Translations under genes and position numbers: made by a program
In this document: in pieces, positions 1 through 64,000 of the stretch
How positions within the stretch are numbered: the first letter of the stretch is position 1
Layout: each line of letters begins with the position of its first letter
Assembly (NCBI GenBank): GCA_964461835.1
Contig: CAYWVO010000012.1
Location: 2,478 to 66,477 of the forward strand
Direction of reading: 5' to 3'
DNA: 64,000 bases
From: an uncultured Ignavibacteria bacterium
Lineage (GTDB): Bacteria > Zixibacteria > MSB-5A5 > WJJR01 > JAJRUJ01
Notes under the pieces: generated by a model
Seen by the model: the letters and a program-made list of their open reading frames with translations, nothing else
Database searches by the model: none
What the model was told of the DNA's origin: nothing

Positions 1-512
1 CGGATCCCCTACAGGAGGGGAAAGTAATGTCGCAGAATATCCTGGAAGAGGTACGATTTGCCTCACGCGAGGCAATTTCACCCCTCGAGCGTCTGGAAAC
101 CGCAGTTCATCCATGGTCGGCTTTTGCCATCATGCCGATCTTTGCTCTGGTAAATGCCGGAATCCCGTTCTCATTGACATCGATCACCAATCCTGCGGCC
201 TTAGCAGTGATGTCCGGTTTAGTCATTGGCAAACCCTTAGGAATTGCGCTCGCGCTCTTTCTTTTGGTAAAGTCCGGTATTGCCCATCTGCCTGAACGTG
301 TCACCTGGAAAATGATTATTGGCGCCGGTTGTTTGGCGGGCATCGGATTCACGATGTCGTTATTTGTTGCCTCACTTAGCCTTACTGGAGAATTACTGAT
401 TGACGCAAAATCCGGAATTTTGGTGGGCTCAGCAATAAGTGCGATTTTGGGGATGCTAATATTACGACTCTCGACGAACACTTCGGCGGGTGAAGTGCGT
501 GCCGCGCACTAG
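1..512 (+). CDS. nhaA: Na+/H+ antiporter NhaA, C-terminal portion; the 5' end lies outside the window and the reading frame stays open back to position 3
   Basis: Hydrophobic TM-rich product with ...[26 protein letters not shown]..., matching the conserved 'LHPW...LPLFAFANAGV' region in the C-terminal third of NhaA. The in-frame upstream residues DPLQEGKV resemble the preceding 'PLKEKHG' segment, so the AGGAGG/ATG at position 27 is probably not the true start. Confidence 0.7.
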
Positions 513-2353
513 CCGATTGACCGTGTCCCGCCCAACGTCCGATCCAAGTTGAAGGCAGCACTGATCAGGGAGAGATGGGTAAAGGCTTGCGGGAAATTCC
601 CCAGTGCTTCTCCCCGCGGGCCGGTCTCCTCGGCATAGAGACCTAGATGGTTGGCATAGCCCAGCATCTTCTCAAACATCAAACGGGCCTGCTCCAGCCG
701 CTCCGGCCGGACTCGTCCGGCCCGCGTCAGGGCCTCAACTAGCCAGAAGGTGCAGATATTAAAGGTCCCCTCCTCCCCACTCAAACCATCATCTGACAAT
801 TCCACATTGTATCGATATACCAGGCTATTTGAAACCAAGCCGCCCCGCTTCGGTGATTGCATGGTGGCGTCGATCGTACTCAGCATGCGCGGATCGGTGG
901 GGGAGACAAAAAAGACCAGCGGCATAATCAGGTTGGCCGCATCGAGGGCATCGACGTCATAGGCCTGCACGAACGCACCTCGTTGCTCATTCCAGCCTTT
1001 CGCCATGATTTCGTTATAGATCATGTCGCGGTTTTTGAGCCAGTACTCATGATTGGCGGGGAATGAGCGTTTGCGGGCCAATCGCAAGCCACGGTCTAAC
1101 GCCACCCAGGCCATCAACTTCGAATACACAAAATGTCTGCGACCGCCCCGAACTTCCCAAATACCCTCGTCTTCCTTTTCCCAGTGACGGCAAATCCAGT
1201 CGAGCAAGCGATAGGCCTGCCGCCAAAGATCATGCGAAATTTTGCTGCCGTACTTGTTGTATAAATAAATACCATCGAGCAGTTCACCGTAGATATCGAG
1301 CTGCAATTGATCATAGGCGCCATTGCCGATACGCACCGGACGAGAACCGCGATACCCCTCCAGATGGTCGAGTGTCTCTTCGGTCAACTCATGCCGCCCA
1401 TCGATGCCGTACATGATATTCAACGAGCCGTCCGGCTCCAGCTCCTGGACGCGTTTTTCAATCCAACCCATAAACGCTGCCGCTTCTTCGGTAAAACCAA
1501 TCCGCATGAGGGCGTAAATAGTAAAGGCAGCGTCGCGGATCCAGGTATAGCGATAGTCCCAGTTGCGTTCGCCGCCGATCGTCTCAGGCAGGCTGGTGGT
1601 GGGCGCGGCGACGATTGCGCCGGTCGGTTTATAGGTCAACAATTTAAGAACCAAGGCGGAACGGTAGACCGTTTCCTGCCAGCGGCCGGCATACGTACAC
1701 CGGGATAACCAGTTGCGCCAATAGTGGATGGTGCGTTGGAAATGCTCCTCCGATTCACCTTCGGACAATCGCCGGCCCTGTCCCTCTCCCTCGTGGATCT
1801 CATGCAGAATAAAGCTCACTGATTCGTTTTCGTTCAGAACGAATTCACTGGTGACACCGTTATCCTGCCGTTGGAGCTTGACTGCGGTTTCCAATCCGAT
1901 CCCGAAATTGGCGCTGCGGAAAAAAACTCCGTCTTCGGTGAGGGTGGTCTGATGTTCATCCCGCGCATAATTAAAGGCCGGAGTGCATTCCATACGCAAT
2001 TTCATCTGGCCCCGCACCATTTCTACACGGCGGATAATCTGGTGGTGTCCATGCCCGCCTTTGGGCGAGTGAATTGGCATGTAGTCGGTCAGTTCGGCGA
2101 CGCCTTCCTCCGTCAGGAAGCGGGTCAGCAGCACATTGGTATCGGGCCAGTAGGTCTGCCGGCAGGTGACATCATCGTGGAAAGGGAAAATCTTGAAGCG
2201 ACCGCCTTTGTTATCGTCGAGAATTGCCGCAAAAACACTCGGCGAATCGAAATGCGGAAAGCAAAGCCAGTCGATGGAACCGTTCATGCCGACCAGCGCG
2301 ATGGTGTGCATGTCACCGATGATACCATAGTTCTCTATTGGTTGGTAGGTCAC
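509..2353 (-). CDS. glycoside hydrolase family 15 protein (glucoamylase/trehalase/glucodextranase-like)
   Basis: 614-aa ORF. The N-terminus [46 protein letters not shown] is the typical GH15 N-terminal beta-sandwich signature, followed by an (alpha/alpha)6 catalytic region. Confidence 0.8.
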
Positions 2354-2386
2354 CCTTTCCTCCTGAATGACTTGATTGATGCACTG

Positions 2387-3247
2387 TTACCCGCCGACCG
2401 CAAAACCGGGATAGAGCGTCATCCCGCCGTCGATCACAATACTGATGCCGTTGATATAATCGGCTTCGTCCGAGGCCAGCCAGGCGGCGGCCCGGCCAAT
2501 ATCGTTCACTTCACCAATACGGTTATAAGGAATTAGCTCCATGAGCTTATTGTATGCCTCCTCGCTCTCCCAGGCATCGCGATTGATCGCCGTGCGCACC
2601 GCCCCCGGTGCAATGCTGTTCACTCTGATCCGGTAGGGTGCGACCTCCTGCGCGATACTCTGCATCATCAGCATCACGCCCCCCTTGGAGGCTGCGTAAT
2701 TCACGTGTCCGGCCCAGGGAATGATTTCATGTACCGAACTGATGCAGATGATCTTACCGGCAGCACAGGAAACTTCTTTGACCACGCCGCGACGCTTAAA
2801 TTCTTTAACCGCTTCCCGGGCACAGAGAAATTGGCCCGTGAGGTTAACATCGATTACTTTCTGCCATTGTTTCAGGGTGAGTTCTTCAAGTGGTGCGTCC
2901 TGCTGAATACCGGCGTTGTTGACCAAGATATCGATCGTACCGAACTCGTTCATGATGTGGTCAAACATATCCAGTACCTGGTCTTCCTCGGATACATCTG
3001 CCTGATAGATGAGCGCTTTGGCACCGCAAGAACTGACTTCCTCGGCCACGCGCGTCGCTTTATCTTCATCAGACAGATAATTGACCATCACGTCAGCGCC
3101 GGCTTTCCCCAGTTCAATGGCGATTCCTTCGCCGATACCTGAGCTGCCGCCGGTGACCAGCGCTTTTTGCCCCTTTAATCGTTCAACCGGCGGGCAGTCC
3201 GGTGGTACGACTTCGGGCAGTTGCGATGTATGTTGATGAGGACTCAT
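2387..3247 (-). CDS. SDR-family oxidoreductase, glucose 1-dehydrogenase-like
   Basis: LKGQKALVTGGSSGIGEGIAIELGKAGADVMVNY Rossmann TGxxxGIG motif, NNAG, catalytic S...YxxxK (YAASK). The true start is probably downstream of the annotated one (long N-extension). A 33-nt gap to the GH15 gene suggests co-transcription. Confidence 0.7.
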   Translation of the reverse strand: MSPHQHTSQLPEVVPPDCPPVERLKGQKALVTGGSSGIGEGIAIELGKAGADVMVNYLSDEDKATRVAEEVSSCGAKALIYQADVSEEDQVLDMFDHIMNEFGTIDILVNNAGIQQDAPLEELTLKQWQKVIDVNLTGQFLCAREAVKEFKRRGVVKEVSCAAGKIICISSVHEIIPWAGHVNYAASKGGVMLMMQSIAQEVAPYRIRVNSIAPGAVRTAINRDAWESEEAYNKLMELIPYNRIGEVNDIGRAAAWLASDEADYINGISIVIDGGMTLYPGFAVGG

Positions 3248-3433
3248 CGATTATCCCTTCCCTGACAACAATGATAGTACACCGTTTAGGTTTTCTACGC
3301 ATTTGCACACGGCAATCTTAGGAGTTGTTCAGAACGAAATCAAAGATTCCGTCTTTCGTGTACCAACACGAAACAGTCTGCTCCCGTGTAACCGGTACGG
3401 GTCTGCACAAGCCAATCTGATCGCCGGAAGTGA

Positions 3434-3829
3434 GAAGGGCGACTCGATGACGAAATCACGGAGCAAGAACTCGAAGCGGTTCATATACAGCCGGGCGAAC
3501 GAATTCTCCTTAAAACACGAAACTCTGAAAGCGAGTGGAGCCAGGACGATTTCCGAGAGGATTTTGTATACATTGCCGACAATGCTGCGGAGTTTCTCAG
3601 TGACTGCCGCGTCCGGACCATCGGGATCGATTATTTGTCGGTAGGCGGATATCACGCCGACGGGGATAAAGTTCACCGCACATTGTTGAGCGCAGGCGTT
3701 GTTATCATTGAGGGACTGAACTTATCCGGAATCAGCGCCGGTGAGTATGAATTGATTTGTTTGCCTCTGCGATTGGCCGGAGCCGACGGTGCACCTGCAC
3801 GCGCTGTGATCAGATCACAATCGCAGTAA
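3434..3829 (+). pseudogene. cyclase-family (kynurenine-formamidase-like) protein, C-terminal ~130 aa only; N-terminal catalytic part is absent or degenerate
   Basis: Manual translation of frame 2 from the TGA at 3431: ...GERILLKT...DFVYIADNAAEFLSDCRVRTIGIDYLSVGGYHADGDKVHRTLLSAGVVIIEGLNLSGISAGEYELICLPLRLAGADGAPARAVI. This matches the cyclase-family C-terminal half. No frame in the upstream 185 nt (back to the SDR gene) shows the HxGTHxDAPxH part. Confidence 0.5.
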
Positions 3830-3847
3830 CCATTATGGGAGGAAAGC

Positions 3848-4830
3848 ATGGCGCAGGACGCATTACGAGAAATAGGAATTGTGGGTCTGGGGAAAATGGG
3901 CGGGAATCTGGCTTTACAGGCGCTGGAAAAGGACATCAAGGTCGTCGGCGCAGACAAGAAAGAGCCGCCAAATGAACTAAAGGAAGCGGGCTTGATTTTC
4001 GCCAGCAAATTTACAGGATTCCAGGAACACCTGAGGCCTCCGCGGGCGATTTTCCTCTACATCCCCGCCGGTCCGGTGGTGGACAGCGTCATGGTCCAAT
4101 TGGCCGAAAGACTCGAACCGGGTGATATCATTATCGACGGGGGCAATTCCTACTGGGGTGATTCAATCCGTCGGCATCAACGACTACAAAAAAACGGGCT
4201 GCACTTTCTCGACCTGGGTACCAGCGGGGGTGTGGAAGGGGCACGGCACGGCACGGCGCGTGCTTTATGATCGGTGGCGAACGAGATGCCGTGCAACGGG
4301 TCGAACCAATTCTGATCGATTTGGCAGTCGAGCGTGGCTACGTCCATGCCGGACCGCCGGGAGCCGGCCACTTTGTCAAATTAGTTCATAATGGTATCGA
4401 ATTCGGCATGTTGCAGGCCATCGGGGAAGGCATGGATTTGCTCCACCACTATCACGACAAGCTGAAGATTGAAAATGTCCTCCATTGCTGGAATCACGGC
4501 TCAGTCATCCGTTCCTGGCTCGTGCAATTAATGGAACAGGCGTATCGTGCGGAAAAAGGCATCGATCAGATACCCGCCTTCGTTGAGGATACCGGTGAGG
4601 TGAACTGGCTGGTTAATGACGCACTGCGCCTGGAAGTGTCAGTACCCGTCATAGCGCAATCGGTCATGCAATTGATCGCCTCGCGCGACGAAACCCAAAA
4701 CTGGGCGCGCGCCATCGCCATGACGCGACACGGTTTCGGCGGACACCCGTACGGCGCAGATGAGGCGATCCGTCGAGAACGACAACACGGGCGGGTCGGT
4801 GGCTTCTATCACCAATCAGACAACGACTGA
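3848..4830 (+). pseudogene. 6-phosphogluconate dehydrogenase-like (NAD(P)-binding, Gnd/YqeC-type) gene split by a frameshift at ~4241-4255
   Basis: ORF 3848-4270: IGIVGLGKMGGNLA...DGGNSYWGDSIRR...LDLGTSGGVEGARHG. ORF 4267-4830: MIGGERDAVQRVEPIL...GAGHFVKLVHNGIEFGMLQAIGEGM. Reading through in the second ORF's frame (frame 1) gives the expected ...HGACFMIGGE. The sequence gcacg-gcacg-gcacg at 4241-4255 has one 5-nt unit too many for an intact frame. Confidence 0.65.
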
Positions 4831-4891
4831 TAGCGACTCTCTGTTTCAGTCATCCGCAACGCTTTACTGTGTCCAGCTCTTGGCCCTTGCC

Positions 4892-4920
4892 AAAAAGGGC
4901 ATATTCTTATACATTAATAT
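4892..4920 (+). promoter_or_regulatory. possible sigma70-type promoter upstream of the giant peptidase gene (TTGCCA-17 nt-TACATT)
   Basis: TTGCCA aaaagggcatattctta TACATT read directly in the 240-nt intergenic region ahead of the ATG at 5074. Consensus-like spacing. Promoter consensus may differ in this lineage. Confidence 0.25.
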
Positions 4921-5073
4921 GGGTTTTTCAGTTACCACAGCCTGTCCCGGGGAGGAGTTACGGGATGTGATCTCTGGCGCGGGAGGCAGTGCCATATCCT
5001 TCAGAGAATGTGAACAAATTCGCAATATTTATCGACATGGTCATGACAATGGCTGCATGGATTTCGGGGGTTT

Positions 5074-8000
5074 TTGATGCGTAAGCGAGTCGGATTGTGG
5101 GTGTGTATATGGTCATTCGTTTTGGGAGCGGCAACCGTTACGGCCGGCGAATTAACGCTACCGTTGTCATTTACAGCGGATGATCTCATTTTCAAAGGCA
5201 GTGGCGAGTACGACCAGGTCTATTTACGCGATGGCGGCCTCACGGACCGGGTCGGTTGGCCTCAGATACCCTACACGACGGTGCATTTGGCCCTGCCTCC
5301 GGGAGGTCAGATCGACTCCGTGACTGTCGACACGCCCTCCCCGTTCCGTTTGCCGGGCGAGTTTTCTCTGTTTCCTTGTCAACCACCGCAAGTGTTGTCC
5401 AAGGACCCGACTACCATCACGTTTCGGCAACCGGATCCGGTCGCCTATCGCTCCGCTGAGGAGTACCCGGCTCAGTTTGCGCAACCTGCCGGTGGGGGTG
5501 GATATGCGGGGTATCAACTGGGAGCGGTCAAGGTGTATCCCGTGCATTATATCGCCGCCGACAGCGCGATCCTCCTCTACCAATCCCTGGATGTGCACGT
5601 GCATTACACGCTCGGCGATCAAACTCCCATAGCTGCCAAATCGGTTCCGAAAAAGTTCGTGTCGCCACTGCACACGGTCGTGCAGTCGCTTGTGCATAAT
5701 CCCGATCAGGCGACAACCGAACCGGCAGCTCCTTCGTTTCGGAAGACGACCCTCGACCCCAAAGACGTGGAATATCTTATTGTCACAACAGAGTATCTGG
5801 AAAGCGCACTCCAACCGCTGGCCGACTGGAAAACCGCCAAGGGTGTGCCGGCGGAAATTGTAACTCTCGAATGGGTTTATGCCAATTACGCTGGCGCCGA
5901 CGCAGCGGACATCCTGCGCAACTTTCTCAAAGACGCCTACCAGGAGTGGGGGGTGCGTTGGCTCCTCCTGGGCGGTGATACGTACTATGTCCCTCACCGG
6001 ACGGCCTGGGCGATGGATGTTGAGTATGGCGGGTCCTATGACGAAAATGAATTACCCACCGATTGGTACTTTGCCGATCTCGACGGCACCTGGGATGCCA
6101 ATCAGAATGGCATCTATGGGGAAGTCGGCGACAATGTAGATTTATACCCGGAATTGATTATCGGGCGGGCGCCCTGTGACTCCCGTTACGAGATGAATAA
6201 CTGGGTCGCAAAGGTGCTGCAATATGAACAGAATCCGCCAACCGATTACCAGTTGAATATGGCCTTTTATGCCGAGGTTCTCTGGGGAAATCCGTATACC
6301 GACGGCGGAATTGCCAAAAACTATATTGAAGACCTGTACATCCCTGATCGCTTCGCCCCAATAGAAAAACTATACCAATCGCTCGGCAATGAGACACAAA
6401 GCGCGGTGATCCAATCTCTTAACAATGGTCAGAACATCGTAAACCATAACGGTCACTGCTGGATCGATTATATGAGCACCGGCTCCGGCGGTCTAGTAGG
6501 CTGGGATATGGACAACCTGTACAATGGCAGCCGCCAGACGGCATTTCTCTTTTCCATTGGCTGCTGGCCGGCGGCGTTCGATTACGATTGCGTAGCCGAA
6601 CATTTTGTCACCAATCCGAACGGCGGCGGTGTGGCTTTCATCGGCAACTCTCGCTACGGCTGGGGTTCGCCGGGGAACTCCGAGTACGGTTACTCCGACC
6701 GGCTTGACCAGCAGATGTTTAAGGCGCTGTTAGCGGATAGTATGCCGCAACTTGGCGCGGCGTTTACCAAAGCGCGATCGGTCTATGTCCCGCATGCCCG
6801 CCAGGAAAACGTCTATCGCTGGTGCATTTACGAATGCAACCTCCTCGGTGATCCGGAAATGCCGGTCTGGACCGACACGCCGCGGCAGATAGTTGTCGAC
6901 CACCCGGATAATATTCAATTCGGCAGCACGGAATACACGTTCACCGTTACGGACAATACAACGAAGCAACCGCTCGTTGATGCTCTCGTGTGCGTACAAC
7001 AGGGCAGCGATGTTTACGAGCGTGGTCTCACTGATGAACGCGGGCAAGTTCGACTGACTCTCGACCCGGCACCATCCGGTACTATGACTCTGACCGTCAC
7101 CAACCACAACTACCTTATGTACCAGACGTACCTTGATGTTGGCGGTAGCGGGACATCGCTTCATCTCACCGAAGTGACTATTGATGATGTGGCGGGTGGT
7201 AACGGGGACGGAGTCCCTTCTCCCGGGGAAGCGTGTGACCTGTATCTCAGTCTCCAAAACAGCGGCACCAATACGGCCCCCGGTGTGACCGGATCTATCT
7301 CACTGGCAGCCAATCCCTACGTTTCTCTGATCAGCTCAAGTCTAAGCTTCGGCGATATTGCCGCCGGCGCCACTGTGACCTCACAGACCCCTTGTCAGAT
7401 GACCATCGCAGCCGATTGCCCGCCGGGATACAACGTGAATTTCGACTGGGTGGTTACCGAGAGCGGAGGAACACCCCACGCCGGCTCAAGCACAATACAC
7501 ATTCAATCTTCGCTTGTGGCATATTATCGATATCACGTTGATGATGCTGCGGGCAACGGAAACGGTATTGCAGATCCCGGGGAAACGTTGACCGTACGGC
7601 TCTGGTTGAAAAACACCGGTTCAGTTACGGCAATGGGAGTCAGTGTACTTCCCAATACGGCAGATCCATACCTCAGCCTGCCCACCGATCCCCAACCGGT
7701 GGGAACACTCGCGCCCGACGAAATTGGCTATGCTGAGTTCACGACCTCAATTGATCCATCAACGCCAATCCCTCGGTTTCCGCTCATTGAGATGACCATC
7801 ACGAGTGACAACGGGTCCGATGATATTGATTCAGTTCTTTTCTCCATCGGCCCGCACGGGATTGGTGAAGATTTTGAATCTGGCTCCCCCGGTTGGACTC
7901 ATGGCGGCACGCGTGATTACTGGCACGAATGTTCACATCGAGTTCTAAATGGTACCACTGCCTGGTACAGTGGCATCGAGGATGACTGGTATTATCAGGG

Positions 8001-11000
8001 AAGTACCCGCAGTTGGCTGGAGTCCCCGGAAATTGTGGTTGGCCCCGACGCCCAACTGACTTTCTGGGATTGGTTCTCGGTGCCGAACTACGGCGTGGAT
8101 GGACTCCATGTCATTGTTACCGTGGCCGGCTCCAATAATCCGGACACCCTGGATTTTATCGGTACCGGCGGCGCCCTGGACTCCGCGCTGATTACCGGCA
8201 ACAGCTGGACAAAAGAAGAATATGACTTGTCGGGTTACGCACCAGGAACCAGGGTGAAAGCGCGGTTTGCCTTTTCATCCGACAATGACGCCGATGAAGA
8301 TGAGGGATTCTATATCGATGATGTCCGACTCGAAAGCACACCTGATTATGATTTGAACGTTAATCCGACCCGTATTCTGCAACGTGGCGGAGCCGCCGAG
8401 ACCGTAACCAGTCGAATCCATGTGCACAACACCGGCTTCTGGGAGGACACGTTTTCTCTTGAAGTCTTTGACAATTGGTTGCCGACGGCCATTTGGGATG
8501 CCTCCGGCAGCGCCGAGCTTACGGAAATTTCCTCAGTGGCACCCGGTGAAGTAGTCACCTTGCTCGTGCAGGTGAACATTCCGTCCGGTACGCCGGCAAT
8601 GATCGACAGTGCCCGCATACGTTTTACTTCAGAAAATGACCCGAGCCGTTCGGCCCAAGCGTGTGTGGTAACTACGTCAGAGGGTGGCGCAGCAAGTGCT
8701 CCCTGGCGGGAGTCATTTGCCGGAGGGCCCATCTCACCGCCACAATGGCCGATGTCTGAATGGGCGGAAATCAGCGACGGCGGCCTGTATGCGCCAACAC
8801 CCCCCGAGGTTGCGGAACTGGAACACATTGGCTACCTGCTCTCCCAGCGGATTGACCTGTCCCAATTAACTGATGGGCAACTCGCTTTCTGGTATCGCGG
8901 CATCAACACCGGTTGGGGCGGATGGTCTGGACCGTCGGATTTAAATACCCAGTACTTAAACGATGCTGGGCAATGGAAAGTACTAAGTTACATCTCTGGT
9001 TCCAGCGGAGAAAGCTCCGTTTACCGAGAAAAAATCCTGTCCCTGCCGAATGATGCCTTGCACGATGCATTTCGGGTGCGGTTTAACGCAACCGGTAACA
9101 TGTCCGGCAAATGGCTGCTGGATGATATCTATATCGGCCCGCGTCGGGATTACCATGTCACCTGCACCTTTGATTATATGCCGATTTATGGGGTATCCGG
9201 TGACCCCATTCCGCATGACTTGCAAATATTCAATCGGGGATCAGAGCCGGATAGTTATCTGCTGGAGACTGTCTCCGGTGTCTGGCCTATCCGTTTTCTG
9301 GACAACGGTCAGGAAATATCCGAAACTGACGTAATCGATCCGGCGCAATCGATCACGATCGAAGTGGAAGTGACCATTCCGGAAACTGCGCTGGTCAATG
9401 ATCTGGATACAACACTGGTGGCGATCACCTCTGTGGGCGATGCCGTAGAGTGTCGGCAGGCAGTATATCAAACATCGTGTCTGGGCGGAGTGGCGGATAT
9501 CCCCTGGTGTGATTCCATTGCTTCCTCGGTCCTCTCCGATGAAAAATGGCCGTTGCGTTCGGGCGTCCAAGTCGGTTCGGATCCCTATGCCCCGGCGGGA
9601 TCGTGGACCATGGTCGCGGGTGGTTCGGATACTGCCTACTCGCAGTTCATCGATTTGTCGGAGGTGGACGAAGCCATGCTGGATTTTTATGCGCGGGCCG
9701 GAGGCAGTTTTATCATGCCGGGTCCCGATGAGCGCATAACGATTGCTTACCGCGCTACCGATGGCTCCTGGCACGATTTGACAACGCTCAGCGGCGGTGG
9801 ACGATACCGTTCGCAGTTTGATCGACATTGCATGTCCTTGCCGGTCGACGCACTCGGCGATCGCTTCCAATTTCGCATCGGCTGTGATTGCGAGACACGC
9901 TGGTATTTCGATGATTTTAAAATCGTGTTAACACCGCATTGTGAGATTACCTCTGATGTCCTCGATTTTACGCTAAACCCGGGAACGGAGCAAACAGCAC
10001 AAATCTATCTGGATAACACGGGCTCTGGCACGCTGGAATATCGGATATCAGTCATTCCTGCGGCGGTGACCATGTCGGCCCTGCTGGCAAGAATGATCAA
10101 GGCGACCGATCACGATCCACTGTCCGCGGCTTTACGCACACCGGCTGAGACCTTCGCCTGCGATTGGGGGGGCCCGGGTGCTGGCGGGTATCTCTGGATT
10201 GACAGTGACGAACCATACGCCCCGGCATTCGAATTTGTCGACATTGCGGGCATCGGTGAACCGTTAGCCCGTCTCGATACCAAGTTTTATGATACTGCAC
10301 ACCTTGGATTCGAATTTCCCTACTATGGTGAGGTGTACACCGAGGTCCTGGTCAGCGCCTATGGCTATCTGCAGTTTGGTGACCAACCCCTGCTGTCATC
10401 CTGGATGGCACTGCCGATTCCCCACTCCATCTCACCCAACAACGTCTTGTTCTGGTGTTATGGTGACTATGAAACGTTGGGAGATGTCTATGCCTACTCA
10501 GATGACTCAACGGCGATACTTCAATTAAACGGATTTGGCCAGGAGGGCTCGTCATGGTATCAGGCAACAGCGCAGGTCGAATTGCGTGCGAATGGACGAA
10601 TCGCTTACCGCTTCCTGGAATTTGGCGACGGCTTTGTTACGAAGGAGTGTGGCGTTGGTATCGAGGGGCCGACCGGCAACGAAGGTCACGGGATCGTCTT
10701 TTACGTCAATCCGGTGCAAAACGACCCGCAATACCTCCGGGATAGTTTACAAATTATCTTCTACCCACCCCCGGATTGGATCTCACTCGACTACCCGGTG
10801 GGTACCGTGGCGCCGCAAACTCTGCGCTCGGTGTCGGTCGACTTTATCACCGATGAGCTCCCGCCGGGGGATTATGATGCAATCCTGCGTTTTGATTTGA
10901 ATGATCCCGATGCTGCCGCGAATCCCTGGTTCGTGAACTCCCGGGTAACCGTTCTGGACACATCGTCCTGCTATTGCCCGATGGGAGATCTGAATCTGGA

Positions 11001-11202
11001 CGAGGCCATTGATCCACTCGATGTGGTGTATTTGGTTAATTTTGTTTACCGCCAGGCCCCCGAACCACCCTGGCACCCCAAATGTCCCTATCACCCCGGT
11101 GATGTGCACCCAGACGGTGTAGTCGACCCACTCGACGTCACCTGCCTGGTCAACTACGTCTTCCGGGGATTGGGGCCGCTCGACAATCCCTGCGGCTGGT
11201 AA
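5074..11202 (+). CDS. giant (2042 aa) secreted peptidase C25 (gingipain-like cysteine protease) with multiple beta-sandwich/Ig-like and 'choice-of-anchor'-like domains and a C-terminal tandem dockerin-like module
   Basis: Signal peptide MMRKRVGLWVCIWSFVLGAATVTAGE. C25 core: LIVTTEYLESALQPLADWKTAKGVPAEIVTLEWVY...GVRWLLLGGDTYYVPHR...DWYFADLDGTWDANQNG...LIIGRAPCDSRYEMNNWVAKVLQYEQNP. The C-terminus is GDLNLDEAIDPLDVVYLVNFVY ... GDVHPDGVVDPLDVTCLVNYVF. Confidence 0.75.
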   Translation: MMRKRVGLWVCIWSFVLGAATVTAGELTLPLSFTADDLIFKGSGEYDQVYLRDGGLTDRVGWPQIPYTTVHLALPPGGQIDSVTVDTPSPFRLPGEFSLFPCQPPQVLSKDPTTITFRQPDPVAYRSAEEYPAQFAQPAGGGGYAGYQLGAVKVYPVHYIAADSAILLYQSLDVHVHYTLGDQTPIAAKSVPKKFVSPLHTVVQSLVHNPDQATTEPAAPSFRKTTLDPKDVEYLIVTTEYLESALQPLADWKTAKGVPAEIVTLEWVYANYAGADAADILRNFLKDAYQEWGVRWLLLGGDTYYVPHRTAWAMDVEYGGSYDENELPTDWYFADLDGTWDANQNGIYGEVGDNVDLYPELIIGRAPCDSRYEMNNWVAKVLQYEQNPPTDYQLNMAFYAEVLWGNPYTDGGIAKNYIEDLYIPDRFAPIEKLYQSLGNETQSAVIQSLNNGQNIVNHNGHCWIDYMSTGSGGLVGWDMDNLYNGSRQTAFLFSIGCWPAAFDYDCVAEHFVTNPNGGGVAFIGNSRYGWGSPGNSEYGYSDRLDQQMFKALLADSMPQLGAAFTKARSVYVPHARQENVYRWCIYECNLLGDPEMPVWTDTPRQIVVDHPDNIQFGSTEYTFTVTDNTTKQPLVDALVCVQQGSDVYERGLTDERGQVRLTLDPAPSGTMTLTVTNHNYLMYQTYLDVGGSGTSLHLTEVTIDDVAGGNGDGVPSPGEACDLYLSLQNSGTNTAPGVTGSISLAANPYVSLISSSLSFGDIAAGATVTSQTPCQMTIAADCPPGYNVNFDWVVTESGGTPHAGSSTIHIQSSLVAYYRYHVDDAAGNGNGIADPGETLTVRLWLKNTGSVTAMGVSVLPNTADPYLSLPTDPQPVGTLAPDEIGYAEFTTSIDPSTPIPRFPLIEMTITSDNGSDDIDSVLFSIGPHGIGEDFESGSPGWTHGGTRDYWHECSHRVLNGTTAWYSGIEDDWYYQGSTRSWLESPEIVVGPDAQLTFWDWFSVPNYGVDGLHVIVTVAGSNNPDTLDFIGTGGALDSALITGNSWTKEEYDLSGYAPGTRVKARFAFSSDNDADEDEGFYIDDVRLESTPDYDLNVNPTRILQRGGAAETVTSRIHVHNTGFWEDTFSLEVFDNWLPTAIWDASGSAELTEISSVAPGEVVTLLVQVNIPSGTPAMIDSARIRFTSENDPSRSAQACVVTTSEGGAASAPWRESFAGGPISPPQWPMSEWAEISDGGLYAPTPPEVAELEHIGYLLSQRIDLSQLTDGQLAFWYRGINTGWGGWSGPSDLNTQYLNDAGQWKVLSYISGSSGESSVYREKILSLPNDALHDAFRVRFNATGNMSGKWLLDDIYIGPRRDYHVTCTFDYMPIYGVSGDPIPHDLQIFNRGSEPDSYLLETVSGVWPIRFLDNGQEISETDVIDPAQSITIEVEVTIPETALVNDLDTTLVAITSVGDAVECRQAVYQTSCLGGVADIPWCDSIASSVLSDEKWPLRSGVQVGSDPYAPAGSWTMVAGGSDTAYSQFIDLSEVDEAMLDFYARAGGSFIMPGPDERITIAYRATDGSWHDLTTLSGGGRYRSQFDRHCMSLPVDALGDRFQFRIGCDCETRWYFDDFKIVLTPHCEITSDVLDFTLNPGTEQTAQIYLDNTGSGTLEYRISVIPAAVTMSALLARMIKATDHDPLSAALRTPAETFACDWGGPGAGGYLWIDSDEPYAPAFEFVDIAGIGEPLARLDTKFYDTAHLGFEFPYYGEVYTEVLVSAYGYLQFGDQPLLSSWMALPIPHSISPNNVLFWCYGDYETLGDVYAYSDDSTAILQLNGFGQEGSSWYQATAQVELRANGRIAYRFLEFGDGFVTKECGVGIEGPTGNEGHGIVFYVNPVQNDPQYLRDSLQIIFYPPPDWISLDYPVGTVAPQTLRSVSVDFITDELPPGDYDAILRFDLNDPDAAANPWFVNSRVTVLDTSSCYCPMGDLNLDEAIDPLDVVYLVNFVYRQAPEPPWHPKCPYHPGDVHPDGVVDPLDVTCLVNYVFRGLGPLDNPCGW
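10978..11199 (+). other. tandem dockerin type-I-like Ca-binding repeats at the C-terminus of the C25 protein
   Basis: Two copies of D-x-N-x-D-x3-D-x2-D followed by a hydrophobic helix (DLNLDEAIDPLDVVYLVNFVY; DVHPDGVVDPLDVTCLVNYVF). These residues fall at dockerin Ca-binding positions 1, 3, 5, 9 and 12. Confidence 0.55.
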
Positions 11203-11260
11203 GCGATTAGTGGACGGCTCAACTGTAGATCGGATTTCCCGGGTTATTGCAGTATCGTTA

Positions 11261-12757
11261 TTAAGCGCGATTAGTCTGCTCAGTCAACTTCGCCAGTTTG
11301 CGAACCGGGACATTATCCCGTTCTCGGGGTGTCAAGCGCCAGGTCCAGTTGCCGTTACTGGTTGCCGGGGCATTCATCCGTGCTGAAGCGGGCAGGCCGA
11401 GAACATCCTGCATCGGAACAATGGCCAACCGGGCTTTCGAGCGCCAGGCCAGTTCAATGAATTCCCAGTGCACATTGTCCGGGTAAATCTCATGCCCGAC
11501 GTATTCGGCAAGCCGCTTTAAGTCTTTTTTGGTCGCCTCCGTCTCATACCAGCCGATGACCGTGTTGTTGTCATGGGTCCCGGTATACACGACGGCGTTC
11601 TCTTCATAGTTATGCGGCAGGTACGGGTCGTCATCATCACCGTTGCGAAAGGCGAACTGCAAGACTTTCATGCCGGGGAAATTATAGCGTTTCATCACCT
11701 TTCGCACATCAGCGGTAATCGAGCCCAAGTCCTCCGCCACTAAAGGCAACTCAGGAAAATACCGTTGCAGTGTGGTAATAAAGTCGTCCACCGGCGCCTT
11801 GACCCATTGCCCGTTCATCGCCGTTTTATGATGGGCGGGGACCGCCCAGTAAGCGACCAGCCCACGGAAGTGGTCAATGCGCACGAGATCAAACAACCGG
11901 AACATATTCCGCAGCCGCGCCGCCCACCATTGGTATCCTTCGGCCCGCAGTTTGTCCCAATCATAGACGGGGTTTCCCCAGAGCTGACCGGTCTTGCTGA
12001 AATAGTCGGGCGGGACACCGGAGACTACTTTTGGGCGCTTCCTCCGGTCCAGCTTAAACATCCAGGTGTTGGCCCAGGTGTCGACCGAATCGTAGTTGAC
12101 GTACATGGGGATGTCCCCGAAGATCTGGATTTTCTTTTGATGGGCATACTCTTTGAGCTGCAGCCATTGGCGATGAAACAGCCATTGTTCGAATTTGATT
12201 TGGTCGATTGCGTCCCGGTATTCATCGGCAAAGGCGGTTAGTGCCTTATGATCACGGTTGCGCAGTTTTTTCGGCCACTCGGTCCAGATTGCGCCATCAT
12301 GTTCACGTTTGCAGATGATGAAAACAGCAAAATCATCCAGCCAGCCGGATTCCTGTTCACAGAACTCCGTGAATTCTCCGTTTCGCCTGGCGTCAGAAAA
12401 GCGCCGCCATGCTGCATGGAGAAGCCGACGTTTAAAAGCTGCCACCACCTCGTAGTCGACTCGCTCTACGGGAAAGTCCGGGGACGCCGCGATATCCTCA
12501 AGGGAAGCAAAACCTTGCTCCAGCAGTAGATCGGGACTGATGAGTAATTCATTGCCGGCAAACGCCGACGAGCAACTATACGGTGAATTGCCTTGACCCA
12601 AATCAATCGGATTGAGCGGCAGGACCTGCCAGACACGTTGATTCGCGGCTTCCAGTAAATCGACAAACTCAAATGCCGCCGGCCCCAGATCGCCGATTCC
12701 GCAGGAGGAGGGCAAAGAGGTAACGTGCATCAAAATGCCGGCCGCGCGTTTATCCAT
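11261..12757 (-). CDS. malQ: 4-alpha-glucanotransferase (amylomaltase, GH77)
   Basis: MDKRAAGILMHVTSLPSSCGIGDLGPAAFEFVDLLEAANQRVWQVLPLNP is the classic MalQ N-terminus. 498 aa. Confidence 0.85.
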   Translation of the reverse strand: MDKRAAGILMHVTSLPSSCGIGDLGPAAFEFVDLLEAANQRVWQVLPLNPIDLGQGNSPYSCSSAFAGNELLISPDLLLEQGFASLEDIAASPDFPVERVDYEVVAAFKRRLLHAAWRRFSDARRNGEFTEFCEQESGWLDDFAVFIICKREHDGAIWTEWPKKLRNRDHKALTAFADEYRDAIDQIKFEQWLFHRQWLQLKEYAHQKKIQIFGDIPMYVNYDSVDTWANTWMFKLDRRKRPKVVSGVPPDYFSKTGQLWGNPVYDWDKLRAEGYQWWAARLRNMFRLFDLVRIDHFRGLVAYWAVPAHHKTAMNGQWVKAPVDDFITTLQRYFPELPLVAEDLGSITADVRKVMKRYNFPGMKVLQFAFRNGDDDDPYLPHNYEENAVVYTGTHDNNTVIGWYETEATKKDLKRLAEYVGHEIYPDNVHWEFIELAWRSKARLAIVPMQDVLGLPASARMNAPATSNGNWTWRLTPRERDNVPVRKLAKLTEQTNRA

Positions 12758-15547
12758 CTACGTCTCCTCAGCCACCAGCAGGGCCACGGGGAACTCACTG
12801 AGTATATCGGCAGCTTGTTGTCGATCACGCGCGGGGATCGTCGTTCCGGTGAGCAAATCCCGCCACTGTGACGGGCCGGCGGGCAGCGTAACGGTAGTAT
12901 CCTCCCAGACCTCGGCGCCTAACGGGAGCTGATTTTCCCGGACCAGGCTGACCGCAAATCGCGGCGCTACGCTGACAGCCCACCCCCTCTCATGGTGCCG
13001 CGCAAAGGCGAGCAGGTGCTGTTCTCGTCTGCCGGAAACCGCAAGCGGCTGGTAGTCACCATACAGGAACAGGTCATGATAGTCACGCCGCACGGACAAT
13101 GCCTGGTGCGTGAGAAAGAGTTTGATCCGGCCGTCAGTGACCGTATCTCGTAGTTCGCGCAGGAGCGGCAGGCGTGCATCATCAATACGTTCTCTGATGC
13201 TGGCCAATAGTGCTTGCCGTTGGGCGAAATCGGCTGGTCGCCGATTGTCCGGATCCACCATGCTCAGGTCCCATAACTCACATCCCTGGTAAATATCCGG
13301 TACTCCCGGACAGGTTATTTTCACGAGCACCTGTGTCAGCGAATTAATTATTCCGTACCAGGAAACTTTTCGCTGAAACGGAATAAAAGAACTGAGAAAA
13401 CCTTCATCGTCGGCCAAAATCCGTGCGATAAAGGTGAGGTAGCGATCTTCATATTCTACAGCCGGCTTCAACCAGGCCGTGTGCACCTTGGCCTCGCGGA
13501 TCGCCTTAATCACATACTGTTTTAGACGTTCAATAAATTCTTGCCGCTCGTTGTCCGCGAACGGCCAAAAGGCCAACAGCGATTGATACAAAAAGTATTC
13601 GTCGTTTTTATCGGGCACCGCCCGTCCGTGCAGGCGCTTTTTGGCGCGACGGTTGGCGCTGCGCCAGGTTTGCAACATACGAGACCATTCATCCGGCAGC
13701 TCCGACAGGACATGCAACCGCAGCCGGGCATCCTCCCCCCGCTTGGTGTCATGAGTCGCCGTAGCGTTTAAGGCGTGCGGACGCTTTTCCACCGCGGTTT
13801 GATTAAACCGATGAAATTCCTCTAGGCTCCGGCCGAAGCAACTGGGATTACCTCCCACCTCGTTTAACGAGAGTAATCGGTTGTAAATATACAGGCAGGT
13901 ATCCTCCACCCCCTTGGCCATCAGCGGGGCGGTGACTTGTTGAAATTGCATCACAAAATCGAGCATCAGTCGCCGTTCTTCCTCGCGAACATCTTGCACC
14001 TCTTCGAACAACAAGAATCCGCGAACAAAGGCCAACTCATACCGGAGGTCCGGATTCAGATGAAGCGCACTTTCAATTGCCTGTTCGATATAACTGCGAT
14101 CGGCCTCACTGATTCCCTGTTCGTTGATATATGTCCGATAGACCGGGAAATGCGCCATTACTTCTACCAAAGCGCGTCGCAGGCCGTACAGCGTAATATC
14201 ATTTCCCTGCCGGTTACGACTGGAAATCCGTTTCAGCAGATGTGCCAGGTTGTCGATATTTCCCGCCAGATGTTTCTCGATGATCAGTCTTTTCTTGTCA
14301 GACGCCAGTTTGGGCCAGTTAGCCTTGACACCGGTAAACCGAATATATGTGCGGCTGATTGATCGTTCACTATCGGACCGACAGAAAAACCCATTCAACA
14401 CATTTAAGAAATCATACCCGGTAGTCCCTTGAACCGACCAGGTCGGCGGCAGCTGCTCCTGTTCTTCAAGAATTTTTTCCACAATAATATAGGTGTCGCC
14501 GATTGCGTGCCGCAGGCGTTCCAAATACGTCTGCGGGTCTTTCAGACCATCGATATGGTCAAGCCGTAATCCGGTAACCATGTCTTCGCTGCAGAGCCGT
14601 TTGATCAGTGTATGGGTCTCGTCAAAGACCGCCTGGTCTTCCAGGCGCAGGCAAATCAGGTTGTTGATGGTGAAAAAGCGACGATAGTTGATCTCTTCAG
14701 TGGCGACTTTCCAAAATGCAAGGCGGAAGTTCTGCTCGGACAATAAGTCATCCAGCAAACGAAAACTATCCGGCTCGCCGGCCTGGCCACTGAAGCGTTC
14801 CAGATTCTCATCGATGAATGCGCGAATCTGCTCATTTTCTTCATACAATTCATGAATCAGCCGTTTGGCCAGTCGGACGTGTTCATACCGCTCGGTCAGC
14901 CTATCCGCACCGTGCAGATCTTTTAGCGTATAGACGGTGCCGGTATATTTCATGAAGGTTGAACTGTTCGCTCCCAGTGACTTTTCCAGGCGGTCCAGGT
15001 CGTGGGTGAGTACCTTGACATAGGACTCGATGCGCAGCGGGAACCGAAGATCGTAGTAATTAATGCTCAGTCCGCCGGAATCATAGCGCAGGCTGATCTC
15101 GCCGGCTTCCAGCGTTTCGCCATAGAATTTGCCCAAGAACGGCGCCAGCAAACGGCCTTTGAGGCTGTCATAGACATGGTCCCAGTCAATATCAAAATAA
15201 TGCTCATACCGGGAACATCGACCGTTCTCCAGGATATCCATCAGCATAATGTTTTCGCTGTCAAACGCCATATGATTGGGAACAACATCCTGCACCCAGC
15301 CGATCTGATGCCGGTCGAGGGCTTTCTTCAATCCCTGCACACCCGCCTCGCCACCGAGTTGTCCGTCAATCACGGTCGGATCGGTGACGTCATAGCCATG
15401 TGTACTTCCCTCGACCGAAGCAAAAATCGGCGACACATACAGGTCAGTGATTCCCAGTTCATGCAAATAGCTGACAATCTCGGCTGCCTTCGTGAAACCG
15501 AAATCGGGAGTCAACTGCACGCGGTATGTCGAAACCGGAATACGCAT
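12758..15547 (-). CDS. treY: malto-oligosyltrehalose synthase (GH13)
   Basis: STYRVQLTPDFGFTKAAEIVSYLHELGITDLYVSPIFASVEGSTHGYDVTDPTVIDGQLGG...DVVPNHMAF is the TreY signature. The stop abuts the malQ start. Confidence 0.8.
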   Translation of the reverse strand: MRIPVSTYRVQLTPDFGFTKAAEIVSYLHELGITDLYVSPIFASVEGSTHGYDVTDPTVIDGQLGGEAGVQGLKKALDRHQIGWVQDVVPNHMAFDSENIMLMDILENGRCSRYEHYFDIDWDHVYDSLKGRLLAPFLGKFYGETLEAGEISLRYDSGGLSINYYDLRFPLRIESYVKVLTHDLDRLEKSLGANSSTFMKYTGTVYTLKDLHGADRLTERYEHVRLAKRLIHELYEENEQIRAFIDENLERFSGQAGEPDSFRLLDDLLSEQNFRLAFWKVATEEINYRRFFTINNLICLRLEDQAVFDETHTLIKRLCSEDMVTGLRLDHIDGLKDPQTYLERLRHAIGDTYIIVEKILEEQEQLPPTWSVQGTTGYDFLNVLNGFFCRSDSERSISRTYIRFTGVKANWPKLASDKKRLIIEKHLAGNIDNLAHLLKRISSRNRQGNDITLYGLRRALVEVMAHFPVYRTYINEQGISEADRSYIEQAIESALHLNPDLRYELAFVRGFLLFEEVQDVREEERRLMLDFVMQFQQVTAPLMAKGVEDTCLYIYNRLLSLNEVGGNPSCFGRSLEEFHRFNQTAVEKRPHALNATATHDTKRGEDARLRLHVLSELPDEWSRMLQTWRSANRRAKKRLHGRAVPDKNDEYFLYQSLLAFWPFADNERQEFIERLKQYVIKAIREAKVHTAWLKPAVEYEDRYLTFIARILADDEGFLSSFIPFQRKVSWYGIINSLTQVLVKITCPGVPDIYQGCELWDLSMVDPDNRRPADFAQRQALLASIRERIDDARLPLLRELRDTVTDGRIKLFLTHQALSVRRDYHDLFLYGDYQPLAVSGRREQHLLAFARHHERGWAVSVAPRFAVSLVRENQLPLGAEVWEDTTVTLPAGPSQWRDLLTGTTIPARDRQQAADILSEFPVALLVAEET

Positions 15548-17970
15548 TACGGGTGTTTCACCTGCATGAGTTCACCCAACCGGGTAAATGCCTGAACCCA
15601 GATTTTTGCCCGTTCGTTACTCGATTGGGCGCGTTCTGTCTGTTCGTGATGGACCTTCCTCATTCGATAATACGTGTTTTGGGCCTTCCAGAGATCGAGA
15701 TCCATCGGCAACTCTAACAGAATTTCCAACAATCGCACCAGAGTTTCCAAGAGCTCCAGATTATCCGGCTCCTGCTCGATGCGATCCATCAACTCGGTGC
15801 ATTTACTACTGGCTTCCAGTCCCAGCGTTGCCTCGTCGATACTAATCTGCCAGCGCCGCGCTTCGGAGACCAGCCGGTCCAGATCATCCAAGACCAACGG
15901 CTCTGCAGCCAGCGCCTGACGTAAGTCGGTGTTCAGTACAAACGACACCGTCGTGGAGAGCACCGGCGGCAGCGGGATGTGCATCTCCGAGGTCACCTGC
16001 ATGATCGGATAGTAGCGGTCGTAGGAATATCGATACAGGGTCTCCACCTCATTGAGCATCGCACCGACAATCTGCCGCATCACGCGTCGCTGTTCGTCCT
16101 TAAACAAATGCCACAAGGAGTAGGCGTGAGTTCCCAGATGCTGATCGATCAGCGAAATAACGCCGGCGATATCATTCCGCTCGAAGGCCTCAGTAATCGA
16201 CTGTTGAACATCAGAAAAATCCTCCGTGGCGCTTTGTTCCCGCACCCCGGCTAACAAATTATGTTCTCCCAAGTGCAGAACCACAAATTGGATCACTGTT
16301 TCCTCATACGTGATACGTGATTTCAGCCGGGCGATGCCGGTCGCCAGATGCTGTCTTCCCTGCTCCAACCTGTGGAATGAAAGACTTTCGGCGAAAAAGC
16401 TGTAGAGATCGGTTGTCTCGCTGTGGCTTTCGGAGAACAAAGAGGACACGGCGTAGTGCGCGCCAACTCGAACGAAATCGAGCACCGCCGGTTTGGCATA
16501 TTGCTCATAGGCCTCGCCGCCATTGGCCAGTCCGGCCATATTGGACGGCGCCCGCTCCAGCAATTTCTGAAATGCGGGGCCCAGTTCAATGCCGGCAATT
16601 TCCTCCGCCAACTGAATCGCCCGCGCCGCATAGAGAATGACCTGCATGGTTTCGATGCCCGAAATTTCATCAAAAAACCACCCGCAGGAGGTATACATCA
16701 GCATGGCGTGACGTTGCATCTCCAGGAGGCGCAACGTCTTCGGGTAATCCTCACGGCACTGTGTGCTCAGGCAATGCTCGGCCAAAAAGGCATCGACATC
16801 CGCCGACCGGTCGAGAACCATCTCAACATACGCGTCCCGGGCCTGCCAGGGATCTTTGAAATACTTGCCACCGTGTTCTTCGTAGATGAGAATCAAGCTG
16901 TCGCGCAGCCAATCGAGCGCGCCCCGTAATACCGGGCGCCAGGCCTGAGTCCACCCGGGGTGCATACCGCTGTTGCAGCCACAATCGGCGCGCCAGCGTT
17001 CCACACCATGCACACAACTCCAGGAAGAATTTTCATAAATCTCAACTTCGTAGGCCGGAGGGTGGTGCTCCAGGAATTCTCCGTAAATCGTCGGCCGCGC
17101 CAGTTGGTGTTCCTCGATGTGATACAAGCAGTACGCGAGGGCCATGTCGCCGAACCGGTGATGATGGCCATATGTTTCTCCGTCAGTGGCCACATGCACC
17201 AGTTGATCCTCGGTTGATTCATCACTGAATGCATCCATCAGTCGATCGGCGTAACGGCGCCCATCATCGAGCAAATCACCGAAGGCAATATCCTGGGCAA
17301 TGGGACCATCATAGAAAAACAACGCAATCGTTCGTCCGGACGGAAGCCGACATTGATATGCCCGCCGGGGATCAATAGTGCCCTCACTTACCTCATGCCA
17401 CGTATCGTCCCCGATCTTCCGAATGCGCTGTGCCTGCCGTGGGGCCAAAATGGTAAACGTAATTCCATAATCAACTAACATCTCCAACGTTTCCAAATCA
17501 ACCGCAGTCTCGGGTAACCACATCCCCTCCGGTTTCTCGCCGAACCGGTATTCAAAATCTCGCATACCCCACAGCACTTGGGTTCTCTTATCCCGGGTAT
17601 TGGCCAGGGGCATGATCAAATGATTATAGGCCTGAGCGATGGCGGAACCGTGGCCGCCAAATCGTTTTTTACTTTGCTGATGTGCGTCTAGAATCGCTGC
17701 ATACACCTCCGGTTCGTGGACTTCCATCCAGGAAAGCAGCGTCGGCCCGAAATTGAAGCTGATACGCGAATAATTGTTGGTGATCGCGATTATCCGCCGC
17801 TCGGGATCGAGAATCCGAGACGCGGCGTTCGGCGCATAGCATTCGGCGGTAATCCGCGCATTCCAGTCATGGTGCGGGTAGGCCGAATCCTGCAACTCAA
17901 CTTCTTCGAGCCAGGGATTTTCCCGTGGCGGCTGATAGAAATGCGCGTGTAAACACAGGTATCGATTCAT
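15547..17970 (-). CDS. glycoside hydrolase family 57 protein (GH57 catalytic domain plus long C-terminal DUF3536-type region)
   Basis: MNRYLCLHAHFYQPPRENPWLEEVELQDSAYPHHDW is the GH57 hallmark. The start is chosen at the internal Met, giving an ATGA start/stop overlap with treZ. The stop overlaps the treY start by 1 nt. Confidence 0.75.
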   Translation of the reverse strand: MNRYLCLHAHFYQPPRENPWLEEVELQDSAYPHHDWNARITAECYAPNAASRILDPERRIIAITNNYSRISFNFGPTLLSWMEVHEPEVYAAILDAHQQSKKRFGGHGSAIAQAYNHLIMPLANTRDKRTQVLWGMRDFEYRFGEKPEGMWLPETAVDLETLEMLVDYGITFTILAPRQAQRIRKIGDDTWHEVSEGTIDPRRAYQCRLPSGRTIALFFYDGPIAQDIAFGDLLDDGRRYADRLMDAFSDESTEDQLVHVATDGETYGHHHRFGDMALAYCLYHIEEHQLARPTIYGEFLEHHPPAYEVEIYENSSWSCVHGVERWRADCGCNSGMHPGWTQAWRPVLRGALDWLRDSLILIYEEHGGKYFKDPWQARDAYVEMVLDRSADVDAFLAEHCLSTQCREDYPKTLRLLEMQRHAMLMYTSCGWFFDEISGIETMQVILYAARAIQLAEEIAGIELGPAFQKLLERAPSNMAGLANGGEAYEQYAKPAVLDFVRVGAHYAVSSLFSESHSETTDLYSFFAESLSFHRLEQGRQHLATGIARLKSRITYEETVIQFVVLHLGEHNLLAGVREQSATEDFSDVQQSITEAFERNDIAGVISLIDQHLGTHAYSLWHLFKDEQRRVMRQIVGAMLNEVETLYRYSYDRYYPIMQVTSEMHIPLPPVLSTTVSFVLNTDLRQALAAEPLVLDDLDRLVSEARRWQISIDEATLGLEASSKCTELMDRIEQEPDNLELLETLVRLLEILLELPMDLDLWKAQNTYYRMRKVHHEQTERAQSSNERAKIWVQAFTRLGELMQVKHP

Positions 17971-19799
17971 GCGTCCTTCTCCTTCACATACAGAGCTATG
18001 TTCCAGGGCTGACACTCAACTTTCCGCCCGGATTTCATTGTTGTCGTCAGCGTGCCGCCGGGACCCTGCCACGTCTGATCGGCGGAATCGAGGACCTTCC
18101 GCAGGTTTTCCGCAGCGAGTTGTACCACACAGCGTACAGGGTGATCGTTGAAATTCATCACGTACAGCGCAATCGAATTCCCCCGTTGCCGGCGGCAAAA
18201 AATAACCCGCTGTTCGTCATCAGCAACAATTTCCAGCCCATCCGTGGTCAGCGTGGCCAATGTCGGCACCGAGCGGCGGAGTTCAATCAACCGCCGGTAG
18301 AATTGCAGCATCACGCGATGATGTCCCTGATCTCGCAGACTCCAATCCAGTTTGGATCGTTCGAATGTCTCTGGACTCTGGGGATCGGGCGGTGTCTCCT
18401 GCCAGCCGAAAGCAGCAAACTCTTCCTGTCGTCCCCGTCGAACCGCTTCAACCAAATCGGGATCACCGTGACTTACGAAATACTGAAACGGCGCCGGTTC
18501 GGCGTATTCCTCGCCCATCCATAACAGCGGAATATTCGGCCCCAGCAGCACGACGCCGGCCGCCAGCTTGAGCGCCTCGAATGAAACCAGAGTTGTCAAT
18601 CGATCGCCGGCCAGGCGGTTGCCGACTTGGTCGTGATTCTGGGAGGCCACGACAAACTGATCCGCGTCACAACCGGCTGGTGAATTACCATGATTTCGTC
18701 GCCGGAAACGCGAATAGTTCCCATTATATATATATCCGTTGCGGATCGCCTTGGCCAGATGGCGCGGCTCGCCGAAATCAGCGTAGTATCCCCCTTGCTC
18801 CCCGGTCAGCAAAGTGTGTAAGGCATGATGCAGATCGTCTGACCACTGCGCGGGCAAGCCATAACCACCTTGCGCCGGTGGACGTATAACCCGAGAATCA
18901 TTCAAATCACTCTCAGCAATTACGGGGTACGGTTTGCCGATCTCCGCAGCATATTCGGTCACACGGTCGTTCAATTCCTGCAAAAACGGTTTCGCACTCA
19001 TATCAAAGATACCATGAATGGCGTCAAGCCGCAACGCGTCAATATGGTAATCACGCAACCAGGCAAGAGCGTTCTCAATGAAATAGTTGCGCACCGCGTT
19101 GCTGTGTGGGCCGTCGAAGTTGACCGCTTCTCCCCACGGTGTGCGATATTTGGTGGTGAAATATGGTCCAAAATCATGCAGGTAGTTGCCCTCCGGTCCC
19201 AGGTGATTATAGACCACGTCCATAATTACCGCCAACCCGGCAGCATGGGCGGCATCTACCAGCTCCATCAATCCCCAGGGTCCACCATAGGAATTATGCA
19301 CCGCCCACGGGAAAACGCCGTCGTACCCCCAATTGCGTTCTCCCGGGAATTGCGCGACCGGCATCAGCTCAATTGCATTGACGCCAAGATCTTTCAACTG
19401 CTGAAGTCGCGGAATGATCGCCCGGAACGTGCCCTCCGGCGTAAAGGCCCCGACATGCAACTCGTACATGATCATCTCGGACAACGGTATGCCGGTCCAC
19501 TGCTGATCATGCCAGGAGAATTCACCAAACGTTACAATCTCCGATGACTGATGCACGCCATCGGACTGGTAACGGGAGGCGGGATCTGGTCGCTCCAACT
19601 CATCATCGAGGCGAATCAGGTACCGAGTCCCTGGAGTGATCTTGTCCACCTCGGCAAACCAATAACCAAAATCCTCTGCTTCCAGCGATATGCGGCGCTG
19701 TTCCGGCGCAGTGATGGTCACCGCGACGTTTTTTCGCGACGGCGCCCACACCCGGAAGCAACAGCGACCGGCATCTGTCAACCACGCGCCGACTCTCAT
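17967..19799 (-). CDS. treZ: malto-oligosyltrehalose trehalohydrolase (GH13)
   Basis: 610 aa. The N-terminal CBM48-like region is followed by a GH13 core (GYDGV, VVYNHLGPEGNY, DALRLDAIH). Confidence 0.8.
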   Translation of the reverse strand: MRVGAWLTDAGRCCFRVWAPSRKNVAVTITAPEQRRISLEAEDFGYWFAEVDKITPGTRYLIRLDDELERPDPASRYQSDGVHQSSEIVTFGEFSWHDQQWTGIPLSEMIMYELHVGAFTPEGTFRAIIPRLQQLKDLGVNAIELMPVAQFPGERNWGYDGVFPWAVHNSYGGPWGLMELVDAAHAAGLAVIMDVVYNHLGPEGNYLHDFGPYFTTKYRTPWGEAVNFDGPHSNAVRNYFIENALAWLRDYHIDALRLDAIHGIFDMSAKPFLQELNDRVTEYAAEIGKPYPVIAESDLNDSRVIRPPAQGGYGLPAQWSDDLHHALHTLLTGEQGGYYADFGEPRHLAKAIRNGYIYNGNYSRFRRRNHGNSPAGCDADQFVVASQNHDQVGNRLAGDRLTTLVSFEALKLAAGVVLLGPNIPLLWMGEEYAEPAPFQYFVSHGDPDLVEAVRRGRQEEFAAFGWQETPPDPQSPETFERSKLDWSLRDQGHHRVMLQFYRRLIELRRSVPTLATLTTDGLEIVADDEQRVIFCRRQRGNSIALYVMNFNDHPVRCVVQLAAENLRKVLDSADQTWQGPGGTLTTTMKSGRKVECQPWNIALYVKEKDA

Positions 19800-19829
19800 A
19801 CAGTGATTACCCCGAGCAAGGCCGCCTCT

Positions 19830-21770
19830 TTAACTTTCATCATATTCCAAGACCACAATGCCAAGCGGCGGCAGTGTCAGCGAAACAGACTGATCGTGCC
19901 CATGCGTGGGCAATGGTCGAGTGTACGCGCTACCGAAATTGCCTTGCCCCGAGCCACCGTAATCTTTGGCATCGCTGTTGAGTACTTCCCGCCAATATCC
20001 GGCGTATGGCAAACCGAGACGATAATTGCGTCGCGGCACCGGGGTGAAATTGCAAGCCACCATCACCCTCGCCATTCCGTCGCCATCCTTGCGCAGAAAA
20101 CTGATGACGTTATTATGAACATCCGTACGATCAAGCCACGCAAAACCTTCCGGCGCAAAGTCTCGTTCCCACAGCGCACGCTGACCGCGGTAATATCGAT
20201 TCAAATCCTGCACCCAGTGCCGGATACCTTCGTGGGCCGGATTCTGCAGGAGATGCCAATCGACGCTTTGTTCGTGATTCCACTCATTCCACTGGCCAAT
20301 TTCTCCGCCCATGAACAGCAGCTTTTTACCGGGATGAGTCCACATATACCCCAAAAGCAACCGGAGATTGGCACGTTTCTGCCAGTCATCACCGGGCAGC
20401 TTGCCAAGCAGCGACCCCTTGCCGTGTACGACCTCGTCATGCGAGAGCGGCAGTTCAAAGTTTTCGGTAAACGCGTAAAAAATGCTGAATGTCAGACTAT
20501 CCTGATGGTAGCGTCGGTGGATCGGGTCTTTACTGAAATATTCCAGTGTGTCATGCATCCAGCCCATGTTCCATTTCATGCCGAATCCCAGTCCGCCGAC
20601 GTAGACCGGGCGGGTCACCATCGGCCAGGCAGTTGACTCCTCGGCAATCATCTGCACGTCGGGAAATTGCTCATACACGACCTCATTCAAACGCCGCAGG
20701 AAACTGATTGCCTCGAGATTCTCCCGGCCGCCGTACTCGTTCGGAATCCACTCACCCTCCTGGCGGGAATAATCGAGGTAGAGCATGCTGGCTACCGCGT
20801 CGACCCGGAGTCCGTCAATATGGTATTTCCTCAACCAGAACAGCGCACAACTGATCAAAAAATTGCGTACCTCCCCACGGCCATAGTTGAAAATGTAACT
20901 TTTCCAGTCAGGATGGAATCCCTGGCGGGGGTCCTGATGTTCGAATAGATGGGTGCCGTCGAAATATACCAACCCGTGCTGGTCGGAGGGAAAATGCGAC
21001 GGGACAATATCCATAATCACCCCGATACCATGCCGGTGCAAATAATCAACTAAGTACATGAAATCCTGGGGGGTGCCGTATCGCGACGTGGGCGCAAAAT
21101 ACCCAACTGTTTGATAACCCCACGAGCCATAAAAAGGGTGCTCGGTCAACGGCAGGAACTCCACGTGGGTGAAACCCATCTCCTTGACATACGAGGTGAG
21201 CATGGGCGCAATCTCCCGGTACGTCAGATAGCGGTTCCCCTCCTCCGGCACCCGGCGCCAGGAACCGAGGTGTACCTCGTAAACCGACATCGGAGCGTCG
21301 AGAGAATTACGTTGCTGGCGTTGGTTCATCCATTCCTGGTCGCCCCAGCCATACTTGAGGTCCCAGACCACCGACGCAGTTTGTGGCGACAATTCCCAGT
21401 GAAACGCAAACGGATCGCCCTTATCGGCACGGTAATTATTATGATGGGAGCTGATATGGTACTTGTAGAGTGTCCCTGGTTGCAGCCCGGGGATAAAGCC
21501 TTCCCAAATTCCTGAATCGTCCCAGCGACCAGCAAGGGGGTGCGCTTCCGGATCCCAACCGTTGAACTCACCAATAACCGATACCGCCTTGGCATTGGGG
21601 GCCCAGACGGCAAAATAGGTGCCGCGGACACCATCCACTTCCATCGCCTGCGAGCCAAATTTATCATACAACTGGAAATGATTGCCCTCTTTGAACAGGT
21701 AAATATCCTGTTCGGTGATCAGGCTCGGGCCATGAAGTATGTTCTGACTGGCATTTATTCGTTTATCCAC
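19830..21770 (-). CDS. glgB: 1,4-alpha-glucan branching enzyme
   Basis: 646 aa: ...[30 protein letters not shown]...[16 protein letters not shown]...[12 protein letters not shown]. Typical GlgB layout. Confidence 0.85.
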
Positions 21771-21776
21771 GACGGT

Positions 21777-24700
21777 TTATCTCCTCTCCTCGCGTTCGGA
21801 TTGGGCGAGGATTTCCTCGATCCCCAGCATGGGAATTGTGATCCAATCGGGGCGATTGTTAAGTTCGTATCCCAATTCGTATACGGCTTTGTCCAAGAGA
21901 AATATCTCAAACAATGTATTGGCTTCAGTCGCATTTTTGGGCAAGAGTCCGCTGTTTTGGATCGCCTCGTGATAGCCGCGCAGGAAATTGGTTGCAGCGT
22001 AATGGTACCAGGCTTCCAGCCAGGGAATGATGAATTCGTAATCTTCATCACCCAGTACCGGGCTGCGGCGCAGTCCCGCGAAGACGGCATAATGGAATGA
22101 CCGGACCATACCGGCCACATCTCGCAGCGGTGATCGTTTCAGGCGTCGCTCCGATAATGCCCGCGCCGGTTCACCTTCGAAATCGAGAATCACGAAATCT
22201 TTTCCGGTAAACAGCACTTGCCCCAAATGGTAATCACCGTGAATTCTTATTTTTTGGGCGGCGATTTTTTTGCCCAGCAGTCGCCGATAATGAGCCAGAA
22301 TGGAATTCTGTTTCTCCAGGATTCCATTTGCCAGTGTGCCGGATTCGGCATCAAATCGAGAACGCGGTTTTTGCAGGGTTTGCAGGACCGACCGCAGCAA
22401 ATTGCGCATCGTCTGATACACGGATCGCTGATATAACTGGCTGAAACCCTCCGGGGCAAAATCAGGATTGTCCGTGATGCCGGCGAGGGCGCGGTGCATC
22501 TCACCGGTGCGCTGCCCCAAAAGTTTGAACATCTCGGTTTGAAAATCACCAATCAGGTGATAGACAGCCTCATGCGCGTCGACCGGTTCACTGTCCAATT
22601 GCAACGGGCCCATGTCGGGCGGGGGACCCAGATCCTGACGACGGGTTAAGAGCTCCTCCAGGAACCTGCCGATATGGTCCAGCACCCAAATCCATGCGTC
22701 TCCCTGATTGGCAACGAACTCTTGCAGTAACGCAGTCTCGCGCTGCTCCCCCGCTTTATTGCGATACATCAGGCTGCCCTTGTATTCCGGAATATGAGCA
22801 AATTTGGCAGTCTCCGAGAGAACCCGGCCGATTTCAGCGTCCGGGTTGATGCCCTTCTCCAGGCGGCGGTACAGCTTGAGCACCCAGTGTTGATCGTACA
22901 GTATCGAACTGTTGCTCTGTTCGACACTCAATACTCGTGAATCCACCGGCAAATCTATTTCTTTGAGTTGGCGGGTTAACGAGCGGGCTCGCGAGGACAC
23001 TAATTCACCGGCCTCCCCTTTGCGTTTGCGTCGGCGGGCAATCAACTGGAGTAAAGCCTGATGGAAATTCTCCTCGTAAATCGCATCGACAATGACCCCC
23101 TCCTGACCATCGACTTCGAGATTTGCAATAATTGCCCGGGGGTGATTATGTAGCAGCTCAGCCACCTGGTCTTTGAGCGCAAAAACCACCGGCAGCTGGT
23201 AGGTGCCTGGGACACCCTCATTATATTCTACATCGACCAGTAACAGATATGTCGGCAAGTTATCATTGGGTAGCCGGATCGTTTCCGTGATGGCGATACT
23301 GCGGACCTGCCGCCCTTTGCTGCCAAACCAACGCGACCGTTTGAGATACCGCAACAACCCGCGCCGCTCCAAACCTTCTCGCACCTCCACATCCAACCCA
23401 TCGCTCGGCAGTGCCTCCAGTGCAATCGTCACCGGTGGCCGGTCGGTCATATCGGTTTCTTCAATGCTCGGCAGAAGCTCAAACCAGTAACAGTCATGCC
23501 GATTGAGCGTGATCTGGTACGGTTCACTGCGAATGGTCGGGAACTTATTGTGGCTGAAGACCTCCATCGGCACCATGTCAGTATATTCGGCAAGGTCCAA
23601 TTCAACACACTGCGAAAACCGCGACAGATTGACCACGATCAGCATGACCTGATCTTCGAACTTGCGGAGAAAAGCCAGCACCCGATGGTTGCTGGGCGAC
23701 AAAAACTCGCAGGTTCCCCGGCTGAACGCCCGGTACCGTTTCCGCAACGCAATAATTCGCCGCATCCACCACAGCCATGATGAGGGATTACGTTCCTGGG
23801 TGTCGACATTGCACGCTTCATAGTGATATTCGGGATCGGTCACCACCGGCAAATATAGCCGTTGCGGATTCACCCGGGAAAAGCCGGCATTGCGGTCCGG
23901 TGTCCACTGCATAGGGGTGCGTACCCCATCACGGTCCCCGAGATAGTAGTTATCGCCCATGCCGATTTCATCACCGTAATACAAGACCGGAGTCCCCGGC
24001 AAAGAAAGCAGCAACATATTCAACAGTTCGATCCGCCGGCGATTGTTGGAAAGCAACGGCGCCAGGCGACGCCGAATGCCGACATTAATTTTGGCCCGCG
24101 GATCATCAGCATACATGCGATACATGTAATCACGCTCTTCATCCGTGACCATCTCCAGGGTCAATTCATCATGGTTACGCAGAAAAAACGCCCATTGGGC
24201 GTTTTCCGGAATCTCCAACGGCGGGTCGAGGATTTCGGTAATCGGATATCGGTCCTCCATTTGCAGGGCCATGAACATCCGTGGCATTACGGGGAAATTG
24301 AACGCCAGGTGACATTCATCCCCGTCGCCGAAATAGGCAACCGCATCCTCCGACCACTGGTTGGCCTCCGCCAACAGCATGCGATCATTGAAATTTTTGT
24401 CGACGTGCGCCCGGAGCTTCTTGAGAAACGCGTGTGTCTCCGGCAGGTTTTCGCAGTTGGTTCCCTGGCGTTCGTACAAATATGGGACTGCGTCCAGGCG
24501 TAACCCATCCACGCCCAGCCTAAACCAGAAATCGATCGCATCCAGCATCGCCTTGTGCACGCGCGGATTATCATAATTCAAATCCGGCTGATGCGAGTAG
24601 AAACGATGCCAATAATAGGCCTTGGCCACCGGGTCCCAGGTCCAGTTCGAGGTCTCGAAGTCCTGGAAAATAATGCGGGCATCTTCGTACTTCTCTGCCG

Positions 24701-25130
24701 TATCGCTCCAGACATAAAAATCGCGCCAGCGGCTGCCCGGCTTGGCGTGGCGTGATTTCTGAAACCAGGGATGTTGATCGGAGGTGTGATTCAAGACCAA
24801 CTCGGTAATTACCCGCAGGTTGCGGGCATGTGCCTCGGCGAGGAGTTCCTTGAAATCAGTCAGCGTGCCGTACGCCGGATGAATAGAGGTGTAAGAAGCA
24901 ATATCATATCCGTCATCGCGAAACGGCGACGGGTAAAACGGCAGCAGCCAGATCGCCGTAATGCCCAGACTCTGCAAGTAATCCAATTTGCTGACAATCC
25001 CGCGAATATCGCCGATACCGTCATCGTTGCTGTCCATGAATGCCTTCACGTGCAACTCGTAGATGATTGCATCTTTGTACCACAACGGGCCGCTGATCAG
25101 TTTGGATGTACGTCGGCGCTTGGCTGCCAT
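21777..25130 (-). CDS. treS: trehalose synthase fused to maltokinase (TreS-Mak/Pep2 fusion)
   Basis: 1117 aa. N-terminus: [29 protein letters not shown]...[14 protein letters not shown] (TreS). C-terminal third: [26 protein letters not shown] (maltokinase). Confidence 0.8.
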
Positions 25131-25156
25131 TGCTGGAATTCTGCTCCTTTCCGGTA

Positions 25157-27142
25157 CTACAGATAATAATCGAAATCGTATTCACGGCGCAGGCGTCGGC
25201 GCAAACGGAAAATATGAAATGGTAATACCTGCGGATTCAATTCGATATAATTGCGTTCCTGCTGCCAGATAAACTTGTCATCGGCAATCAGGTCGTGCAT
25301 CAAAAATGGCTGGCGTGGGTCGATCCCCAACCGCTCCAGCGGCAACTGCAACCAGCCTGACTGCTTGTGAAATGGATCCAGATTGACTACCACGAAAACG
25401 ACATTTTTGAGATCGTCGGTGTATTTCGCAAACGGCAGCAGGTAGTCGTTATCGATATCCAGAAACTCGAGGTTATTCGTTTGCTGCAACGCTTCATTTT
25501 CATGGCGAATTTGGTTGATCATCGCCACCAACTCAGTGAGGTTGCCCCGTTGATTGAGGTCCCATTGCTTGATTTCGTATTTCTCGGAGTTGAGGTATTC
25601 CTCTCGCCCCTCGATGGCTTCATCCACACATAGCTCAAAGGCGGGACCATAGATCCCATAATTTGAAGATAACGTCGCCGCCAGACAGAGGCGGATCAAA
25701 AACGCCGGCCGCCCGCCATACTGTAAGAACTCAGGCAGAATGTCCGGTGTGTTGGGCCAGAAATTCGGTCGCAGATACTCCCGCACCTGTGACCGCGTGA
25801 GGTCGGTCAGATATTGGATCAACTCCCACTTGGAATTCCGCCAGGTAAAATAAGTATAGGACTGGCTGAACCCGATCTTGGCCAATCGTCCTTTGACCTG
25901 CGGACGGGTGAACGCCTCCGACAGGAATATGGCGTCAGCAAACTCATTTTTGACTTCATCAATCACCCACTGCCAGAAAGAAAACGGCTTCGTGTGTGGA
26001 TTGTCGATCCGAAAGATGCGTACGCCATGTTCCGCCCAGAAAAAGAAGACACTTTTCAATTCCTCCCACAACTCTTTCCAGACGTCGGTCTCAAAATACA
26101 GGGGAACAATATCTTCGTATTTCTTCGGTGGATTCTCCGCGAATTGAATGGAACCATCCGGACGCCAGAGAAACCATTCGGGATGTTCCGTGATATAGGG
26201 ATGGTCCGGCGAACACTGAAAGGCAATATCGAGTGCTACTTCCATCCCATGCTTCTTGGCGGCCTGCACGAAATGAGCGAAATCCTCCATGGTTCCCAAA
26301 TCGGGATGGACCGCTTTGTGGCCGCCATCGGAAGAGCCAATCGCCCACGGACTTCCGGGGTCACCCGGTGCGGCTTTCGGTGAGTTATTCTTCCCTTTGC
26401 GATTTGTTTCGCCAATCGGATGAATCGGCGCTAAATAGACCACGTCGAATCCCATCTTGGCGATGCGCGGCAGCATGGCCTCCGCTTGCCGGAGTGTCCC
26501 ATGCTCGCCCGGCCGCTCACCGAACGAACGAGGAAAGAACTCATACCAGGTGGAGAACCGGGCGCGCCGGCGCTCGGTCTCCACCCGCAATTCTCGCTCG
26601 TAGCGGGTGGTGAACTGCTGTTCGGCATACCGTTCCATCAACTGGGCCACGTCGTCACTGAGCGCAACGGTGACCGCGTCATCAATATCAGTGGCCCGTC
26701 CCAGACCATCCGCCAGCAATTTCAACCGTTTGGCGTCCTCACCGGTCGCCCACTTCTGGGCCCGCAAGACCAGTTGCTGACCGATTTGCAAATCGACCAG
26801 AACGTCCTGGCCTGCGGCAACTTTCTTGCGCAAATCGGCTCGCCAACTGCCAAAGCGATCGACGCGTCCCTCAATAGTGTAAACATAGTCTAAAGGCTCG
26901 GTCACCGGGAAGGATGCCCGCCAGCGATCATTGGCCAGAGGCTGCATCCTAAGTGATGTGAACTCGTTCTCGTCCACGGTCCGGTAGAGAAGGTTGGCCA
27001 CGACCTGATCGTGCCCATCAGAGAACACATTGGCTTCCACTACCACTCGTTCACCGAGGACGCGCTTAACGGGAAACATCCCCGCATCGATTTCGGGTTC
27101 GACGTCCTGAATGATAACTCGCTGTCTCCCATCGACATACAT
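25157..27142 (-). CDS. glgE: alpha-1,4-glucan:maltose-1-phosphate maltosyltransferase (GH13_3)
   Basis: 661 aa. The N-terminal DUF3416-like region is followed by a GH13 core ([13 protein letters not shown]..., [10 protein letters not shown]). Confidence 0.8.
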
Positions 27143-27376
27143 AAGGAGCCTCCGTGGCTCTCCAAAATATATGATTACCCTGCCGGGCTGTATTCGACCA
27201 GCCCGAGCAGATGCTAAGACCGCAACGCCGGGCGAAATGTACTACTGATACTGAGGTATACGAAGGTTTGGCATAACATGTAGGACGTCAATATCCGCAT
27301 GAAAGCGAAAGTAACGCTTCATTGAGCGGCTACTTTTTCGGGCTCACTGCTCAATCGTAGGATCGAACCACCTGAT

Positions 27377-28810
27377 CTATTTCGAGCGCCTTTTCGGCCG
27401 GTGATAGTGCGTCGCCCGGCCGAAGAGCAGGTCTGCCGCCTCCATGATCGTTTCAGATAGTGTCGGATGCGGATGAATCGTCAAGCCGAGATCCTGCGCG
27501 ACGGATCCCATCTCAATCGCCAGAACTCCTTCCGCAATCAACTCACCGGCGCCCGGTCCGGCGATACCGATGCCCAGGACTTCCTCCGACTCGGGATCGA
27601 TGATTACTTTGGTCACCCCGTCACCGCGCCCGACCGTAGCTGCACGACCTGATGCCCCCCAAGGGAACCGCGCCACCTTAACCTCGCGCTTTTGCTCTTT
27701 GGCCTCGGCTTCGGTTAGCCCGCACCAGGCGATCTCCGGATCGGTAAACACCACTGCGGGAATGGCCCGTGGTTCGAAGGCGACATTTTTGCCGGCAATA
27801 GCCTCCACCGCAGCGCGACCCTCATGCGAGGCTTTGTGTGCCAGCATCGGTTCACCGGCCACATCGCCGATAGCGTAAATCGTTGGCTCCGCAGTCTGCC
27901 GTTGATCGTTGACTTTGACAAATCCCTTATCGTCAACGTCAACCTTGGTGTTTTCCAGGCCGACATTTTTGGAATTTGGACGCCGCCCGACGGCCATCAG
28001 CACTTTCTCGAATATCTTTCCCTTATTGCCCGCGTTCTTACCTTCAAAGGTCACCTTGATCCCGTTTTTCTGCGCTTTCATCCCCGCTACGGTGGTCTCC
28101 AGCATGATATTCTCAAACAGGCCTTTCAGCCGTTTACTGAGTACCGATATCAAGTCACGGTCCACTCCCGGCAACAAACTCGGCATCATCTCCACCACGG
28201 AGACTTTGCTCCCGAGTGCGGCATAGACGGTACCCAGTTCCAGACCAATATACCCGCCACCAATAACCAGCAGTGATTTTGGGACATCCTTTAACTCCAG
28301 CGCCGTTGACGAGTCCATGACCCGGGGTGAATCAGGCGCCAGGTCTTTGATCATCACCGGTTCCGATCCGGTAGCCACAATCGCATGCTCGAAAGCCAGT
28401 TTACCGGTATCGCCGTTGTGCTTTTTCACTTCAAGCGTAGTACCGTCAAGGAACTTCGCAGTCCCGCGCACATAGTTTATCTTGCGTTGCTTCGATAACT
28501 GTCCCAAGCCACCCGTGAGTTTTTCGACCACATCATTTTTCCAGGAGCGCATCTGCCCGATATTCAACTTGGGCTTGGCAAACCGCACGCCCCAGTCCTT
28601 GGCCTCACTCGCCTCAAAAAGCAATCGGGCGATGTGTAACAGCGCTTTCGATGGTATACACCCGCGATACAGACACACTCCACCGGGATTGACCTCGGGA
28701 TCGATCAGGGTTACGTCCAAATCCATGTCTGCGGCCAGGAATGCCGCGGCGTATCCACCAGGACCAGCGCCGATGACCGCCAGTTGGGTTGAATTCTGTT
28801 TATCTGTCAT
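27377..28810 (-). CDS. lpdA: dihydrolipoyl dehydrogenase (E3)
   Basis: MTDKQNSTQLAVIGAGPGGYAAAFLAADMDLDVTLIDPEVNPGGVCLYRGCIPSK (FAD-binding motif and redox-active CxxxxC). Start set at the internal Met, which has a GGAG RBS. Confidence 0.85.
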   Translation of the reverse strand: MTDKQNSTQLAVIGAGPGGYAAAFLAADMDLDVTLIDPEVNPGGVCLYRGCIPSKALLHIARLLFEASEAKDWGVRFAKPKLNIGQMRSWKNDVVEKLTGGLGQLSKQRKINYVRGTAKFLDGTTLEVKKHNGDTGKLAFEHAIVATGSEPVMIKDLAPDSPRVMDSSTALELKDVPKSLLVIGGGYIGLELGTVYAALGSKVSVVEMMPSLLPGVDRDLISVLSKRLKGLFENIMLETTVAGMKAQKNGIKVTFEGKNAGNKGKIFEKVLMAVGRRPNSKNVGLENTKVDVDDKGFVKVNDQRQTAEPTIYAIGDVAGEPMLAHKASHEGRAAVEAIAGKNVAFEPRAIPAVVFTDPEIAWCGLTEAEAKEQKREVKVARFPWGASGRAATVGRGDGVTKVIIDPESEEVLGIGIAGPGAGELIAEGVLAIEMGSVAQDLGLTIHPHPTLSETIMEAADLLFGRATHYHRPKRRSK

Positions 28811-28876
28811 AATGTATCTCCGCTCACTCTTGTGCCGAAAATTTCCTGCCACCGACAATGTTCGCCCGTGTGCCGG

Positions 28877-30226
28877 TTACTTGTCGAAGTGCAACAGGAA
28901 TGGATGCTCCAGCGCTTCGGTAACCCACCGTAAGAACCGCGCGGCGTCCGCGCCATCATTCGCCCGATGGTCATACGATAACGACAACGGCAGAACCAGC
29001 CTTGGCTCAAACTGATCCTCACGGTAGACCGGTTTCATCGCTGCCCGGCTGATCCCCAGAATCGCCACCTGCGGCCAGAAAACCACCGGCGTGAAATTGG
29101 TACCACCAATCCCGCCCTGGTTCGAAATCGTAAAGGTGCCGCCTTCCAATTCATCCGGCTTGATTTTCTTATTCCGCGTCCGATCAGCAATATCAACCAG
29201 TTCGATCGCCAACGCTTTAATGCTTTTTTGGTCTACGTCACGGATCACCGGTACCAGCAGGCCCCGGTCTGTGTCGACCGCCATACCGATATGATAATAC
29301 TGTTTATAAATGATCTCATTGCTGTCGGGATCGATGCTGCTGTTGAACCGGGGAAAAACCTTGAGGGCTTCTGCGATAATTTTCAGCAGGATTGCCGTCA
29401 CGGTCAACTTGCCGTCTTCCTTCTCCACTATTCGACTGTATTTTTTGCGGAATGCTTCAACATCGGTGATGTCCGCTTCATCGAACTGCGTAACATGAGG
29501 AATTACCGACCAGGATTGCCCGGTGCTCTCCGCGGTGAGCTTGCGCACCTTGGCCATCTTTTCGCGTTTGATCTTCCCCCACTGGTCAAAATCGGGCAGT
29601 TCCTTAGTCGGTCGCTTGGCTGCTGCCCCTTTCTTCACGTGCGCCTTGACGTCATCCGGGGTGATTCGTCCTCGTGGTCCGGTACCCTCAATCTCGGCAA
29701 TATCTGCCCCCAACTCACGCGCCAGCCGCCGCACCGCCGGCCCGGCAGCCACACCACGTCTCTTTTCTCTGGCCGCCGGCTTCTCTCCCTTTTCCTCGGC
29801 TTCTTCCTCAAGTTCCGGCTCTTTTTCTTCTTTGGCGGGCTTTTTTTCTTTTTCCTCGGTTGGCTTCTCTTCCTCTTCTTCTTCCTTCTCCGGTTCTTCT
29901 TTTGCCTCTGCCGGTTCCGGTTCGGGCTCTTTTTCTTCCGGTTTCTCTTCTGGCTCAGGTTCTCTCTCGGGTTCTTCCTCAGCTTTCCCCTCAGCCTCTA
30001 CCTTGCCGATCACCTGCCCGACTGTTACCTCGTCGCCTTCCTTGACACTGATCTCCGTAATCTTACCCGCGTACGGTGAAGGTATCTCGACGACGGCTTT
30101 CTCAGTTTCGAGTTCGATAATCGCCTGATCCTCTTCCACCATATCACCGACAGAAACCAGGACCTTGGCTACCTCGCCGGATTCTACATTTTCGCCGATT
30201 TCCGGAATCTTAATTTCCTGTGCCAT
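28877..30226 (-). CDS. aceF: 2-oxo-acid dehydrogenase E2 (dihydrolipoamide acetyltransferase) with one lipoyl domain and a long Glu/Pro/Lys-rich linker
   Basis: Lipoyl-lysine motif IELETEKAVVEIPSPYAG. The E3-binding region and catalytic domain end in ...SLSYDHRANDGADAARFL (catalytic DHR motif). Confidence 0.78.
   Translation of the reverse strand: MAQEIKIPEIGENVESGEVAKVLVSVGDMVEEDQAIIELETEKAVVEIPSPYAGKITEISVKEGDEVTVGQVIGKVEAEGKAEEEPEREPEPEEKPEEKEPEPEPAEAKEEPEKEEEEEEKPTEEKEKKPAKEEKEPELEEEAEEKGEKPAAREKRRGVAAGPAVRRLARELGADIAEIEGTGPRGRITPDDVKAHVKKGAAAKRPTKELPDFDQWGKIKREKMAKVRKLTAESTGQSWSVIPHVTQFDEADITDVEAFRKKYSRIVEKEDGKLTVTAILLKIIAEALKVFPRFNSSIDPDSNEIIYKQYYHIGMAVDTDRGLLVPVIRDVDQKSIKALAIELVDIADRTRNKKIKPDELEGGTFTISNQGGIGGTNFTPVVFWPQVAILGISRAAMKPVYREDQFEPRLVLPLSLSYDHRANDGADAARFLRWVTEALEHPFLLHFDK
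29760..29990 (-). repeat. low-complexity GAG/GAA/CCG-rich stretch encoding the E/P/K-rich inter-domain linker of E2
   Basis: Protein segment EEEPEREPEPEEKPEEKEPEPEPAEAKEEPEKEEEEEEKPTEEKEKKPAKEEKEPELEEEAEEK. The DNA is internally repetitive but coding. Confidence 0.6.
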
Positions 30227-30241
30227 GAATTCACCTTTGCG

Positions 30242-32920
30242 TTATGCAAACAGCGGATTTTCTCTCTCCGGATCGATGTCCAAATCCTTTATCGCCTTTT
30301 TCACCACCGAGGTCTTGATACTTCCCTCGCGTGCCAAACTGGAAAGCGCCGTCACCGTGATATGGCGTGCATCGACTTCAAAAAAGTCCCGCAGCTCAGC
30401 GCGTGCTTCACTGCGACCAAAACCGTCCGTACCGAGCACCTGAAAAGGTAACGACACCCACTTTCCAAGGATTGCGGGAACGGCTTTCAGGTAATCACTA
30501 GCCGCAACCACGACTCCCTTCTCACCGTCCAGACAGTGCGCCAGATATGACTGCCGAGGCTTTCTGCCGGGATGCAGCAAATTCCAGCGTTCGGTGTCCA
30601 GCGCGTCGTAGTATAGTTGCTTGTAGCTGGTTGCACTCCAGACATCCGCCGCTACGCCATAATCGTTGTGCAGTATTTCCCGCGCCGCGAGTGCCTCATT
30701 CAAAATAGAACCACTTCCGAACAGGTGTGCCTTGGCCGTAGCCCGTTTCTTCCCCGATGCCTTATACTTGTACAAGCCTTTGAGGATACCTTTCTCCACC
30801 CCCTTGGGCATCGGCGGCATTTTGTAAAATTCGTTCATCAGCGTCAGGTAGTAAATCAAATTTTCCTGCTTCTCAAACATCCGGTGGATACCGTCCTTGA
30901 TAATCACGGCAATTTCATAGGCGAACGCCAGATCGTACGCCCGGACCGATGGCGGCGAGAAGGCAAACAGGTGGCTCTGGCCGTCCTGATGCTGCAAGCC
31001 TTCACCGGCCAGCGTCGTTCTCCCGGCTGTCCCGCCCAGCAAAAACCCGCGAGCTTGGTTATCGGCGGCCGCCCAGATCAAATCGCCGACACGCTGAAAG
31101 CCGAACATTGAATAAAATATGAAGAACGGTATCATGCTGATGCCGTGCGTGGCATACGCAGTCCCTGCCGCAATAAAAGAGGAGATCGAACCGGCTTCCG
31201 TGATTCCTTCTTCCAGAATCTGGCCGTCCTTAGCCTCATTATAGTACAGCAGGCTTTCCTTATCGACCGGCTCATAAATCTGTCCGAGGTGCGAGTAAAT
31301 CCCCACCTTACGGAAAAGAGTCTCCATCCCGAAGGTGCGCGCCTCATCGGGCACGATTGGCACGATATACTTGCCCAGTTTTTTATCATTCAATAGCTTG
31401 GAGAGCAGATAGACAAAGACCATTGTCGTGGCCAACTCTCGGTCTTTGCTGCCCTCATAAAATTCACTGAAAATATGGTCCGCAGGCATGTCGATCGGCA
31501 AGACCGTCACACTCCGCTTGGGAACATATCCCCCCAGTTCCGCGCGGCGTTCCTGCAGGTAGCGGCCCTCTTCGCTGTCTTCGGCCGGTCGGTAGAACGG
31601 TGTTTCGGCGATATCTTTGTCGGAAATCGGAATGCCAAATCGGCTGCGGAACTCCCGCAACTCCTGCTCATTGAGTTTTTTCTGCTGATGGGTCACATTA
31701 CGGCCTTCGCCGGCTTCGCCCAGACCATATCCTTTGATCGTTTTGCCCAGAATCACTGTCGGTGAACCCTCGTGTTCCACCGCTGCCTTATAAGCAGCAT
31801 AAACCTTGGCGGGATCATGGCCACCGCGTCGGAGCTTTTGCAGTTGGTCATCAGTGTACGTCTTTACCAAATCCAGTAAACGATCATCGACGCCGAAAAA
31901 GTCCTTCCGGATATAATCACCGCTGGCAACGGTGTATTTTTGATACTGCCCGTCCGGCACCTCCTCCATGCGCTTCACTAAGAGACCATGCCTATCCGCA
32001 GCCAAAAGCGGATCCCAGTCCGAACCCCAGATAACTTTGATCACGTTCCAACCGGCGCCGCGAAATGCTGCTTCCAGTTCCTGGATAATCTTCCCGTTAC
32101 CGCGCACCGGACCATCGAGCCGCTGAAGATTGCAGTTAATGACGAAAATGAGATTGTCCAGCTTCTCGCGTGGGGGTAGCGTGATCGCTCCGAGCGCCTC
32201 TGGTTCATCCAATTCGCCATCACCAAGAAAGGCCCAGATTTTCTGGTCGGACCGTTTTTTAATGCCTCGGTCTTCCAAGTAGCGGTTAAAGCGAGCCTGG
32301 TAGATCGCCATGATCGGTGATAAGCCCATCGACACGGTCGGAAATTCCCAAAAATCCGGCATTAGTCGCGGGTGGGGATACGATGATACTCCCGAGCCGG
32401 GCTGCAACTCGCGCCGGAAATTTTCCAGATGCTCCTCAGACAAGCGGCCCTCCAGAAACGCCCGCGCATACACCCCTGGTGACGCGTGCCCCTGGAAATA
32501 AATGATATCTCCCTCATGTTTATCACTTTTGGCTCGGAAAAAATGATTGAAACCTACCTCGAACAGCGTGGCCACCGAGGCATACGTGGAGATATGCCCA
32601 CCGATCCCGCTCGATTTACGGTTGGCCCGCACCACCATCGCCATCGCGTTCCACCGAACGATACTTTTGATACGCCGTTCGATTTCACGGCTGCCGGGAA
32701 AGACCGGTTGTTCTTCTACCGGGATCGTATTGATATACGGTGTATTGGCGGTGAAATGGACGTGAATCCCGTGCTGTTGGGTACGATGTTGTAACCGTCG
32801 CAAGATTTCCCGGACGCGGTCCGGCCCCTGGTTGCGAAAGACATAGTCAAGCGATTCCAACCATTCCTGATTCTCATACTGGATTTCCGTCTGCGTCAGT
32901 TTTGTATTGTCTGCAGCCAT
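30242..32920 (-). CDS. aceE: pyruvate dehydrogenase E1 component, homodimeric (AceE) type
   Basis: ~890 aa after start correction to MAADNTKL, which has an AGGAG RBS. A thiamine-diphosphate/transketolase-like core is present. Confidence 0.85.
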   Translation of the reverse strand: MAADNTKLTQTEIQYENQEWLESLDYVFRNQGPDRVREILRRLQHRTQQHGIHVHFTANTPYINTIPVEEQPVFPGSREIERRIKSIVRWNAMAMVVRANRKSSGIGGHISTYASVATLFEVGFNHFFRAKSDKHEGDIIYFQGHASPGVYARAFLEGRLSEEHLENFRRELQPGSGVSSYPHPRLMPDFWEFPTVSMGLSPIMAIYQARFNRYLEDRGIKKRSDQKIWAFLGDGELDEPEALGAITLPPREKLDNLIFVINCNLQRLDGPVRGNGKIIQELEAAFRGAGWNVIKVIWGSDWDPLLAADRHGLLVKRMEEVPDGQYQKYTVASGDYIRKDFFGVDDRLLDLVKTYTDDQLQKLRRGGHDPAKVYAAYKAAVEHEGSPTVILGKTIKGYGLGEAGEGRNVTHQQKKLNEQELREFRSRFGIPISDKDIAETPFYRPAEDSEEGRYLQERRAELGGYVPKRSVTVLPIDMPADHIFSEFYEGSKDRELATTMVFVYLLSKLLNDKKLGKYIVPIVPDEARTFGMETLFRKVGIYSHLGQIYEPVDKESLLYYNEAKDGQILEEGITEAGSISSFIAAGTAYATHGISMIPFFIFYSMFGFQRVGDLIWAAADNQARGFLLGGTAGRTTLAGEGLQHQDGQSHLFAFSPPSVRAYDLAFAYEIAVIIKDGIHRMFEKQENLIYYLTLMNEFYKMPPMPKGVEKGILKGLYKYKASGKKRATAKAHLFGSGSILNEALAAREILHNDYGVAADVWSATSYKQLYYDALDTERWNLLHPGRKPRQSYLAHCLDGEKGVVVAASDYLKAVPAILGKWVSLPFQVLGTDGFGRSEARAELRDFFEVDARHITVTALSSLAREGSIKTSVVKKAIKDLDIDPERENPLFA

Positions 32921-33187
32921 CAGGATGACTCCTTCCTTGCTGCGATGTGATCTATCGGTCCGCAGAACATTAAATCGACCTCTTCTCAGTTCCCACAATC
33001 ACTGAAAATAGTTTACCTATATACGGCGCGTCGCACGAGTTTACTGTGCTAATGACGAAGGAAAATGGGTGACTGTCACGCGCACCATTCCCGGCACAAA
33101 AGCCGCCAGCTTGGACATCTTTGCCTGGTTACCTACTCATCCTCGACCCTGCTGACCAAACTTTAAATGAAGCTATGGCATTAGACA

Positions 33188-34267
33188 GTGTCCTTAGCTA
33201 CATTGTGCCGAAATCGCAGGGAAAGACGCGATCGGTCGGTGCGAGCTGTGGTGGTATCCCGAGATAGTCAATTGGCATTGGCCAAAGTATTCGGCCTGCT
33301 GTGGTGCTTTTACACCTTTCTGGTCTCTGTCGGTCTGATTGGAAAATCTTTTAAGTATCTGGGGCATGGCGTTGCGGGACTGATCCTGACCGAGACCGCT
33401 GACCCCCTCATCGGGCTGTTTTCCGGCGTGCTGGCGACCAGCCTCGTGCAATCCTCCTCAACCGTGACCTCCCTCGTCGTCGGACTGGTTGGTGGCGGCG
33501 TCCTGCCCTTCAGCAGCGCGATCCCCATCGTCATGGGGGCAAATATCGGCACGTCGGTTACCAACACAATTGTCTCGTTAGGGCATATCACTCGCAGGGT
33601 TGAATTCCAGCGGGCATTCTCCGCTGCCGTCGTTCATGATTTCTTTAACATTATGGCGGTTATGGTATTCTTTCCTTTGCAGTATTTTACCAATTTTCTC
33701 GCGCAGGCGTCCGGCATTTTGACGTCGGCATTTGCGGATATCGGGGGCCTGACCTTCGTCAGCCCTGTCAAGACACTCACCGCCTGGGCCGTGGATGGCA
33801 TTATTTGGATGCTCGGTGATTTTCGGCAACTGGCCATGTTTCTGGGCTTTGCTATGTTGTTACTTTCGCTCCGCTACATTGTAAAACTATTGAAGTCGCT
33901 GGTACTGGCACGGGTGGAGCGGTTCTTTGGTCGTTATATTTTCAAGACTGCTCCCCGCAGTTTTGCCCTGGGGTTGCTGGTAACCATCTTTGTGCAGTCG
34001 TCGTCCGTTTCAACCTCCTTGGCTGTTCCCCTGGCCGGTTCGGGAGTGCTGAATTTGCGTCAGATATTTCCGTATACCATGGGATCAAATATCGGTACAA
34101 CCGTCACCGCGATTCTGGCCTCGCTGGCTACCGGCTCGCCGGCGGCCGTCGGGGTAGCCATTGCGCACACATTTCAGACAATGACCCGCTGCGCATGGAG
34201 AATCACGCCTCCCGACCGAAATCAAAACCGCCCTGGCCGGCAAGGCGGGGTCGGCAACCCGCTTTAG
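33188..34267 (+). CDS. Na+/phosphate cotransporter-family membrane protein (NptA-like); both QSSS repeat units present, C-terminal tail aberrant
   Basis: LVQSSSTVTSLVVGLVGGG... and FVQSSSVSTSLAVPLAGSGV... are the duplicated Na/Pi motif. After ...GVAIAH the sequence (TFQTMTRCAWRITPPDRNQ...) no longer resembles the family in any frame. Confidence 0.6.
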   Translation: MSLATLCRNRRERRDRSVRAVVVSRDSQLALAKVFGLLWCFYTFLVSVGLIGKSFKYLGHGVAGLILTETADPLIGLFSGVLATSLVQSSSTVTSLVVGLVGGGVLPFSSAIPIVMGANIGTSVTNTIVSLGHITRRVEFQRAFSAAVVHDFFNIMAVMVFFPLQYFTNFLAQASGILTSAFADIGGLTFVSPVKTLTAWAVDGIIWMLGDFRQLAMFLGFAMLLLSLRYIVKLLKSLVLARVERFFGRYIFKTAPRSFALGLLVTIFVQSSSVSTSLAVPLAGSGVLNLRQIFPYTMGSNIGTTVTAILASLATGSPAAVGVAIAHTFQTMTRCAWRITPPDRNQNRPGRQGGVGNPL

Positions 34268-34976
34268 CGAAACGGTAAAAACGACGCAGATCTACGTGGC
34301 AATCCCGGTCCGTCGGCAGGGGGAAATTGCGGGCGTTGTACGCAGCTCGGTATCGGTCGCCCTCATTGATCGGGCGCTCGCCGAAATCAAGCAAGACGTG
34401 GTGCTTGTCAGCTTAATTGTTGCTGTACTGTTCGCCCTGATTGGGTACTATATTGCCCGGAAAGTATACCGGCCCTTGAAACAACTCGCCGCCGGTGCTC
34501 GTCGATTTGCCGTCGGCAAGTTTGACACTCCCATTTACTTATCCGCCTCCAGTGAGATGGTTGAACTGGCGGATGCGCTCAATCGGATGGCGGTTGATTT
34601 GAATGAACGTATGCAAACATGCACCCGGCATCTCAACGAACTTGAGGCGATTGTCTCTGCCATGACGGAAGGTGTTGTAACCGTTGATGTGGAGGGCAAT
34701 ATCCTGAAATTGAATGACGTTGCCCGCGAGCAGTTAGGCATCAAAGAAAACAACGTTTCCGGCAGACCGCTGATCGCAGTCGTACGCAGCACAGAACTGG
34801 CGGCGATGATCAGTCAAACCCGGAAGACCGGCAAGACAGTTGACCGGGACGTACTGTTTTCCCAGCTAGGTGATCACTCCCTGCGTTGTATCACCACCCC
34901 CCTGTGCGACCATGAGGACAAGACAATCGGCGTGCTCATTCTCCTACGTGGTACCAACATGCCACTGGTCGACTGA
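34185..34976 (+). pseudogene. sensor-kinase fragment: sensor-domain tail, TM helix, HAMP and PAS, lacking the HisKA/HATPase core
   Basis: Frame 0 is open from 34185: ...TTQIYVAIPVRRQGEIAGVVRSSVSVALIDRALAEIKQDVVLVSLIVAVLFALIGYYIARKVYRPLKQLAAGARRFAVGKFD (TM plus HAMP), then a PAS-like segment. A stop at 34976 is followed directly by a convergent gene. Confidence 0.5.
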
Positions 34977-35035
34977 TCAAGTGCGGAAAACCGCTCTACT
35001 GTGATCGTCAAAAGACTGACGGGCAATTTCCAATG

Positions 35036-36826
35036 TTACGGCACGCACGGATCGCATAACGCATCTTGACTCTGGTACACGAGCGCGACCAGAAATTGCA
35101 CGTCGAGCGGATCAACGCCGCTATCGCAATTTGCATCCCCTACCTCGTAGGCGCAGGATGGGTGCAGACACCGAGCGTCCAGTCCCTGGTAAACATAGGC
35201 GACCAGGAACTGCACATCTAAAGGATCAATGCCGAGGTCACAGTTGATATCCCCCCACAATCCGCAGGGGCAATCATCGCAAGCATCACCGAGACCGTCA
35301 CTATCTTCATCCGCCTGGTCCGCATTGGCAATTCCCGGACAATTGTCGCAGGCATCGCCAACCAGATCGCCATCAGAATCGGTCTGGTCGGGATTGGCAG
35401 TAAATACACAATTGTCGTCGACGTCCGGAATTGAATCGTCATCATCATCGGCATCACAAACATCACCCGCACCATCTCCATCATTGTCCGCTTGCTGGAC
35501 GTTATAATCAGCCGGGCAATTGTCGCAGGCGGAACCGATGCCATCAGCATCCGGGTCGTCCTGGCCAGGATTGTACGCGGTGGAACAATTATCAACATCC
35601 CCGCAAACGCCGTCGCCATCAATATCATTGTAGGAATCATTGGGACAGATATCGCATACATCGCCAATCCCATCCCCGTCCTGATCAGTCTGAGTAGCAT
35701 TAGGATCATTCGGACAGTTGTCGCACGCATCACCGATTCCATCCGTATCGGCATCTTCCTGACCGCTGTTGACTACCACTGGGCAGTTGTCACAGCCATC
35801 GGGGACGTTGTCGGCGTCCCCGTCAATCAGGTCATCATGGCCGGGACACACGTCGCAGAGATCGCCCACCGTGTCGTTATCCGTGTCGAGTTGGTCGGGA
35901 TTGGACGTTGCGGGGCAATTGTCGCAGACCTCCCCCACACTGTCCTGGTCGGTATCGGTCTGCCCGGGATTCGCCGCGGCCAGGCAGTTATCGCAGGCAT
36001 CTCCAATCCCATCACTGTCGGTATCGAGCTGGTCTGCATTGGGGATGGCCGGGCAGTTATCCTCGGTGTCGAGTACCCCGTCACTGTCCTGATCGACACA
36101 AATATTCGGCGGCGTCACGCCATCGACCCAGATAAACGGAAATCCCGGGTCCGGGTCAGTCCACTGATCATCCCATTCAACCCACGTCTCAATTGACGGA
36201 CGATACACGTAGGCCTCACAAACCGGAACCTCCGGCACAACATAATCCATCAACACGCTGGGATAGGGGACAGCGGTTTGGCCGGTATATTCAATAACCA
36301 CAAAAAATGGTCCTTCCCGACAACAGGGCTGTGGCAGATCAAACGCATGGATATTGGGCCAGTCATCCGCAATGTCATCGCGCACCACACCGCACAATTC
36401 ACTCCCGGGAGATGGGCAGCCGGGGGTGTCATATTCCACCGAATAGATGCCGGCTCGTAAACTCACCGGCCAATTGGCAACAAATGTCGGTGGCGAATCG
36501 GCCAAGGCGACATAGATTGTCTCGATCGCCAATGGGTACGGTGCTGAGGAACAACCGTACGTGGCGTCCTCGGGATCGTAGTAAACGGCAATGCGGCTTC
36601 CCGCATCGTAAGTCGGATTGAGAAACGTCGGCTGGTTCCCATCGCGACGCATGTTACAAGCGTCTGTAACATCACGGGCTAGCTCCGGATGCTGTTCCCC
36701 CTCTCCCGATTGCAGGGTGATTGGTGATAGAGGTGTAACGGGTTGATTTGCCTGGGCGCTCGCGACAATGCCACCAAAAGCGAGACAACAACAAATGACC
36801 GAGATAATGCGACGTGCAGCCTTCAT
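35036..36826 (-). CDS. secreted thrombospondin type-3 (Ca-binding) repeat protein with C-terminal tandem dockerin-like module
   Basis: Start set at MKAARRIISVICCCLAFGGIVASA, with a strong GGGGAGGGGAGA RBS. About 15 DxDxDGxGDxCDNCP-type repeats are present. The C-terminus is GDINCDLGIDPLDVQFLVAYVY ... GDANCDSGVDPLDVQFLVALVY. Confidence 0.7.
   Translation of the reverse strand: MKAARRIISVICCCLAFGGIVASAQANQPVTPLSPITLQSGEGEQHPELARDVTDACNMRRDGNQPTFLNPTYDAGSRIAVYYDPEDATYGCSSAPYPLAIETIYVALADSPPTFVANWPVSLRAGIYSVEYDTPGCPSPGSELCGVVRDDIADDWPNIHAFDLPQPCCREGPFFVVIEYTGQTAVPYPSVLMDYVVPEVPVCEAYVYRPSIETWVEWDDQWTDPDPGFPFIWVDGVTPPNICVDQDSDGVLDTEDNCPAIPNADQLDTDSDGIGDACDNCLAAANPGQTDTDQDSVGEVCDNCPATSNPDQLDTDNDTVGDLCDVCPGHDDLIDGDADNVPDGCDNCPVVVNSGQEDADTDGIGDACDNCPNDPNATQTDQDGDGIGDVCDICPNDSYNDIDGDGVCGDVDNCSTAYNPGQDDPDADGIGSACDNCPADYNVQQADNDGDGAGDVCDADDDDDSIPDVDDNCVFTANPDQTDSDGDLVGDACDNCPGIANADQADEDSDGLGDACDDCPCGLWGDINCDLGIDPLDVQFLVAYVYQGLDARCLHPSCAYEVGDANCDSGVDPLDVQFLVALVYQSQDALCDPCVP
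35230..36110 (-). repeat. internally repetitive coding DNA for TSP3 repeats (GAT/GAC-rich)
   Basis: Periodic ...gacnnngacggc...tgcgacaactgccc... units visible in the sequence. Coding, not a CRISPR array. Confidence 0.6.
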
Positions 36827-36953
36827 TCTCCCCTCCCCACGTCGGAAGATACCGGCGGTAGTCTGTGAAACGTTATGGATGAAAGATAGAAAGATGTGGC
36901 CGCAAAGCAAGTAACTTTGCGGTGCGTACGAAAGAACAGATTTTAGTGTCGCG

Positions 36954-38036
36954 TTATTCCTCTCCCAGATACCGCTCCAGGACATCGCCCCATCCGCGTT
37001 GCTGGATTTCTTCCAGCAACGCCTGGTTAATAGGCTCACGCAGTTGGCTGTCTTGCGGCAGCGCGATCGCATAGTCCTGGCGAAAAAAGGTCACCGGCAA
37101 CACCCGCACCCGGCCGGCGAGTTCAGTTTTACTCAGGTAGCGAAGAATCGGCGCGTCATACACAAACGCTTCGATATCTCCCCGCGCGAGCGCCTGCAAT
37201 CCTTGCAACGGGGTTTGATACTCAGAAAACGAGATTGACCGTTCGGCCAAATAGGCTGCACTGGTCGAGTTCGGAATCGAGCCAACTTCGACGAAGGGCA
37301 AATCGCCGGGTCCCTTCACCGCCGATTCCAGCTGCGAAACGGTCAACGATGAAGCGATGGTGGCCGTGAATCCGGACACGACAATAATCGCGGCGAACAT
37401 CCAGATCAGCCCGAGCAATCTGCCAAGTAACGTGCGTGGTGCTTTGTCACCATAGCCAACTGTTGTCATCGTGACCGCCGACCACCATACACCGGAACCG
37501 ATCCCCTCAAGAAATGTACCGCCGAACTGCTCCGGGTTCTTTCGGCGCTCCACGAACCAGACAATGACCCCGATCAACACCAATAACACCAGTAACGCAC
37601 CAACAGCGGTAAGGAATTCCAGCGAGACAAAGCGCGACACGGTCGTCAACAAGCCGCTTTTTCCTGAAGACGAGACTGCAATGGTCAAACCGGTAGAATA
37701 GAACGGATGGCTGAAGTCAACCGTCGTCTCTCGCTTCGCGGTAACGGTCAACGCCGCGGCGACCGCGTCGAGTGTCGTATCGCGCAACCCCTCCAGCAGG
37801 CCTTCAAGGTCACGCTCAACGAGTCGAAAACGCAGTCCGAGCTTGTCCGCAATGTCCTGCCACAGCTCAATACTGATTCCCTGCCAGGTTCCATCAGTGT
37901 TCTCGATGACAAACGGCACTGTCTCTTTAGTGCCAACAACCAATTCACGGTCGGGAACAGGCCGGCCGCATGCGCCAACTGCTCCCAAAATCAACACCAA
38001 AACACATCCGGATATAATTAACGCGCGCATGATCAA
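36954..38036 (-). CDS. GluR0-like ligand-gated potassium channel: periplasmic solute-binding (SBP_bac_3-like) lobes interrupted by a pore with TVGYGD filter
   Basis: Signal/lipobox MIMRALIISGCVLVLILGAVGAC. Lobe 1: ELVVGTKETVPFVIENTDGTWQGISIELWQDIA. Pore: WWSAVTMTTVGYGDKAP. Lobe 2: ...FVYDAPILRYL. Confidence 0.7.
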   Translation of the reverse strand: MIMRALIISGCVLVLILGAVGACGRPVPDRELVVGTKETVPFVIENTDGTWQGISIELWQDIADKLGLRFRLVERDLEGLLEGLRDTTLDAVAAALTVTAKRETTVDFSHPFYSTGLTIAVSSSGKSGLLTTVSRFVSLEFLTAVGALLVLLVLIGVIVWFVERRKNPEQFGGTFLEGIGSGVWWSAVTMTTVGYGDKAPRTLLGRLLGLIWMFAAIIVVSGFTATIASSLTVSQLESAVKGPGDLPFVEVGSIPNSTSAAYLAERSISFSEYQTPLQGLQALARGDIEAFVYDAPILRYLSKTELAGRVRVLPVTFFRQDYAIALPQDSQLREPINQALLEEIQQRGWGDVLERYLGEE

Positions 38037-38235
38037 TTACCTCTGCTCTGTACAATCAAAAATCCAACATAATGAACACCAGTCGACCGCCAGACCTGAA
38101 TCTATGGCGTAACCTAGAAGTATATCAACAATAATCTGCAGCCGAGGAAATCAGCAGGTTAGATCATCCAGCAAGGGGATGGTCTCTTGCGAACAATCCA
38201 GAAACCTATTACCTTAGCAATGTTTGTAAGTCAAT

Positions 38236-40674
38236 TTGGGAGACGGCGTCCGGGTAGTTTCTGATATCTGCGCCACGAAAGCAACCGTGCGGCGGGACAC
38301 CGATACCGTAATAAATGTCTCGATGAAAGAACCGACCACTTATCAGAGAACTCCGGCATATTTACCTGGGAGAGTGGCCGCAGCTCTCCTGGCAATTTTT
38401 CTGCTCTCGAATGCAAACACCTTCGCTAAATGGCTGGATTTCGAATTTACGAAATCGGAAGCTGGCGAGTTTTTGCTCGTCGATGATTTCCAGCGGGATG
38501 GCAACTATTATAAGATCACGGGAGATACTTCCGGAAAGCATTTTGTTTATTACCGCAATGTGCGAATCGGCGAGGGGTACCTTTGGCAGAAAAACTTATC
38601 GAGGCGGCACTATCGGATCTTCATGGTTGACAGAGGTCAATTCTGGCCGATGCAAATTCTGGTTGTGACAAGAGAGGACACCTGCCTTCATGCTTACCTC
38701 CTGCCGTGTTCAGAGGAAGAGGGGGAAGAATTTTCCCTCGCGCCAGTGTGCGGCCCGGATGTCTCCGCTAACGGCGACCACAAATGGGACTGTTATGTAG
38801 GAGCGGCCGCAAGTGTGGAACTCAATGACGATACGATCCCGGACTTCGTGGTTACGATCGGGTGCGGGTACGATAAGACTGAGCGCGGTCTCGTGGCGTT
38901 CGATGGACAAGATGGGGCAATTCTCTGGCATCAATTGACAGCGGCCACGCCACAAGATGATATCATCGTTGAGGATATTGATTTTGACGGCGAACGGGAA
39001 ATTATCTTCGAATCCTGGGGGCCGGATAATGGCCACGTGATTGACAGTACCAGCGATCACTACGCCTATATCTACATCCTCAATCGGCGTGGCGAGTTTG
39101 AACGGATCATCAATACCGGCGTCCGCCACACTGACTGCACCGTCGTTTACGATCGCCTACGAAAAAAATGGGCAATTTACTTTGCGATGGCTGACACGGA
39201 CACGAGTGAAGTGGCGGACCGTCTCGCGCGGTACGATCCCCTTTCCGGAAAGATCGATAAGCACGTTGGTAATCCGGAGTGGGATATTCGTCGCATTTAT
39301 TCAGTGATCCCCCGGGAGTCAGCATCTGCGCAACTCTTCGTGTCCACCTCGGGATTTTCCGCCGCGTCCTTTGATTTAGACCTTAACGAACTTCACGCCA
39401 AAGAATTCAATAAGAAAAGTTCAATCCGGCTCGTGAGAGATATCGACCGAGACGGGGTGGTGGAAGCCGTGTTCAATACTCGCGATTCCGTCTGGGTAAC
39501 CGATGCGTCCCTGCAGGTCGTAGGAAGCATCCGTAGTCGGCACTACTTTATCAATAATATTCAATACTATGAGGACACGGATCACGAGCCGCACGTGTGG
39601 GTGTCGGAGGACGACCGAGACGGCCGATCCATCCATTTGTCCTACCGTGTCACCCGGTACAAAAGTCCACCACCGCCACCCCACGAGGGTTTCTCGCTGG
39701 TTACCCTGTTGTTGATTGGTTCAACAGGGTTGGTCATCGGCGCCGGCATTGTGTTTGTCATTGTCCGTTTCGCCCGACCGGTTGCTGTTTCGACCAAAAC
39801 CAATGCGCACCATGCTGCCGCGGCAAATGAACTATTGGATTCACTGGCCGTTTTCGCGCATGGCCAGATGGTCCGCTCAGAATTGAATACCTTCGCCCGG
39901 CTGGGCAAGAATTTCAAATACGAGGGAGCAACCTCCTCCACTGCCAAAGAGCACTTGCGGAATTCCGCCCGAGAATACCTGGTGACCGTGGATCCACACC
40001 TGCGCCGCCTGATCTCGACCGAATCGCTCGACCAGCTTTCGAAGGAACGTCGCAAAACGGTTAACGAGATTACCGACCACTTGCGGTCGCACGCCCGCGC
40101 GATTGTCGCCAATCCGACGAATTCAGAGGAATGGGCGTCGATTGGGGAAGCCGTGGCGGCGGACATCACAAAACTGAAACAATGGATCCGGGACACCCGC
40201 AAGTCGCTGGAGGAGTTCTTCCGTGCCGACCCGATTGATGCACTTAAAGCGGCCGAAACTGTCACCCGGCGTTCACTCGCTGCGGAGAAATTACAAATTG
40301 CGATCGATGAGACCGTCGCCGGACTGAATCTCCCAGTATTCTTTGATCCAACCAAGTTGACCGCCGTTTTTGAGGAAATGATCGCTAATGCCATTACCGT
40401 ACTCGACGGTCGTGCCGACGCCGAAATCACCGTAACCGTCAGCCAGCTCGCCGATACGGTCATAGTACTCGTCGTCGATAACGGTCCCGGTATCCCTCTT
40501 CAGGATCAACCACGCATTTTCGATCGCGGTTACTCTCGGAAAGAGGCTGGAGGATTCGGTTTGTATTTCGTCAAAACGACCCTGGAGCGATACGGCGGTG
40601 CAATCATGCTGGTGCAGAGCGACCCAAGCGGTACCTCATTCAAACTCACATTCAGGATGATCCACAGTGGTTAA
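38236..40674 (+). CDS. sensor histidine kinase with large extracytoplasmic (FG-GAP/beta-propeller-like) domain
   Basis: N-terminal TM, ~430-aa ectodomain (IDFDGEREIIFESWGPDNG, DIDRDGVVEAVFNT), second TM FSLVTLLLIGSTGLVIGAGIVFVIV, cytoplasmic helical region. HATPase_c: VVDNGPGIPLQDQPRIFDRGYSR...GGFGLYFVKTTLERYGGAIM. Confidence 0.7.
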   Translation: MGDGVRVVSDICATKATVRRDTDTVINVSMKEPTTYQRTPAYLPGRVAAALLAIFLLSNANTFAKWLDFEFTKSEAGEFLLVDDFQRDGNYYKITGDTSGKHFVYYRNVRIGEGYLWQKNLSRRHYRIFMVDRGQFWPMQILVVTREDTCLHAYLLPCSEEEGEEFSLAPVCGPDVSANGDHKWDCYVGAAASVELNDDTIPDFVVTIGCGYDKTERGLVAFDGQDGAILWHQLTAATPQDDIIVEDIDFDGEREIIFESWGPDNGHVIDSTSDHYAYIYILNRRGEFERIINTGVRHTDCTVVYDRLRKKWAIYFAMADTDTSEVADRLARYDPLSGKIDKHVGNPEWDIRRIYSVIPRESASAQLFVSTSGFSAASFDLDLNELHAKEFNKKSSIRLVRDIDRDGVVEAVFNTRDSVWVTDASLQVVGSIRSRHYFINNIQYYEDTDHEPHVWVSEDDRDGRSIHLSYRVTRYKSPPPPPHEGFSLVTLLLIGSTGLVIGAGIVFVIVRFARPVAVSTKTNAHHAAAANELLDSLAVFAHGQMVRSELNTFARLGKNFKYEGATSSTAKEHLRNSAREYLVTVDPHLRRLISTESLDQLSKERRKTVNEITDHLRSHARAIVANPTNSEEWASIGEAVAADITKLKQWIRDTRKSLEEFFRADPIDALKAAETVTRRSLAAEKLQIAIDETVAGLNLPVFFDPTKLTAVFEEMIANAITVLDGRADAEITVTVSQLADTVIVLVVDNGPGIPLQDQPRIFDRGYSRKEAGGFGLYFVKTTLERYGGAIMLVQSDPSGTSFKLTFRMIHSG

Positions 40675-42019
40675 AGCACGGCCCCGCATCCTCATCGTCG
40701 ATGACGATCGTACGTTCGTCGACAACCTGAGCCAGATGATCGGCGAGGACTATGAATGCGAGAAACTGTATTCGGCGCTTCATTGCCGGGAACTCAATGA
40801 CTACGGGCAGTATGATGTCATCATGCTGGATATCCGCTTTCCGGAACCGATCTCGGGTCTCGACCTCTTGCGAGAAATCAAGATCAGCGATCCCTATGTA
40901 CCGGTGATTATGATCAGCGATACAGAATCCGCCCCGGTCGTGGTGGAGGCAATGAAGCGGGGAGCCAGCGATTACATCGGCAAGACCCCCGATCGTCAGC
41001 AACTCAAACTGACCATCACCAAAGCGATTCAGGAAGTACGCCGGAACGAAACATTGGGTCTGTTACGACAGGAGATTGATTCCCGAGTCGGTCAATTGGT
41101 CGGCAACAGTGAGGCATTACAGCGAATCCGTCGGCAGATTGACAAAGTGTCTTGCAGTACCAGCCCGGTGCTTCTTCTGGGAGAGAGCGGTACCGGCAAG
41201 GAATTGGTGGCCCGGGCAATCCATCGGCGGAGTGCTCAACGGAACCATCCCTTCATCGCAGTAAATTGCGCCGCCATTCCCGAGGGTCTGCTGGAAAGTG
41301 AACTCTTCGGACACGAGAAAGGTGCATTTACCGATGCCCGCCGGCAGAAAAAAGGCCAGTTCGAGCTGGCAGGCGAAGGGACCATCTTCCTGGACGAAAT
41401 CGCCGACATCGCACTGCCGCATCAGGCCAAACTGCTGCGCGTTTTACAAGAGCGAGAATTCCGCCGGGTAGGCGGCGAAATGGACATTCAGCTGTCCTGC
41501 CGGGTGATCGCCGCAACTAATAAAACTCTCATGCGGGAAATCGAGGCAGGCCGGTTTCGCGATGATTTGTATTGGCGGTTGGCAGTAGTAAAAATCCAGG
41601 TACCGCCTCTTCGCGAAAGGAAGGCCGATATCCCTTTATTGACGAAACACTTTATCCAACGGAAAGCCTCTGAACAAAAAAAGCGAGTCATGGGTGTGGA
41701 TCGGGAAACGCTGGAAGCCATGGTTGCCTATTCCTGGCCGGGGAATATTCGCGAATTGGAAAACTGTATCGAATGTGCCATTGTCCACGCCGAAGGAGAA
41801 ATCCTCACCAGGGAACTATTCCCGCAACTGTCCCCCGGCGAGCGGGCCGCCATTCCCAGTTACGGTGTCGAGAAGGAACGCGCGTTACATCGATTTCAAC
41901 GTGATTATATCAAAACCATGCTGAGTTTGACCAACAACAACATCACTCAGGCAGCAACAAAGATGGGGGTGACTCGGCAAGGCTTATTGAAGATGATGAA
42001 AGAAATCGGCTTGCGGTGA
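40667..42019 (+). CDS. sigma-54-dependent response regulator (NtrC family: REC plus AAA+ sigma54-interaction plus HTH)
   Basis: ILIVDDD...MLDIRFP (receiver), LLGESGTGKELVARAIH...ESELFGHEKGAFTDA, and a GAFTGA-equivalent loop. Overlaps the kinase gene by 8 nt. Confidence 0.85.
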   Translation: MVKARPRILIVDDDRTFVDNLSQMIGEDYECEKLYSALHCRELNDYGQYDVIMLDIRFPEPISGLDLLREIKISDPYVPVIMISDTESAPVVVEAMKRGASDYIGKTPDRQQLKLTITKAIQEVRRNETLGLLRQEIDSRVGQLVGNSEALQRIRRQIDKVSCSTSPVLLLGESGTGKELVARAIHRRSAQRNHPFIAVNCAAIPEGLLESELFGHEKGAFTDARRQKKGQFELAGEGTIFLDEIADIALPHQAKLLRVLQEREFRRVGGEMDIQLSCRVIAATNKTLMREIEAGRFRDDLYWRLAVVKIQVPPLRERKADIPLLTKHFIQRKASEQKKRVMGVDRETLEAMVAYSWPGNIRELENCIECAIVHAEGEILTRELFPQLSPGERAAIPSYGVEKERALHRFQRDYIKTMLSLTNNNITQAATKMGVTRQGLLKMMKEIGLR

Positions 42020-42251
42020 TGGAAACTCCGGTTGACACCCCTGTTTTCGCCATTACAACAACTTACCGCAATTCACCTTCCTCACCGTTAACTGCAGTTT
42101 CCGACCTGCCAAAAACCCCGGGGGTTCGTCTCGGCGAACCTTCCCCATAACCTGCTGTCATTGCACTGCTTAGCCAGCTCTCCCCGCAGTTGGCATGGGG
42201 GTTGATATAACGTTCGCCAAATGAACAGATCTTGAACAAAAAGGAAGGAGC

Positions 42252-42539
42252 GTGATCATGGGTGATTTTCTGGCCTTTCGCCGGATGATAACCCCCTTCA
42301 TCATCCAGGCAATCTTCTGGATCGGGGTAGCGTTTAGTTTCATCGGCGGCATTGTCATCATTGTTCTTGCAGCAACCCAGAATTACATCGCGGTTGGTTT
42401 GCTGGTTGGTTTCGGCATGATGATCATTGGGCCGTTTGTGGCCCGAATTCAATGCGAGCTGCTCATTTTGTCGTTTCGCATTCACGATAATCTCGTGGAC
42501 ATCAACAGGAAAACCAAAGCGCAGGAAACTAATGCCTGA
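42252..42539 (+). CDS. small two-helix integral membrane protein (DUF4282-like)
   Basis: 95 aa: FIIQAIFWIGVAFSFIGGIVIIVLAA...AVGLLVGFGMMIIGPFVARIQ. First ORF after the two-component pair. Confidence 0.45.
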   Translation: MIMGDFLAFRRMITPFIIQAIFWIGVAFSFIGGIVIIVLAATQNYIAVGLLVGFGMMIIGPFVARIQCELLILSFRIHDNLVDINRKTKAQETNA

Positions 42540-42625
42540 TCATGGGATGTCCCAGCGGCATCGGGACGGACACAGGGGTTACTGCCAAATAAGAGGATGC
42601 ACCCAACCTTCATCGGAGGAAACAA

Positions 42626-44281
42626 ATGATTCGCATGATTGCTCTTTCAATCGGACTGACCATCGCTGTGATTTTCAACCTTACTGGCCGGGCGGGCGCC
42701 GAAGAATACGTACGCAAGGCGGTGACGGCGGTTGAGACGGTCGTCCTGACGTCTCCCAAAGTGAAACTCAATGCTCAACAAGACAGCCTGCTGCGTGAGG
42801 CCTTCAGTCGCTTCATCATGAAGGAATGCTATGATGAAGTACCGTTGCGCGCCAAAGACCAGGCCCAGATCCGGGCCCGTCTGGCCAACGAGGTCGTGAC
42901 GGTCGATGGTGGCGACGGGCAGCTCACTTCCATCATTAATGAATTGGTCGCACCTGCACTGGTCAAGGTTATGGAGGCGACGCTTAAGTGGCGCACGGAA
43001 AAAGACAATCCTCACTTCGACGAAGATACCTTCATTAGACTGAAAGCCAAGGACCTGGGCATCACGGTCGAGGATTTCGAACGGATGATGAAGTGCGGAT
43101 ACCTGTATGTACCCTTCCTGTCTGAGTTGAAAAGCTCAGGGTCCGGGAAGGACGCCAATTTTACTCTTAAAGGCGGTACGGTCTGGTACTATCTGGATAT
43201 CGATGCTAAACCAGACCCGGTCCTGGTATACCGAGCGAAGGTGAGTTCCACAGGCATGACTGGACTTTGGTCAAACTTCCTCAAAGATAAAAAACTCACG
43301 CCGGAGTCGGAAGCATTCTGCAGCGCAGCAAAACGACTGGCGGAGAATGTTTACGTAAAAAGCACCACGAAAATTCCTGATATCCGTCGAGCTTGCACTA
43401 TCACCGAAATCGTGGAAAACTCCCCCGGCTTCCGTTTAGGATTTCGAGAAGGTCTCATTCTTGACGATCGGTATGCCGTCATTGACCGTTATGAAGACCA
43501 GTCAGGGAACGAACACGAGAAACGTATCGGCTTTTTCATGGTGAAGCGCGTGACGGATAATCGAGATGATCGCACTAAACTTAGTTGGGGTAGACCAGTC
43601 ATCGGCAGCGGCAATATGGCAGAGGGCATGATGGTGCGGGAGATTCCTAAAACTGCGATCGATCTTTCGATCCGCACTACCTGGCGTCCGCTCGCGTTTG
43701 ACTCGCTGCGGGTTTCCAATCTCGGAACGACCTACTTCAGTCTGGAGGATACCACTTCCACGGGAGTCTTCACCATCGACGTCGATCTGCAAATGAATAT
43801 CGGGCGCAAGCTGGGGATATCACAGTTTTTCCTTGACCTCGGTGCCGGCTACGGGTACGCACCGGTAAAACTGAACCTGTTTGATAACACCGAAATCAAC
43901 CACGGCACATCCCTCGCCGTGCACGGAGGTCTGATGAAACGGATATACCTGGGACGCTCGGCCTTTGTGATCGGCGGGGATTTTGTTTTCGAGCGTCTCT
44001 CATTTAAGGAGAAAGTGAACAACACGGAATATATGCTCTATCGTGATTTCATCAGCGGCATCTTCCGTGCCGGATTCGATTATGCGCTCAGTTCGTCGCT
44101 TAATATCGGATTACGCGGCGGTTACACGATCGCTGAGAAAAGCGCTGACTGGAAGCTGAAAATAAACGACGAAAAGCCTGCATGGTACGAAGGCCAGGGC
44201 GTGGCGATTGACCATGACGGTCCCTACGCTTCGTTGGTCTTCAGTTATGCGCTACCGTCACTGTTCTGGTCACCCTTTTAG
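42626..44281 (+). CDS. secreted protein with periplasmic N-domain and C-terminal outer-membrane beta-barrel-like domain (terminal ...WSPF)
   Basis: Signal peptide MIRMIALSIGLTIAVIFNLTGRAGA. The C-terminal third shows an alternating hydrophobic pattern (GYAPVKLNLF, LAVHGGLMKRIYLG, FVIGGDFVFERLSF, ASLVFSYAL) and a terminal aromatic. Confidence 0.5.
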   Translation: MIRMIALSIGLTIAVIFNLTGRAGAEEYVRKAVTAVETVVLTSPKVKLNAQQDSLLREAFSRFIMKECYDEVPLRAKDQAQIRARLANEVVTVDGGDGQLTSIINELVAPALVKVMEATLKWRTEKDNPHFDEDTFIRLKAKDLGITVEDFERMMKCGYLYVPFLSELKSSGSGKDANFTLKGGTVWYYLDIDAKPDPVLVYRAKVSSTGMTGLWSNFLKDKKLTPESEAFCSAAKRLAENVYVKSTTKIPDIRRACTITEIVENSPGFRLGFREGLILDDRYAVIDRYEDQSGNEHEKRIGFFMVKRVTDNRDDRTKLSWGRPVIGSGNMAEGMMVREIPKTAIDLSIRTTWRPLAFDSLRVSNLGTTYFSLEDTTSTGVFTIDVDLQMNIGRKLGISQFFLDLGAGYGYAPVKLNLFDNTEINHGTSLAVHGGLMKRIYLGRSAFVIGGDFVFERLSFKEKVNNTEYMLYRDFISGIFRAGFDYALSSSLNIGLRGGYTIAEKSADWKLKINDEKPAWYEGQGVAIDHDGPYASLVFSYALPSLFWSPF

Positions 44282-44329
44282 TAGGCTGACCGTGACGATG
44301 CAATCGCTGAAGAATGCGCACAAGGAGAA

Positions 44330-45616
44330 GTGACCATGAGATTTTCAACACGATCCATCCTGCTGATACCGGTCATGCTGATTGGCCTGCCGCACGGCAC
44401 GGCGCTGGCGGATGACTGTACACCGCCGGTTTCCAAAGAAGTGAGTTACTTTGCGCCGAGCCCGGAAGTTGCGTCGGCAGTGGTGCTCAAAGTGTGGGGT
44501 ATCGGGGATGGCGGAAATGACCGGGAACGAAACAACAACGGGATTATTGACGCAAAAAAAGCTGCCTGCTGGCATGTCCTCTTTGCCGAACCCGACAATT
44601 TGCTGCGCACGCGTGACATGCGCCTGGCCTTCGAACCGTTGGCCGAATCATTCTGGTGCCTGGACACAATATCCAACTTCATCACTTCCGTGTCCCCCAT
44701 CCGCAAGTCGGTGCAGCATGGCCCGAAAGGAAAACAACGTAAGGTGCTGGTTGAGGCCGGTGTTAACATTGAGACGATCTCCACGTGGCTGGCCGATCAC
44801 AATATTGCCGTCACCCTGCAAACGCGCTATACCATCATGGTTCTGCCGTGGGTCCCGCGCGGTGAAAATCCGCTGGCCGAGCTGGAAGCAGACCCCAAGT
44901 TGCGCTCCGCGGCGAATGTTATCCAGCAGCATTTTCCGCCACACCGATACGAGGTAAAGAATCCCTCTGGAGAATTACGCCTCCAAGAAGTTATTAAAGC
45001 CACGGACCTGGTGGAGGACAACCCGGACGATTATCACTACCGGATTGCGCTTTCTCAGGGTGCGGATATTTACCTCACTTATGAGATTACAATCAACCCC
45101 CTGGAAGTCCACGGTCAGAAATTGCATCAAGCAGAAATGCGACTTGAGGCGTACGAAACCGCCACTGCCAAAATGTTGGGCACGCAAACCGGGTACAGTG
45201 ACCAACGTGCGAAAAGCGCCTCCGAACAAATGCTGATTGAAGAGGCCTTCGCCAAAGCTACGCACGCGCTCAAGGCCGGGATGCAGGAGTACTGGTTCGA
45301 CTGTCTCACACGAGGTACTCCCTTCCGCGTGGTTGTCAAACTCCCCGAAGACCTCGACCGGAGGGGATTTCGTGAGATCCAACGATGCTATGCCGGCGGA
45401 ATCGAATCGCTGTTTACAGATCACCGAGAAACGGCAACCACCCGTAGTGTGATGGATTTTATGATCTGGGCAAATCCGGAACAGTTTGCCAACCTGCGAA
45501 ACCTCGAAGACAAGATTTTGGATTGGATGGACGGCGAGTGCGCGGCGTGGACACTCGACATCCCCTACAGTATGGTCGGCAAGTTCTATCAGGGTGCAAT
45601 CGTTGCCAATGATTGA
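44330..45616 (+). CDS. secreted hypothetical protein
   Basis: Signal peptide MRFSTRSILLIPVMLIGLPHGTALA. 428 aa with no recognisable catalytic motif. Confidence 0.45.
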   Translation: MTMRFSTRSILLIPVMLIGLPHGTALADDCTPPVSKEVSYFAPSPEVASAVVLKVWGIGDGGNDRERNNNGIIDAKKAACWHVLFAEPDNLLRTRDMRLAFEPLAESFWCLDTISNFITSVSPIRKSVQHGPKGKQRKVLVEAGVNIETISTWLADHNIAVTLQTRYTIMVLPWVPRGENPLAELEADPKLRSAANVIQQHFPPHRYEVKNPSGELRLQEVIKATDLVEDNPDDYHYRIALSQGADIYLTYEITINPLEVHGQKLHQAEMRLEAYETATAKMLGTQTGYSDQRAKSASEQMLIEEAFAKATHALKAGMQEYWFDCLTRGTPFRVVVKLPEDLDRRGFREIQRCYAGGIESLFTDHRETATTRSVMDFMIWANPEQFANLRNLEDKILDWMDGECAAWTLDIPYSMVGKFYQGAIVAND

Positions 45617-45674
45617 TTTGACGACAGTGGGGGAATTGGCACTCAGCCTGGCAAAGGGCACATGAGATACGCAA

Positions 45675-46640
45675 ATGGTCTCAACATTTCCGGACAGCAA
45701 ACGGCAAGCAGTATCGAAGCGGTTTTTCTATCGCGTCGCTTGGTTCTCGCTGGTCGCGATGATTTCCGGCATTCCCTCATTGGCTCAGGCGGATCTCCCC
45801 TCGGACCAAGACCGGGCAGCTGCGTACACGCAGTCGTACGTCATCCTGCCGGCACAGGAGCGCGATCCACTCGCTGCACTCGACACCAACCAGGACCTCC
45901 GCGAGTGTGCGCAGGCACTCAATGAATTATTCTTGGAACGGGGGTTATACGTAATCGATCCGCGTGCCGGCTTCATGCTGGATGAACGTCTGCGGGCGAC
46001 GGGTATAATCGCCGAAAGAAGGTTGGCCGAAACAGAGGAGATATTCGCCTCGCGGTTGTTGGCCGATGTTGAAGTTCGCTTTTCCCTGAAGGAGGTACGT
46101 CGGGGAATACCCGCAAGTACCGGCCTAACCATCCAGGTAGATATTCAATGTCTCTCTCAGGACGGCCGCTTGATTACCGCGGATGCACTCGCCGGCGCCG
46201 GAGGCAGTAAGAGCAACAAATCGGTGACCATTCGTGCAGCCGCATATGCCGCCGGCCGTCGTTTGCTGAGCCGTTTGGCAGTGGCTGAAACAAGCACCGG
46301 ATCGCGACCGCTCACCTTGCGCGTAATTGTCCAGTTCTCAACTAAGGCAACAGATCGTCACCATGCCTGTCCGCGGCGAGCGCTGCTGGATGCGATGCAT
46401 GAAACCGCAGACCTGGTAAAAGAGAATATCATCACCGCCAAGACCATTGACTGTTGGATTTTCCTGAAAGAGAAGGAAAAAGACGGCGAGCATTGGTTGG
46501 CGAAAGTGATCGAGACCTTTGCCGAACGCTGTGATCAACCTGTGAAAGAAGTCCTTATGAAAGATAATCTCATCCTATTGAAAGTGATTGAGCCACAACC
46601 GAAGGGGATATCCCCGCCAACTAAGGAGGAAGAGAAATGA
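45675..46640 (+). CDS. secreted hypothetical protein (LPP20/CsgG-like periplasmic fold suspected, unproven)
   Basis: N-terminal hydrophobic segment ...FFYRVAWFSLVAMISGIPSLAQA. The Ala/Gly-rich segment ADALAGAGGSKSNKSVTIRAAAYAAGRRLLSRLA is reminiscent of LPP20-type lipoproteins. Confidence 0.4.
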   Translation: MVSTFPDSKRQAVSKRFFYRVAWFSLVAMISGIPSLAQADLPSDQDRAAAYTQSYVILPAQERDPLAALDTNQDLRECAQALNELFLERGLYVIDPRAGFMLDERLRATGIIAERRLAETEEIFASRLLADVEVRFSLKEVRRGIPASTGLTIQVDIQCLSQDGRLITADALAGAGGSKSNKSVTIRAAAYAAGRRLLSRLAVAETSTGSRPLTLRVIVQFSTKATDRHHACPRRALLDAMHETADLVKENIITAKTIDCWIFLKEKEKDGEHWLAKVIETFAERCDQPVKEVLMKDNLILLKVIEPQPKGISPPTKEEEK

Positions 46641-47962
46641 AACATATCTTCATCGCTGTTTTGTTACTTGCGCTGACGTGGTCGCCGGCGAGCGCCGATC
46701 GCTGGAATTCCATGCGGGTCAGCATCGAAGTCTCCGGTGTTAACGACGAACCCGCACCTGCGGTAGCAAAACGTCTGGCACGGGCGATGGATAAAATCGA
46801 TGTCATCGTTGAGGAAGGGTCAAGCCTGGTCTTACAGGGTGAGTTGGCAATCGAGCGTGAGCAAGAAATTCCCGGCGGATTCTCAGGATCCCAGTTTCTG
46901 GTTAATAACCGGCTCGATCTGGCCATCGTTGATCGCGAAACCGGCAACCGACTGGCTACCGCAGTTTTCTATGCAAAGGGCATGGACAACGACCGTGCGC
47001 GCGCTATCCGAGCCTCGTATCGGAAATTCACGTTTCCCAAGGACGAATTAGCCACATTCTACGACCGCGCTCAGCAACGGTTGATCAAGGTCATGGAAGA
47101 AGCCAACGCCTCCCTCCTGGAGGAGGGTGAGGCACTGTACGGCAGAAAGAAACGCGATCAAGCACTGAACGTGCTGGCCTCGATTGATAAATCTTCCGCC
47201 AGTTATCCCGCGGCCCGGTCACTTATCGACAAAATCAAAGAAGAACAGTGGGTGATTTGGCAGGACTCTCTCGAACATGAGCGAAAGATGATGGAAGAAA
47301 CGACCAGGCAGGATTCCATTCGCGTTGATTCTCTTCGCCAGGAAAAGGAGAAGGCGTTAGCGGAGGCGCAAAAGGTGTCTGATTCCCTCGCAATCGTCAA
47401 GGCGGTGGGAGACAGCATCAAAGCCTCATTAGAAATCGAACGTTCGGAAACTGAACACCAGCGACTCCAGGTGGCATTGAAACAGGCGGAAGCGAAAGCA
47501 GAAAGCCTGCGCATTATTCGCAACCTTGTCGAGCAGCAATCCAATCAGATAATCCGGGAGCAGAAGAAGGCCGAGCAGGAGCGCAAGAAAAACCGCGACA
47601 CCATCTCTTCTCTGACCGACCTCATTACCGGAGGCGTGGCCAAATTGTCCGACTCCATGGCCCGGTTTCTAGGTCGGAAGAATATCGAACTTCCAGAAGA
47701 ATTGGTTGGTCAATGGCAGTCCAGTGATTGCAGCATCGATATCCGTAGCAACGGCGATTTCACGATGAATACGCCATCTGAACCCAAATATATTCACGGG
47801 TACGTGGCTGTGGTGAAGGATGGTATCATGGTTTTGTGTGCGGAGAATCAGGATATCGACGAAAAAAACAAAAACTGGCAGGTTCGTTATAAAATTGAGC
47901 GGTCGGGTTCGCTTGTGATTGCGGCCGCCAGCGGATTCGTGCGACATTTCGTGCGGGGGTAA
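46637..47962 (+). CDS. secreted coiled-coil protein
   Basis: Signal peptide MKHIFIAVLLLALTWSPASA. Central ~170 aa are heptad-rich (EEQWVIWQDSLEHERKMMEETTRQDS...LRIIRNLVEQQSNQIIREQKKAEQERKK). 4-nt overlap with the upstream gene. Confidence 0.45.
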   Translation: MKHIFIAVLLLALTWSPASADRWNSMRVSIEVSGVNDEPAPAVAKRLARAMDKIDVIVEEGSSLVLQGELAIEREQEIPGGFSGSQFLVNNRLDLAIVDRETGNRLATAVFYAKGMDNDRARAIRASYRKFTFPKDELATFYDRAQQRLIKVMEEANASLLEEGEALYGRKKRDQALNVLASIDKSSASYPAARSLIDKIKEEQWVIWQDSLEHERKMMEETTRQDSIRVDSLRQEKEKALAEAQKVSDSLAIVKAVGDSIKASLEIERSETEHQRLQVALKQAEAKAESLRIIRNLVEQQSNQIIREQKKAEQERKKNRDTISSLTDLITGGVAKLSDSMARFLGRKNIELPEELVGQWQSSDCSIDIRSNGDFTMNTPSEPKYIHGYVAVVKDGIMVLCAENQDIDEKNKNWQVRYKIERSGSLVIAAASGFVRHFVRG

Positions 47963-47997
47963 CGCAGCATAGAGCCTGAAATCAACAGGAGTGATCA

Positions 47998-48645
47998 ATG
48001 ACGAAAGGTCCTAAACATTCAGACGATACCCCGTCCCCCTCTGCAACAGAGCAACCAGATGCAGTCAGGTCCGAGTCTGCTGAACCGCAAGACACCACCT
48101 CTGATGGGAACGGAGTAACAGCCGGAGATTTGCTCGCAGCGATTCATGCCTTGGATCAGCGGCTCTCCGAACACCTGGCGGCGACCGCGCGGTGCAATCA
48201 GACTGCGTTTGATCGTCTCTACGAGGAAATGGAACAGTACAAAAACAATTTCCTGCTGGAGATTCAACGGGGACTGCTAATCGATATTATGTTGTTGTAT
48301 GACGGAGTGCACAAGTGCCTCATGCATTACCATCAGACAGATTCAATCGATCGCAATGCGCTTGTAGGAAATCTCGAAGGATTGCTGGTCGAAACCGAAG
48401 AAATCCTGGCTCGCCGGGATATCCTGCCTATGACCGAACCGCACGCAAAACTGGATCGCACAACCCAAAAGGCGGTCAAGTCTATTCACACGACCGATCC
48501 CGGCGAAGACCTGACAATTGTGGATAAAATGCGAACGGGTTTTCTCATCGGTAAACGCGTGTTCCGGCGGGAAGAGGTAGTCATCAAGAAATATATCCCG
48601 GATGAAGGTTCGGGTTCTCTCAAAATCAGTAACGAGGATGAGTGA
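47998..48645 (+). CDS. GrpE-like nucleotide-exchange factor (divergent)
   Basis: A low-complexity acidic N-terminus is followed by a helical region and a C-terminal beta-domain (LTIVDKMRTGFLIGKRVFRREEVVIKKY) resembling GrpE's 'GY..G.R.LRPA.V.V' tail. Confidence 0.5.
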   Translation: MTKGPKHSDDTPSPSATEQPDAVRSESAEPQDTTSDGNGVTAGDLLAAIHALDQRLSEHLAATARCNQTAFDRLYEEMEQYKNNFLLEIQRGLLIDIMLLYDGVHKCLMHYHQTDSIDRNALVGNLEGLLVETEEILARRDILPMTEPHAKLDRTTQKAVKSIHTTDPGEDLTIVDKMRTGFLIGKRVFRREEVVIKKYIPDEGSGSLKISNEDE

Positions 48646-48700
48646 ATGCCAAATTGTCAAGTTGCTGAGGTAATCTCATAGGTCAACGAGGAGGAAAAAC

Positions 48701-50260
48701 ATGAACAATACCGCTGGTAACAAAATTGTTGGGATTGACCTGGGAACGACGTTCTCGGCGATTTCCCATATCAATGAACACGGAAAACCGGAAACCATTC
48801 TCAACAACGATGGCACTCCCACGACACCATCCGCAGTTTTATTCGAGAGTGCCGACAATATTGTTGTCGGCCAATTGGCGCGCGACAGTGCGGTGAGTTC
48901 TCCCCACAATGTGGTCACACTCGTCAAACGGGAAATGGGCCGCGATACGAAATTCGACCCTGCCGACCAGGAATTTACCCCGGAAGAAATCTCAGCGATG
49001 ATTCTGCGCAAACTCAAACAAGATGCAGAGAGCAGACTGGGCATGCCAATCACCCAGGCGGTGATCACGGTGCCGGCGTATTTCGGAACCGCAGAACGTA
49101 AGGCGACCGAGGACGCCGGTGAGATGGCGGGGCTTACGGTCGCGCATATCCTTAACGAACCGACTGCCGCCGCACTGGCATTTGGTTTGGCCAACCCTGA
49201 CCGTGAGCAGACGTTGCTCGTGTATGACCTCGGCGGCGGCACCTTCGACATCACCCTGTTGAAAATTCGTCCGCCGGCAAACGGCTCGTTGCCGGACGTG
49301 GAGATGATCTCCACCGGTGGTAATCATGATTTGGGTGGCGTCAACTGGGACGAGCGAATCATCGACTACGTTGCCGAGCAGTTCGCCGAACAACACGGAT
49401 CCGACCCGCGGGACAATCTGGCCAGCAAACAGGATTTGTACATTCGCTGCGAAAAGGCGAAGATTGCCCTGGCTAAGGTGGCTAAGACGCGCATTGCCTG
49501 CCAACACGATGGTCAAACCGTGGTGGTCGAATTGGATCGCGGCAAACTTGATGAATTGACCGCCGATTTACTCCAACTCACTGTCGACGAGATGGATCAG
49601 CTGTTGGCCGATAAGGGCGTTGCTCCAGAGAGTGTCGACCAGGTAATCTGCGCCGGCGGATCAACACGGCTGTTAACCGTACGCGAAATGCTTCAACGGC
49701 GATTCCCCGGCAAGGTCAACACCGCCATTGACCCGGATCAGTGTGTGGCGCAGGGAGCTGCGTGGATGGGACATCTCATTGCGGCGACAAAGGATGGAAG
49801 TGGCGAAACGATAACGGTCACCGACGTTGCTCCGCATGCCTTGGGGGTTGCGGCGCTTAATGAAGCGAAAGAACTGCGTATCTATCCCCTTATCCCCAAA
49901 GACACTCAGTTGCCTTGTGGAAGTAAAGACACTTTCTACACCTCAGATGGCAATCAAACCGGGGTGGAAATTAAGGTCTATGAAAACGAGGTGCGTTCCA
50001 AACAGGAGGTCACCGACCTCTCAGCCGGACAGATGATCGGCGAGGCAATTTACTTATCCGGTCTCCCCGGTGGCCGCCCTCCCGGTCAGCCTATCGAAGT
50101 GACGTTCAGTTTTGATGCCAGTTTCCGGCTGGGAGTAACCGCAGTCGATGTGAACACCGGCACGACAATTAATGCCGAATTCGTGCTGGGCTCCAGACTT
50201 GACACTGTGCAAAAGGAAAATACGGCCAAAATGTTGGCAGATACAGAAATTCAAAGTTGA
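48701..50260 (+). CDS. Hsp70-family ATPase with nucleotide-binding domain and beta-sandwich substrate domain but no alpha-helical lid (HscC-like, non-canonical)
   Basis: IVGIDLGTTFSAISHI (phosphate-1), AVITVPAYFGTAERKATEDAG, LLVYDLGGGTFDITLL, VICAGGSTRLLTVREML. 519 aa versus ~640 for DnaK. The canonical GIDLGTTNSCVAV/DnaK lid is absent. Confidence 0.8.
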   Translation: MNNTAGNKIVGIDLGTTFSAISHINEHGKPETILNNDGTPTTPSAVLFESADNIVVGQLARDSAVSSPHNVVTLVKREMGRDTKFDPADQEFTPEEISAMILRKLKQDAESRLGMPITQAVITVPAYFGTAERKATEDAGEMAGLTVAHILNEPTAAALAFGLANPDREQTLLVYDLGGGTFDITLLKIRPPANGSLPDVEMISTGGNHDLGGVNWDERIIDYVAEQFAEQHGSDPRDNLASKQDLYIRCEKAKIALAKVAKTRIACQHDGQTVVVELDRGKLDELTADLLQLTVDEMDQLLADKGVAPESVDQVICAGGSTRLLTVREMLQRRFPGKVNTAIDPDQCVAQGAAWMGHLIAATKDGSGETITVTDVAPHALGVAALNEAKELRIYPLIPKDTQLPCGSKDTFYTSDGNQTGVEIKVYENEVRSKQEVTDLSAGQMIGEAIYLSGLPGGRPPGQPIEVTFSFDASFRLGVTAVDVNTGTTINAEFVLGSRLDTVQKENTAKMLADTEIQS

Positions 50261-50314
50261 TCGCTGAGGGTTGAGCTCGCGAAGGCGTACCCGCCAGGGG
50301 AGGATTATACAAAG

Positions 50315-51532
50315 ATGACGAAGGGCTCGGTTCCAAGAGATAGATTATATAAAAAGTTGGGCATCCCGGAGCGACGCAACGACCCGACGCTACCGGATAA
50401 AAATTACTTCTACTTGCTCGGGATAAATGAGGATCAGGATGATCACGAGGTAGCCGCGCAGGTCGGGCAGGCCTATGCCAAGCGCATGCAGGACTTTAAA
50501 ACATACGGCCACATCGATCGCTCTGAAGCAGGACGACTCCAGAAGGAATGCACAAAGGCGAAGCGAGCGCTGAGCGATCCACAACTGCTGGACGCCCACC
50601 GTCAGATGGTGCGCCATCTCCGTCTGGACGATTTCGCGACGGAAGCAGAGCGGCTGCACCAGGGCGCGGTCACAGAAGAACACGCCGCCACGATTCTCAA
50701 ACAAAGCGCCGCTACCTACGGATTTCCTGCATCAGAAGTGGATCAGGTCGTGAAGGACCTTCTGGAAAGATTCGGGTCTTGGGCGGTGAGCCAGGAGGTG
50801 GTGTCCCATCCCCTGCCCCGCTGGCTATGGATCTCGCTGCCGGTAGTTTTCTTCGGGGCCTTGGTTTCGCACGGTCTACTGGCCTTCCTTTCTCTGACTG
50901 CACTGGCAATCGGTCTGTTGCAATCAATCAGGTTGCGCAGTGGCGGATATGCTGCCTGGGGATTCACGTCCTTCTTTTTTGGGCTTTTGTGCTTCATGGT
51001 GTTTGACTTCTCTGTGCCTCCGGCGTCAGTCAACGGCGGGCATAACGACGGGTTTTTCAATCCACAATCTGCTCCTGTCGGCGGAGCAAAAGGGACCGAG
51101 GCGGGCCCGCTATCTCTGGCTGCGGGGGACTATTCCGGATGGCAGATGGAGGGGTCCGCATTCGGCACCGCGCCGGTATCCGAGACAATCGAAGGTGACA
51201 TGATGCACTTTGCCGATTCCTTCAAACCGACCCAGAGCGACAACGCGACGGGGCGATTAACCTCCGGTTCGTTTGTCATCGAATATCGGCGGCTCCGCTT
51301 TCTGATTGCGGGCGGGAAATATCCCGGACGATGCTGTGTGAATCTTGTGGCCAACGGTGATGTCCAGCGAACCGCGACCGGAAGCGCCGACAGAGAACTG
51401 CGGGAAGTCGTCTGGGATCTCACTGATCTGATCGGGCAGACGGCACATATTGAAATCCTGGATATTGTAGGTTCTACAAATCCCTTCGCCCCCGGTTGGA
51501 TTCGGGCGGGAGAGTTTACGTTTCTCCAGTAG
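50315..51532 (+). CDS. membrane-anchored J-domain-like protein (HPD replaced by H-I-D) with two TM helices and a C-terminal jelly-roll/lectin-like domain
   Basis: NYFYLLGINEDQDDHEVAAQVGQAYAKRMQDFKTYGHIDRSEAGRLQKECTKAKRALSD aligns to the J-domain helices II-III. TM: WLWISLPVVFFGALVSHGLLAFLSL and FTSFFFGLLCFMVFDF. The C-terminus SGWQMEGSAFG...FVIEYRRLRFLIAGG...GWIRAGEFTF is beta-rich. Confidence 0.5.
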   Translation: MTKGSVPRDRLYKKLGIPERRNDPTLPDKNYFYLLGINEDQDDHEVAAQVGQAYAKRMQDFKTYGHIDRSEAGRLQKECTKAKRALSDPQLLDAHRQMVRHLRLDDFATEAERLHQGAVTEEHAATILKQSAATYGFPASEVDQVVKDLLERFGSWAVSQEVVSHPLPRWLWISLPVVFFGALVSHGLLAFLSLTALAIGLLQSIRLRSGGYAAWGFTSFFFGLLCFMVFDFSVPPASVNGGHNDGFFNPQSAPVGGAKGTEAGPLSLAAGDYSGWQMEGSAFGTAPVSETIEGDMMHFADSFKPTQSDNATGRLTSGSFVIEYRRLRFLIAGGKYPGRCCVNLVANGDVQRTATGSADRELREVVWDLTDLIGQTAHIEILDIVGSTNPFAPGWIRAGEFTFLQ

Positions 51533-51711
51533 ACCGAAGATCGTGGATCGTGTGTGGATGATTTGTACGGATGCGGGGATTTCGATACGTCACCAATGCG
51601 TTGACAGCTTAGCGCTCAAACTCAACTCCGTGTAGCTGTGCCGGCGCGGTCAAAGACGCACGCAAGGCAAATCCGTGGTTGCACCGCAACCAGATAACCG
51701 TTAGAGCAAAC

Positions 51712-51985
51712 CTACTTCAGCAGCAGCATCTTGCGGGAGTCCGTAAACTCTCCTGCTTGTAAACGATAGAAGTACACGCCGCTGGGATTTTCTGCTGCCT
51801 CCCAGACCGTGCTGTAATTGCCGGCCGGGAGTTGTCGGTCTAATACCGTCTCCACCAGTTGTCCCCGGACATTGAAGACCTCCAGCGTGACTCGCGATGC
51901 CTTCGCCAATCTGAAGTGAATCCGCGTTGAAGGGTTAAACGGATTGGGGGTATTCTGGCGCAGGGAGAACTCAATGGGGAGTGTA
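51712..51985 (-). other. T9SS type-A C-terminal sorting domain (Por_Secre_tail-like)
   Basis: The 'NPFNPST', 'L.V.N..G..V' and 'GVYFY.L' motifs read directly in the last ~90 aa of the ORF. Confidence 0.65.
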
Positions 51986-53682
51986 CCTTCCTCACTGATC
52001 ACACCAGTGATCTGATCGATGGTCACGTGGGCGGTCGCCTGTAAACTCCCGGAGGAATCCTCTGCCGACACCGTGAACTCGCCCAGCGTGGGGCCGGCCT
52101 CGTATATACCGTCTTCGCTAATAGTACCACCCGTGGCGCTCCACGTTGGGGTGAACGCCATTACCCCACCCACTTGATCGATTCCTTCAGCAAAAAACGC
52201 AACAATAGCTCCGGGATCGATGGTGACCGAATCAGGCACAACATGAATAGCGGCAAGAGTCGGTTGATACGCCATCACGAGTGTAACCGCGGTGTCCGCC
52301 CGGTTCGGATCGGACACCGATTCGCACGCGGCCGTTAGGCTCGAACCGGTCAGATCGCCGGCACCGGGTGGAATCGAAAGGACGACTTCGACCAGACCGG
52401 GATCGCTGCCGGTCAGTGCTACGGTAGCAGATGCGGGCGAACTCAGCCACCCTTGTGAATCAGAGAGGTCAATATCGACAGTGGCGGTGGATCCTGACCA
52501 GTCTCGCACGGCAACCATAATCGTATCAACCGTGCCAAGGGTGAAGAAGAGTGTGTCGGCGCCAAAGCTTGCCGTCAGAGCCGGCACCTCATCAAGCCAT
52601 TCACTCACCTGCACACCGCTGGAGATCGGATCGCCGCTGCCCGTACCTTCACCGGAAGGTTCGTCAATCGCACCCCACCAGTTGCCCTCAGCAGCAACAC
52701 TACCCGCACCCCCATTGGCGATACCGAAATCAGTGTTGCCCGAAACGATACTGCCCTCGACAACAAGCGGTCCATCGAGGTTCCACATGATGCCGGGCCC
52801 CGCATTATCGGTAATTGCCGCTCCACGGATCTCGGATTCGTCACCAATGGCGAAATCGAGCGTTTCAGACTGGGGAAAGGCGGCACTAATTCCCTGCGCG
52901 CTATCTTCCCGCGGTTTCCCCAGGAGACCACCCAGGCCATTCGTGCACAGCGTTACGGCGCCAAGCTCCAAAATGCCGCCTTCTTCATTTTCATAAAAAT
53001 AGTTACGTTCCGCCGGATCCGCGCCCCCGATCACGTTTGCCTTGCTGTAGTTCATATTCAAGCCCCACTTATTACCGTGGAACGTACACCCCTCCACGAC
53101 GCTCGTGTTACTATTGTTATGCAAAAGCGCCAGCGCGGAATTGGTGAAATTCCGGAACTCAATGTTGCGGATTTCATGGCCACCGCTCGAGAAGACTAAT
53201 CTGGAGACATTGGGCGTGCCGAGACCGTCCAGCACGACATTGGTCGACCCATCTATCTGGCCGTCGATAATCACGGGTGCGGAGATATTGGGAAAAAAGT
53301 TGGTCGTTTTGGAGATCACCGACGCCGACGCCGCGAAACGTATTTCCGTCAGCCCCCCTGAGTAGTTGGCATTCTCAATTGCCGCACGCAAGGTCGGGTG
53401 GAAGAAAATACCGTCATCCAGATTGGTATCGGGGAGATCACTGGGGTCAGTAATAACATAGGTATCCACGGGCGTACGGCCGTCCAAGTGCTCGGGCCGG
53501 CTCAGCATCGCCAGCGCTCGTTTGCTCACACTAGTGGTCGTTTTTGTTTTTTGCGGGGGTTCGGCCTCAGCCGAGGATGACGCACCTCCCAGTGAAGCAC
53601 AGATCATCAGTACTGCTATCGTCATAGGCTTAACGTGCGACCACACAACTGACCTCCAACCGTTTACCGTCGCCTGAATCAA
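51712..53682 (-). CDS. T9SS-sorted secreted protein: right-handed parallel beta-helix repeats plus Big_2 Ig-like domain plus C-terminal Por sorting domain
   Basis: Signal peptide present. Repeats: ...NNSNTSVVEGCTFHGNKWGLNM.... Big_2: VHVVPDSVTIDPGAIVAFFAEGIDQVGG. C-terminus: LRQNTPNPFNPSTRIHFRLAKASRVTLEVFNVRGQLV...GVYFYRLQAGEFTDSRKMLLLK. Confidence 0.7.
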   Translation of the reverse strand: MIQATVNGWRSVVWSHVKPMTIAVLMICASLGGASSSAEAEPPQKTKTTTSVSKRALAMLSRPEHLDGRTPVDTYVITDPSDLPDTNLDDGIFFHPTLRAAIENANYSGGLTEIRFAASASVISKTTNFFPNISAPVIIDGQIDGSTNVVLDGLGTPNVSRLVFSSGGHEIRNIEFRNFTNSALALLHNNSNTSVVEGCTFHGNKWGLNMNYSKANVIGGADPAERNYFYENEEGGILELGAVTLCTNGLGGLLGKPREDSAQGISAAFPQSETLDFAIGDESEIRGAAITDNAGPGIMWNLDGPLVVEGSIVSGNTDFGIANGGAGSVAAEGNWWGAIDEPSGEGTGSGDPISSGVQVSEWLDEVPALTASFGADTLFFTLGTVDTIMVAVRDWSGSTATVDIDLSDSQGWLSSPASATVALTGSDPGLVEVVLSIPPGAGDLTGSSLTAACESVSDPNRADTAVTLVMAYQPTLAAIHVVPDSVTIDPGAIVAFFAEGIDQVGGVMAFTPTWSATGGTISEDGIYEAGPTLGEFTVSAEDSSGSLQATAHVTIDQITGVISEEGTLPIEFSLRQNTPNPFNPSTRIHFRLAKASRVTLEVFNVRGQLVETVLDRQLPAGNYSTVWEAAENPSGVYFYRLQAGEFTDSRKMLLLK

Positions 53683-53849
53683 CCAGAGAGGCCGACAGAC
53701 ACCTGGAATGACGACAAACAGCGTCTCGTTCTTTGCTTAGTGTACGTCCCCCCGAGCGTTCCTATGAGTGAGGTTCTTGAGACCTGGGGCGGAGACGACG
53801 ATCGGAAGGATCAAATGTGGTTGCCGGAAACTGTGGTGCGCTTGCTCAA

Positions 53850-55829
53850 CTAAAATCCGAATTCTTCATTGCGACCATCGGACGCAGCAGGATCACTGCT
53901 CCCGGCGACAAGATGTCCACTTGGTTGAGAGTAGCGGCGAGATTGGTGGCACGTCCCGCATTCCGCCAGATGCGCGTGATCGGCGGTATCCTGCTTCTGC
54001 TGATGGCAGGGAATGCAGATGCGGTGCATCGCCACACCGAATGAGGAGGCATACATCAAATTGACCGTGCTGTCCGGCTGTCCGATCAACCACATATCCT
54101 CTTGGTGGCAGGAGTAACACGTGTGGGCGTTCTGCCCGGTCTTAGGTCCCGGCGCGGGATGGCATTCTCGACATGAATGATTTTCCGGATGCAAGCCGGA
54201 AACATCCGCTGTTTCCGCTACCGCTGCAATATGGAACGTGTGATCGAAAATTTTCGTGGGATAGGCCATGTGACGATGACAGCGCGAACACGGCGTGGAT
54301 CGGTCATGAGGCAGTGATACATGATGACAATGCGCGCAGGCGGTATCGCCCCCCAGCCGCCGTTGGTGGTCTTTGTGGGCGAAAATGGTGGCTACGCCGC
54401 CCCGATCACCGTCGATCAGCAAGGTATCCCGTTGGACATCCAACCCAAATGCCGGCTGAATTGGTGTTTCGCCATCATATGGATTTTGATAGCCGGGATA
54501 CAGTATCGCCCAACTGAATGGAACCGTGAAGACTGCAATCAACGTAACCCGGCGCAAACCATCGGTGAATACCGTGTGCCAGACATGGGAAATCTTGTCG
54601 AACGAGGGCACAAACATCCTGACCAAGCTACGTCGGTCGCGGGAAAACTCCGTCATAATCGGCAGGTTTTCCACCGCGAACATGAAGATCAACCCGGCGG
54701 CGGCCACCACGCCGACACATAATACCCACTCGATCAGGGACGGGAAATAAACTGTGCCCGCATCACGAAAATACCCAAAGATGCCCACCGACAGTCGGTT
54801 GAGCGCTAACCCGGAGGCCGCAGCAAACGAAGTCCAGCCAAGGCCACTCGGTGAACGACGAACGCGCGGAATGCTCATCAAAACGACCGGGAGGATTGCG
54901 GTGAGTCCCAATTCTGCCAGATAGAGCCAACTTTCCCACGTCCCGGCGATGAGTGTACCCCAAGCGCCGGTGCGGAACAGATCAAAAATCTTCAGGCCGA
55001 GATACACCCCCAGTACGCCCGCAGCAATGGAGGCCAGGGAGCTCAGCATCGGCATCTCTTTCCCTGGCACTCGCTTGGGCTTTCGCTCGGCATCTTGCGG
55101 GTTGATCACACAGGCAGTGCTCTCCGACACTGGACCGAACACGGAGACAGGATCGTACAGTCGCGCATACAAGATTTTAATCAGGATGATGGTCATCATC
55201 CCGGCGCCCATCGCAGAAATAATGAATAACAACGGCAGCAACGAAGTGTACCACAATGGATGCAACCGTTGCGGGGTAACCAGGAACAGCGAACCCAGCG
55301 AGGAATGGTGCAAGCCGGATAAAGAGATCCCAAAGACCACGATGCCAAAGGCAATTCCCTCCAGCCAGTGGAATATTTTACTGCTCCCCCACCGTTGGCC
55401 AACCGTGGGCACAATTTCCAGCATCGTAACCGTGAAATACAGCGCAACACACCAAAAGACTTCGAAGAGAAAGGAATTTTCATTCCACATCACAAAGGGA
55501 TGCCAGAACCGATGCGGTAGCCCGATATCAAACAGCAGCGCAAACAGCGAGGATCCATAGCCCAGGAACGCCACCAGGACCGCCATTCGGACCAGCGGCT
55601 TAAAACGTTTCAGTTGCAGAACATAGACGAGAATGCCCAACGTAAAGCCACCCGTGGAGAGCGCCACGCCGGCGACCATATTGAGGATTTTCCAAAGTCC
55701 CCACGGTACATCATCGCTGAGATTCGTGGTCGCGCCAAGCCCAAACCACAACCGGAAAATGGCGGCGAAGAGTCCCCAAAACACCAAAAACCAGAGGATA
55801 TCTTTGATTAATCGTCGTCTGCCTTCCAT
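53850..55829 (-). CDS. NrfD/PsrC/DsrP-like polytopic membrane subunit fused to a C-terminal hexaheme cytochrome c domain
   Basis: ~10 predicted TM helices over ~480 aa. Six CxxCH motifs then follow in ~150 aa: CAHCH, CSRCH, CRECH, CYSCH, CIPCH, CGTCH. Confidence 0.7.
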   Translation of the reverse strand: MEGRRRLIKDILWFLVFWGLFAAIFRLWFGLGATTNLSDDVPWGLWKILNMVAGVALSTGGFTLGILVYVLQLKRFKPLVRMAVLVAFLGYGSSLFALLFDIGLPHRFWHPFVMWNENSFLFEVFWCVALYFTVTMLEIVPTVGQRWGSSKIFHWLEGIAFGIVVFGISLSGLHHSSLGSLFLVTPQRLHPLWYTSLLPLLFIISAMGAGMMTIILIKILYARLYDPVSVFGPVSESTACVINPQDAERKPKRVPGKEMPMLSSLASIAAGVLGVYLGLKIFDLFRTGAWGTLIAGTWESWLYLAELGLTAILPVVLMSIPRVRRSPSGLGWTSFAAASGLALNRLSVGIFGYFRDAGTVYFPSLIEWVLCVGVVAAAGLIFMFAVENLPIMTEFSRDRRSLVRMFVPSFDKISHVWHTVFTDGLRRVTLIAVFTVPFSWAILYPGYQNPYDGETPIQPAFGLDVQRDTLLIDGDRGGVATIFAHKDHQRRLGGDTACAHCHHVSLPHDRSTPCSRCHRHMAYPTKIFDHTFHIAAVAETADVSGLHPENHSCRECHPAPGPKTGQNAHTCYSCHQEDMWLIGQPDSTVNLMYASSFGVAMHRICIPCHQQKQDTADHAHLAECGTCHQSRRYSQPSGHLVAGSSDPAASDGRNEEFGF

Positions 55830-56620
55830 TCCGCCGGATCCTTCTCTTTGTGCTCTTGCTGTGACCGATTAGTTGACTGTTTCTCCCGGTCGATGGTCAT
55901 GCGCCGTCGAATAATCCAGTTGACCCCCAACAGGCCGGCAGCCACGGTCAAGCCGATAAAGGGAGTTTTGTGTACGAGTGGCTCGGTAAGTGATGGAATC
56001 GGCGGTTGGTCTTGTTCCGGCCACCCCAAGGCACTCAGGTCAACGTCAGAAATATAAAGAACCGACGTACCGCCAAACTCATGTTCTCCCCAGATGTGCT
56101 GCTGATATGTATGTGGTTCGGTGCGCAGTCGACTCTTGGCTTGTTTGAGCAACGTGCGCCGATTGCCATACACCAGCGCCTGGTTAGGGCAGGTAGCCAC
56201 GCAGGCCGGCGGTAGATCGTCCTCCAGCCGTTCAAAGCACATAGCGCACTTCCTGACCAGCGGTGTAGTAGAACCCCATTCATACCGCGGAATATGAAAT
56301 GGGCAGGCCAGCATACAGTAGCGACAGCCAATGCATTTATCGGGATCATACACCACCGGTCCCTCCGGCGATTTGGTCATGCCCCCGACCAGGCACGCCG
56401 AGACGCAACTCGGCTCCAGGCAATGCATGCAGCTTTTGCGCGCAAATCGGCCGTCTGCAACCAGCACCAAGGAAAGAAATCGATTATCGGAAAGACCGTC
56501 CCGGGAAGTCAGGCGATCGAGATCGGCTTTGTCTTGATCCAGGTTGTTCGCCGTAATGCAGGCGGCGACGCATTTCTCACAACCGGTGCATTTGGTGACA
56601 TCGACCAGGATTGCTTGCAC
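55808..56620 (-). CDS. 4Fe-4S ferredoxin-type electron-transfer subunit (DsrO/HmcB/HybA/PsrB-like) with C-terminal TM anchor
   Basis: Four Cys clusters (CTGCEKCVAAC, CMHCLEPSCVSAC, CIGCRYCMLACP, CAMC...CVATCP). The C-terminal hydrophobic helix is FIGLTVAAGLLGVNWII. Confidence 0.75.
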   Translation of the reverse strand: MQAILVDVTKCTGCEKCVAACITANNLDQDKADLDRLTSRDGLSDNRFLSLVLVADGRFARKSCMHCLEPSCVSACLVGGMTKSPEGPVVYDPDKCIGCRYCMLACPFHIPRYEWGSTTPLVRKCAMCFERLEDDLPPACVATCPNQALVYGNRRTLLKQAKSRLRTEPHTYQQHIWGEHEFGGTSVLYISDVDLSALGWPEQDQPPIPSLTEPLVHKTPFIGLTVAAGLLGVNWIIRRRMTIDREKQSTNRSQQEHKEKDPAEWKADDD

Positions 56621-57318
56621 TAGACCCGTGCCTCCTTCCCGAACAACGCCTCGGCAACCTTATCGCCCGCGCCGGGTCGCAATTGCCAGTGAACCGCCGA
56701 AATGCGATCGAAGAAATACAATACGATGTGGGCCAGCTTCGTGAACGGAATCAACACGAACAGGACCTCGGCGCTTAACAGGTGGATCAAAAACATCGCG
56801 TTCCACGGCAACGGATTGGCCGACGGATGGGCTGCCAGGTACCCTGAGGCAAACGGCAGGAGCACCATAATCAGAAGAATGTAGTCGATCGGCCGGCTCA
56901 TGGCGCGAATCCGCCTGATGAACATCCGGTGCCCCACCAACACAATCAGGCAGCCGATGGTGCCCAACGTTAACCAGTCGGCCAGGTCCTGCCCGATAGC
57001 CGGCAGGTTGACCCCGAGGAATTCCTCCCACAAGACGATATGAGCCGCCAGAAAAATCGGTACGATCAGGATACCGATATGGAACAGGAACGACACCGTG
57101 GAAAAAACCCGCGTGCCGCGAATAAAATGCTTGAAGGGAACAGCCCACGTGACCGTTTCTTTAATAATGTCCCGCCAGGGAGCATTCCGCAGGCGTCGCC
57201 CTTTATGCACCAACAGGGTGTACATTTGAATTATGACGAGGCGCAACAGGCCCAAGAGCATAATCAAAAAGGTGATGGCAAAGAGTGGGCCTTTGGCGAA
57301 TTCAATCCATGTGTCCAC
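56620..57318 (-). CDS. NarI/DsrM/HdrE-like integral membrane b-type cytochrome
   Basis: 232 aa, 5-6 TM helices, conserved His in helices 2 and 5 (FHIGILIVPIFLAAH; FLIHLL). 1-nt stop/start overlap with the FeS gene. Confidence 0.65.
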   Translation of the reverse strand: MDTWIEFAKGPLFAITFLIMLLGLLRLVIIQMYTLLVHKGRRLRNAPWRDIIKETVTWAVPFKHFIRGTRVFSTVSFLFHIGILIVPIFLAAHIVLWEEFLGVNLPAIGQDLADWLTLGTIGCLIVLVGHRMFIRRIRAMSRPIDYILLIMVLLPFASGYLAAHPSANPLPWNAMFLIHLLSAEVLFVLIPFTKLAHIVLYFFDRISAVHWQLRPGAGDKVAEALFGKEARV

Positions 57319-57367
57319 AACCGTTCCCTCAGTCCGTGATCATCTGTTCGCGTCATTCCGGTCCCGT

Positions 57368-58807
57368 TTACATTTCGAGTAACGCGGCCTCTTCCTTGCG
57401 TTCGTCAGCGGATTTTGCGCCGGGAATTTCAATCGCCCGCAATATGAGGTCATGTAAACCCATGACCTTGCACGGCAACTTGTAGTACTCCACCAGCTCT
57501 TTTAACTGTTTTTTGCAATTGGCGCAGGGCGAGATAATGATATCGGCCCCAGTCTCGCGAATCTGGTCCGCCTTGACCTTGCCCCCGACCCCCATGCGGA
57601 ATTCGTGAATCTCATCCACGGAGACCAGGCCGCCACCGCCACCACAGCAATAGTTGTCCCGCCCGTGAGGTTCCATCTCAGCAAAGTCCTTCACAAAAGA
57701 TTTGAGAATGCGCCGGGGCTGTTCGATGATCCAACCGGAGCGGGCAATATTGCAGGGATCGTGATACGTCACCCGCTCGGTGACGATATTCGGATTCAGG
57801 GTAATTTTCCCCTTTTCGAGACAGTCCAGAGTGTATTCCATAAAATTCAGCACCGGCCGGGAGTTCTGACCGCCGAAGACCGGCACGAAATCATGCGCCG
57901 AGCGGGAGGCATGCCCGCACTCGCCGATCAGCAACGTGTTCCCGCGAAGTCGTTCCGCCTCGCCGACCAATTGCTGAATGATCTTTTCCAGGTGCCAGTC
58001 GCTGTAAAAGAGGCCATAATTGATACCGTCATAGTTGCAGGTGCCGATGGTCCAGCGGTCCCAGTCCCCCGCCGCATACAGGACAATGGCATTCCCCATG
58101 AGCGTTTCCGGTTCGAGCAGGTAATCGCTGACGGCGCAGAAGAAGACATATTCCCGATCGTATTGATCGACGGGAAACGTCAGCCTGAGGCCAAAAGAAT
58201 CTTCGAGTTCATCGGCCAGGAATTCCAACGTATCCAGCAGCGCCGCGACCGGAACCTGTGACGTATTATGAGTTTCCCCTTCCAGTTGTTCCCGTGTGCT
58301 GACCTGGAGCGCTTTCGGCACAATATTCAGCATGCTGAGGATGTAGCGTCCCAGCCGGGTCATCAAACCATGATCGACGCCCATCGGACATTCCCGAGTG
58401 CAACGACGGCACGCAGTACACCGGTAAAACAGGTCCAGCATTTCATCGATCATCGGCTCGGTCAGCTCAAAATCATTTCCGAACCGCGCGCGCAGCCAGC
58501 CGCCGAGCGTGAAGTACCGCTTGTATACATTTAACAGGAGATCTGTTCGGTAGCAGGGGATGTCTCGCGGATCCCCGGTCGCCAGAAACACCGGACACGT
58601 CACCGAACACCGATTGCATTTGGCGTTCGAGGTGCAATATGAGTCGAGCAACGCCCGGTAATCGCTGTACTCCAAAATCGCGGCGAAGGCCTGTAAAAAG
58701 CGATCGACACGATTTTCGGTGACCGGGTTTTCAATATAGTAGGGATACTGACGGGGTTGTTCCGTCGCAGTTTGTTCGGTTGCGGTAGCTGAGGTTGCTG
58801 CTTTCAT
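57368..58807 (-). CDS. HdrD/DsrK-like iron-sulfur protein with two CCG domains
   Basis: N-terminal ferredoxin-like Cys motifs (CNRCSVTCP; CTACRRCTRECP). C-terminal CCG motifs (HDPCNIARSG...NYCCGGGGG...ISPCANC). Start moved to MKAATSA, which has a GGAG RBS. Confidence 0.7.
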   Translation of the reverse strand: MKAATSATATEQTATEQPRQYPYYIENPVTENRVDRFLQAFAAILEYSDYRALLDSYCTSNAKCNRCSVTCPVFLATGDPRDIPCYRTDLLLNVYKRYFTLGGWLRARFGNDFELTEPMIDEMLDLFYRCTACRRCTRECPMGVDHGLMTRLGRYILSMLNIVPKALQVSTREQLEGETHNTSQVPVAALLDTLEFLADELEDSFGLRLTFPVDQYDREYVFFCAVSDYLLEPETLMGNAIVLYAAGDWDRWTIGTCNYDGINYGLFYSDWHLEKIIQQLVGEAERLRGNTLLIGECGHASRSAHDFVPVFGGQNSRPVLNFMEYTLDCLEKGKITLNPNIVTERVTYHDPCNIARSGWIIEQPRRILKSFVKDFAEMEPHGRDNYCCGGGGGLVSVDEIHEFRMGVGGKVKADQIRETGADIIISPCANCKKQLKELVEYYKLPCKVMGLHDLILRAIEIPGAKSADERKEEAALLEM

Positions 58808-59289
58808 CTGCTTTCTCCATGCCCGATTTTTAGTCCGGTTTTTCGAAGTGGCAAAGACTGTACCGAACCGCAATTGCAATTGGCAAAACTGGCTGCCCGG
58901 TAATGCAGGATGGATCCTGGGAAGAGAAGATCGTCAAATCCTTTACTTATTATAGACAATGTGACACTTGATGTGAATGTTACCGGGAATAGTTATGACA
59001 TGACTGTTTTGGAGATGACACACTGGTCGTTACCACCGGGCAATGATTGTTGCAGGTGTTGCAACGAAATGTCGCATCGCAACATCGCATGCAATAGGTT
59101 GTACTACATGCGACGCCAATGCTGCGACGCCGCTAGTTAATGTTATGAGCACGGGGTCGCTGAATAACTAGCCGGTGGAACAATACATTCTTCGCATGCG
59201 AAATCGCGCGGGTTGGCTATACCGTGAAACCCGATATTATCTGCCAACTTGTCAATCAGTTGTGTCTGGCCGGTGCTTTGCGCACCGGT

Positions 59290-59304
59290 TGGCACAACGA
59301 TTGC
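59290..59304 (+). promoter_or_regulatory. sigma-54 (-24/-12) promoter TGGCAC-N5-TTGC
   Basis: ttGGcacaacgatTGCc read directly, with exact GG...GC spacing. It lies ~30 nt upstream of the AGGAGG/ATG (59335) of the NifX-like gene, and a sigma54 activator is encoded 1.7 kb downstream. Confidence 0.55.
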
Positions 59305-59334
59305 CAATTCATACGACAGAACAAGGAGGATGCC

Positions 59335-60345
59335 ATGAGGATCTGCGTTCCCCTGTTAGGAGAACGTGTCGCACCGCGCTGGAGTATCGCCGATGTCGCG
59401 CTGTTCCTCACGATCCGTCGGGCTCAGATTACCGCGCGCGCGCACCTGCCGGTAACCGGCATCACCTGGTCGAAGTTTTTGCGCATCCTGATGGATCGGG
59501 ATGTCGATACGCTGGTCTGCGGCGGCATTACCTTTGAAGATCGCGAGGCAGTGCAGCAACGCGGTATCGAGGTGATTCATAATGTTGCCGGGACTGCGGA
59601 AGAAGTAGTGGCCGCGCTCTGCCACGGTACGCTCAGCCCGGGATTCGGCATCATGTCCGATCGAAGCAGACAACAAGCGGCGGCAAAATCCTCTCCACAA
59701 ACCGAGATAGCGGCATCTCCGAGTTCATCCACGCTGGAACCACCTCTGGACTGTTTGGCCTGTTCCGACCGACGATGTTGCCATGGCGAGCCTTGTCAAC
59801 CCAAGGCAGTACGGCGAATTCGCCGTCCGGATACGCTGACGCGACACGTTCTGGAATCAGCGCAGGACGTTATCGCCGAGAACGAACGGAAACTCTGTCG
59901 CATTGCGGAACTGGTGTATTTCTGCCTCGGGATGAAGTACCGGAAAATTGGCATTGCGTTCTGTATCGAATTATTCGAACCCACGGAAATCCTGGCCGGT
60001 GTCCTCCGCAGGTTTTTCGAGGTGTACCCGGTGTGCTGCAAAGTGGGCGGGATGATCATGAGAGATCCCTACGCAACGGACGAACACTCCGTGACCACCG
60101 GACCGTCGTCGCACCTGTCCTGTAATCCGCTGGCGCAGGCGGAGATTCTCAACAACATCGGGACCGATGTAAACCTCATCGTTGGGCTTTGTATCGGCGT
60201 CGATAGCGTATTCACCGAGGCGAGCAACGCGCCGGTGACAACACTGTTTGTAAAAGACAAGTCGTTGGCGAACAATCCCATCGGCGCCCTCTACTCGGAT
60301 TACTACCTCAAGGAGGTGACCCAGGCGACAATCCCCGTTGGCTAG
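59335..60345 (+). CDS. NifX/NifB-type FeMo-cofactor/iron-sulfur cluster-binding domain fused to a DUF1847-like Cys-rich domain
   Basis: MRICVPLLGERVAPRWSIADVALFLTI...VDTLVCGGITFEDREAVQQRGIEVIHNVAGTAEEVVAAL (dinitrogenase FeMo-co-binding fold). The C-terminal half carries conserved Cys pairs (CLACSDRRCCHG; YPVCCKVGG; LSCNP; GLCIGVD). Confidence 0.6.
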   Translation: MRICVPLLGERVAPRWSIADVALFLTIRRAQITARAHLPVTGITWSKFLRILMDRDVDTLVCGGITFEDREAVQQRGIEVIHNVAGTAEEVVAALCHGTLSPGFGIMSDRSRQQAAAKSSPQTEIAASPSSSTLEPPLDCLACSDRRCCHGEPCQPKAVRRIRRPDTLTRHVLESAQDVIAENERKLCRIAELVYFCLGMKYRKIGIAFCIELFEPTEILAGVLRRFFEVYPVCCKVGGMIMRDPYATDEHSVTTGPSSHLSCNPLAQAEILNNIGTDVNLIVGLCIGVDSVFTEASNAPVTTLFVKDKSLANNPIGALYSDYYLKEVTQATIPVG

Positions 60346-60410
60346 GGAGGTACCGCGGGAGTGATATTTGAAATGGAAAAGAGAACTTGACCATAGAAGG
60401 TGGAGGAATC

Positions 60411-60932
60411 ATGGCTATTCCAACATTACGGGCGGTCGGCTTTTGCGCCCATTACTCCAAGCAAGGGGACTGGGCCTTCGACTATGCCCTGCGGCTATCG
60501 TGTCTGCACCAGTTGCAACTCAACGTGTTTCATTTCCTCAGCGATCCATACGACCCCGAAGACACGTTGTCTGATCAACTGACGGCGAAAGAGAAAGCCG
60601 CTCTGGCAATCGAGCGCGAACGCGAGTTGCGGCTCTACTATGACCAGCGGGCCGGCGATTATCTGGACGTCGGTTTCCGTCTCTGTGAGGATAACGAATG
60701 GACCGAACTGCATCGGTGCCTGGTCATCCGGGAGTTCCAGGTACTCGTCCTGGGGTATACTGAGCGTGGGGTCACCTTTGCCGGCCGGCCCATCGAGACA
60801 TTTGCTGACAGTTTCGTCTGCCCTGTCGTGTTGGTCGGGCCGGATAATCCGGATCAGTACTATCTGAACAGTCGAGCGGATCTCATCGCGGATAATCTCG
60901 GCCTCCGTCACGGCGTGTGGCAGAAAATTTGA
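60411..60932 (+). CDS. universal stress protein-like (adenine-nucleotide alpha-hydrolase fold)
   Basis: MAIPTLRAVGFCAHYSKQGDWAFDYALRLS...VLVLGY...PVVLVGPD. GGAGG RBS at 60399-60403. Confidence 0.45.
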   Translation: MAIPTLRAVGFCAHYSKQGDWAFDYALRLSCLHQLQLNVFHFLSDPYDPEDTLSDQLTAKEKAALAIERERELRLYYDQRAGDYLDVGFRLCEDNEWTELHRCLVIREFQVLVLGYTERGVTFAGRPIETFADSFVCPVVLVGPDNPDQYYLNSRADLIADNLGLRHGVWQKI

Positions 60933-61090
60933 CAGCTGGTCGTACATCCGCAATGGCAAAAATGGCTCACTTGATGGTTTCATCGGCTGAGGGAACTACC
61001 CGGAGGGCGGGCCGGTGCCGTATAATCTAACGAGGGGCAGATTTTCTGTATCTGTGCCAACGCGTTAACCGATTGATGTAAGGAACCGGT

Positions 61091-62404
61091 ATGCACCCCA
61101 AGTTGAGCGAACTTATTTTCAACAGCATCAGTGATGGTGTGTTTACCGTGGACAAAAACTGCATCATCACCTCCTTCAATCGTGCCGCCGAACAGATTAC
61201 CGGTTTCGAGGCGTCGGAGGCCGTGGGCAAGCACTGCTTTGATATTTTCCGCACGGAACTCTGTCATAAACGCTGTGCGCTGAAAGACACGCTCAAGACC
61301 CATGAGCCGATCGAGAATGCCCGGTTGACCATCATCACGCGCGAGGGATGCGAGTTGCCGATTAAAGTCACCACCACCATGCTTAAAGATGAGGCCGGTA
61401 ACCTGATCGGGGCGGTGGAGTTTTTCCGGGATATCACCGAAATCGAGCAATTGCAGCGGCGTCTGGATGAAAAGCGCGCGCTGGATAATATCGTCAGCGT
61501 TAATCCTGAAATGCAGCAGCTGATTGGGTTGTTGCCAGATGTTGCCGAATCGGAATGTAACGTCCTGATTCAAGGCCCCAGCGGGTGCGGGAAAGAACTC
61601 TTGGCGCAAATCATTCATCATTTGAGTCCCCGAAAGTACGGCCCCTATATTCGCATAAACTGCGCCGCCCTGCCGGCAACACTGTTGGAATCAGAATTAT
61701 TCGGCTATGAGAAGGGGGCTTTCACCGATGCCAAGCGTGATAAGCCGGGACAGTTCTGCCTGGCCAATGGGGGAACGCTGTTGTTAGATGAAATCAGTGA
61801 GATGGACACCGCCTTACAGGTAAAACTGCTGCGGGTGCTCAACAACGGCGAATACCAACCATTGGGCTCCAGCAAAACCATGCGGACCGATGCGCGCATC
61901 ATTGCCGCTACCAACGCAGATTTGCAGGCGGCCATCGCCGACGGACGGTTCCGCGAGGATCTGTTTTATCGGATTAATGTCGTCGAGTTGAATATCCCGC
62001 CATTGCGCGATCGCCCGGAAGACATCCCGCTGTTGGTGGACCATTTTATCAGTTTGTTCAAGAAGAAAACGCACAAGGCAATCGATGGTATTTCGCCCGA
62101 AGCACTGGCCGTGCTGCGGAAATATGCCTTCCCCGGCAATGTCCGTGAGCTGGAAAATACCATTGAACATGCGTTCGTGATGTGTCATGGCCGGCAGCTC
62201 GACGTGGAACATCTCCCGAATCATATCATTGAGAACGGAAAAGGGACCAACGGCATTGTCCCTCAGCGGCGCAATGAAAAAGACGTGATCCTGGAAACCT
62301 TACGCCGCCACCGCGGCAATCGCACCCAGGCAGCGAAAGAACTGGGTGTACACCGGTCTACCCTCTGGCGAAAAATCCAATCGTACGGGATCAATGCGCT
62401 GTGA
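61091..62404 (+). CDS. sigma-54-dependent transcriptional activator with N-terminal PAS sensor domain
   Basis: PAS: IFNSISDGVFTVDKNCIITSFNRAAEQITGF. AAA+: VLIQGPSGCGKELLAQIIH...ESELFGYEKGAFTDA. C-terminal Fis-type HTH: QAAKELGVHRSTLWRKI. Confidence 0.85.
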   Translation: MHPKLSELIFNSISDGVFTVDKNCIITSFNRAAEQITGFEASEAVGKHCFDIFRTELCHKRCALKDTLKTHEPIENARLTIITREGCELPIKVTTTMLKDEAGNLIGAVEFFRDITEIEQLQRRLDEKRALDNIVSVNPEMQQLIGLLPDVAESECNVLIQGPSGCGKELLAQIIHHLSPRKYGPYIRINCAALPATLLESELFGYEKGAFTDAKRDKPGQFCLANGGTLLLDEISEMDTALQVKLLRVLNNGEYQPLGSSKTMRTDARIIAATNADLQAAIADGRFREDLFYRINVVELNIPPLRDRPEDIPLLVDHFISLFKKKTHKAIDGISPEALAVLRKYAFPGNVRELENTIEHAFVMCHGRQLDVEHLPNHIIENGKGTNGIVPQRRNEKDVILETLRRHRGNRTQAAKELGVHRSTLWRKIQSYGINAL

Positions 62405-62556
62405 CTGATCAGCTCACCCGGCATTGGTGTTACCCGGCCCCGCAGGGCATTGAGTCTCGTCGATTGTCGTACATTACGTCGGATGCGTGGTGGTTTTCAG
62501 TGGCGCCCGCTCATGCAGCGTACGATCGATGGTTCCGATAATCCGGGTGATGGCAG

Positions 62557-62988
62557 TTAATGAGGAGGGCGATTGCTGCGCCGAAACAGTGTCTGGGTCC
62601 CGGCGTCAAGGTTCGGCGCGACGATATCGGCACGCTCGAGCTCCTTCCTAACTTCGGACAATCCCAACAGCGAGCCGTTCGTCAGTATCGCAACCTGTGC
62701 CGCATAGCGGTCTTTGATCTGCGTGATCAACCACCCGATATCACGCGACAGCGTTGGCTCGCCATCACCGGAGAACGTCACTACATCGACCGCTTCCTGC
62801 CGCAACCGTTCTTCGATTTGTCGGAGGATATTGTCTTTGGGGAAAAAACGTTCACGCTCTACCTGACAGGGGTTGGTAAGTCCCAGTTGGCAATAGACGC
62901 AATTGTAGGTACACGTCTTCGCCGGGATCAAGCTCACTCCGAGAGAGCGGCCAAACCGCCGTGAACTAACGGGTCCATAGACATACAT
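62557..62988 (-). CDS. radical SAM protein (CX3CX2C), probably 3'-truncated
   Basis: YGPVSSRRFGRSLGVSLIPAKTCTYNCVYCQLG and the glycine-rich SAM motif VTFSGDGEPTL. Only 143 aa; family members are usually >220 aa. Confidence 0.5.
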   Translation of the reverse strand: MYVYGPVSSRRFGRSLGVSLIPAKTCTYNCVYCQLGLTNPCQVERERFFPKDNILRQIEERLRQEAVDVVTFSGDGEPTLSRDIGWLITQIKDRYAAQVAILTNGSLLGLSEVRKELERADIVAPNLDAGTQTLFRRSNRPPH

Positions 62989-63016
62989 GGCAAAGCGTGC
63001 ATCCTTTCCGCATGTT

Positions 63017-63448
63017 TCAGATCTCTGATACCTGCCAGAAACGGGCCTCGCTGCGCACTTTCACCGTTCCTTCCTGCCGCACTGCCGCTCGCAGCGTGAG
63101 CAGCTTGAGCTTGCGTTGGGTGATTGCACAGGTTACCGCCAGCTCTTTATCGGCCAGCACCGGCTGGAGATAGCGAATATGTAAGTCGGCGGTGACCCCG
63201 GCCATACCATGTGCGAACAGGCAATGGGTCATCGCCGAATCCAGTACCATGGCCAAAACGCCGCCGTGCATGATGTTTCGATATCCCTGAAACTGTTTCC
63301 CGCCCGCAAACGCGACATGCATACTTCCATCGGCCTGCGGCGAAAACTGCAACCCGAGTCGAAAAAGATCATTCTGACCGCAAACGACACAATGCGGGTG
63401 CTGTTCGGCGGCAACGGTCGCGTAGTTCGTCTCTGGCTCAGCGCTCAT
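63017..63448 (-). CDS. PaaI/4HBT hot-dog-fold thioesterase
   Basis: HCVVCG...MHGGVLAMVLDSAMTHC. Start set at MSAEPE to avoid overlap with the ferredoxin gene. Confidence 0.55.
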   Translation of the reverse strand: MSAEPETNYATVAAEQHPHCVVCGQNDLFRLGLQFSPQADGSMHVAFAGGKQFQGYRNIMHGGVLAMVLDSAMTHCLFAHGMAGVTADLHIRYLQPVLADKELAVTCAITQRKLKLLTLRAAVRQEGTVKVRSEARFWQVSEI

Positions 63449-63464
63449 ACATTCAATCCTTTGG

Positions 63465-63689
63465 TTACATGGTGAATTTCCCGGCGTCTGGAGGAATCTC
63501 ATTCACCAAGAACAACGCCTGGCCGGGACAGGAATCCACACAGCTCGTACACAAGATACAATCATCACTGCGATGCGGGAAGCCCCGCCACATCGTGATT
63601 GCCTCGACCGGGCATTGCTCCGCGCAGGTGGCGCAGCCGCCACATGCATGGATATCCAGTCGAATTGCCATTTCATTCCCGGAGTGCAC
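63465..63689 (-). CDS. 2x[4Fe-4S] ferredoxin
   Basis: CGGCATCAEQCP and CILCTSCVDSCP motifs in a 74-aa ORF. Confidence 0.7.
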   Translation of the reverse strand: MHSGNEMAIRLDIHACGGCATCAEQCPVEAITMWRGFPHRSDDCILCTSCVDSCPGQALFLVNEIPPDAGKFTM

Positions 63690-64000
63690 GGATTTGCCTT
63701 TAATGAAGATTCCTTGCTCCTGCGTCTCAACACGCTCTGGTTACTGCGTCGGCATCTGCGTCCCGGACACTCCGCTTGAGGATAACGCGGAATTCTTCAC
63801 CGGCATGGGCCACGGTCAACACGGGAGTATCGGTACTATACCCCTCGCGAATGTTCACCGCATCGTTCATGACCGTTGCGTACTCTGTAATCGTGGTCCC
63901 ATCCGCCAGTGCCGGTGACCACTGGACAGTTACAATCAACAACATCAGACACACCTAACCGAAACACTTCTGATACGTCTCATTCACCATCCTCCTGCAT

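Follow-up and report, generated by a model that had tools for sequence, protein, structure and literature searches.

A candidate lineage-specific, reduced version of an uncharacterised envelope gene cluster of the FCB superphylum, located next to an Hsp70 module

Within the window, by which we mean the whole 64-kb stretch of DNA analysed here, a plus-strand run of five ORFs (42258-47962; hereafter A-E), each encoding a signal peptide or TM helices, lies directly upstream of genes for a GrpE-like protein, an Hsp70 and a partner protein (F, G and H; Table 1). The same five genes were recovered when genes were called independently on another contig from this organism (L001); only two starts differ (A, 42258 vs 42252; C, 44336 vs 44330). 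Genes A to E are separated by gaps of 86 nt (A-B), 54 nt (B-C) and 58 nt (C-D) and joined by a 4-nt overlap (D-E), followed further 3′ by gaps of 35 nt (E-F), 55 nt (F-G) and 54 nt (G-H). No terminator-like site was found in the intergenic gaps of the array, and terminator-like sites across the window were not above shuffle expectation. The gene calls, including that on L001, confirm the head-to-tail array with short gaps or overlap upstream of chaperone genes that the first-pass annotation had described.

Table 1. Coordinates of the array and of surrounding features in the window.
Feature	Position	Strand	Description	Basis
Histidine kinase	38236-40674	+	large periplasmic domain	Pfam
Sigma-54 response regulator	40667-42019	+		Pfam
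A	42258-42539	+	93-aa DUF4282 membrane mini-protein	Pfam PF14110
B	42626-44281	+	551-aa predicted outer-membrane protein, core member	family and barrel evidence
C	44336-45616	+	426-aa secreted long-form DUF6175 protein, core member	Pfam PF19672
D	45675-46640	+	321-aa secreted protein, short paralog of C	hhalign, C-family HMM
E	46637-47962	+	441-aa secreted protein	matches part of LPP20-family third gene
F	47998-48645	+	GrpE-like gene	Pfam PF01025
G	48701-50260	+	519-aa Hsp70	Pfam
H	50315-51532	+	membrane partner protein	recurs 3′ of Hsp70 in relatives
Protein with T9SS C-terminal sorting domain	51712-53682	-		

Searches of A-E against Pfam, NCBIfam, PADLOC and PDB sequences returned only DUF or weak barrel matches, which bears out the earlier remark that none of the five proteins carries an enzymatic signature. 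As had also been noted, the array fits no described system: no characterised system claims the A-E proteins, and components of the curli (CsgG/E/F), Pel (PelB/C) and Lpt (LptD/E) pathways gave no Pfam or NCBIfam match for any of them. The possibility of a defence island, raised at the same time, was rejected, as PADLOC models gave no match to A-H at E<=0.01.

For comparison, we made use of a set of 80 FCB-superphylum loci anchored on C homologs, with flanks of up to 10 kb. The membrane mini-protein A, which contains two hydrophobic helices as judged from hydropathy segments, matches DUF4282 (PF14110) over profile positions 1-85 of 86 (45.3 bits vs a cutoff of 27, E=1.4e-11), in line with its initial reading as DUF4282-like. 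No DUF4282 homolog was present in the 80 C-anchored loci, in the very closest relative (L002) or in L095, and A is a neighbour rather than a conserved member of the module. A literature search for DUF4282 found nothing.

The hydrophobic N-terminus of B ends in AGA-EE and reads as a predicted signal peptide. It is followed by a predicted periplasmic region of ~315 aa, about two thirds of the protein, which belongs to a family lacking a Pfam model and for which no relative was detected outside that family. The C-terminal part comprises eight amphipathic beta segments (residues 341-545) and closes on LPSLFWSPF, with a terminal Phe. On its own, B scores 15.1 bits against OMP_b-brl (PF13505), below the cutoff of 28.7; the consensus of 52 B homologs, however, passes with 29.8 bits, 11 of these 52 members match the model, and the B profile yields weak matches to NspA and a designed barrel. 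An AF2 model of B built from a 2-sequence alignment (pLDDT 29.6) was unusable for fold search. Judged from its sequence family, the B C-terminus is a predicted outer-membrane beta-barrel of about 8 strands, and the former description of a 551-aa protein ending in such a domain with terminal Phe stands on the family consensus and the eight amphipathic segments. The small size of the predicted barrel points to anchoring, not to a channel for secretion.

The N-termini of C, D and E read as predicted signal peptides ending in ALA-DD, AQA-DL and ASA-DR, respectively (inspection and hydropathy). C matches DUF6175 (PF19672) at E=1.2e-12 (48 bits vs a gathering cutoff of 23) and the C-family consensus does so with 63 bits; in the library searched, we found no paper mentioning DUF6175. 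Using a 45-sequence alignment, an AF2 model of C was obtained with a pLDDT of 89.6 and a pTM of 0.81, in which three alpha/beta domains are arranged with a FlgT-like fold at the domain level. Foldseek of this model against the PDB placed FlgT first (3w1e, E=2e-8), then the LPHT ring (8z5n, E=1.7e-7), and next CT253, CsgG, PelC, HP0492, GNA1162, LpoB and LptE. The likeness of C to FlgT is confined to the domain level, with global TM-scores of 0.19-0.27 and 10-13% identity; the Pfam FlgT models (PF16548, PF16538) gave no match to C at E<=0.1, and across the 80 loci, flagellar genes are not conserved in the neighbourhood of C.

D gave no direct Pfam DUF6175 match. It covers the middle and C-terminal domains of C, with an hhalign probability of 97.6% (E=3e-12) against C-family residues 177-426, and it is matched by the C-family HMM at 1e-13. 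As judged from these profile comparisons, D is homologous to the DUF6175 core and is a paralog of C; its orthologs were found only in L002 and L098, and it is lineage-specific.

The relationships of E became apparent from the third position of related clusters, which is usually occupied by one to five LPP20-family proteins, some with Ig-like and CsgG/LpoB/FlgO-like domains. Pfam LPP20 (PF02169) was found in all 38 third-gene proteins tested, and the profile of this family matches an LPP20 lipofamily protein at E=1.9e-13 (the family of PDB 4kzs and 5ok8); CsgG and LpoB domains are present in some members (E as low as 1.8e-19), and some give weak FlgO Pfam matches. Residues ~26-205 of E match the post-Ig domain of these proteins, as determined by phmmer and hhalign (probability 99%, E=3.6e-18), and the family HMM matches E at 3.7e-34. 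An alternative reading of the N-terminal domain of E as CsgG/FlgO-like was rejected, as the CsgG/LpoB/FlgO match sits past the E-aligned region in the long third-gene proteins. Downstream, residues 192-331 contain one Gly and zero Pro and are rich in E/K/Q/R, a composition that fits a long helix or coiled coil, and a ~100-aa domain follows this predicted helix at the C-terminus. E itself lacks an LPP20 domain, and no LPP20 HMM match was obtained in a six-frame translation of the window. A full-length ortholog with 32% identity is present in L095. By these comparisons, E corresponds to the C-terminal part of the third gene; the LPP20 head would have been lost in this lineage and the long helix acquired. 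Literature searches combining LPP20 with DUF4384, CsgG or FlgO found nothing.

An exhaustive HMMER search with C yielded 169 cluster representatives, and a strict motif scan identified the cluster in 187 species-level genomes. Only such exhaustive searching together with the genome scan revealed the B-C family: a word-indexed homolog search returned 2 matches for B and, for C, only C itself, and alignments of B and of close C homologs found no relatives when used to scan metagenomes (two scans). In 63 of the 80 loci, a B homolog is present that is collinear over its full length; B is directly upstream of C in 55/62 testable loci, and an LPP20 (FlgP-like) gene is downstream of C in 51/64, FlgP being, as we assume, a member of the LPP20 family. 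These loci span Marinimicrobia, Cloacimonadota, Fibrobacterota, Kryptonia, Ignavibacteria, Latescibacteria, Zixibacteria, Balneolales and Bacteroidota, and many of the carrier lineages are not known to be flagellate. The cluster spans most FCB phyla, with DUF6175 as its only Pfam handle and B devoid of any family model. In the window, B is likewise followed by C on the same strand after 54 nt, and the downstream gene with an LPP20 domain is missing. The nearest relative with usable context (L095-L097; B 39%, C 42% and E 32% identity) shows the order B-C-E followed by a metallophosphatase. Because the order B-C-(E-like) recurs in dozens of distant genomes, the arrangement of B, C and E is far beyond chance.

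The histidine kinase and sigma-54 response regulator encoded upstream are possible regulators of the module; a kinase/regulator pair also adjoins B-C-D, in divergent orientation, in L002, and homologs of one or the other occur in about 10 of the 80 loci. A candidate sigma-54 promoter, TGGCATGGGGGTTGA (42191-42205), departs from the consensus in its -12 element, and the idea of a conserved promoter was dropped: in the window, sigma-54-type matches are no more frequent than expected by chance, and they are not enriched in the B-upstream regions of 56 loci.

Taken together, these results make it reasonably likely, in our estimation, that B-E represent a lineage-specific, reduced version of an uncharacterised, scaffold-building gene cluster conserved across the FCB superphylum.

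We also analyzed the linkage between the array and the chaperone genes from both sides. F matches GrpE (PF01025) with 30.5 bits vs a cutoff of 25.8, and G matches Hsp70 in Pfam at E=3.7e-114. H was considered as a J-domain protein and rejected, since neither Pfam nor a profile search of PDB sequences with H-like N-termini detected a J domain and the position aligned to the HPD motif reads YGHID or YAHID; its C-terminal domain, which has no sequence relative in the PDB, may be lectin-like. The N-terminal ~170 aa of H recur in the gene after Hsp70 in four loci (L003, L005, L006, L009) and align with L093, and these H-like loci contain no B-E-like genes. A shared genome of L003 (GC 0.42) and L095 (GC 0.37), which come from related samples, was also considered and received no support from the GC comparison. 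Conversely, none of the 80 C-anchored loci contains an Hsp70, GrpE or H-like gene, and L095-L097 have no Hsp70, GrpE or DUF4282 gene either. Among the seven nearest Hsp70 relatives examined (P0010, P0012, P0013, P0014, P0016, P0017 and P0033; 42-64% identity), none has a DUF6175 or B-like gene nearby, and five are preceded by an Hsp70-vWA fusion gene.

The first-pass annotation had tied the array to the Hsp70 triad as its driving engine and had suggested co-occurrence analysis across FCB genomes as a check. This analysis found no synteny with the triad elsewhere, whether starting from C (0/80 loci) or from Hsp70 (0/7 relatives), which leaves the claim unsupported. The trans-envelope assembly proposed there survives in part: the outer-membrane barrel and its periplasmic partners belong together, whereas the Hsp70 engine lacks synteny support. 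The GrpE-Hsp70-H genes are an adjacent, separate module. Together with the DUF4282 gene they flank the array without being conserved parts of the system; in this organism they may share a transcript with it, and a lineage-specific coupling to the Hsp70 genes may exist, compatible with the 35-nt spacing and shared strand. L002, the very closest relative, ends inside D. The Hsp70 link is seen in this window only and gives no grounds for assuming a conserved secretion machine driven by a chaperone.

Several alternatives were weighed against the scaffold reading. It is very unlikely that A-E and GrpE-Hsp70-H constitute one trans-envelope machine, with Hsp70 acting in the cytoplasm or at the inner membrane as the engine for secretion or fibre assembly by way of the B barrel. 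The shared strand, gaps of 35-86 nt without terminator-like sites, the upstream kinase/sigma-54 regulator pair, and the hydrophobic segments of H with a C-terminal domain of ~170 aa that could face the periplasm would suit such a machine; yet its halves are found together in none of the 80 loci and not in the nearest relative of usable context, the nearest Hsp70 triads are found in other contexts, mostly after the vWA fusion, the barrel has about 8 predicted strands only, and H has no detected J domain. We also regard it as unlikely that B and C, as the core, serve type IX secretion or attachment to the cell surface in an accessory role, acting beside a PorU/PorV-like sortase-shuttle pair. This possibility derives from six loci (L015, L018, L021, L024, L030 and L046) in which a tight same-strand array runs from a PorU-related C25 peptidase with a T9SS tail through a PorV/PorQ-family protein, an unknown protein, SLBB and FlgT_N to B and C; in addition, sorting-domain proteins flank B or C in many loci, including the window, and most titled loci bear names of FCB lineages, T9SS being found within this broad group. 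However, the PorU/PorV link is restricted to 6/80 loci with NCBIfam scores below curated cutoffs, and adjacency to cargo genes may be due to chance, as these are numerous in such genomes. NCBIfam gave no T9SS match for B or C, a PorU/PorV-related pair was not seen among the scanned ORFs of the window, a literature search for LPP20 with T9SS found nothing, and we know of no B or C homolog named among T9SS components.

It appears highly improbable to us that the module is a gate through which a polymer, either exopolysaccharide or amyloid, is exported across the outer membrane, similar to PelB-PelC or CsgG. PelC, CsgG and LptE are among the structural neighbours of C, genuine CsgG and LpoB domains occur in some third-gene proteins, and the SLBB protein of the six loci above is related to polysaccharide-export proteins; against this, the predicted size of the B barrel is insufficient for a channel, genes for a glycosyltransferase, a polymerase or an amyloid subunit are not conserved in the vicinity, and the window contains no Pfam CsgG, Pel or curli match.

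Overall, the B-E module is probably an outer-membrane-anchored periplasmic scaffold, a function that we infer from the parts described above. According to this model, the small B barrel would anchor the assembly in the outer membrane while the B N-terminal region reaches into the periplasm; C, joined here by its paralog D, would oligomerise under the membrane, by analogy with FlgT, PelC and CsgG-type modules; and the third-gene protein, here E with its LPP20 head apparently lost and a long helix gained, would extend the scaffold. What results would be a scaffold or ring in the periplasm, associated with the outer membrane, and neither a secretion pore nor an enzyme. The version in the window, which has no LPP20 gene, may work differently from the canonical cluster. 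A more elaborate scenario, decidedly unlikely in our view, would have the cluster build a ring or disk, not seen before, beneath the outer membrane of FCB bacteria that are largely non-flagellate; it would consist of H-ring-type modules (FlgT-, FlgP- and FlgO-like) with a dedicated small barrel as tether and in some lineages work with a second PorU/PorV-like sorting pair. In the lineage of the window, loss of the LPP20 head and gain of the long helix and of D would then amount to a rewiring, and the assembly would have come under a membrane-spanning Hsp70 partner, with the cytoplasmic chaperone sensing or remodelling it. The defined core (B, C and LPP20 proteins) and the alternative partner sets offer a concrete target for cryo-ET and genetics.

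Several known systems share features with these genes. Accessory Hsp70-GrpE modules have been described in prokaryotic conflict systems (Kaur et al. 2020, PMC7159879). This likeness concerns the neighbouring triad F-H, not B-E: the triad comprises an additional Hsp70, distinct from the housekeeping one, that has its own GrpE and a dedicated partner, and the nearest relatives of the window Hsp70 are linked to vWA-domain proteins, although the window triad lacks a GAP1-N2 GTPase or vWA gene, a detected J domain and PADLOC matches. With regard to the Helicobacter LPP20 family, members of the third-gene family carry PF02169, whereas E keeps only the region downstream of the LPP20 and Ig-like domains.

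Single C domains superpose on the small alpha/beta folds of the PelC/CsgG/LpoB/GNA1162/LptE class, with TM-scores normalised to the target of 0.44-0.60 for PelC, GNA1162, LpoB and LptE and lower values for CsgG. PelC is deposited as a dodecamer (PDB entry), and CsgG also forms rings under the outer membrane; oligomerisation of C may be presumed by analogy with these proteins. Unlike this outer-membrane lipoprotein class, C of the window is a three-domain, non-lipobox protein, and Pel, curli and Lpt partner genes are absent, as are Pfam matches to any family of this class in the window.

A further parallel is provided by the Vibrio flagellar H-ring, in which the three-domain FlgT, together with FlgP and FlgO, forms concentric outer-membrane-associated rings and FlgP adopts a compact fold of two beta-sheets and two helices (bioRxiv 10.64898/2025.12.02.691832). 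The cluster differs in that no flagellar genes lie nearby, C is unmatched by Pfam FlgT and superposes at TM 0.19-0.27 only, the H-ring has no B-type barrel protein and the window version has no LPP20 gene. In both cases, outer-membrane-associated periplasmic proteins without enzymatic motifs are brought together. FlgT is the best structural match of C (3w1e; 8z5n), LPP20-family proteins are further members of canonical clusters, a few of them matching FlgO weakly in Pfam, and six loci add a FlgT_N protein. The resemblance of these parts to flagellar H-ring, PelC and CsgG ring proteins suggests an unrecognised envelope structure in the FCB superphylum, where the outer membrane is unusual in other respects as well (T9SS, gliding).

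Genes B–E constitute a reduced variant of a widespread, uncharacterised envelope module of the FCB (Bacteroidetes-related) superphylum. In the window, they belong to an uninterrupted plus-strand run of genes that extends from a histidine kinase (HK) through H, the last gene of a GrpE-like/Hsp70/membrane-protein triad (F–G–H; see table below). The five-ORF array A–E had been described accurately in the first-pass annotation, only the start codons of A and C being slightly shifted. Identical gene calls were obtained on a second contig of the source organism. From A to H the intergenic gaps measure 86, 54, 58, −4, 35, 55 and 54 nt, and contain no terminator-like hairpins, the frequency of which in the sequence does not exceed that in shuffles. 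The flanking genes are housekeeping ones (pyruvate dehydrogenase E1/E2/E3, GlgE and TreS-type enzymes, Na/Pi transporter), which together with the T9SS-tailed beta-helix protein places the locus on the chromosome of an FCB-type bacterium recovered from a metagenome; the sorting domain of the latter also means that the organism encodes at least one T9SS-tailed protein. A sigma-54-like element, TGGCATGGGGGTTGA (42191–42205, about 50 nt 5′ of A and 3′ of the response regulator gene), was rejected as a conserved sigma-54 promoter: its −12 element reads TTGA, not TTGC, equally good matches are no more frequent in the window than chance predicts, and no enrichment was seen in the B-upstream regions of other loci. 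PADLOC defence models gave no match among A–H.

Features of the window referred to in the text
Feature	Coordinates	Strand	Remarks
ORF, 2042 aa	5074–11202	+	largest in window
Histidine kinase HK	38236–40674	+	~480-aa periplasmic domain
Sigma-54 response regulator RR	40667–42019	+	
A	42258–42539	+	DUF4282 (Pfam)
B	42626–44281	+	predicted C-terminal barrel
C	44336–45616	+	DUF6175 (Pfam)
D	45675–46640	+	
E	46637–47962	+	
F	47998–48645	+	GrpE-like
G	48701–50260	+	Hsp70, 519 aa
H	50315–51532	+	membrane protein, 405 aa
Right-handed beta-helix protein, 656 aa	51712–53682	−	T9SS C-terminal sorting domain; convergent to H

Using a word-indexed protein search, C retrieved only itself, and B itself and one 42%-identical protein. 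The latter is encoded on a 7.4-kb contig (L002) on which a divergent HK/RR pair precedes B and C and the sequence breaks off inside D, with no DUF4282 ORF upstream of B. The HK of this contig (L002:644–3016), counterpart of the window HK, shows faint FG-GAP/beta-propeller Pfam matches. An exhaustive HMMER search with C against 1.84 billion cluster representatives (E ≤ 1e-3) yielded 169 matches, about 60 of them full-length (roughly 420 aa, 25–42% identity, conserved motif AYETTTARLLGTETGYS), and scanning one genome per GTDB species for AYETTTARLLGTETGYS identified 187 loci. We took 80 of these for context, with flanks of up to 10 kb, and compared their ORFs both among themselves and against the window proteins. 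About four fifths are taxon-named and fall nearly all into FCB lineages (Marinimicrobia, Cloacimonadota, Fibrobacterota, Kryptonia, Ignavibacteria, Latescibacteria, Zixibacteria, Calditrichota, Balneolales, Bacteroidota, LCP-89 and others); the rest are labelled "bacterium" or "uncultured bacterium", one carries the label Lentisphaeria, and the labels of three MAGs seem erroneous.

Full-length, collinear B homologs (21–28% identity) were present in 63 of the 80 loci; where the upstream sequence sufficed (62 loci), they immediately precede C in 55. A third, LPP20-family gene was located downstream of C in 51 of 64 testable loci, often with smaller LPP20 lipoproteins of about 190 and 250 aa behind it, and about 10 of the 80 have HK or sigma-54 RR homologs in the neighbourhood. 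B and C are the orthologs of the two core genes of this FCB cluster. The closest relative with usable context (L095–L097) encodes B, C and a full-length ortholog of E at 39%, 42% and 32% identity, respectively, after which comes a metallophosphatase-domain protein; D and DUF4282 are absent there. Further genes join the cluster occasionally, as in Candidatus Kryptonium (L077:14617–19136), where it also includes a CsgG/LpoB-like protein, an LPP20-DUF4384 protein and a caspase (Peptidase_C14)-OMP beta-barrel fusion.

C matches DUF6175 at E = 1.2e-12, and its model, built with 45 homologs, is a confident three-domain alpha/beta structure (pLDDT 89.6, pTM 0.81). Foldseek against the PDB placed FlgT (3w1e, E = 2e-8) and the Vibrio LPHT ring (8z5n, E = 1.7e-7) on top, followed by CT253, CsgG, PelC, HP0492, GNA1162, LpoB and LptE. 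Per-domain TM-scores against PelC, GNA1162, LpoB and LptE range from 0.44 to 0.60, and global TM-scores against FlgT are low (0.19–0.27), so that kinship between C and FlgT lies at the level of modules, not of rigid architecture. Neither D nor E matched Pfam or NCBIfam. D corresponds to the middle and C-terminal domains of C-family proteins (hhalign probability 97.6%; family HMM 1e-13) and is thus a short DUF6175 paralog, seen elsewhere only in the relatives L002 and L098.

A belongs clearly to DUF4282 and contains two hydrophobic helices. The N-terminus of B resembles a signal peptide, and its last residues are ...LPSLFWSPF. As a single sequence B scores 15.1 bits against OMP_b-brl; the consensus of its 52-member family reaches 29.8 bits (cutoff 28.7), and 11 members match individually. 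NspA and a designed 12-strand barrel are weak matches of the family profile, and the family alignment contains eight amphipathic beta segments (B residues 341–545), all of which supports a predicted C-terminal beta-barrel. The B structure model, from a 2-sequence alignment, has a pLDDT of 29.6, and the N-terminal ~315 residues matched nothing in Pfam, PDB sequences or the other cluster proteins.

The earlier description of E as a coiled-coil protein fits the composition of residues 192–331, which are charged-rich with one Gly and no Pro. Residues 26–205 align with residues ~335–515 of the third-gene proteins, a segment past their Ig-like part (hhalign 99%; family HMM 3.7e-34). An LPP20 domain was found in 38 of 38 tested third-gene family members, 17 of which also carry an Ig-like (bMG3-type) segment, and the family profile matches a solved LPP20 lipofamily protein (E = 1.9e-13). 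This LPP20 head is missing from E, and an HMM search of the translation detected no LPP20 domain in the whole 64-kb window. A CsgG/FlgO-like assignment of the E domain was dropped, since the C-terminal CsgG/LpoB/FlgO-like domain of the longest third-gene forms sits past the E-aligned segment.

The first-pass annotation had further proposed that the array is served by its own Hsp70 engine, a reading which fails the synteny test set in that annotation itself: no ORF matching F, G or A occurs in any of the 80 loci (H has a single borderline match, E = 0.0098), and L095–L097 contain no Hsp70 genes. The Hsp70s nearest to G (52–64% identity) are short ones that group in one clade and occur in GrpE-Hsp70-X triads, X sharing its N-terminal ~170 residues with H. 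An Hsp70-vWA fusion gene lies upstream in five of seven G relatives looked up; of the other two, one contig starts too near GrpE to judge, and in one a divergent protein kinase takes that place. An Hsp70-vWA fusion, GrpE, a short Hsp70 and a protein resembling the N-terminus of H follow one another in L003, L004, L006–L010, L093 and L094, and no description of this apparently recurrent accessory system was found in the literature searched. Upstream, L006, L007, L009 and L010 also encode a vWA protein together with an ABC/FtsX transporter. Downstream of a more distant Hsp70 branch lie arrays of FGE-sulfatase-domain proteins; in L011 (9280–21596), GrpE and a short Hsp70 precede at least six paralogs of 400–460 aa, most with FGE-sulfatase domains and with an N-terminal region conserved among them. 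H itself has no J domain by Pfam or by family profile against the PDB, its family reading YGHID or YAHID at the HPD position. Two or three hydrophobic segments (residues ~166–235) leave its topology, which decides any possible contact with periplasmic proteins, ambiguous, and its beta-rich C-terminal ~170 residues have no PDB or Pfam relative.

A published account of prokaryotic conflict systems (PMC7159879) includes accessory Hsp70-GrpE modules attached to changing partners, and by analogy F–G–H fits a portable module. No DUF6175 or B-like gene was present in the Hsp70-relative loci looked up. Since B–E-like genes and the triad were not found together in the compared loci, they are two separate, independently distributed modules that happen to be neighbours here. 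Co-transcription of B–E with the triad is possible in the source organism; the nearest relative, L002, ends before the triad position.

The envelope-assembly part of the first-pass proposal is supported, and the cluster does not correspond to an ordinary Lpt, Bam or curli component. Polymer export by B–C seems less likely: the B barrel, probably an anchor and not a channel, is small, and the neighbourhood has no conserved synthesis genes. There is a real lead towards type IX secretion: in six loci (L015, L018, L021, L024, L030 and L046; e.g. L030:389–11272), a tight same-strand array runs from a PorU-related C25 peptidase with T9SS tail through a PorV/PorQ-family protein, a 260-aa unknown, SLBB and FlgT_N proteins to B and C, and T9SS-tailed cargo often adjoins the module, an adjacency that may be due to chance, as such cargo genes are numerous in these genomes. 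NCBIfam 'PorU2/PorV2' scores, however, stay under cutoffs. The six loci lack LPP20 genes, as if the PorU/PorV array were an alternative partner set for the B–C core.

The product of the envelope module is probably, by analogy, an outer-membrane-anchored periplasmic scaffold or ring. B would serve as outer-membrane anchor, C (here plus D) as FlgT-like oligomerising unit, and the third-gene protein, represented in the window by E with its long helix, as extension. The observed basis is gene content, gene order, homology and the fold of C, from which oligomerisation, localisation and function are inferred. CsgG forms periplasmic rings, FlgP is an LPP20 family member, and PelC is deposited in the PDB as a dodecamer. 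The concentric rings fixed to the Vibrio outer membrane are built of FlgT, which has three domains, and of the lipoproteins FlgP and FlgO (bioRxiv 10.64898/2025.12.02.691832). The FCB cluster has the same kinds of parts (FlgT-like, LPP20) as this H-ring, but adds a dedicated small-barrel protein; as known analogues, the flagellar H-ring and the lipoprotein rings of the PelC and CsgG type come closest.

Follow-up and report, generated by a model that had tools for sequence, protein, structure and literature searches.

A lidless Hsp70 with a GrpE-like partner and a membrane J-like protein of altered signature in an uncultured Ignavibacteria bacterium

Three consecutive plus-strand genes in a 64,000-nucleotide stretch of DNA from an uncultured Ignavibacteria bacterium (GCA_964461835.1 CAYWVO010000012.1:2478-66477; hereafter, the window) encode a GrpE-like protein, an Hsp70 lacking the alpha-helical lid, and a J-like membrane protein carrying H-I-D in place of the H-P-D signature of J-domains. 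The interpretation that we favor, with somewhat better than even confidence, is that these genes encode an Hsp70 machine that is orthogonal, recruited to the membrane, and altered in its J trigger, and that they are a reduced copy of a recurrent bacterial gene cassette. We did not find the cassette described in the literature searched.

Results

The GrpE-like gene (47998-48645; 215 aa), the lidless Hsp70 gene (48701-50260; 519 aa), and the gene for the J-like membrane protein (50315-51532; 405 aa) all lie on the plus strand, separated by gaps of 55 nt and then 54 nt, and a GGAGG-type ribosome-binding site (RBS) precedes each of the three. A first-pass annotation of this DNA had likewise placed three consecutive plus-strand genes at 47998-51532, with an Hsp70 of 519 aa, and had regarded the set as dedicated rather than housekeeping. 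The latter assessment agrees with the scores of the Hsp70 against the NCBIfam DnaK equivalog models TIGR02350 and PRK00290, which fell far below the cut-offs (393.7, the best score, vs 822.55 bits and 392 vs 648 bits, respectively). The NCBIfam matches included no HscC model.

The Hsp70 (48701..50260) comprises a nucleotide-binding domain, a linker, a beta-sandwich substrate domain, and a 25-residue tail ending in LADTEIQS, and it matched Pfam HSP70 (PF00012; E value, 3.7e-114) over profile positions 1-515 of 599. The phosphate-1, phosphate-2, and adenosine motifs of the Hsp70-superfamily ATPases were present together with the catalytic Lys and Glu; in the clade alignment (A9), DLGTT, K76, E153, DLGGGTFD, and GGSTR were invariant or nearly so. 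The protein aligned with the beta-sandwich domain of DnaK (SBD-beta) through approximately residue 507-514, loop L1,2 carrying 4 inserted residues, bearing out the earlier statement that the ATPase motifs and the beta-sandwich are kept. The glycine loop, which the first-pass annotation had described as unlike that of DnaK, is in fact identical to it (DLGGGTFD). Alignments with DnaK structures in the PDB ended at about DnaK residue 514, and the protein terminates roughly 25 residues past the last beta strand, whereas canonical DnaKs run about 100 residues further; according to the clade alignment, both the alpha-helical lid (SBD-alpha) and the disordered C-terminal tail are absent. The sequence was identical in two independent assemblies, and the endpoint and conserved tail of the Hsp70 were common to all 16 closest homologues and to a wider group of proteins of 523-547 residues. 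The lid loss is therefore clade-wide and no sequencing error, which upholds the initial description of a lidless Hsp70 and eliminates the suspicion that a misread base had concealed a normal lid.

The GrpE-like protein (47998..48645, plus strand) consists of an acidic, S/T/P-rich head followed by a GrpE helix/bundle and beta domain. Its score against Pfam GrpE (PF01025) was 30.5 bits relative to a cut-off of 25.8, covering profile positions 37-165 of 165, and it scored far under the cut-offs of the NCBIfam GrpE equivalogs. When the profile of the GrpE-like group was compared with the PDB, the sole match was Geobacillus GrpE (4ANI), aligned over its full length. The acidic low-complexity head noted previously was evident in residues 1-46, which contain 9 D/E, 3 K/R, and 17 S/T/P. 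The protein shared 37-47% identity with GrpE-like genes preceding lidless Hsp70s at other loci, and a GrpE-like gene adjoined the lidless Hsp70 both here and at every related locus. It is probably the Hsp70's own nucleotide-exchange factor.

The J-like protein matched no Pfam or NCBIfam model, including Pfam DnaJ (PF00226) at E values up to 1, and its family is very small, with 11 representatives among 1.84 billion proteins. An hhalign comparison of the family profile with ten canonical J-domains returned a probability of 86.7%, and the predicted model of the J-like region was confident, with a fold search finding J-domains and placing HID in the loop between helices II and III. The model thus predicts a J-domain-like four-helix module (residues 28-116; 50396..50662, plus strand) within a membrane-embedded protein, answering the concern in the first-pass annotation that the region might not fold as a J-domain. 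As originally read, H-I-D (residues 66-68; 50510-50518, plus strand) stands in the loop between two long helices in place of the invariant His-Pro-Asp, and the zinc finger and DnaJ C-terminal beta-sandwich client-binding domains, as well as a G/F region, were all absent from the Pfam results for this protein. Instead, the J-like module is followed by a family-conserved two-helix "YGFP" module (residues 121-152; 50675..50770, plus strand) in which G136 is invariant, then by the transmembrane (TM) helices and the jelly-roll-like domain.

Conservation of the HID loop differed between the window's sub-clade and the remaining family. HIDR was the longest invariant block among the five sub-clade members, whose pairwise identity was 30-37% (one pair, 56%); invariance against such a background argues that HIDR is under selection and that the loop is functional in this sub-clade. 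On the other hand, H-x-D was missing in 6 of the 11 family representatives. The system thus evidently works without H-x-D in most members, and HID may serve another purpose. At three loci (L021, L025, and L028), the downstream protein exceeded the Pfam DnaJ threshold, yet IIE, DDT, or NTS replaced HPD. The J-partners lacked HPD system-wide, the canonical J-domain trigger being largely lost.

In DnaK, Arg167 contacts the Asp of HPD, helix II of the J-domain binds the beta-sheet region of subdomain IIA, and J-stimulated hydrolysis requires both Arg167 and a hydrophobic linker; in Escherichia coli, the R167H substitution in DnaK suppresses the D35N mutation of DnaJ (PMC7289447). Neither the arginine nor the hydrophobic VLLL linker of DnaK proper was found in the window Hsp70. 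His149 (codon 49145..49147, plus strand) occupies the Arg167 position in alignment A9 (VAHILNEPT vs VLRIINEPT in DnaK), and the interdomain linker (49811..49834, plus strand) reads ITVTDVAP rather than VLLLDVTP, keeping the Asp and losing the hydrophobic leucines. In the same alignment, a clade-specific insertion of 8-10 residues follows DLGGGTFD in the subdomain IIA beta-hairpin (RPPANGSLPD in the window, Hsp70 residues 190-199; 49268..49297, plus strand). Across the system, the residue at the Arg167 position was H, Y, E, Q, K, M, or N; linkers were degenerate as well. HID did not co-vary in any simple way with the Hsp70 crevice; another HID protein (P0132) is paired with an Hsp70 in which DnaK positions 167, 170, and 173 are Y, K, and V, respectively.

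Hydropathy profiles of all 11 family members delineated a membrane region at residues 170-235 (50822..51019, plus strand), in which a hydrophobic block of 36 residues with a His at its center is joined through the basic loop RLRSGG to a third helix. The 36-residue block is more likely to be a helical hairpin, giving three TM helices in total instead of the two proposed in the first-pass annotation. With three helices, the predicted topology would be N-in/C-out, and the C-terminal domain would be extracytoplasmic. That all-beta domain (51020..51529, plus strand) comprises approximately 135-170 residues, which revises the figure of about 170 residues given earlier. Its model is of low confidence (pLDDT, 52), so that its description as lectin-like draws on fold matches to carbohydrate-binding modules and on 36% identity to an accessory module found in a secreted GH32 enzyme. 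We regard this ectodomain as a probable periplasmic module with a beta-jelly-roll fold, of a glycan-binding-like type. C-terminal domains differed widely from one J-like protein to another.

The order GrpE-like, lidless Hsp70, J-like protein recurred at over 10 metagenomic loci unrelated to one another (the three genes stood together in L003/4, L005, L006/7, L008, L009, L013, L015/16, L019, and L030), which supplies the neighborhood conservation that the first-pass annotation had proposed to look for. A gene for an Hsp70-VWA fusion nearly always preceded the triad elsewhere, often accompanied by VWA and ABC-FtsX genes, so that the cassette reads VWA, ABC-FtsX, Hsp70-VWA, GrpE, lidless Hsp70, J-like membrane protein. 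The window retains the core of this cassette in order. It contains no VWA domain and no second Hsp70 anywhere, the Hsp70-VWA gene expected directly upstream of the GrpE-like gene is missing, and neither ABC-FtsX nor phosphatase partners occur within it. The window trio is a reduced form of the cassette, perhaps a relic of it or perhaps a set with another mode of action. The P0005 locus likewise lacked the Hsp70-VWA fusion.

Five genes upstream of the triad are oriented in the same direction. The first (42252-42539) encodes a DUF4282 membrane protein; the products of the other four carry Sec-type signal peptides and are of 551 aa (42626-44281), 428 aa with DUF6175 (44330-45616), 321 aa (45675-46640), and 441 aa (46637-47962). 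The genes are separated by 35-87 nt or overlap, they have RBSs, and promoter and terminator signals among them did not exceed chance, so that the upstream genes (42252..47962) are probably in the same transcript as the triad. Homologues of the five genes were found at none of the other triad-bearing loci, and a metagenome scan returned no relatives of the DUF6175 protein. Because the upstream genes do not accompany the triad at other loci, their membership in the system is uncertain; the cotranscription with envelope proteins claimed in the first-pass annotation is probable, and the link does not extend to other triad loci. Directly upstream of these genes, Pfam identified a histidine kinase (38236-40674, plus strand) and a sigma-54-type response regulator (40667-42019, plus strand), which are possible regulators. 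Positions 42191-42206 weakly resemble a -24/-12 site, although such matches were no commoner than expected by chance.

Discussion

Our favored interpretation envisages a self-contained Hsp70 machine, probably separate from the housekeeping DnaK system. Its Hsp70 retains an intact ATPase core and a substrate pocket formed by the beta-sandwich; lacking a helical lid, it would be expected to bind and release clients rapidly, and the GrpE-like protein would serve as its dedicated exchange factor. The cytosolic, N-terminal divergent J-domain would dock the Hsp70 on the cytoplasmic side of the inner membrane, and the C-terminus of the same protein, probably a periplasmic jelly-roll of the carbohydrate-binding type, could connect the machine to envelope glycans. 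The trigger appears to be altered on both sides, through the change of HPD to HID on the J-like protein and through the His at the Arg167 position, the IIA hairpin insertion, and the lost linker leucines on the Hsp70. We infer that the J-like domain acts first as a specific recruiter, and that the HIDR loop of the sub-clade probably still modulates ATP hydrolysis after having co-evolved with the Hsp70.

Whether the J-like domain retains any stimulating activity separates this interpretation from a pure recruiter or brake resembling Pam16, in which the domain would bind the Hsp70 without stimulating hydrolysis and would tether it or hold it inactive, leaving ATP hydrolysis intrinsic or client driven. 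The absence of HPD in most family members and in the Pfam-positive J-domains of distant loci is consistent with such a role, as is the degeneration across the system of Arg167 and the hydrophobic linker, both of which DnaK needs (PMC7289447). However, the window's sub-clade keeps H, D, and the R after them unchanged at approximately 35% background identity, which would be unexpected for a functionless loop, and the His in place of Arg167 matches the exchange that rescues a mutated HPD in E. coli (R167H suppressing D35N; PMC7289447). We therefore regard a pure recruiter as a tentative and somewhat unlikely explanation; the non-stimulating recruiter suggested in the first-pass annotation fits the wider HPD-less family better than the window gene. 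A decayed dnaK pseudogene beside a chance J-like open reading frame could explain why the J-like protein has no Pfam match, but this is effectively refuted by the identical sequence in two assemblies, the strong RBSs on all three genes, the truncation point and C-terminal motif common to the clade, the confident J-like model with its matches to J-domains, and the conserved gene order.

Two further explanations concern what the machine does. If it were a conflict, defense, or stress-sensing system, it could operate as an NTP-driven threshold switch, as described for systems based on vWA domains and chaperones, whose variable outward domains sense an invader or envelope damage. The related loci lend this idea some substance, since they carry VWA, Hsp70-VWA, ABC-FtsX, and PP2C phosphatase genes, one of them adjoins a gene for a CHAT-ClpB-like giant protein, their J-like proteins have highly variable C-terminal domains, and L010 bears a seven-member array of J-like paralogues with FGE-sulfatase or WD40 fusions; FGS domains are discussed as direct binders of invader molecules by Kaur et al. 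(2020; PMC7159879). Nevertheless, none of seven proteins matched PADLOC-DB 2.0, the window has no VWA, ABC, or phosphatase partner and no effector domain, its triad is surrounded by metabolic and envelope genes, and the Hsp70-GrpE-DnaJ theme in that paper is tied to GAP1-N2 GTPases, none of which were seen here, so that we consider a defense role unlikely. Alternatively, the J-like protein might bring the Hsp70 to the translocon, preventing the four secreted proteins encoded upstream from folding ahead of export or aiding their assembly. The shared strand, the short gaps or overlap without a terminator signal above chance, the Sec-type signal peptides ending in A-x-A sites (read from sequence) in 4 of 4 proteins, and a weak outer-membrane beta-barrel match in one of them are compatible with an export chaperone. 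Yet the triad is conserved without these proteins, so the association looks lineage-specific or coincidental, and we judge this role improbable.

A broader and speculative possibility, to which we assign a low probability, is a class of bacterial Hsp70 machines running without the HPD trigger, without Arg167 and the hydrophobic linker, and without the lid, in which the variable, outward binding domain of the TM J-like protein would control from outside where and when the cytosolic Hsp70 engages a client; the HID version in the window would be an intermediate keeping part of the trigger. Were this true, chaperone recruitment would be used as a transmembrane signaling device, and three parts thought essential to the Hsp70 cycle would be dispensable.

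The triad resembles the housekeeping GrpE-DnaK-DnaJ set in gene order, in the ATPase motifs and beta-sandwich of its Hsp70, in its GrpE-type exchange factor, and in a third protein with a predicted J-fold and a signature loop between helices II and III. It departs from DnaK in the lid, Arg167, IIA hairpin, linker (ITVTD, not VLLLD), and equivalog scores, and from DnaJ in the HID signature, the missing C-terminal architecture, and its integral membrane character. DjlA, an E. coli inner-membrane J-protein that acts with housekeeping DnaK on capsule regulation, similarly ties an Hsp70 to the cell envelope; unlike the triad J-protein, it has an N-terminal anchor, a C-terminal canonical HPD J-domain, and no ectodomain. 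The mitochondrial import motor, composed of Pam18, the HPD-less Pam16, mtHsp70, and the GrpE homologue Mge1, also combines a membrane-tethered J or J-like protein with an Hsp70 and a GrpE-type factor and uses an HPD-less J-fold as a regulator or tether, but it belongs to a eukaryotic organelle and places a full-length Hsp70 on the side receiving the imported protein. Pam16 and Pam18 are described as regulators of the presequence translocase in PMC11349236.

The relation in idea to HscC/DjlC drawn in the first-pass annotation holds as an analogy. HscC with DjlC/DjlB is a specialized Hsp70 with its own J-proteins and a proposed membrane-localized role (PMC8215388; Kluck et al. 2002, cited therein); HscC also has an SBD-beta loop L1,2 insertion and an altered loop near the J-binding site (PMC8215388), and DjlB/DjlC carry a variant signature, there HPE (PMC10410713). 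The analogy fails where HscC, at 550-580 residues, keeps a shortened lid, has no GrpE signature, and is believed to function independently of GrpE (PMC8215388), whereas in the triad the lid is wholly gone and a dedicated GrpE is always adjacent. The GAP1-N2 theme, as given in the covered sections of Kaur et al. (2020; PMC7159879), likewise joins a non-housekeeping Hsp70 and GrpE with a J-domain fusion protein, and its Hsp70-GrpE-DnaJ/FNIII form sometimes adds a second Hsp70 without a peptide-binding domain. That theme features GAP1-N2 GTPases and FNIII repeats in actinobacteria and firmicutes, none of which apply to the triad, and those sections contain no mention of an Hsp70-VWA fusion or a lidless Hsp70. 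The covered parts of work on prokaryotic "DnaK derivatives" (PMC13580251) and Myxococcus Hsp70 paralogues (PMC8265645) similarly contain no dedicated GrpE with an HPD-less J-partner and no Hsp70-VWA cassette. They do describe DnaK paralogues of complex bacteria that are truncated or modified; reviewers term these unexplored "dark matter," and they have been proposed as helpers of canonical DnaK.

A lidless Hsp70 encoded beside GrpE-like and J-like genes

Three plus-strand genes, whose coordinates the first-pass annotation had placed exactly, encode a GrpE-like protein (47998-48645, 215 aa), a lidless Hsp70 (48701-50260, 519 aa), and a J-like membrane protein (50315-51532, 405 aa), with intergenic gaps of 54-55 nt and a GGAGG-type ribosome-binding site before each gene. 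The Hsp70 matched Pfam HSP70 with an E value of 3.7e-114 over profile positions 1-515 of 599, and scored 392-394 bits against NCBIfam DnaK models with cut-offs of 648-822; by these profile scores it is not the housekeeping DnaK, as had been proposed. The GrpE-like protein exceeded the Pfam GrpE cut-off (30.5 versus 25.8 bits) and scored far under the cut-offs of the NCBIfam GrpE equivalogs, and a profile of GrpE-like proteins from related loci had a sole match in the PDB, Geobacillus GrpE, which aligned end to end. The J-like protein had no match in Pfam or NCBIfam. The 64-kb window contains neither a VWA domain nor a second Hsp70, and it also lacks a canonical GrpE and a DnaJ J-domain.

We aligned the Hsp70 with the 16 relatives nearest to it, with a broader set of Hsp70s (508-547 residues), and with four canonical DnaKs, and found that DLGTT, the catalytic lysine, NEP, DLGGGTFD, and GGSTR are intact and invariant; with DLGGGTFD intact, the suggestion that the glycine loop differs from that of DnaK was not borne out. 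The chains of the clade, the window copy included, end approximately 25 residues past the last beta-sandwich strand, beyond which canonical DnaKs continue for approximately 100 further helical residues, and the lidless clade has L-x-D-[TS]-E-[IV]-x-S as a common C-terminal signature. Because this end point recurs across the clade and the window Hsp70 is present identically in two independent assemblies, lid loss is, on this comparison, a clade trait, which upholds the earlier description of the protein as lidless, and a frameshift or sequencing error as its cause is excluded on the same grounds. These alignments show an Hsp70 with an intact ATPase core and substrate pocket and no lid, adjoining a protein assignable to the GrpE family. 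The Hsp70 tail (window 50186-50257), which reads L-x-D-[TS]-E-[IV]-[QKE]-S in all clade members, might, as a speculation, serve to dock a partner such as a TPR or VWA protein, by analogy with the EEVD of eukaryotic Hsp70s.

The surfaces through which a J-domain acts on DnaK are altered. His149 of the window Hsp70 occupies the position of DnaK Arg167, which pairs with linker Asp393 and SBD Asp481, is the target of the HPD aspartate, and yields, as R167H, the classical suppressor of DnaJ D35N (PMC7289447). Directly after DLGGGTFD, the subdomain IIA hairpin, a region contacted by J-domain helix II in DnaK (PMC7289447), carries an insertion of 8-10 residues, and the interdomain linker reads ITVTDVAP versus VLLLDVTP in DnaK. 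Across the system the linker is degenerate and the Arg167 position is filled by H, Y, E, Q, K, M, or N; the sole clade that keeps arginine has N170 and T173 replaced. One lidless-Hsp70 clade (L008:10001-11767 and proteins P0010-P0018) carries an insertion of approximately 57 residues in NBD subdomain IIB, with a 'GLGF...' helical motif resembling the 'YGFP' module that follows the J-like domain.

A small family of membrane proteins with a predicted J fold

An exhaustive phmmer search with J-like residues 1-160 against 1.84 billion representatives returned 11 proteins only, indicating that the family is very small; word-indexed searches returned only the query itself and one GH32 enzyme with the J-like protein, and one protein with the family alignment. 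Family members comprise a conserved, probably cytosolic N-terminal module of approximately 160 residues, followed by a Pro/Gly-rich spacer and a hydrophobic block of 30-45 residues, in many cases with His-Pro or His-Gly at its center. In most of them a basic loop, one more TM helix, and a C-terminal domain of variable type come next.

With the alignment of all 11 sequences as input, AF2 modeled residues 1-170 confidently (pLDDT 90.8, pTM 0.78) and placed helices at 7-15, 31-35, 43-64, 69-87, 89-116, 121-135, and 139-152. In this model G-H-I-D (65-68) forms the loop joining two long helices, the place of HPD in a J-domain, and the structure matched J-domains, among them those of DNAJB8, ERdj5, HscB, DnaJ2, and Zuotin. 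Profile-profile comparison of the family with ten canonical J-domain sequences gave a probability of 86.7% and aligned HID with HPD. Given the confident model, the J-domain matches, and this profile match, we accept a predicted J fold for the N-terminus, in agreement with the J-like region first suggested for this protein; a membrane protein modeled with a J fold thus adjoins the Hsp70.

H-x-D is not conserved across the whole family. In the five representatives of the window's sub-clade, which share 30-37% pairwise identity (56% in one pair), 'Y-[GA]-H-I-D-R' is present in 5/5, and no other stretch of the domain stays invariant over as great a length as HIDR. Such invariance among proteins mostly 30-37% identical points to a functional loop in this sub-clade; H-I-D does stand in place of H-P-D, as had been noted, but "degenerate" is too strong a word for it. 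The pairing of H-I-D with a histidine at the 167 position echoes the R167H suppressor of DnaJ D35N. A coupling of HID to Hsp70 N170/T173 was considered and dropped, since the HID protein P0132 pairs with P0006 (Y/K/V). Before the J-like fold, residues 7-27 (window 50333-50395) contain the family-conserved stretch 'RLYxKLGI....DPTxPD', basic and hydrophobic and resembling an Hsp70-binding peptide; it could be a built-in pseudo-substrate.

The first hydrophobic block spans 36 residues in the window protein and up to 45 in relatives, with a polar or charged turn at its middle (a charged RDHPN turn in one member), and members that lack the ectodomain have no TM segment other than this block. A block too long for a single helix and turned midway argues for a two-helix hairpin, followed by a third helix, which would place the protein N-in and C-out; the membrane region had been recognized previously with two helices rather than the three we infer. 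The C-terminal domain shares 36% identity over 149 residues (pairwise E 1e-19) with a module of protein P0002 that lies N-terminal to its GH32 catalytic domain; P0002 has an N-terminal hydrophobic leader ending in Cys, consistent with export. The AF2 model of the C-terminal domain, from two sequences only, is poor, all-beta at a pLDDT of 52, so that the label "lectin-like" attached to it earlier is plausible and not established. Most J-like relatives carry a different ectodomain, one with a weak, sub-threshold match to F5/8 type C (discoidin).

Conservation of the cassette across loci

All contigs bearing the closest Hsp70 homologs displayed the order GrpE-like, lidless Hsp70, and J-like membrane protein, with tblastn identities to the window proteins of 37-45%, 43-64%, and 24-39%, respectively; the co-occurrence of the three genes is strict, and the conserved neighborhood expected of a dedicated triad was found. 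A metagenome scan with the GrpE-like alignment added 17 loci, and in all of those with upstream DNA a gene for an Hsp70-VWA fusion, with the VWA domain after the beta-sandwich at the lid position, directly precedes the GrpE-like gene. Longer contigs read VWA, ABC-FtsX, a 380-aa protein, Hsp70-VWA, GrpE, lidless Hsp70, and J-like, which appears to be the complete system. In almost all related loci (L003, L006-L009, L013, L015-L019, and L021-L030; e.g., L003:3640-5685), the gene for the 680-aa Hsp70-VWA lies just before that for the GrpE-like protein; a separate VWA protein, an ABC-FtsX fusion, and the Pfam-less 380-aa protein, single or in two copies, are frequent companions. The minimal triad is not unique to the window, because the P0005 locus, whose Hsp70 is 58% identical to the window's, likewise lacks the Hsp70-VWA gene. 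A contig scan of the genome collection with the Hsp70 returned two loci only, both with full-length Hsp70s (643-646 aa), one of them (L011) the canonical Desulfogranum grpE-dnaK.

In the distant loci L021, L025, and L028, the protein encoded after the lidless Hsp70 matched Pfam DnaJ at 45, 51.6, and 40.1 bits (threshold, 27.8), with IIE, DDT, or NTS in place of HPD. In a wider branch (L010:9280-21596), seven tandem paralogs come after GrpE and a lidless Hsp70 of 531 aa. All seven join an HPD-less J-like N-terminus, with 'GGRPRxDG' in the loop, to an FGE-sulfatase or WD40 C-terminus, and together they resemble a set of adaptors serving one Hsp70. With hhalign, the J-like family profile gave a weak 64% against one alignment of J-like modules from distant loci (A5) and non-significant values against two others (A12, 1.2%; A13, 0.8%), so the homology of the family to the Pfam-positive, HPD-less J-domains rests on gene position rather than on sequence. 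Given HPD-less J partners, a varied Arg167 position, and a degenerate linker, loss of the HPD/Arg167/linker trigger is a property of the whole system, within which the HID/His149 pair of the window is the member nearest the canonical state. Locus L003 carries two tandem J-like membrane genes after one lidless Hsp70 (L003:8074-8949 and L003:9106-11730), both with HID; one product has no ectodomain, and the other, of 874 aa, has weak sub-threshold BON and DUF3823 matches only.

Proposed mechanism and physiological role

In the textbook Hsp70 cycle, His-Pro-Asp of the J-domain pushes Arg167 and the linker so that ATP hydrolysis fires, the lid traps the client, and GrpE resets the cycle. The conserved family described here retains the ATPase, the substrate pocket, and GrpE; the lid is gone, and in most members the HPD/Arg167/linker trigger is gone as well. 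We propose that the J-like domain would dock the Hsp70 on the cytoplasmic side of the membrane, that the IIA-hairpin insertion and the changed crevice would make the pair mutually specific and probably insulated from housekeeping DnaK/DnaJ, and that the GrpE-like protein would recycle the Hsp70. The lidless pocket may allow fast client exchange, as in lid-truncated DnaK. In the window's sub-clade, the conserved HIDR loop probably still acts on hydrolysis. A J-like domain that merely recruits Hsp70 and leaves hydrolysis unstimulated would suit the HPD-less majority of the family; we regard such a pure recruiter as rather unlikely.

Regarding the physiological role of the cassette, one candidate is a switch for conflict or stress sensing, an idea prompted by the VWA, ABC, PP2C, and CHAT genes found around the relatives, and another is an export chaperone for the neighboring secreted proteins. 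Upstream of the triad on the same strand lie a gene for a DUF4282 membrane protein and four genes whose products carry Sec-type signal peptides; one product has DUF6175 and one a weak outer-membrane-barrel match. Ahead of these genes come those for a histidine kinase and a response regulator of the sigma-54 type. Short gaps, with no terminator signal standing out, make co-transcription of these envelope genes with the triad likely, as the first-pass annotation had stated; the association itself is absent elsewhere, as none of the upstream secreted or membrane proteins occurs in any other triad-carrying locus. Since, in addition, the metagenome scan detected no relatives of the DUF6175 protein, a link between the triad and the envelope genes is unproven. 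PDB sequence searches with the four secreted proteins returned nothing usable, and our literature search found no paper mentioning DUF6175.

Relation to known Hsp70 systems

Three prokaryotic Hsp70 types, DnaK, HscA, and HscC, were recognized in a 2021 review by Mayer (PMC8215388). HscC still has a lid, though a shorter one, and is believed to work without GrpE (PMC8215388), whereas the window Hsp70 has no lid and adjoins a GrpE-like gene; membership in the HscC group was rejected on the NCBIfam results and these HscC features, leaving the suggested kinship "in idea" to HscC/DjlC without a shared group. A 2026 review describes truncated DnaK derivatives as numerous in complex bacteria, calls them unexplored "dark matter," and proposes them as co-chaperones of DnaK (PMC13580251). 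The Hsp70-GrpE-DnaJ/FNIII theme described by Kaur et al. 2020 is bound to GAP1-N2 GTPases, a context unlike that of the window triad (PMC7159879). In a large J-domain survey, sequences whose HPD was incomplete were excluded from the curated dataset, and variants such as HPE were handled separately, a filter under which the J-like family would stay hidden (PMC10410713). No description of the Hsp70-VWA/GrpE/lidless Hsp70/HPD-less J cassette was found in a literature search whose incomplete coverage does not prove absence.

If active, these machines would reveal which parts of the Hsp70 cycle are dispensable, and would offer a natural Hsp70/J pair, probably insulated from the housekeeping system and useful for mechanistic studies and engineering. 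The Hsp70-VWA, ABC-FtsX, and membrane J-like partners also provide gene-context handles on the bacterial DnaK-paralog "dark matter" raised by recent reviews.

Other features of the window

Our sigma-54 promoter scan returned one weak site, at 42191, with a match count below chance expectation, and scans for sigma-70 promoters and for terminators gave as many matches as chance would. The weak sigma-54-like -24/-12 element, TGGCATGGGGGTTGAT (42191-42206, plus strand), lies downstream of the sigma-54 activator gene and 45 nt before the first putative operon gene, with GA for GC at -12. Convergent with the J-like gene, 51712-53682 (minus) encodes a beta-helix protein that carries a T9SS sorting domain (Por_Secre_tail) at its C-terminus, and 5074-11202 (plus) encodes a 2042-aa protein with Peptidase_C25 (gingipain-like) and MAM-like domains. 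The sorting domain and the C25 peptidase hint at an organism of the FCB group. A large alpha-glucan cluster at 11261-27142 (minus) includes a GH77 4-alpha-glucanotransferase, several GH13 proteins, a GH57 protein with DUF3536, a branching-enzyme-like protein, a TreS-maltokinase fusion (21777-25130, minus), and GlgE (25157-27142, minus). A membrane redox module at 53850-58879 (minus) comprises an NrfD-like/multihaem cytochrome c fusion, a 4Fe-4S protein, a NarI-like protein, and a CCG/Fer4 (Hdr-like) protein.

Follow-up and report, generated by a model that had tools for sequence, protein, structure and literature searches.

A four-gene operon for a predicted Hmc-like transmembrane redox complex with a hexahaem cytochrome c domain fused to its NrfD-type subunit

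The quinone-binding NrfD-type subunit is normally cofactor-free, and the question raised by the locus described here is whether a cytochrome c domain with six haem-binding sites has truly become part of such a subunit and, if so, what kind of membrane complex the fused protein might serve. The locus lies in a stretch of 64,000 nucleotides (the window) from an uncultured Ignavibacteria bacterium placed by GTDB among the Zixibacteria. A sequence-only reading of this DNA had described four co-directional genes, and both the genes and their coordinates hold in the ORF listing (57368-58879, 56620-57318, 55808-56620 and 53850-55829, all on the minus strand) and in gene calls. The gene order of the operon is F-E-B-C::A. 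The end coordinate given in that reading, 58807, proved to be the true ATG of F, which has the ribosome-binding site GGAGAAAG and whose product is 479 aa long in independent gene calls. The four proteins and the parts of the fusion are listed below.

57368..58807, minus strand: F, cytoplasmic DsrK/HmcF/TmcB-like iron-sulfur protein, 479 aa (Pfam, NCBIfam, motifs)
56620..57318, minus strand: E, NarI-type membrane cytochrome b, HmcE/TmcC-like, 232 aa (NCBIfam, Pfam, TM prediction)
55808..56620, minus strand: B, HmcB/HybA-like protein with four [4Fe-4S] clusters, 270 aa (Pfam, NCBIfam, Cys conservation)
53850-55829, minus strand: C::A fusion, 659 aa, a 10-helix NrfD domain, an eleventh helix and six CxxCH motifs
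54666..55829, minus strand: C, NrfD-like domain of HmcC/HybB type with 10 TM helices, residues 1-388
54501..54560, minus strand: TM11, the extra helix, residues 424-443 (AF2 helix 424-443; hydropathy peak 425-443)
53850..54500 including the stop codon, minus strand: A, predicted periplasmic six-haem cytochrome c3-family domain, HmcA/NhcA-like, residues 444-659

C::A is one unbroken ORF of 659 codons in the window, and independent assemblies of two sequencing runs yielded the identical 659-aa protein. Six CxxCH motifs and a length of 625-709 aa are shared by 118 of the best 120 of 887 matches; full-length homologues number in the hundreds, are 53-81% identical and come from many phyla and sources, the linker and TM11 can be aligned throughout, and the fused architecture recurs in a second, paralogous family. 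The fusion of a cytochrome to an NrfD-like subunit noted previously is thus real, and the frameshift or separate ORF that might have simulated it is excluded by the single ORF, the two runs and the homologues. The thought that neighbouring NrfD and cytochrome genes were joined artefactually, whether by frameshift, assembly error or a mis-called ORF, draws on a related cluster (L084) in which both parts are separate, slightly overlapping genes: its NrfD gene is 51% identical and is followed immediately by the gene of a separate TM-anchored six-haem cytochrome, which aligns to C::A residues 427-628 (E = 4e-22) and whose N-terminal anchor corresponds to TM11. Conservation of the fused form refutes an artefact, to which we would assign next to no chance.

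The six CxxCH motifs reported earlier at the C-terminus are exactly six (first Cys at C498, C514, C553, C571, C605 and C624) and, together with H485, H488, H503, H530, H533 and H602, they are invariant in 30 homologues; among these, domain A conserves neither a Cys nor a Met that could ligate a DsrJ-like His/Cys haem. The profile of the domain matches HmcA (1z1n) at 3e-17 as well as nine-haem cytochromes, Pfam Cytochrom_CIII matches the C-terminus of C::A, and the NCBIfam HmcA model matches 26 of 30 haem-domain members; by these matches domain A shares its ancestry with both HmcA and the nine-haem cytochrome. Because C::A has 11 TM helices (AF2 model and TM prediction) and a strong positive-inside bias, the haem domain is predicted to be periplasmic, as had been proposed: the cytoplasmic loops contain 13 Lys plus Arg and are 39% identical, the periplasmic loops 3 and 80%. 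The NrfD domain is predicted to end on the cytoplasmic side, from where TM11 would lead the polypeptide into the periplasm.

The NrfD-like domain scores 43 bits with Pfam NrfD (cut-off 25.8), and the NCBIfam scores of C::A are 230 bits for HmcC, 208 for HybB, 112 for QrcD and 34.5 for DsrP. In an AF2 model of C::A that is of moderate quality (pLDDT 64, the haem domain poorly modelled), C resembles ActC of alternative complex III with a TM-score of 0.63-0.69. The equivalents of HybB Tyr99, Glu148 and His184 are invariant in C homologues, and the Arg89 position is Lys or Arg; the role of these HybB residues, which is linked to proton-coupled turnover, has been described (PMC8076601).

The assignments made previously for all four subunits were confirmed by both Pfam and NCBIfam. 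F matches Pfam CCG (4.7e-15) and Fer4_8, and scores 284 bits with NCBIfam DsrK (cut-off 400), 213 with HmcF and 189 with TmcB. Its sequence contains two ferredoxin motifs of four Cys each, a single complete CCG motif and the motif GECGH, with the motif cysteines and GECGH all invariant in 61 homologues; GECGH is common to DsrK, HmcF and TmcB and is probably essential (PMC10861901). E, with five predicted TM helices, scores 137.5 bits with TmcC and 126.9 bits with HmcE, matches Pfam Nitrate_red_gam weakly, and has His80, His93, His179 and His197 invariant in 53 homologues. B matches Pfam Fer4_11 (2.7e-21), NCBIfam HmcB (236 bits, cut-off 420) and HybA (199), and all 16 of its Cys are invariant in 61 homologues. 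It ends in one C-terminal TM tail-anchor helix followed by RRR. No N-terminal signal peptide or Tat signal is found in B, and no homologue has an N-terminal extension; in an alignment with E. coli HybA the Tat signal is missing while the tail anchor is aligned, and the gene cluster described below encodes no signal-bearing partner. The homology of the tail anchor and the conserved periplasmic loops of C nevertheless lead us to expect B on the periplasmic face.

The best NCBIfam models for the operon proteins are HmcC, HmcB, TmcC/HmcE and DsrK/HmcF, and all four proteins score well below the equivalog cut-offs, so that function can be transferred at the superfamily level only. At that level the sequence matches support a membrane-spanning electron-transfer complex akin to Hmc and DsrMKJOP of sulfate reducers, and the earlier comparison with these two systems was apt in view of the models and the haem-domain profile. 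For three of the four genes, judged by their scores, the operon is nearer Hmc than Dsr. With the haem domain counted as HmcA/NhcA-like, five of the six Hmc modules of Desulfovibrio vulgaris have homologues here: the c3-family haem domain, the tail-anchored Fe-S protein HmcB, the HybB-like NrfD subunit HmcC, the NarI-like cytochrome b HmcE and the CCG protein HmcF with GECGH, in the same overall periplasm-to-cytoplasm layout. HmcD is absent, and the order is F-E-B-C::A instead of A-B-C-D-E-F. The cytochrome has 6 haems rather than the 16 of Hmc and is joined to the NrfD C-terminus via the extra helix, B is without a signal peptide, F is nearer DsrK than HmcF, and the hosts are MAGs of the FCB group, Acidobacteriota and Gemmatimonadota in place of Desulfovibrio. 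Regulation also appears to differ, with a sigma-54 OrpR-like activator here and Rrf1/2 in Hmc.

The sequence-only reading had placed a NifX/DUF1847 gene nearby, as part of an anaerobic redox neighbourhood. The gene is indeed nearby, but it belongs to something more than a neighbourhood: a conserved seven-gene module, made up of the operon and the genes for the NifX-DUF1847 protein, a USP-fold protein and a PAS sigma-54 activator, whose synteny is seen in about 55 of 81 loci, the remainder being mostly cut by contig ends. Its further features are these.

58850..58865, minus strand: sigma-54 type promoter CGGTACAGTCTTTGCC, 43 nt ahead of the ATG of F
58949-58977: strong sigma-70-like site upstream of F
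59290..59305, plus strand: sigma-54 type promoter TGGCACAACGATTGCC, 30 nt ahead of the NifX-DUF1847 start codon
59335..60345, plus strand: NifX-like plus DUF1847 fusion, 336 aa (Pfam DUF1847 4.9e-36, Nitro_FeMo-Co)
60411..60932, plus strand: USP-fold protein, 173 aa (AF2 pLDDT 85; best Foldseek matches are universal stress proteins)
61091..62404, plus strand: sigma-54 enhancer-binding protein, 437 aa, PAS, AAA+ and HTH_8 (Pfam)

The NifX-DUF1847 gene is divergent from the operon and keeps its position in 66 of 81 loci; its product is Cys-rich (CxxCx4Cx5C and five further invariant Cys), and the NifX part matches the C-terminal domain of MrpORP. The USP-fold protein has no match in Pfam or NCBIfam, 1075 homologues about 70% identical across phyla, and three near-invariant (at least 98%) Cys (GFCAHYS; C-x10-C); its gene is present in 63 of 81 loci. 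That of the activator (Sigma54_activat 1e-65, PAS_9, HTH_8) is present in 60. Its PAS domain has an invariant C49-x8-C58-x3-C62 and a D51 conserved in 92% of 47 homologues, with the same spacing as the triad C52/C61/C65 with D/E54 of OrpR (PMC8359166). In most of 65 homologous loci the tblastn start of F is preceded by GGTAY-N5-TTGC at a constant spacing of about 106-125 nt, and GGCAY-N5-TTGC is found shortly before the DUF1847 gene. The sigma-70-like site means that sigma-54 control may be non-exclusive. The orp cluster of D. vulgaris likewise has two divergent sigma-54 operons, an adjacent PAS-AAA+-HTH activator and NifX-like proteins, the regulators being compared by motif, and MinD/Mrp-type Fe-S ATPases are frequent neighbours of the present module; the orp operons, however, encode soluble NifX-like and MinD-like proteins rather than a membrane redox complex.

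We consider it probable (roughly 0.65) that the operon encodes an Hmc-type transmembrane electron-transfer complex of four polypeptides, linking the periplasm, quinone and a cytoplasmic thiol couple under sigma-54/OrpR-like control. The periplasmic, all bis-His hexahaem domain would be tethered via TM11 to the 10-helix quinone subunit, which keeps the HybB residues, and B would lie between haems and quinone site, on the periplasmic face, which is conserved. E, as a NarI-type dihaem cytochrome b, would move electrons across the membrane and pass them to F, whose single CCG motif (a noncubane [4Fe-4S] site) and invariant GECGH Cys suggest that a disulfide or trisulfide carrier in the cytoplasm is reduced or oxidised. 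The complex would thereby join periplasmic c-type cytochromes and the menaquinone pool to a cytoplasmic thiol/disulfide couple, and quinone may shuttle between the two subunits that react with it, conserving energy. Transcription would be driven from the sigma-54 promoters by the adjacent activator, the PAS domain of which probably holds a redox-sensitive Fe-S cluster, and with such a sensor, reducing, anoxic conditions would be those in which the complex is produced along with the NifX-DUF1847 and USP-fold proteins.

These lineages might instead use the operon as their functional DsrMKJOP, a menaquinol:DsrC-trisulfide oxidoreductase for dissimilatory sulfite/sulfate reduction or sulfur oxidation in which the hexahaem domain replaces DsrJ. 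The modules agree in number and kind, a cytochrome b and CCG pair (M-K) being joined to cytochrome c, Fe-S and 10-TM NrfD parts (J-O-P), and F scores best with DsrK and has its single CCG motif and GECGH; furthermore, a rhodanese gene follows the operon in locus L001, and sat, aprB, aprA, qmoA and qmoB come directly after it in L086, a locus that belongs to the paralogous family. We regard this reading as unlikely, since B, C and E score far better with Hmc, Tmc or Hyb models (DsrO 95 bits, DsrP 34.5, DsrM no match) and the haem ligands are His/His only, whereas DsrJ, a protein on its own, has three haems, among them one with His/Cys ligation. The sulfur link is seen in only one of five loci of the second family, sat, apr and qmo homologues are absent within 10 kb in 80 loci of the first family and in the window, and neither dsrAB/dsrC linkage nor any recurrent dsr-like family is seen among the flanking genes (10-kb flanks, 80 loci); a gene for a DsrC/TusE-like substrate is likewise lacking in the window and these flanks.

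Alternatively, B and C::A might serve a Tat-exported periplasmic enzyme whose genes lie elsewhere, such as a hydrogenase or formate dehydrogenase, as its membrane anchor and quinone module, with B hitch-hiking on that enzyme for export. B aligns with HybA and FdnH minus exactly the Tat signal, C is HybB-like, and there is precedent in the signal-less C-tail Fe-S proteins that are paired with HybB-like subunits and have been proposed as hitch-hikers on a Tat-signal hydrogenase (bioRxiv 10.1101/2023.11.02.564894). We find this improbable, a shade more so than a DsrMKJOP function: hydrogenase, formate dehydrogenase or other Tat-signal genes do not recur in the 10-kb flanks of 80 loci, the operon always includes cytoplasmic F and cytochrome b E, for which such enzymes have no need, and the fused cytochrome itself would give periplasmic electron entry or exit.

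Two other systems resemble parts of the proposed Hmc-type complex. Nhc-type modules and those of a tail-anchored ferredoxin, HybB-like subunit and periplasmic cytochrome share the Fe-S/NrfD pair with c3-family multihaem cytochromes, but are without cytochrome b and CCG protein and have their cytochromes as separate polypeptides; L084, the closest unfused relative, has a 528-aa cytochrome, Fe-S and NrfD proteins, the separate anchored six-haem cytochrome and a Usp gene. In alternative complex III (ActA-F), which supplies in ActC the best structural match of the membrane domain, a 10-TM NrfD works with the TM-anchored multihaem cytochrome ActA and a periplasmic-face Fe-S subunit. Sequence identity is only 14-17%, the ActB molybdopterin-like domain, second NrfD (ActF), ActD and ActE are missing here, and that complex is without a cytochrome b/CCG module.

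The architecture had been called uncommon, which is true among characterised systems; we found no description of a hexahaem-fused NrfD design in the literature. In metagenomes, however, it is abundant. The hosts found are all MAGs of Zixibacteria, Ignavibacteria, Gemmatimonadota and Acidobacteriota, six CxxCH motifs occur in 48 of the best 150 cluster representatives (50% identity clusters), and with the second family included the fused design is common in uncultured soil and sediment bacteria.

The operon occupies positions 53850-58807, exactly the span that the sequence-only reading had proposed, as judged from the ORF list and the start of gene F, and its four genes all lie on the minus strand:

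57368-58807, minus strand: F, a DsrK/HmcF-like CCG protein of 479 aa (the ORF is listed to 58879; the start is placed at the ATG at 58807 on the basis of its ribosome-binding site, GGAGAAAG, and independent gene calls)
56620-57318, minus strand: E, a cytochrome b of 232 aa
55808-56620, minus strand: B, a 4x[4Fe-4S] protein of 270 aa
53850-55829, minus strand: C::A, an NrfD-cytochrome fusion of 659 aa

Genes E and B overlap by 1 nt, B and C::A overlap by 22 nt, and the sole gap in the operon is one of 49 nt (57319-57367). The four subunit assignments made earlier were correct in outline when compared with Pfam and NCBIfam models, and the finding has proved to be broader than was noted at that time. 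F matches Pfam CCG and Fer4_8, and its best NCBIfam scores (in bits, against the model cut-off where given) are to DsrK (284/400), HmcF (213/750) and TmcB (189). It carries two 4-Cys motifs, one complete CCG motif (C...CCG...CxxC) and a GECGH motif, the latter two being invariant. [quoted passage not shown] E has a weak match to Pfam Nitrate_red_gam and sub-cut-off NCBIfam matches to TmcC (137.5/240) and HmcE (127/275); with five predicted helices and invariant His80, His93, His179 and His197, its sequence fits a NarI-type dihaem cytochrome b. B matches Pfam Fer4_11 and the NCBIfam models HmcB (236/420), HybA (199) and DsrO (95/200), and all 16 of its 16 Cys, enough for four [4Fe-4S] clusters, are invariant among 61 homologues. 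C::A matches Pfam NrfD (43 bits, cut-off 25.8) and Cytochrom_CIII, together with the NCBIfam models HmcC (230/550), HybB (208), QrcD (112) and DsrP (34.5/350). Current pipelines label the fusion family only as "Ni/Fe-hydrogenase cytochrome b subunit" or "NrfD/PsrC anchor".

The six CxxCH motifs of C::A begin at C498, C514, C553, C571, C605 and C624. The suspicion that they might belong to a separate ORF, joined to the NrfD gene by a frameshift, can be laid aside: an artefact as the source of the fusion is ruled out by conservation and by independent assemblies, as contigs assembled from two separate sequencing runs both yielded the identical 659-aa protein. When 5.8 billion proteins were searched by means of a word index, 887 matches were returned, the best 120 of which have lengths of 625-709 aa, span at least 93% of the query at 53-81% identity and, in 118 of the 120 cases, contain exactly six CxxCH motifs. 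An exhaustive HMMER search of 1.84 billion cluster representatives returned 2261 matches; among the best 150 of these, six CxxCH motifs occur in 48, and 10, 12 or 15 occur in a few. An alignment of 30 members shows that the six motifs and H485, H488, H503, H530, H533 and H602 are all invariant, the count expected for six bis-His haems, and that the haem domain has no conserved Met or additional Cys.

The closest unfused relative found (P0145, 385 aa, 51% identical to the NrfD part) is encoded at a locus where the two halves are split (L084, 3437-8601). This cluster specifies a 528-aa c3-family cytochrome, a signal-less Fe-S protein, the 385-aa NrfD protein, a Usp gene product and, as a separate protein, a six-haem cytochrome with a TM anchor; it contains no cytochrome b or CCG genes. 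Its 267-aa anchored cytochrome aligns to residues 427-628 of C::A, that is, to TM11 and the haem domain, with 29% identity (E = 4e-22) and with the haem motifs in the same order, and C::A therefore looks like the product of an NrfD gene that was joined to the anchored cytochrome gene on its 3' side. A search of PDB sequences with the whole fusion protein gave no match. A profile of the haem domain matches the 16-haem HmcA structure 1z1n (3e-17), as well as 2e84, 1h29 and 1gws and the nine-haem cytochromes (NhcA) 1duw and 19hc, and the NCBIfam HmcA model matches 26 of the 30 fusion family members.

The AlphaFold2 model of C::A has a mean pLDDT of 64, the membrane part being better and the haem domain poor, and places 10 helices within residues 3-388 and one more, the eleventh, at 424-443. 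C::A passes the gathering score of the NrfD/PsrC family (PF03916), and Foldseek matches the membrane domain to ActC of alternative complex III with a TM-score of 0.63-0.69. Because the haem domain is necessarily periplasmic, the N-terminus of C::A should be cytoplasmic; the distribution of Lys plus Arg residues agrees with this orientation, with 13 in cytoplasmic loops against 3 in periplasmic loops both in C::A itself and in the average of 30 homologues. The periplasmic haem domain that the earlier reading assumed is predicted from the 11 helices and the loop charges alike. A potential Tat motif at the N-terminus (GRRRLIKD) was rejected, the twin arginine not being conserved in homologues. 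Loop identity across the family is 80% on the periplasmic side against 39% on the cytoplasmic side, which points to a conserved quinone site and docking surface at the periplasmic face. Against E. coli HybB, Tyr99, Glu148 and His184 prove invariant, and the position of Arg89 is taken by K or R; replacement of these four HybB residues impairs hydrogen oxidation in a protonophore-sensitive manner (NrfD review, PMC8076601). Under the definition given in the same 2021 review, an NrfD-like subunit has 8-10 helices and lacks cofactors, and fusions are not mentioned there; C::A departs from this definition in its 11 helices and its covalently attached six-CxxCH domain.

The location of B, the 4x[4Fe-4S] protein, admits two readings. 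Aligned with E. coli HybA, B and its relatives begin exactly at the start of mature HybA, the 38-residue Tat signal being missing, and the C-terminal helix of B with its RR(R) flank coincides with the HybA tail anchor. An N-terminal extension or signal peptide was found in no homologue of B, and a Tat-signal partner was found neither in the conserved module nor as a recurring gene in its flanks; a cytoplasmic B remains the alternative reading. Signal-less, tail-anchored Fe-S proteins have been proposed to hitch-hike on a partner that carries a Tat signal (bioRxiv 10.1101/2023.11.02.564894). On the strength of the tail-anchor homology and the conserved periplasmic loops, we prefer to regard B as probably periplasmic.

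The complex can also be weighed as a strict member of one of two known systems. The HmcC, HmcB, HmcE and HmcF models are the best or near-best families for the four proteins, yet the scores are far below the equivalog cut-offs. Hmc has a separate periplasmic 16-haem HmcA, whereas the operon described here has a fused six-haem domain homologous to HmcA modules; Hmc includes the small hydrophobic HmcD, which is absent here because no gap in the operon (the largest is 49 nt) is long enough for its gene; and HmcB has its own Tat signal as well as a C-tail anchor, while B has the C-tail without a signal peptide. Given the homology of the haem domain to HmcA, five of the six Hmc modules are represented. 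With DsrMKJOP the complex shares the single CCG and the GECGH motif of DsrK, although F scores 284 against the DsrK cut-off of 400. DsrJ is a separate trihaem protein in which one haem has His/Cys ligation, whereas the fused domain is a hexahaem one in which only His is conserved as a distal ligand, and the DsrO (95/200) and DsrP (34.5/350) scores are both below the equivalog cut-offs. Neither the window nor the 10-kb flanks of 80 loci showed an association with dsrAB or dsrC, and tblastn detected no homologues of sat, apr or qmo in the window or at any locus of the close relatives (family 1). By these sequence comparisons, strict membership in either system fails because of the sub-cut-off scores and the lack of HmcD and of a separate 16-haem or trihaem cytochrome. 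By analogy, the complex would work like the Hmc and DsrMKJOP systems, yet it constitutes a distinct, unnamed family. NrfD-type subunits are regarded as quinone and ion-translocating modules that contain no cofactor, and their role in DsrMKJOP and Hmc is itself still called an enigma (PMC10861901). We found no description of an NrfD-cytochrome fusion or of this operon in the searchable literature, which is not proof of novelty.

The operon is part of a larger conserved unit, together with three genes and two regulatory elements that lie upstream of F:

58865-58850, minus strand: sigma-54 element CGGTACAGTCTTTGCC, 43 nt before the ATG of F
59290-59305, plus strand: sigma-54 element TGGCACAACGATTGCC, 30 nt before the DUF1847 ATG (59335)
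59335-60345, plus strand: NifX-DUF1847 fusion protein with nine conserved (at least 98%) Cys
60411-60932, plus strand: protein of 173 aa with a predicted USP fold, ~70% identical across phyla
61091-62404, plus strand: sigma-54 activator, PAS-AAA+-HTH_8

A scan of one genome per GTDB species yielded 171 relatives of the fusion protein. The best 80 of these and all named database matches are MAGs, and no cultured host of the operon was found among them. The hosts of the best 80 are, by their record labels, members of the Ignavibacteria, Gemmatimonadota, Zixibacteria, Acidobacteriota (including Thermoanaerobaculia and Bryobacterales), Krumholzibacteriia, LCP-89 and Polyangia, and include some bins that are probably mislabelled. 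When these 80 loci and one further Zixibacteria locus were surveyed by tblastn with the proteins of the window, matches to B and E were each found in 79 of the 81 loci, to F in 73, to NifX-DUF1847 in 66, to the 173-aa protein in 63 and to the sigma-54 activator in 60. Gene order and orientation in this seven-gene module are always as in the window, the missing genes are mostly attributable to cuts at contig ends, and none of the other genes in the window is conserved with the module. The 173-aa protein has no significant match in Pfam or NCBIfam (Pfam Usp, E = 0.22); the USP fold is predicted from its AF2 model (pLDDT 85), which matches USP structures with TM-scores of up to 0.68. It contains three near-invariant (at least 98%) Cys, including a C-x10-C pair. 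The two cysteines of DsrC have this same C-x10-C spacing, and the 173-aa protein is a possible redox partner for F. In the NifX-DUF1847 protein, the NifX part matches the C-terminal domain of MrpORP, an Fe-S carrier; no paper on DUF1847 was found in the searchable literature.

The two sigma-54 elements face outwards from the divergent intergenic region and are found again, each at a fixed position, in most of 65 homologous loci. F is also preceded by a strong sigma-70-like site, and a GGCAG-N6-TTGC sequence at 58897 was rejected as a sigma-54 site for its wrong spacing, the conserved element being that at 58865. The PAS domain of the activator carries C49-x8-C58-x3-C62 and D51, the Cys being invariant and D51 conserved at 92% among 47 homologues. 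The activator resembles OrpR of D. vulgaris in its PAS-AAA+-HTH architecture, in the spacing of its Cys triad and in having an acidic residue at the second position past the first Cys. In OrpR, C52, C61 and C65 with D/E54 are the corresponding residues; OrpR holds a redox-sensitive [4Fe-4S] cluster and switches on two divergent sigma-54 operons at low redox potential only (PMC8359166). From the sigma-54 elements and the OrpR-type Cys triad we infer that the module may be induced by anoxia or low potential. Within 59057-59131 there are two copies of the direct repeat TGCGACGCC separated by 14 nt, the tandem pair TGTTGCAACGAAA/TGTCGCATCGCAA and the inverted repeat TCGCATGCAATA/TACTACATGCGA, all of which are candidate activator-binding sites. 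The variable neighbours of the module in 25 loci are orp-like, and include a radical SAM protein, a MinD-type ATPase with ferredoxin motifs, small NifX-like proteins and an Mrp-type ATPase.

A profile built from more distant members retrieves a second, paralogous family (family 2) that is 35-45% identical to C::A; of the 8000 candidates that were scored, nearly all proved significant. Both paralogues appear to be present on a single 1.01-Mb contig: the entries P0036 and P0487 give an identical length for their longest contig, and P0487 was located on it. The same F-E-B-C::A operon occurs in all five of the family-2 loci inspected, a PAS sigma-54 activator in four of them and a NifX-like gene in three or four; in four of the five, the operon precedes genes for a response regulator, a PAS histidine kinase and another response regulator. 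At one family-2 locus (L086 10908-17878, on a 2.56-Mb contig) the operon leads directly into sat, aprB, aprA, qmoA and qmoB, the only link to dissimilatory sulfur metabolism seen in the window or in all of the loci.

The best-supported reading of the complex is that of an Hmc-type conduit, which would link periplasmic cytochromes, menaquinone and a cytoplasmic thiol/disulfide couple and would be made under reducing conditions; the direction of electron flow, the substrate and the energy coupling are suggested by the Hmc, Dsr and Qrc precedents. We give roughly one chance in four to a more specific reading, taken as a whole, in which the module is a redox-switched respiratory system, so far undescribed, that occurs widely among uncultured bacteria of the FCB group, the Acidobacteriota and the Gemmatimonadota, its NrfD subunit has turned into a cofactor-bearing cytochrome, and the DsrK-like F has, in place of DsrC, a new partner in the cytoplasm that the module itself encodes. 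That partner would be either the NifX-DUF1847 protein, which is rich in Cys, or the USP-fold protein, which has the conserved C-x10-C pair. If this is true, the module would link electron exchange in the periplasm or outside the cell to thiol or cluster redox chemistry in the cytoplasm, apart from sulfate reduction. The covalent tether between the cytochrome and NrfD fixes their stoichiometry and geometry, and the tethered form could be a more tractable target when the structure and electron transfer of the whole Hmc/Dsr class are studied. The fusion family is widespread, unannotated and experimentally approachable, and abounds in lineages of soil and sediment about whose anaerobic respiration little is understood; its tight link to an OrpR-like sensor, NifX-DUF1847 and a USP-fold protein leads to testable hypotheses on timing and substrate.

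Several other genes were seen near the module. A radical SAM ORF of 143 aa (62557-62988, minus strand) corresponds to residues 1-141 in a family of 310-aa proteins found repeatedly near the operon at other loci, and thus looks truncated here. It is accompanied on the same strand (63017-63689) by genes for a hotdog-fold (PaaI-like) thioesterase, which is also found near the module in a few other loci, and a 74-aa 2x[4Fe-4S] ferredoxin. The gene immediately downstream of the operon (51712-53682, minus strand) encodes a 656-aa beta-helix protein whose C-terminus is a Por/T9SS sorting domain; this protein is not conserved with the operon and fits a host of the FCB group. The plus-strand genes at 44330-51532 encode a DUF6175 protein, a GrpE-like protein, a 519-aa Hsp70-family protein, two proteins without a family match and a 405-aa protein likewise without one. 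At locus L001, on the Zixibacteria chromosome OY760907.1, a rhodanese-domain gene (L001 12095-12538) follows the operon.
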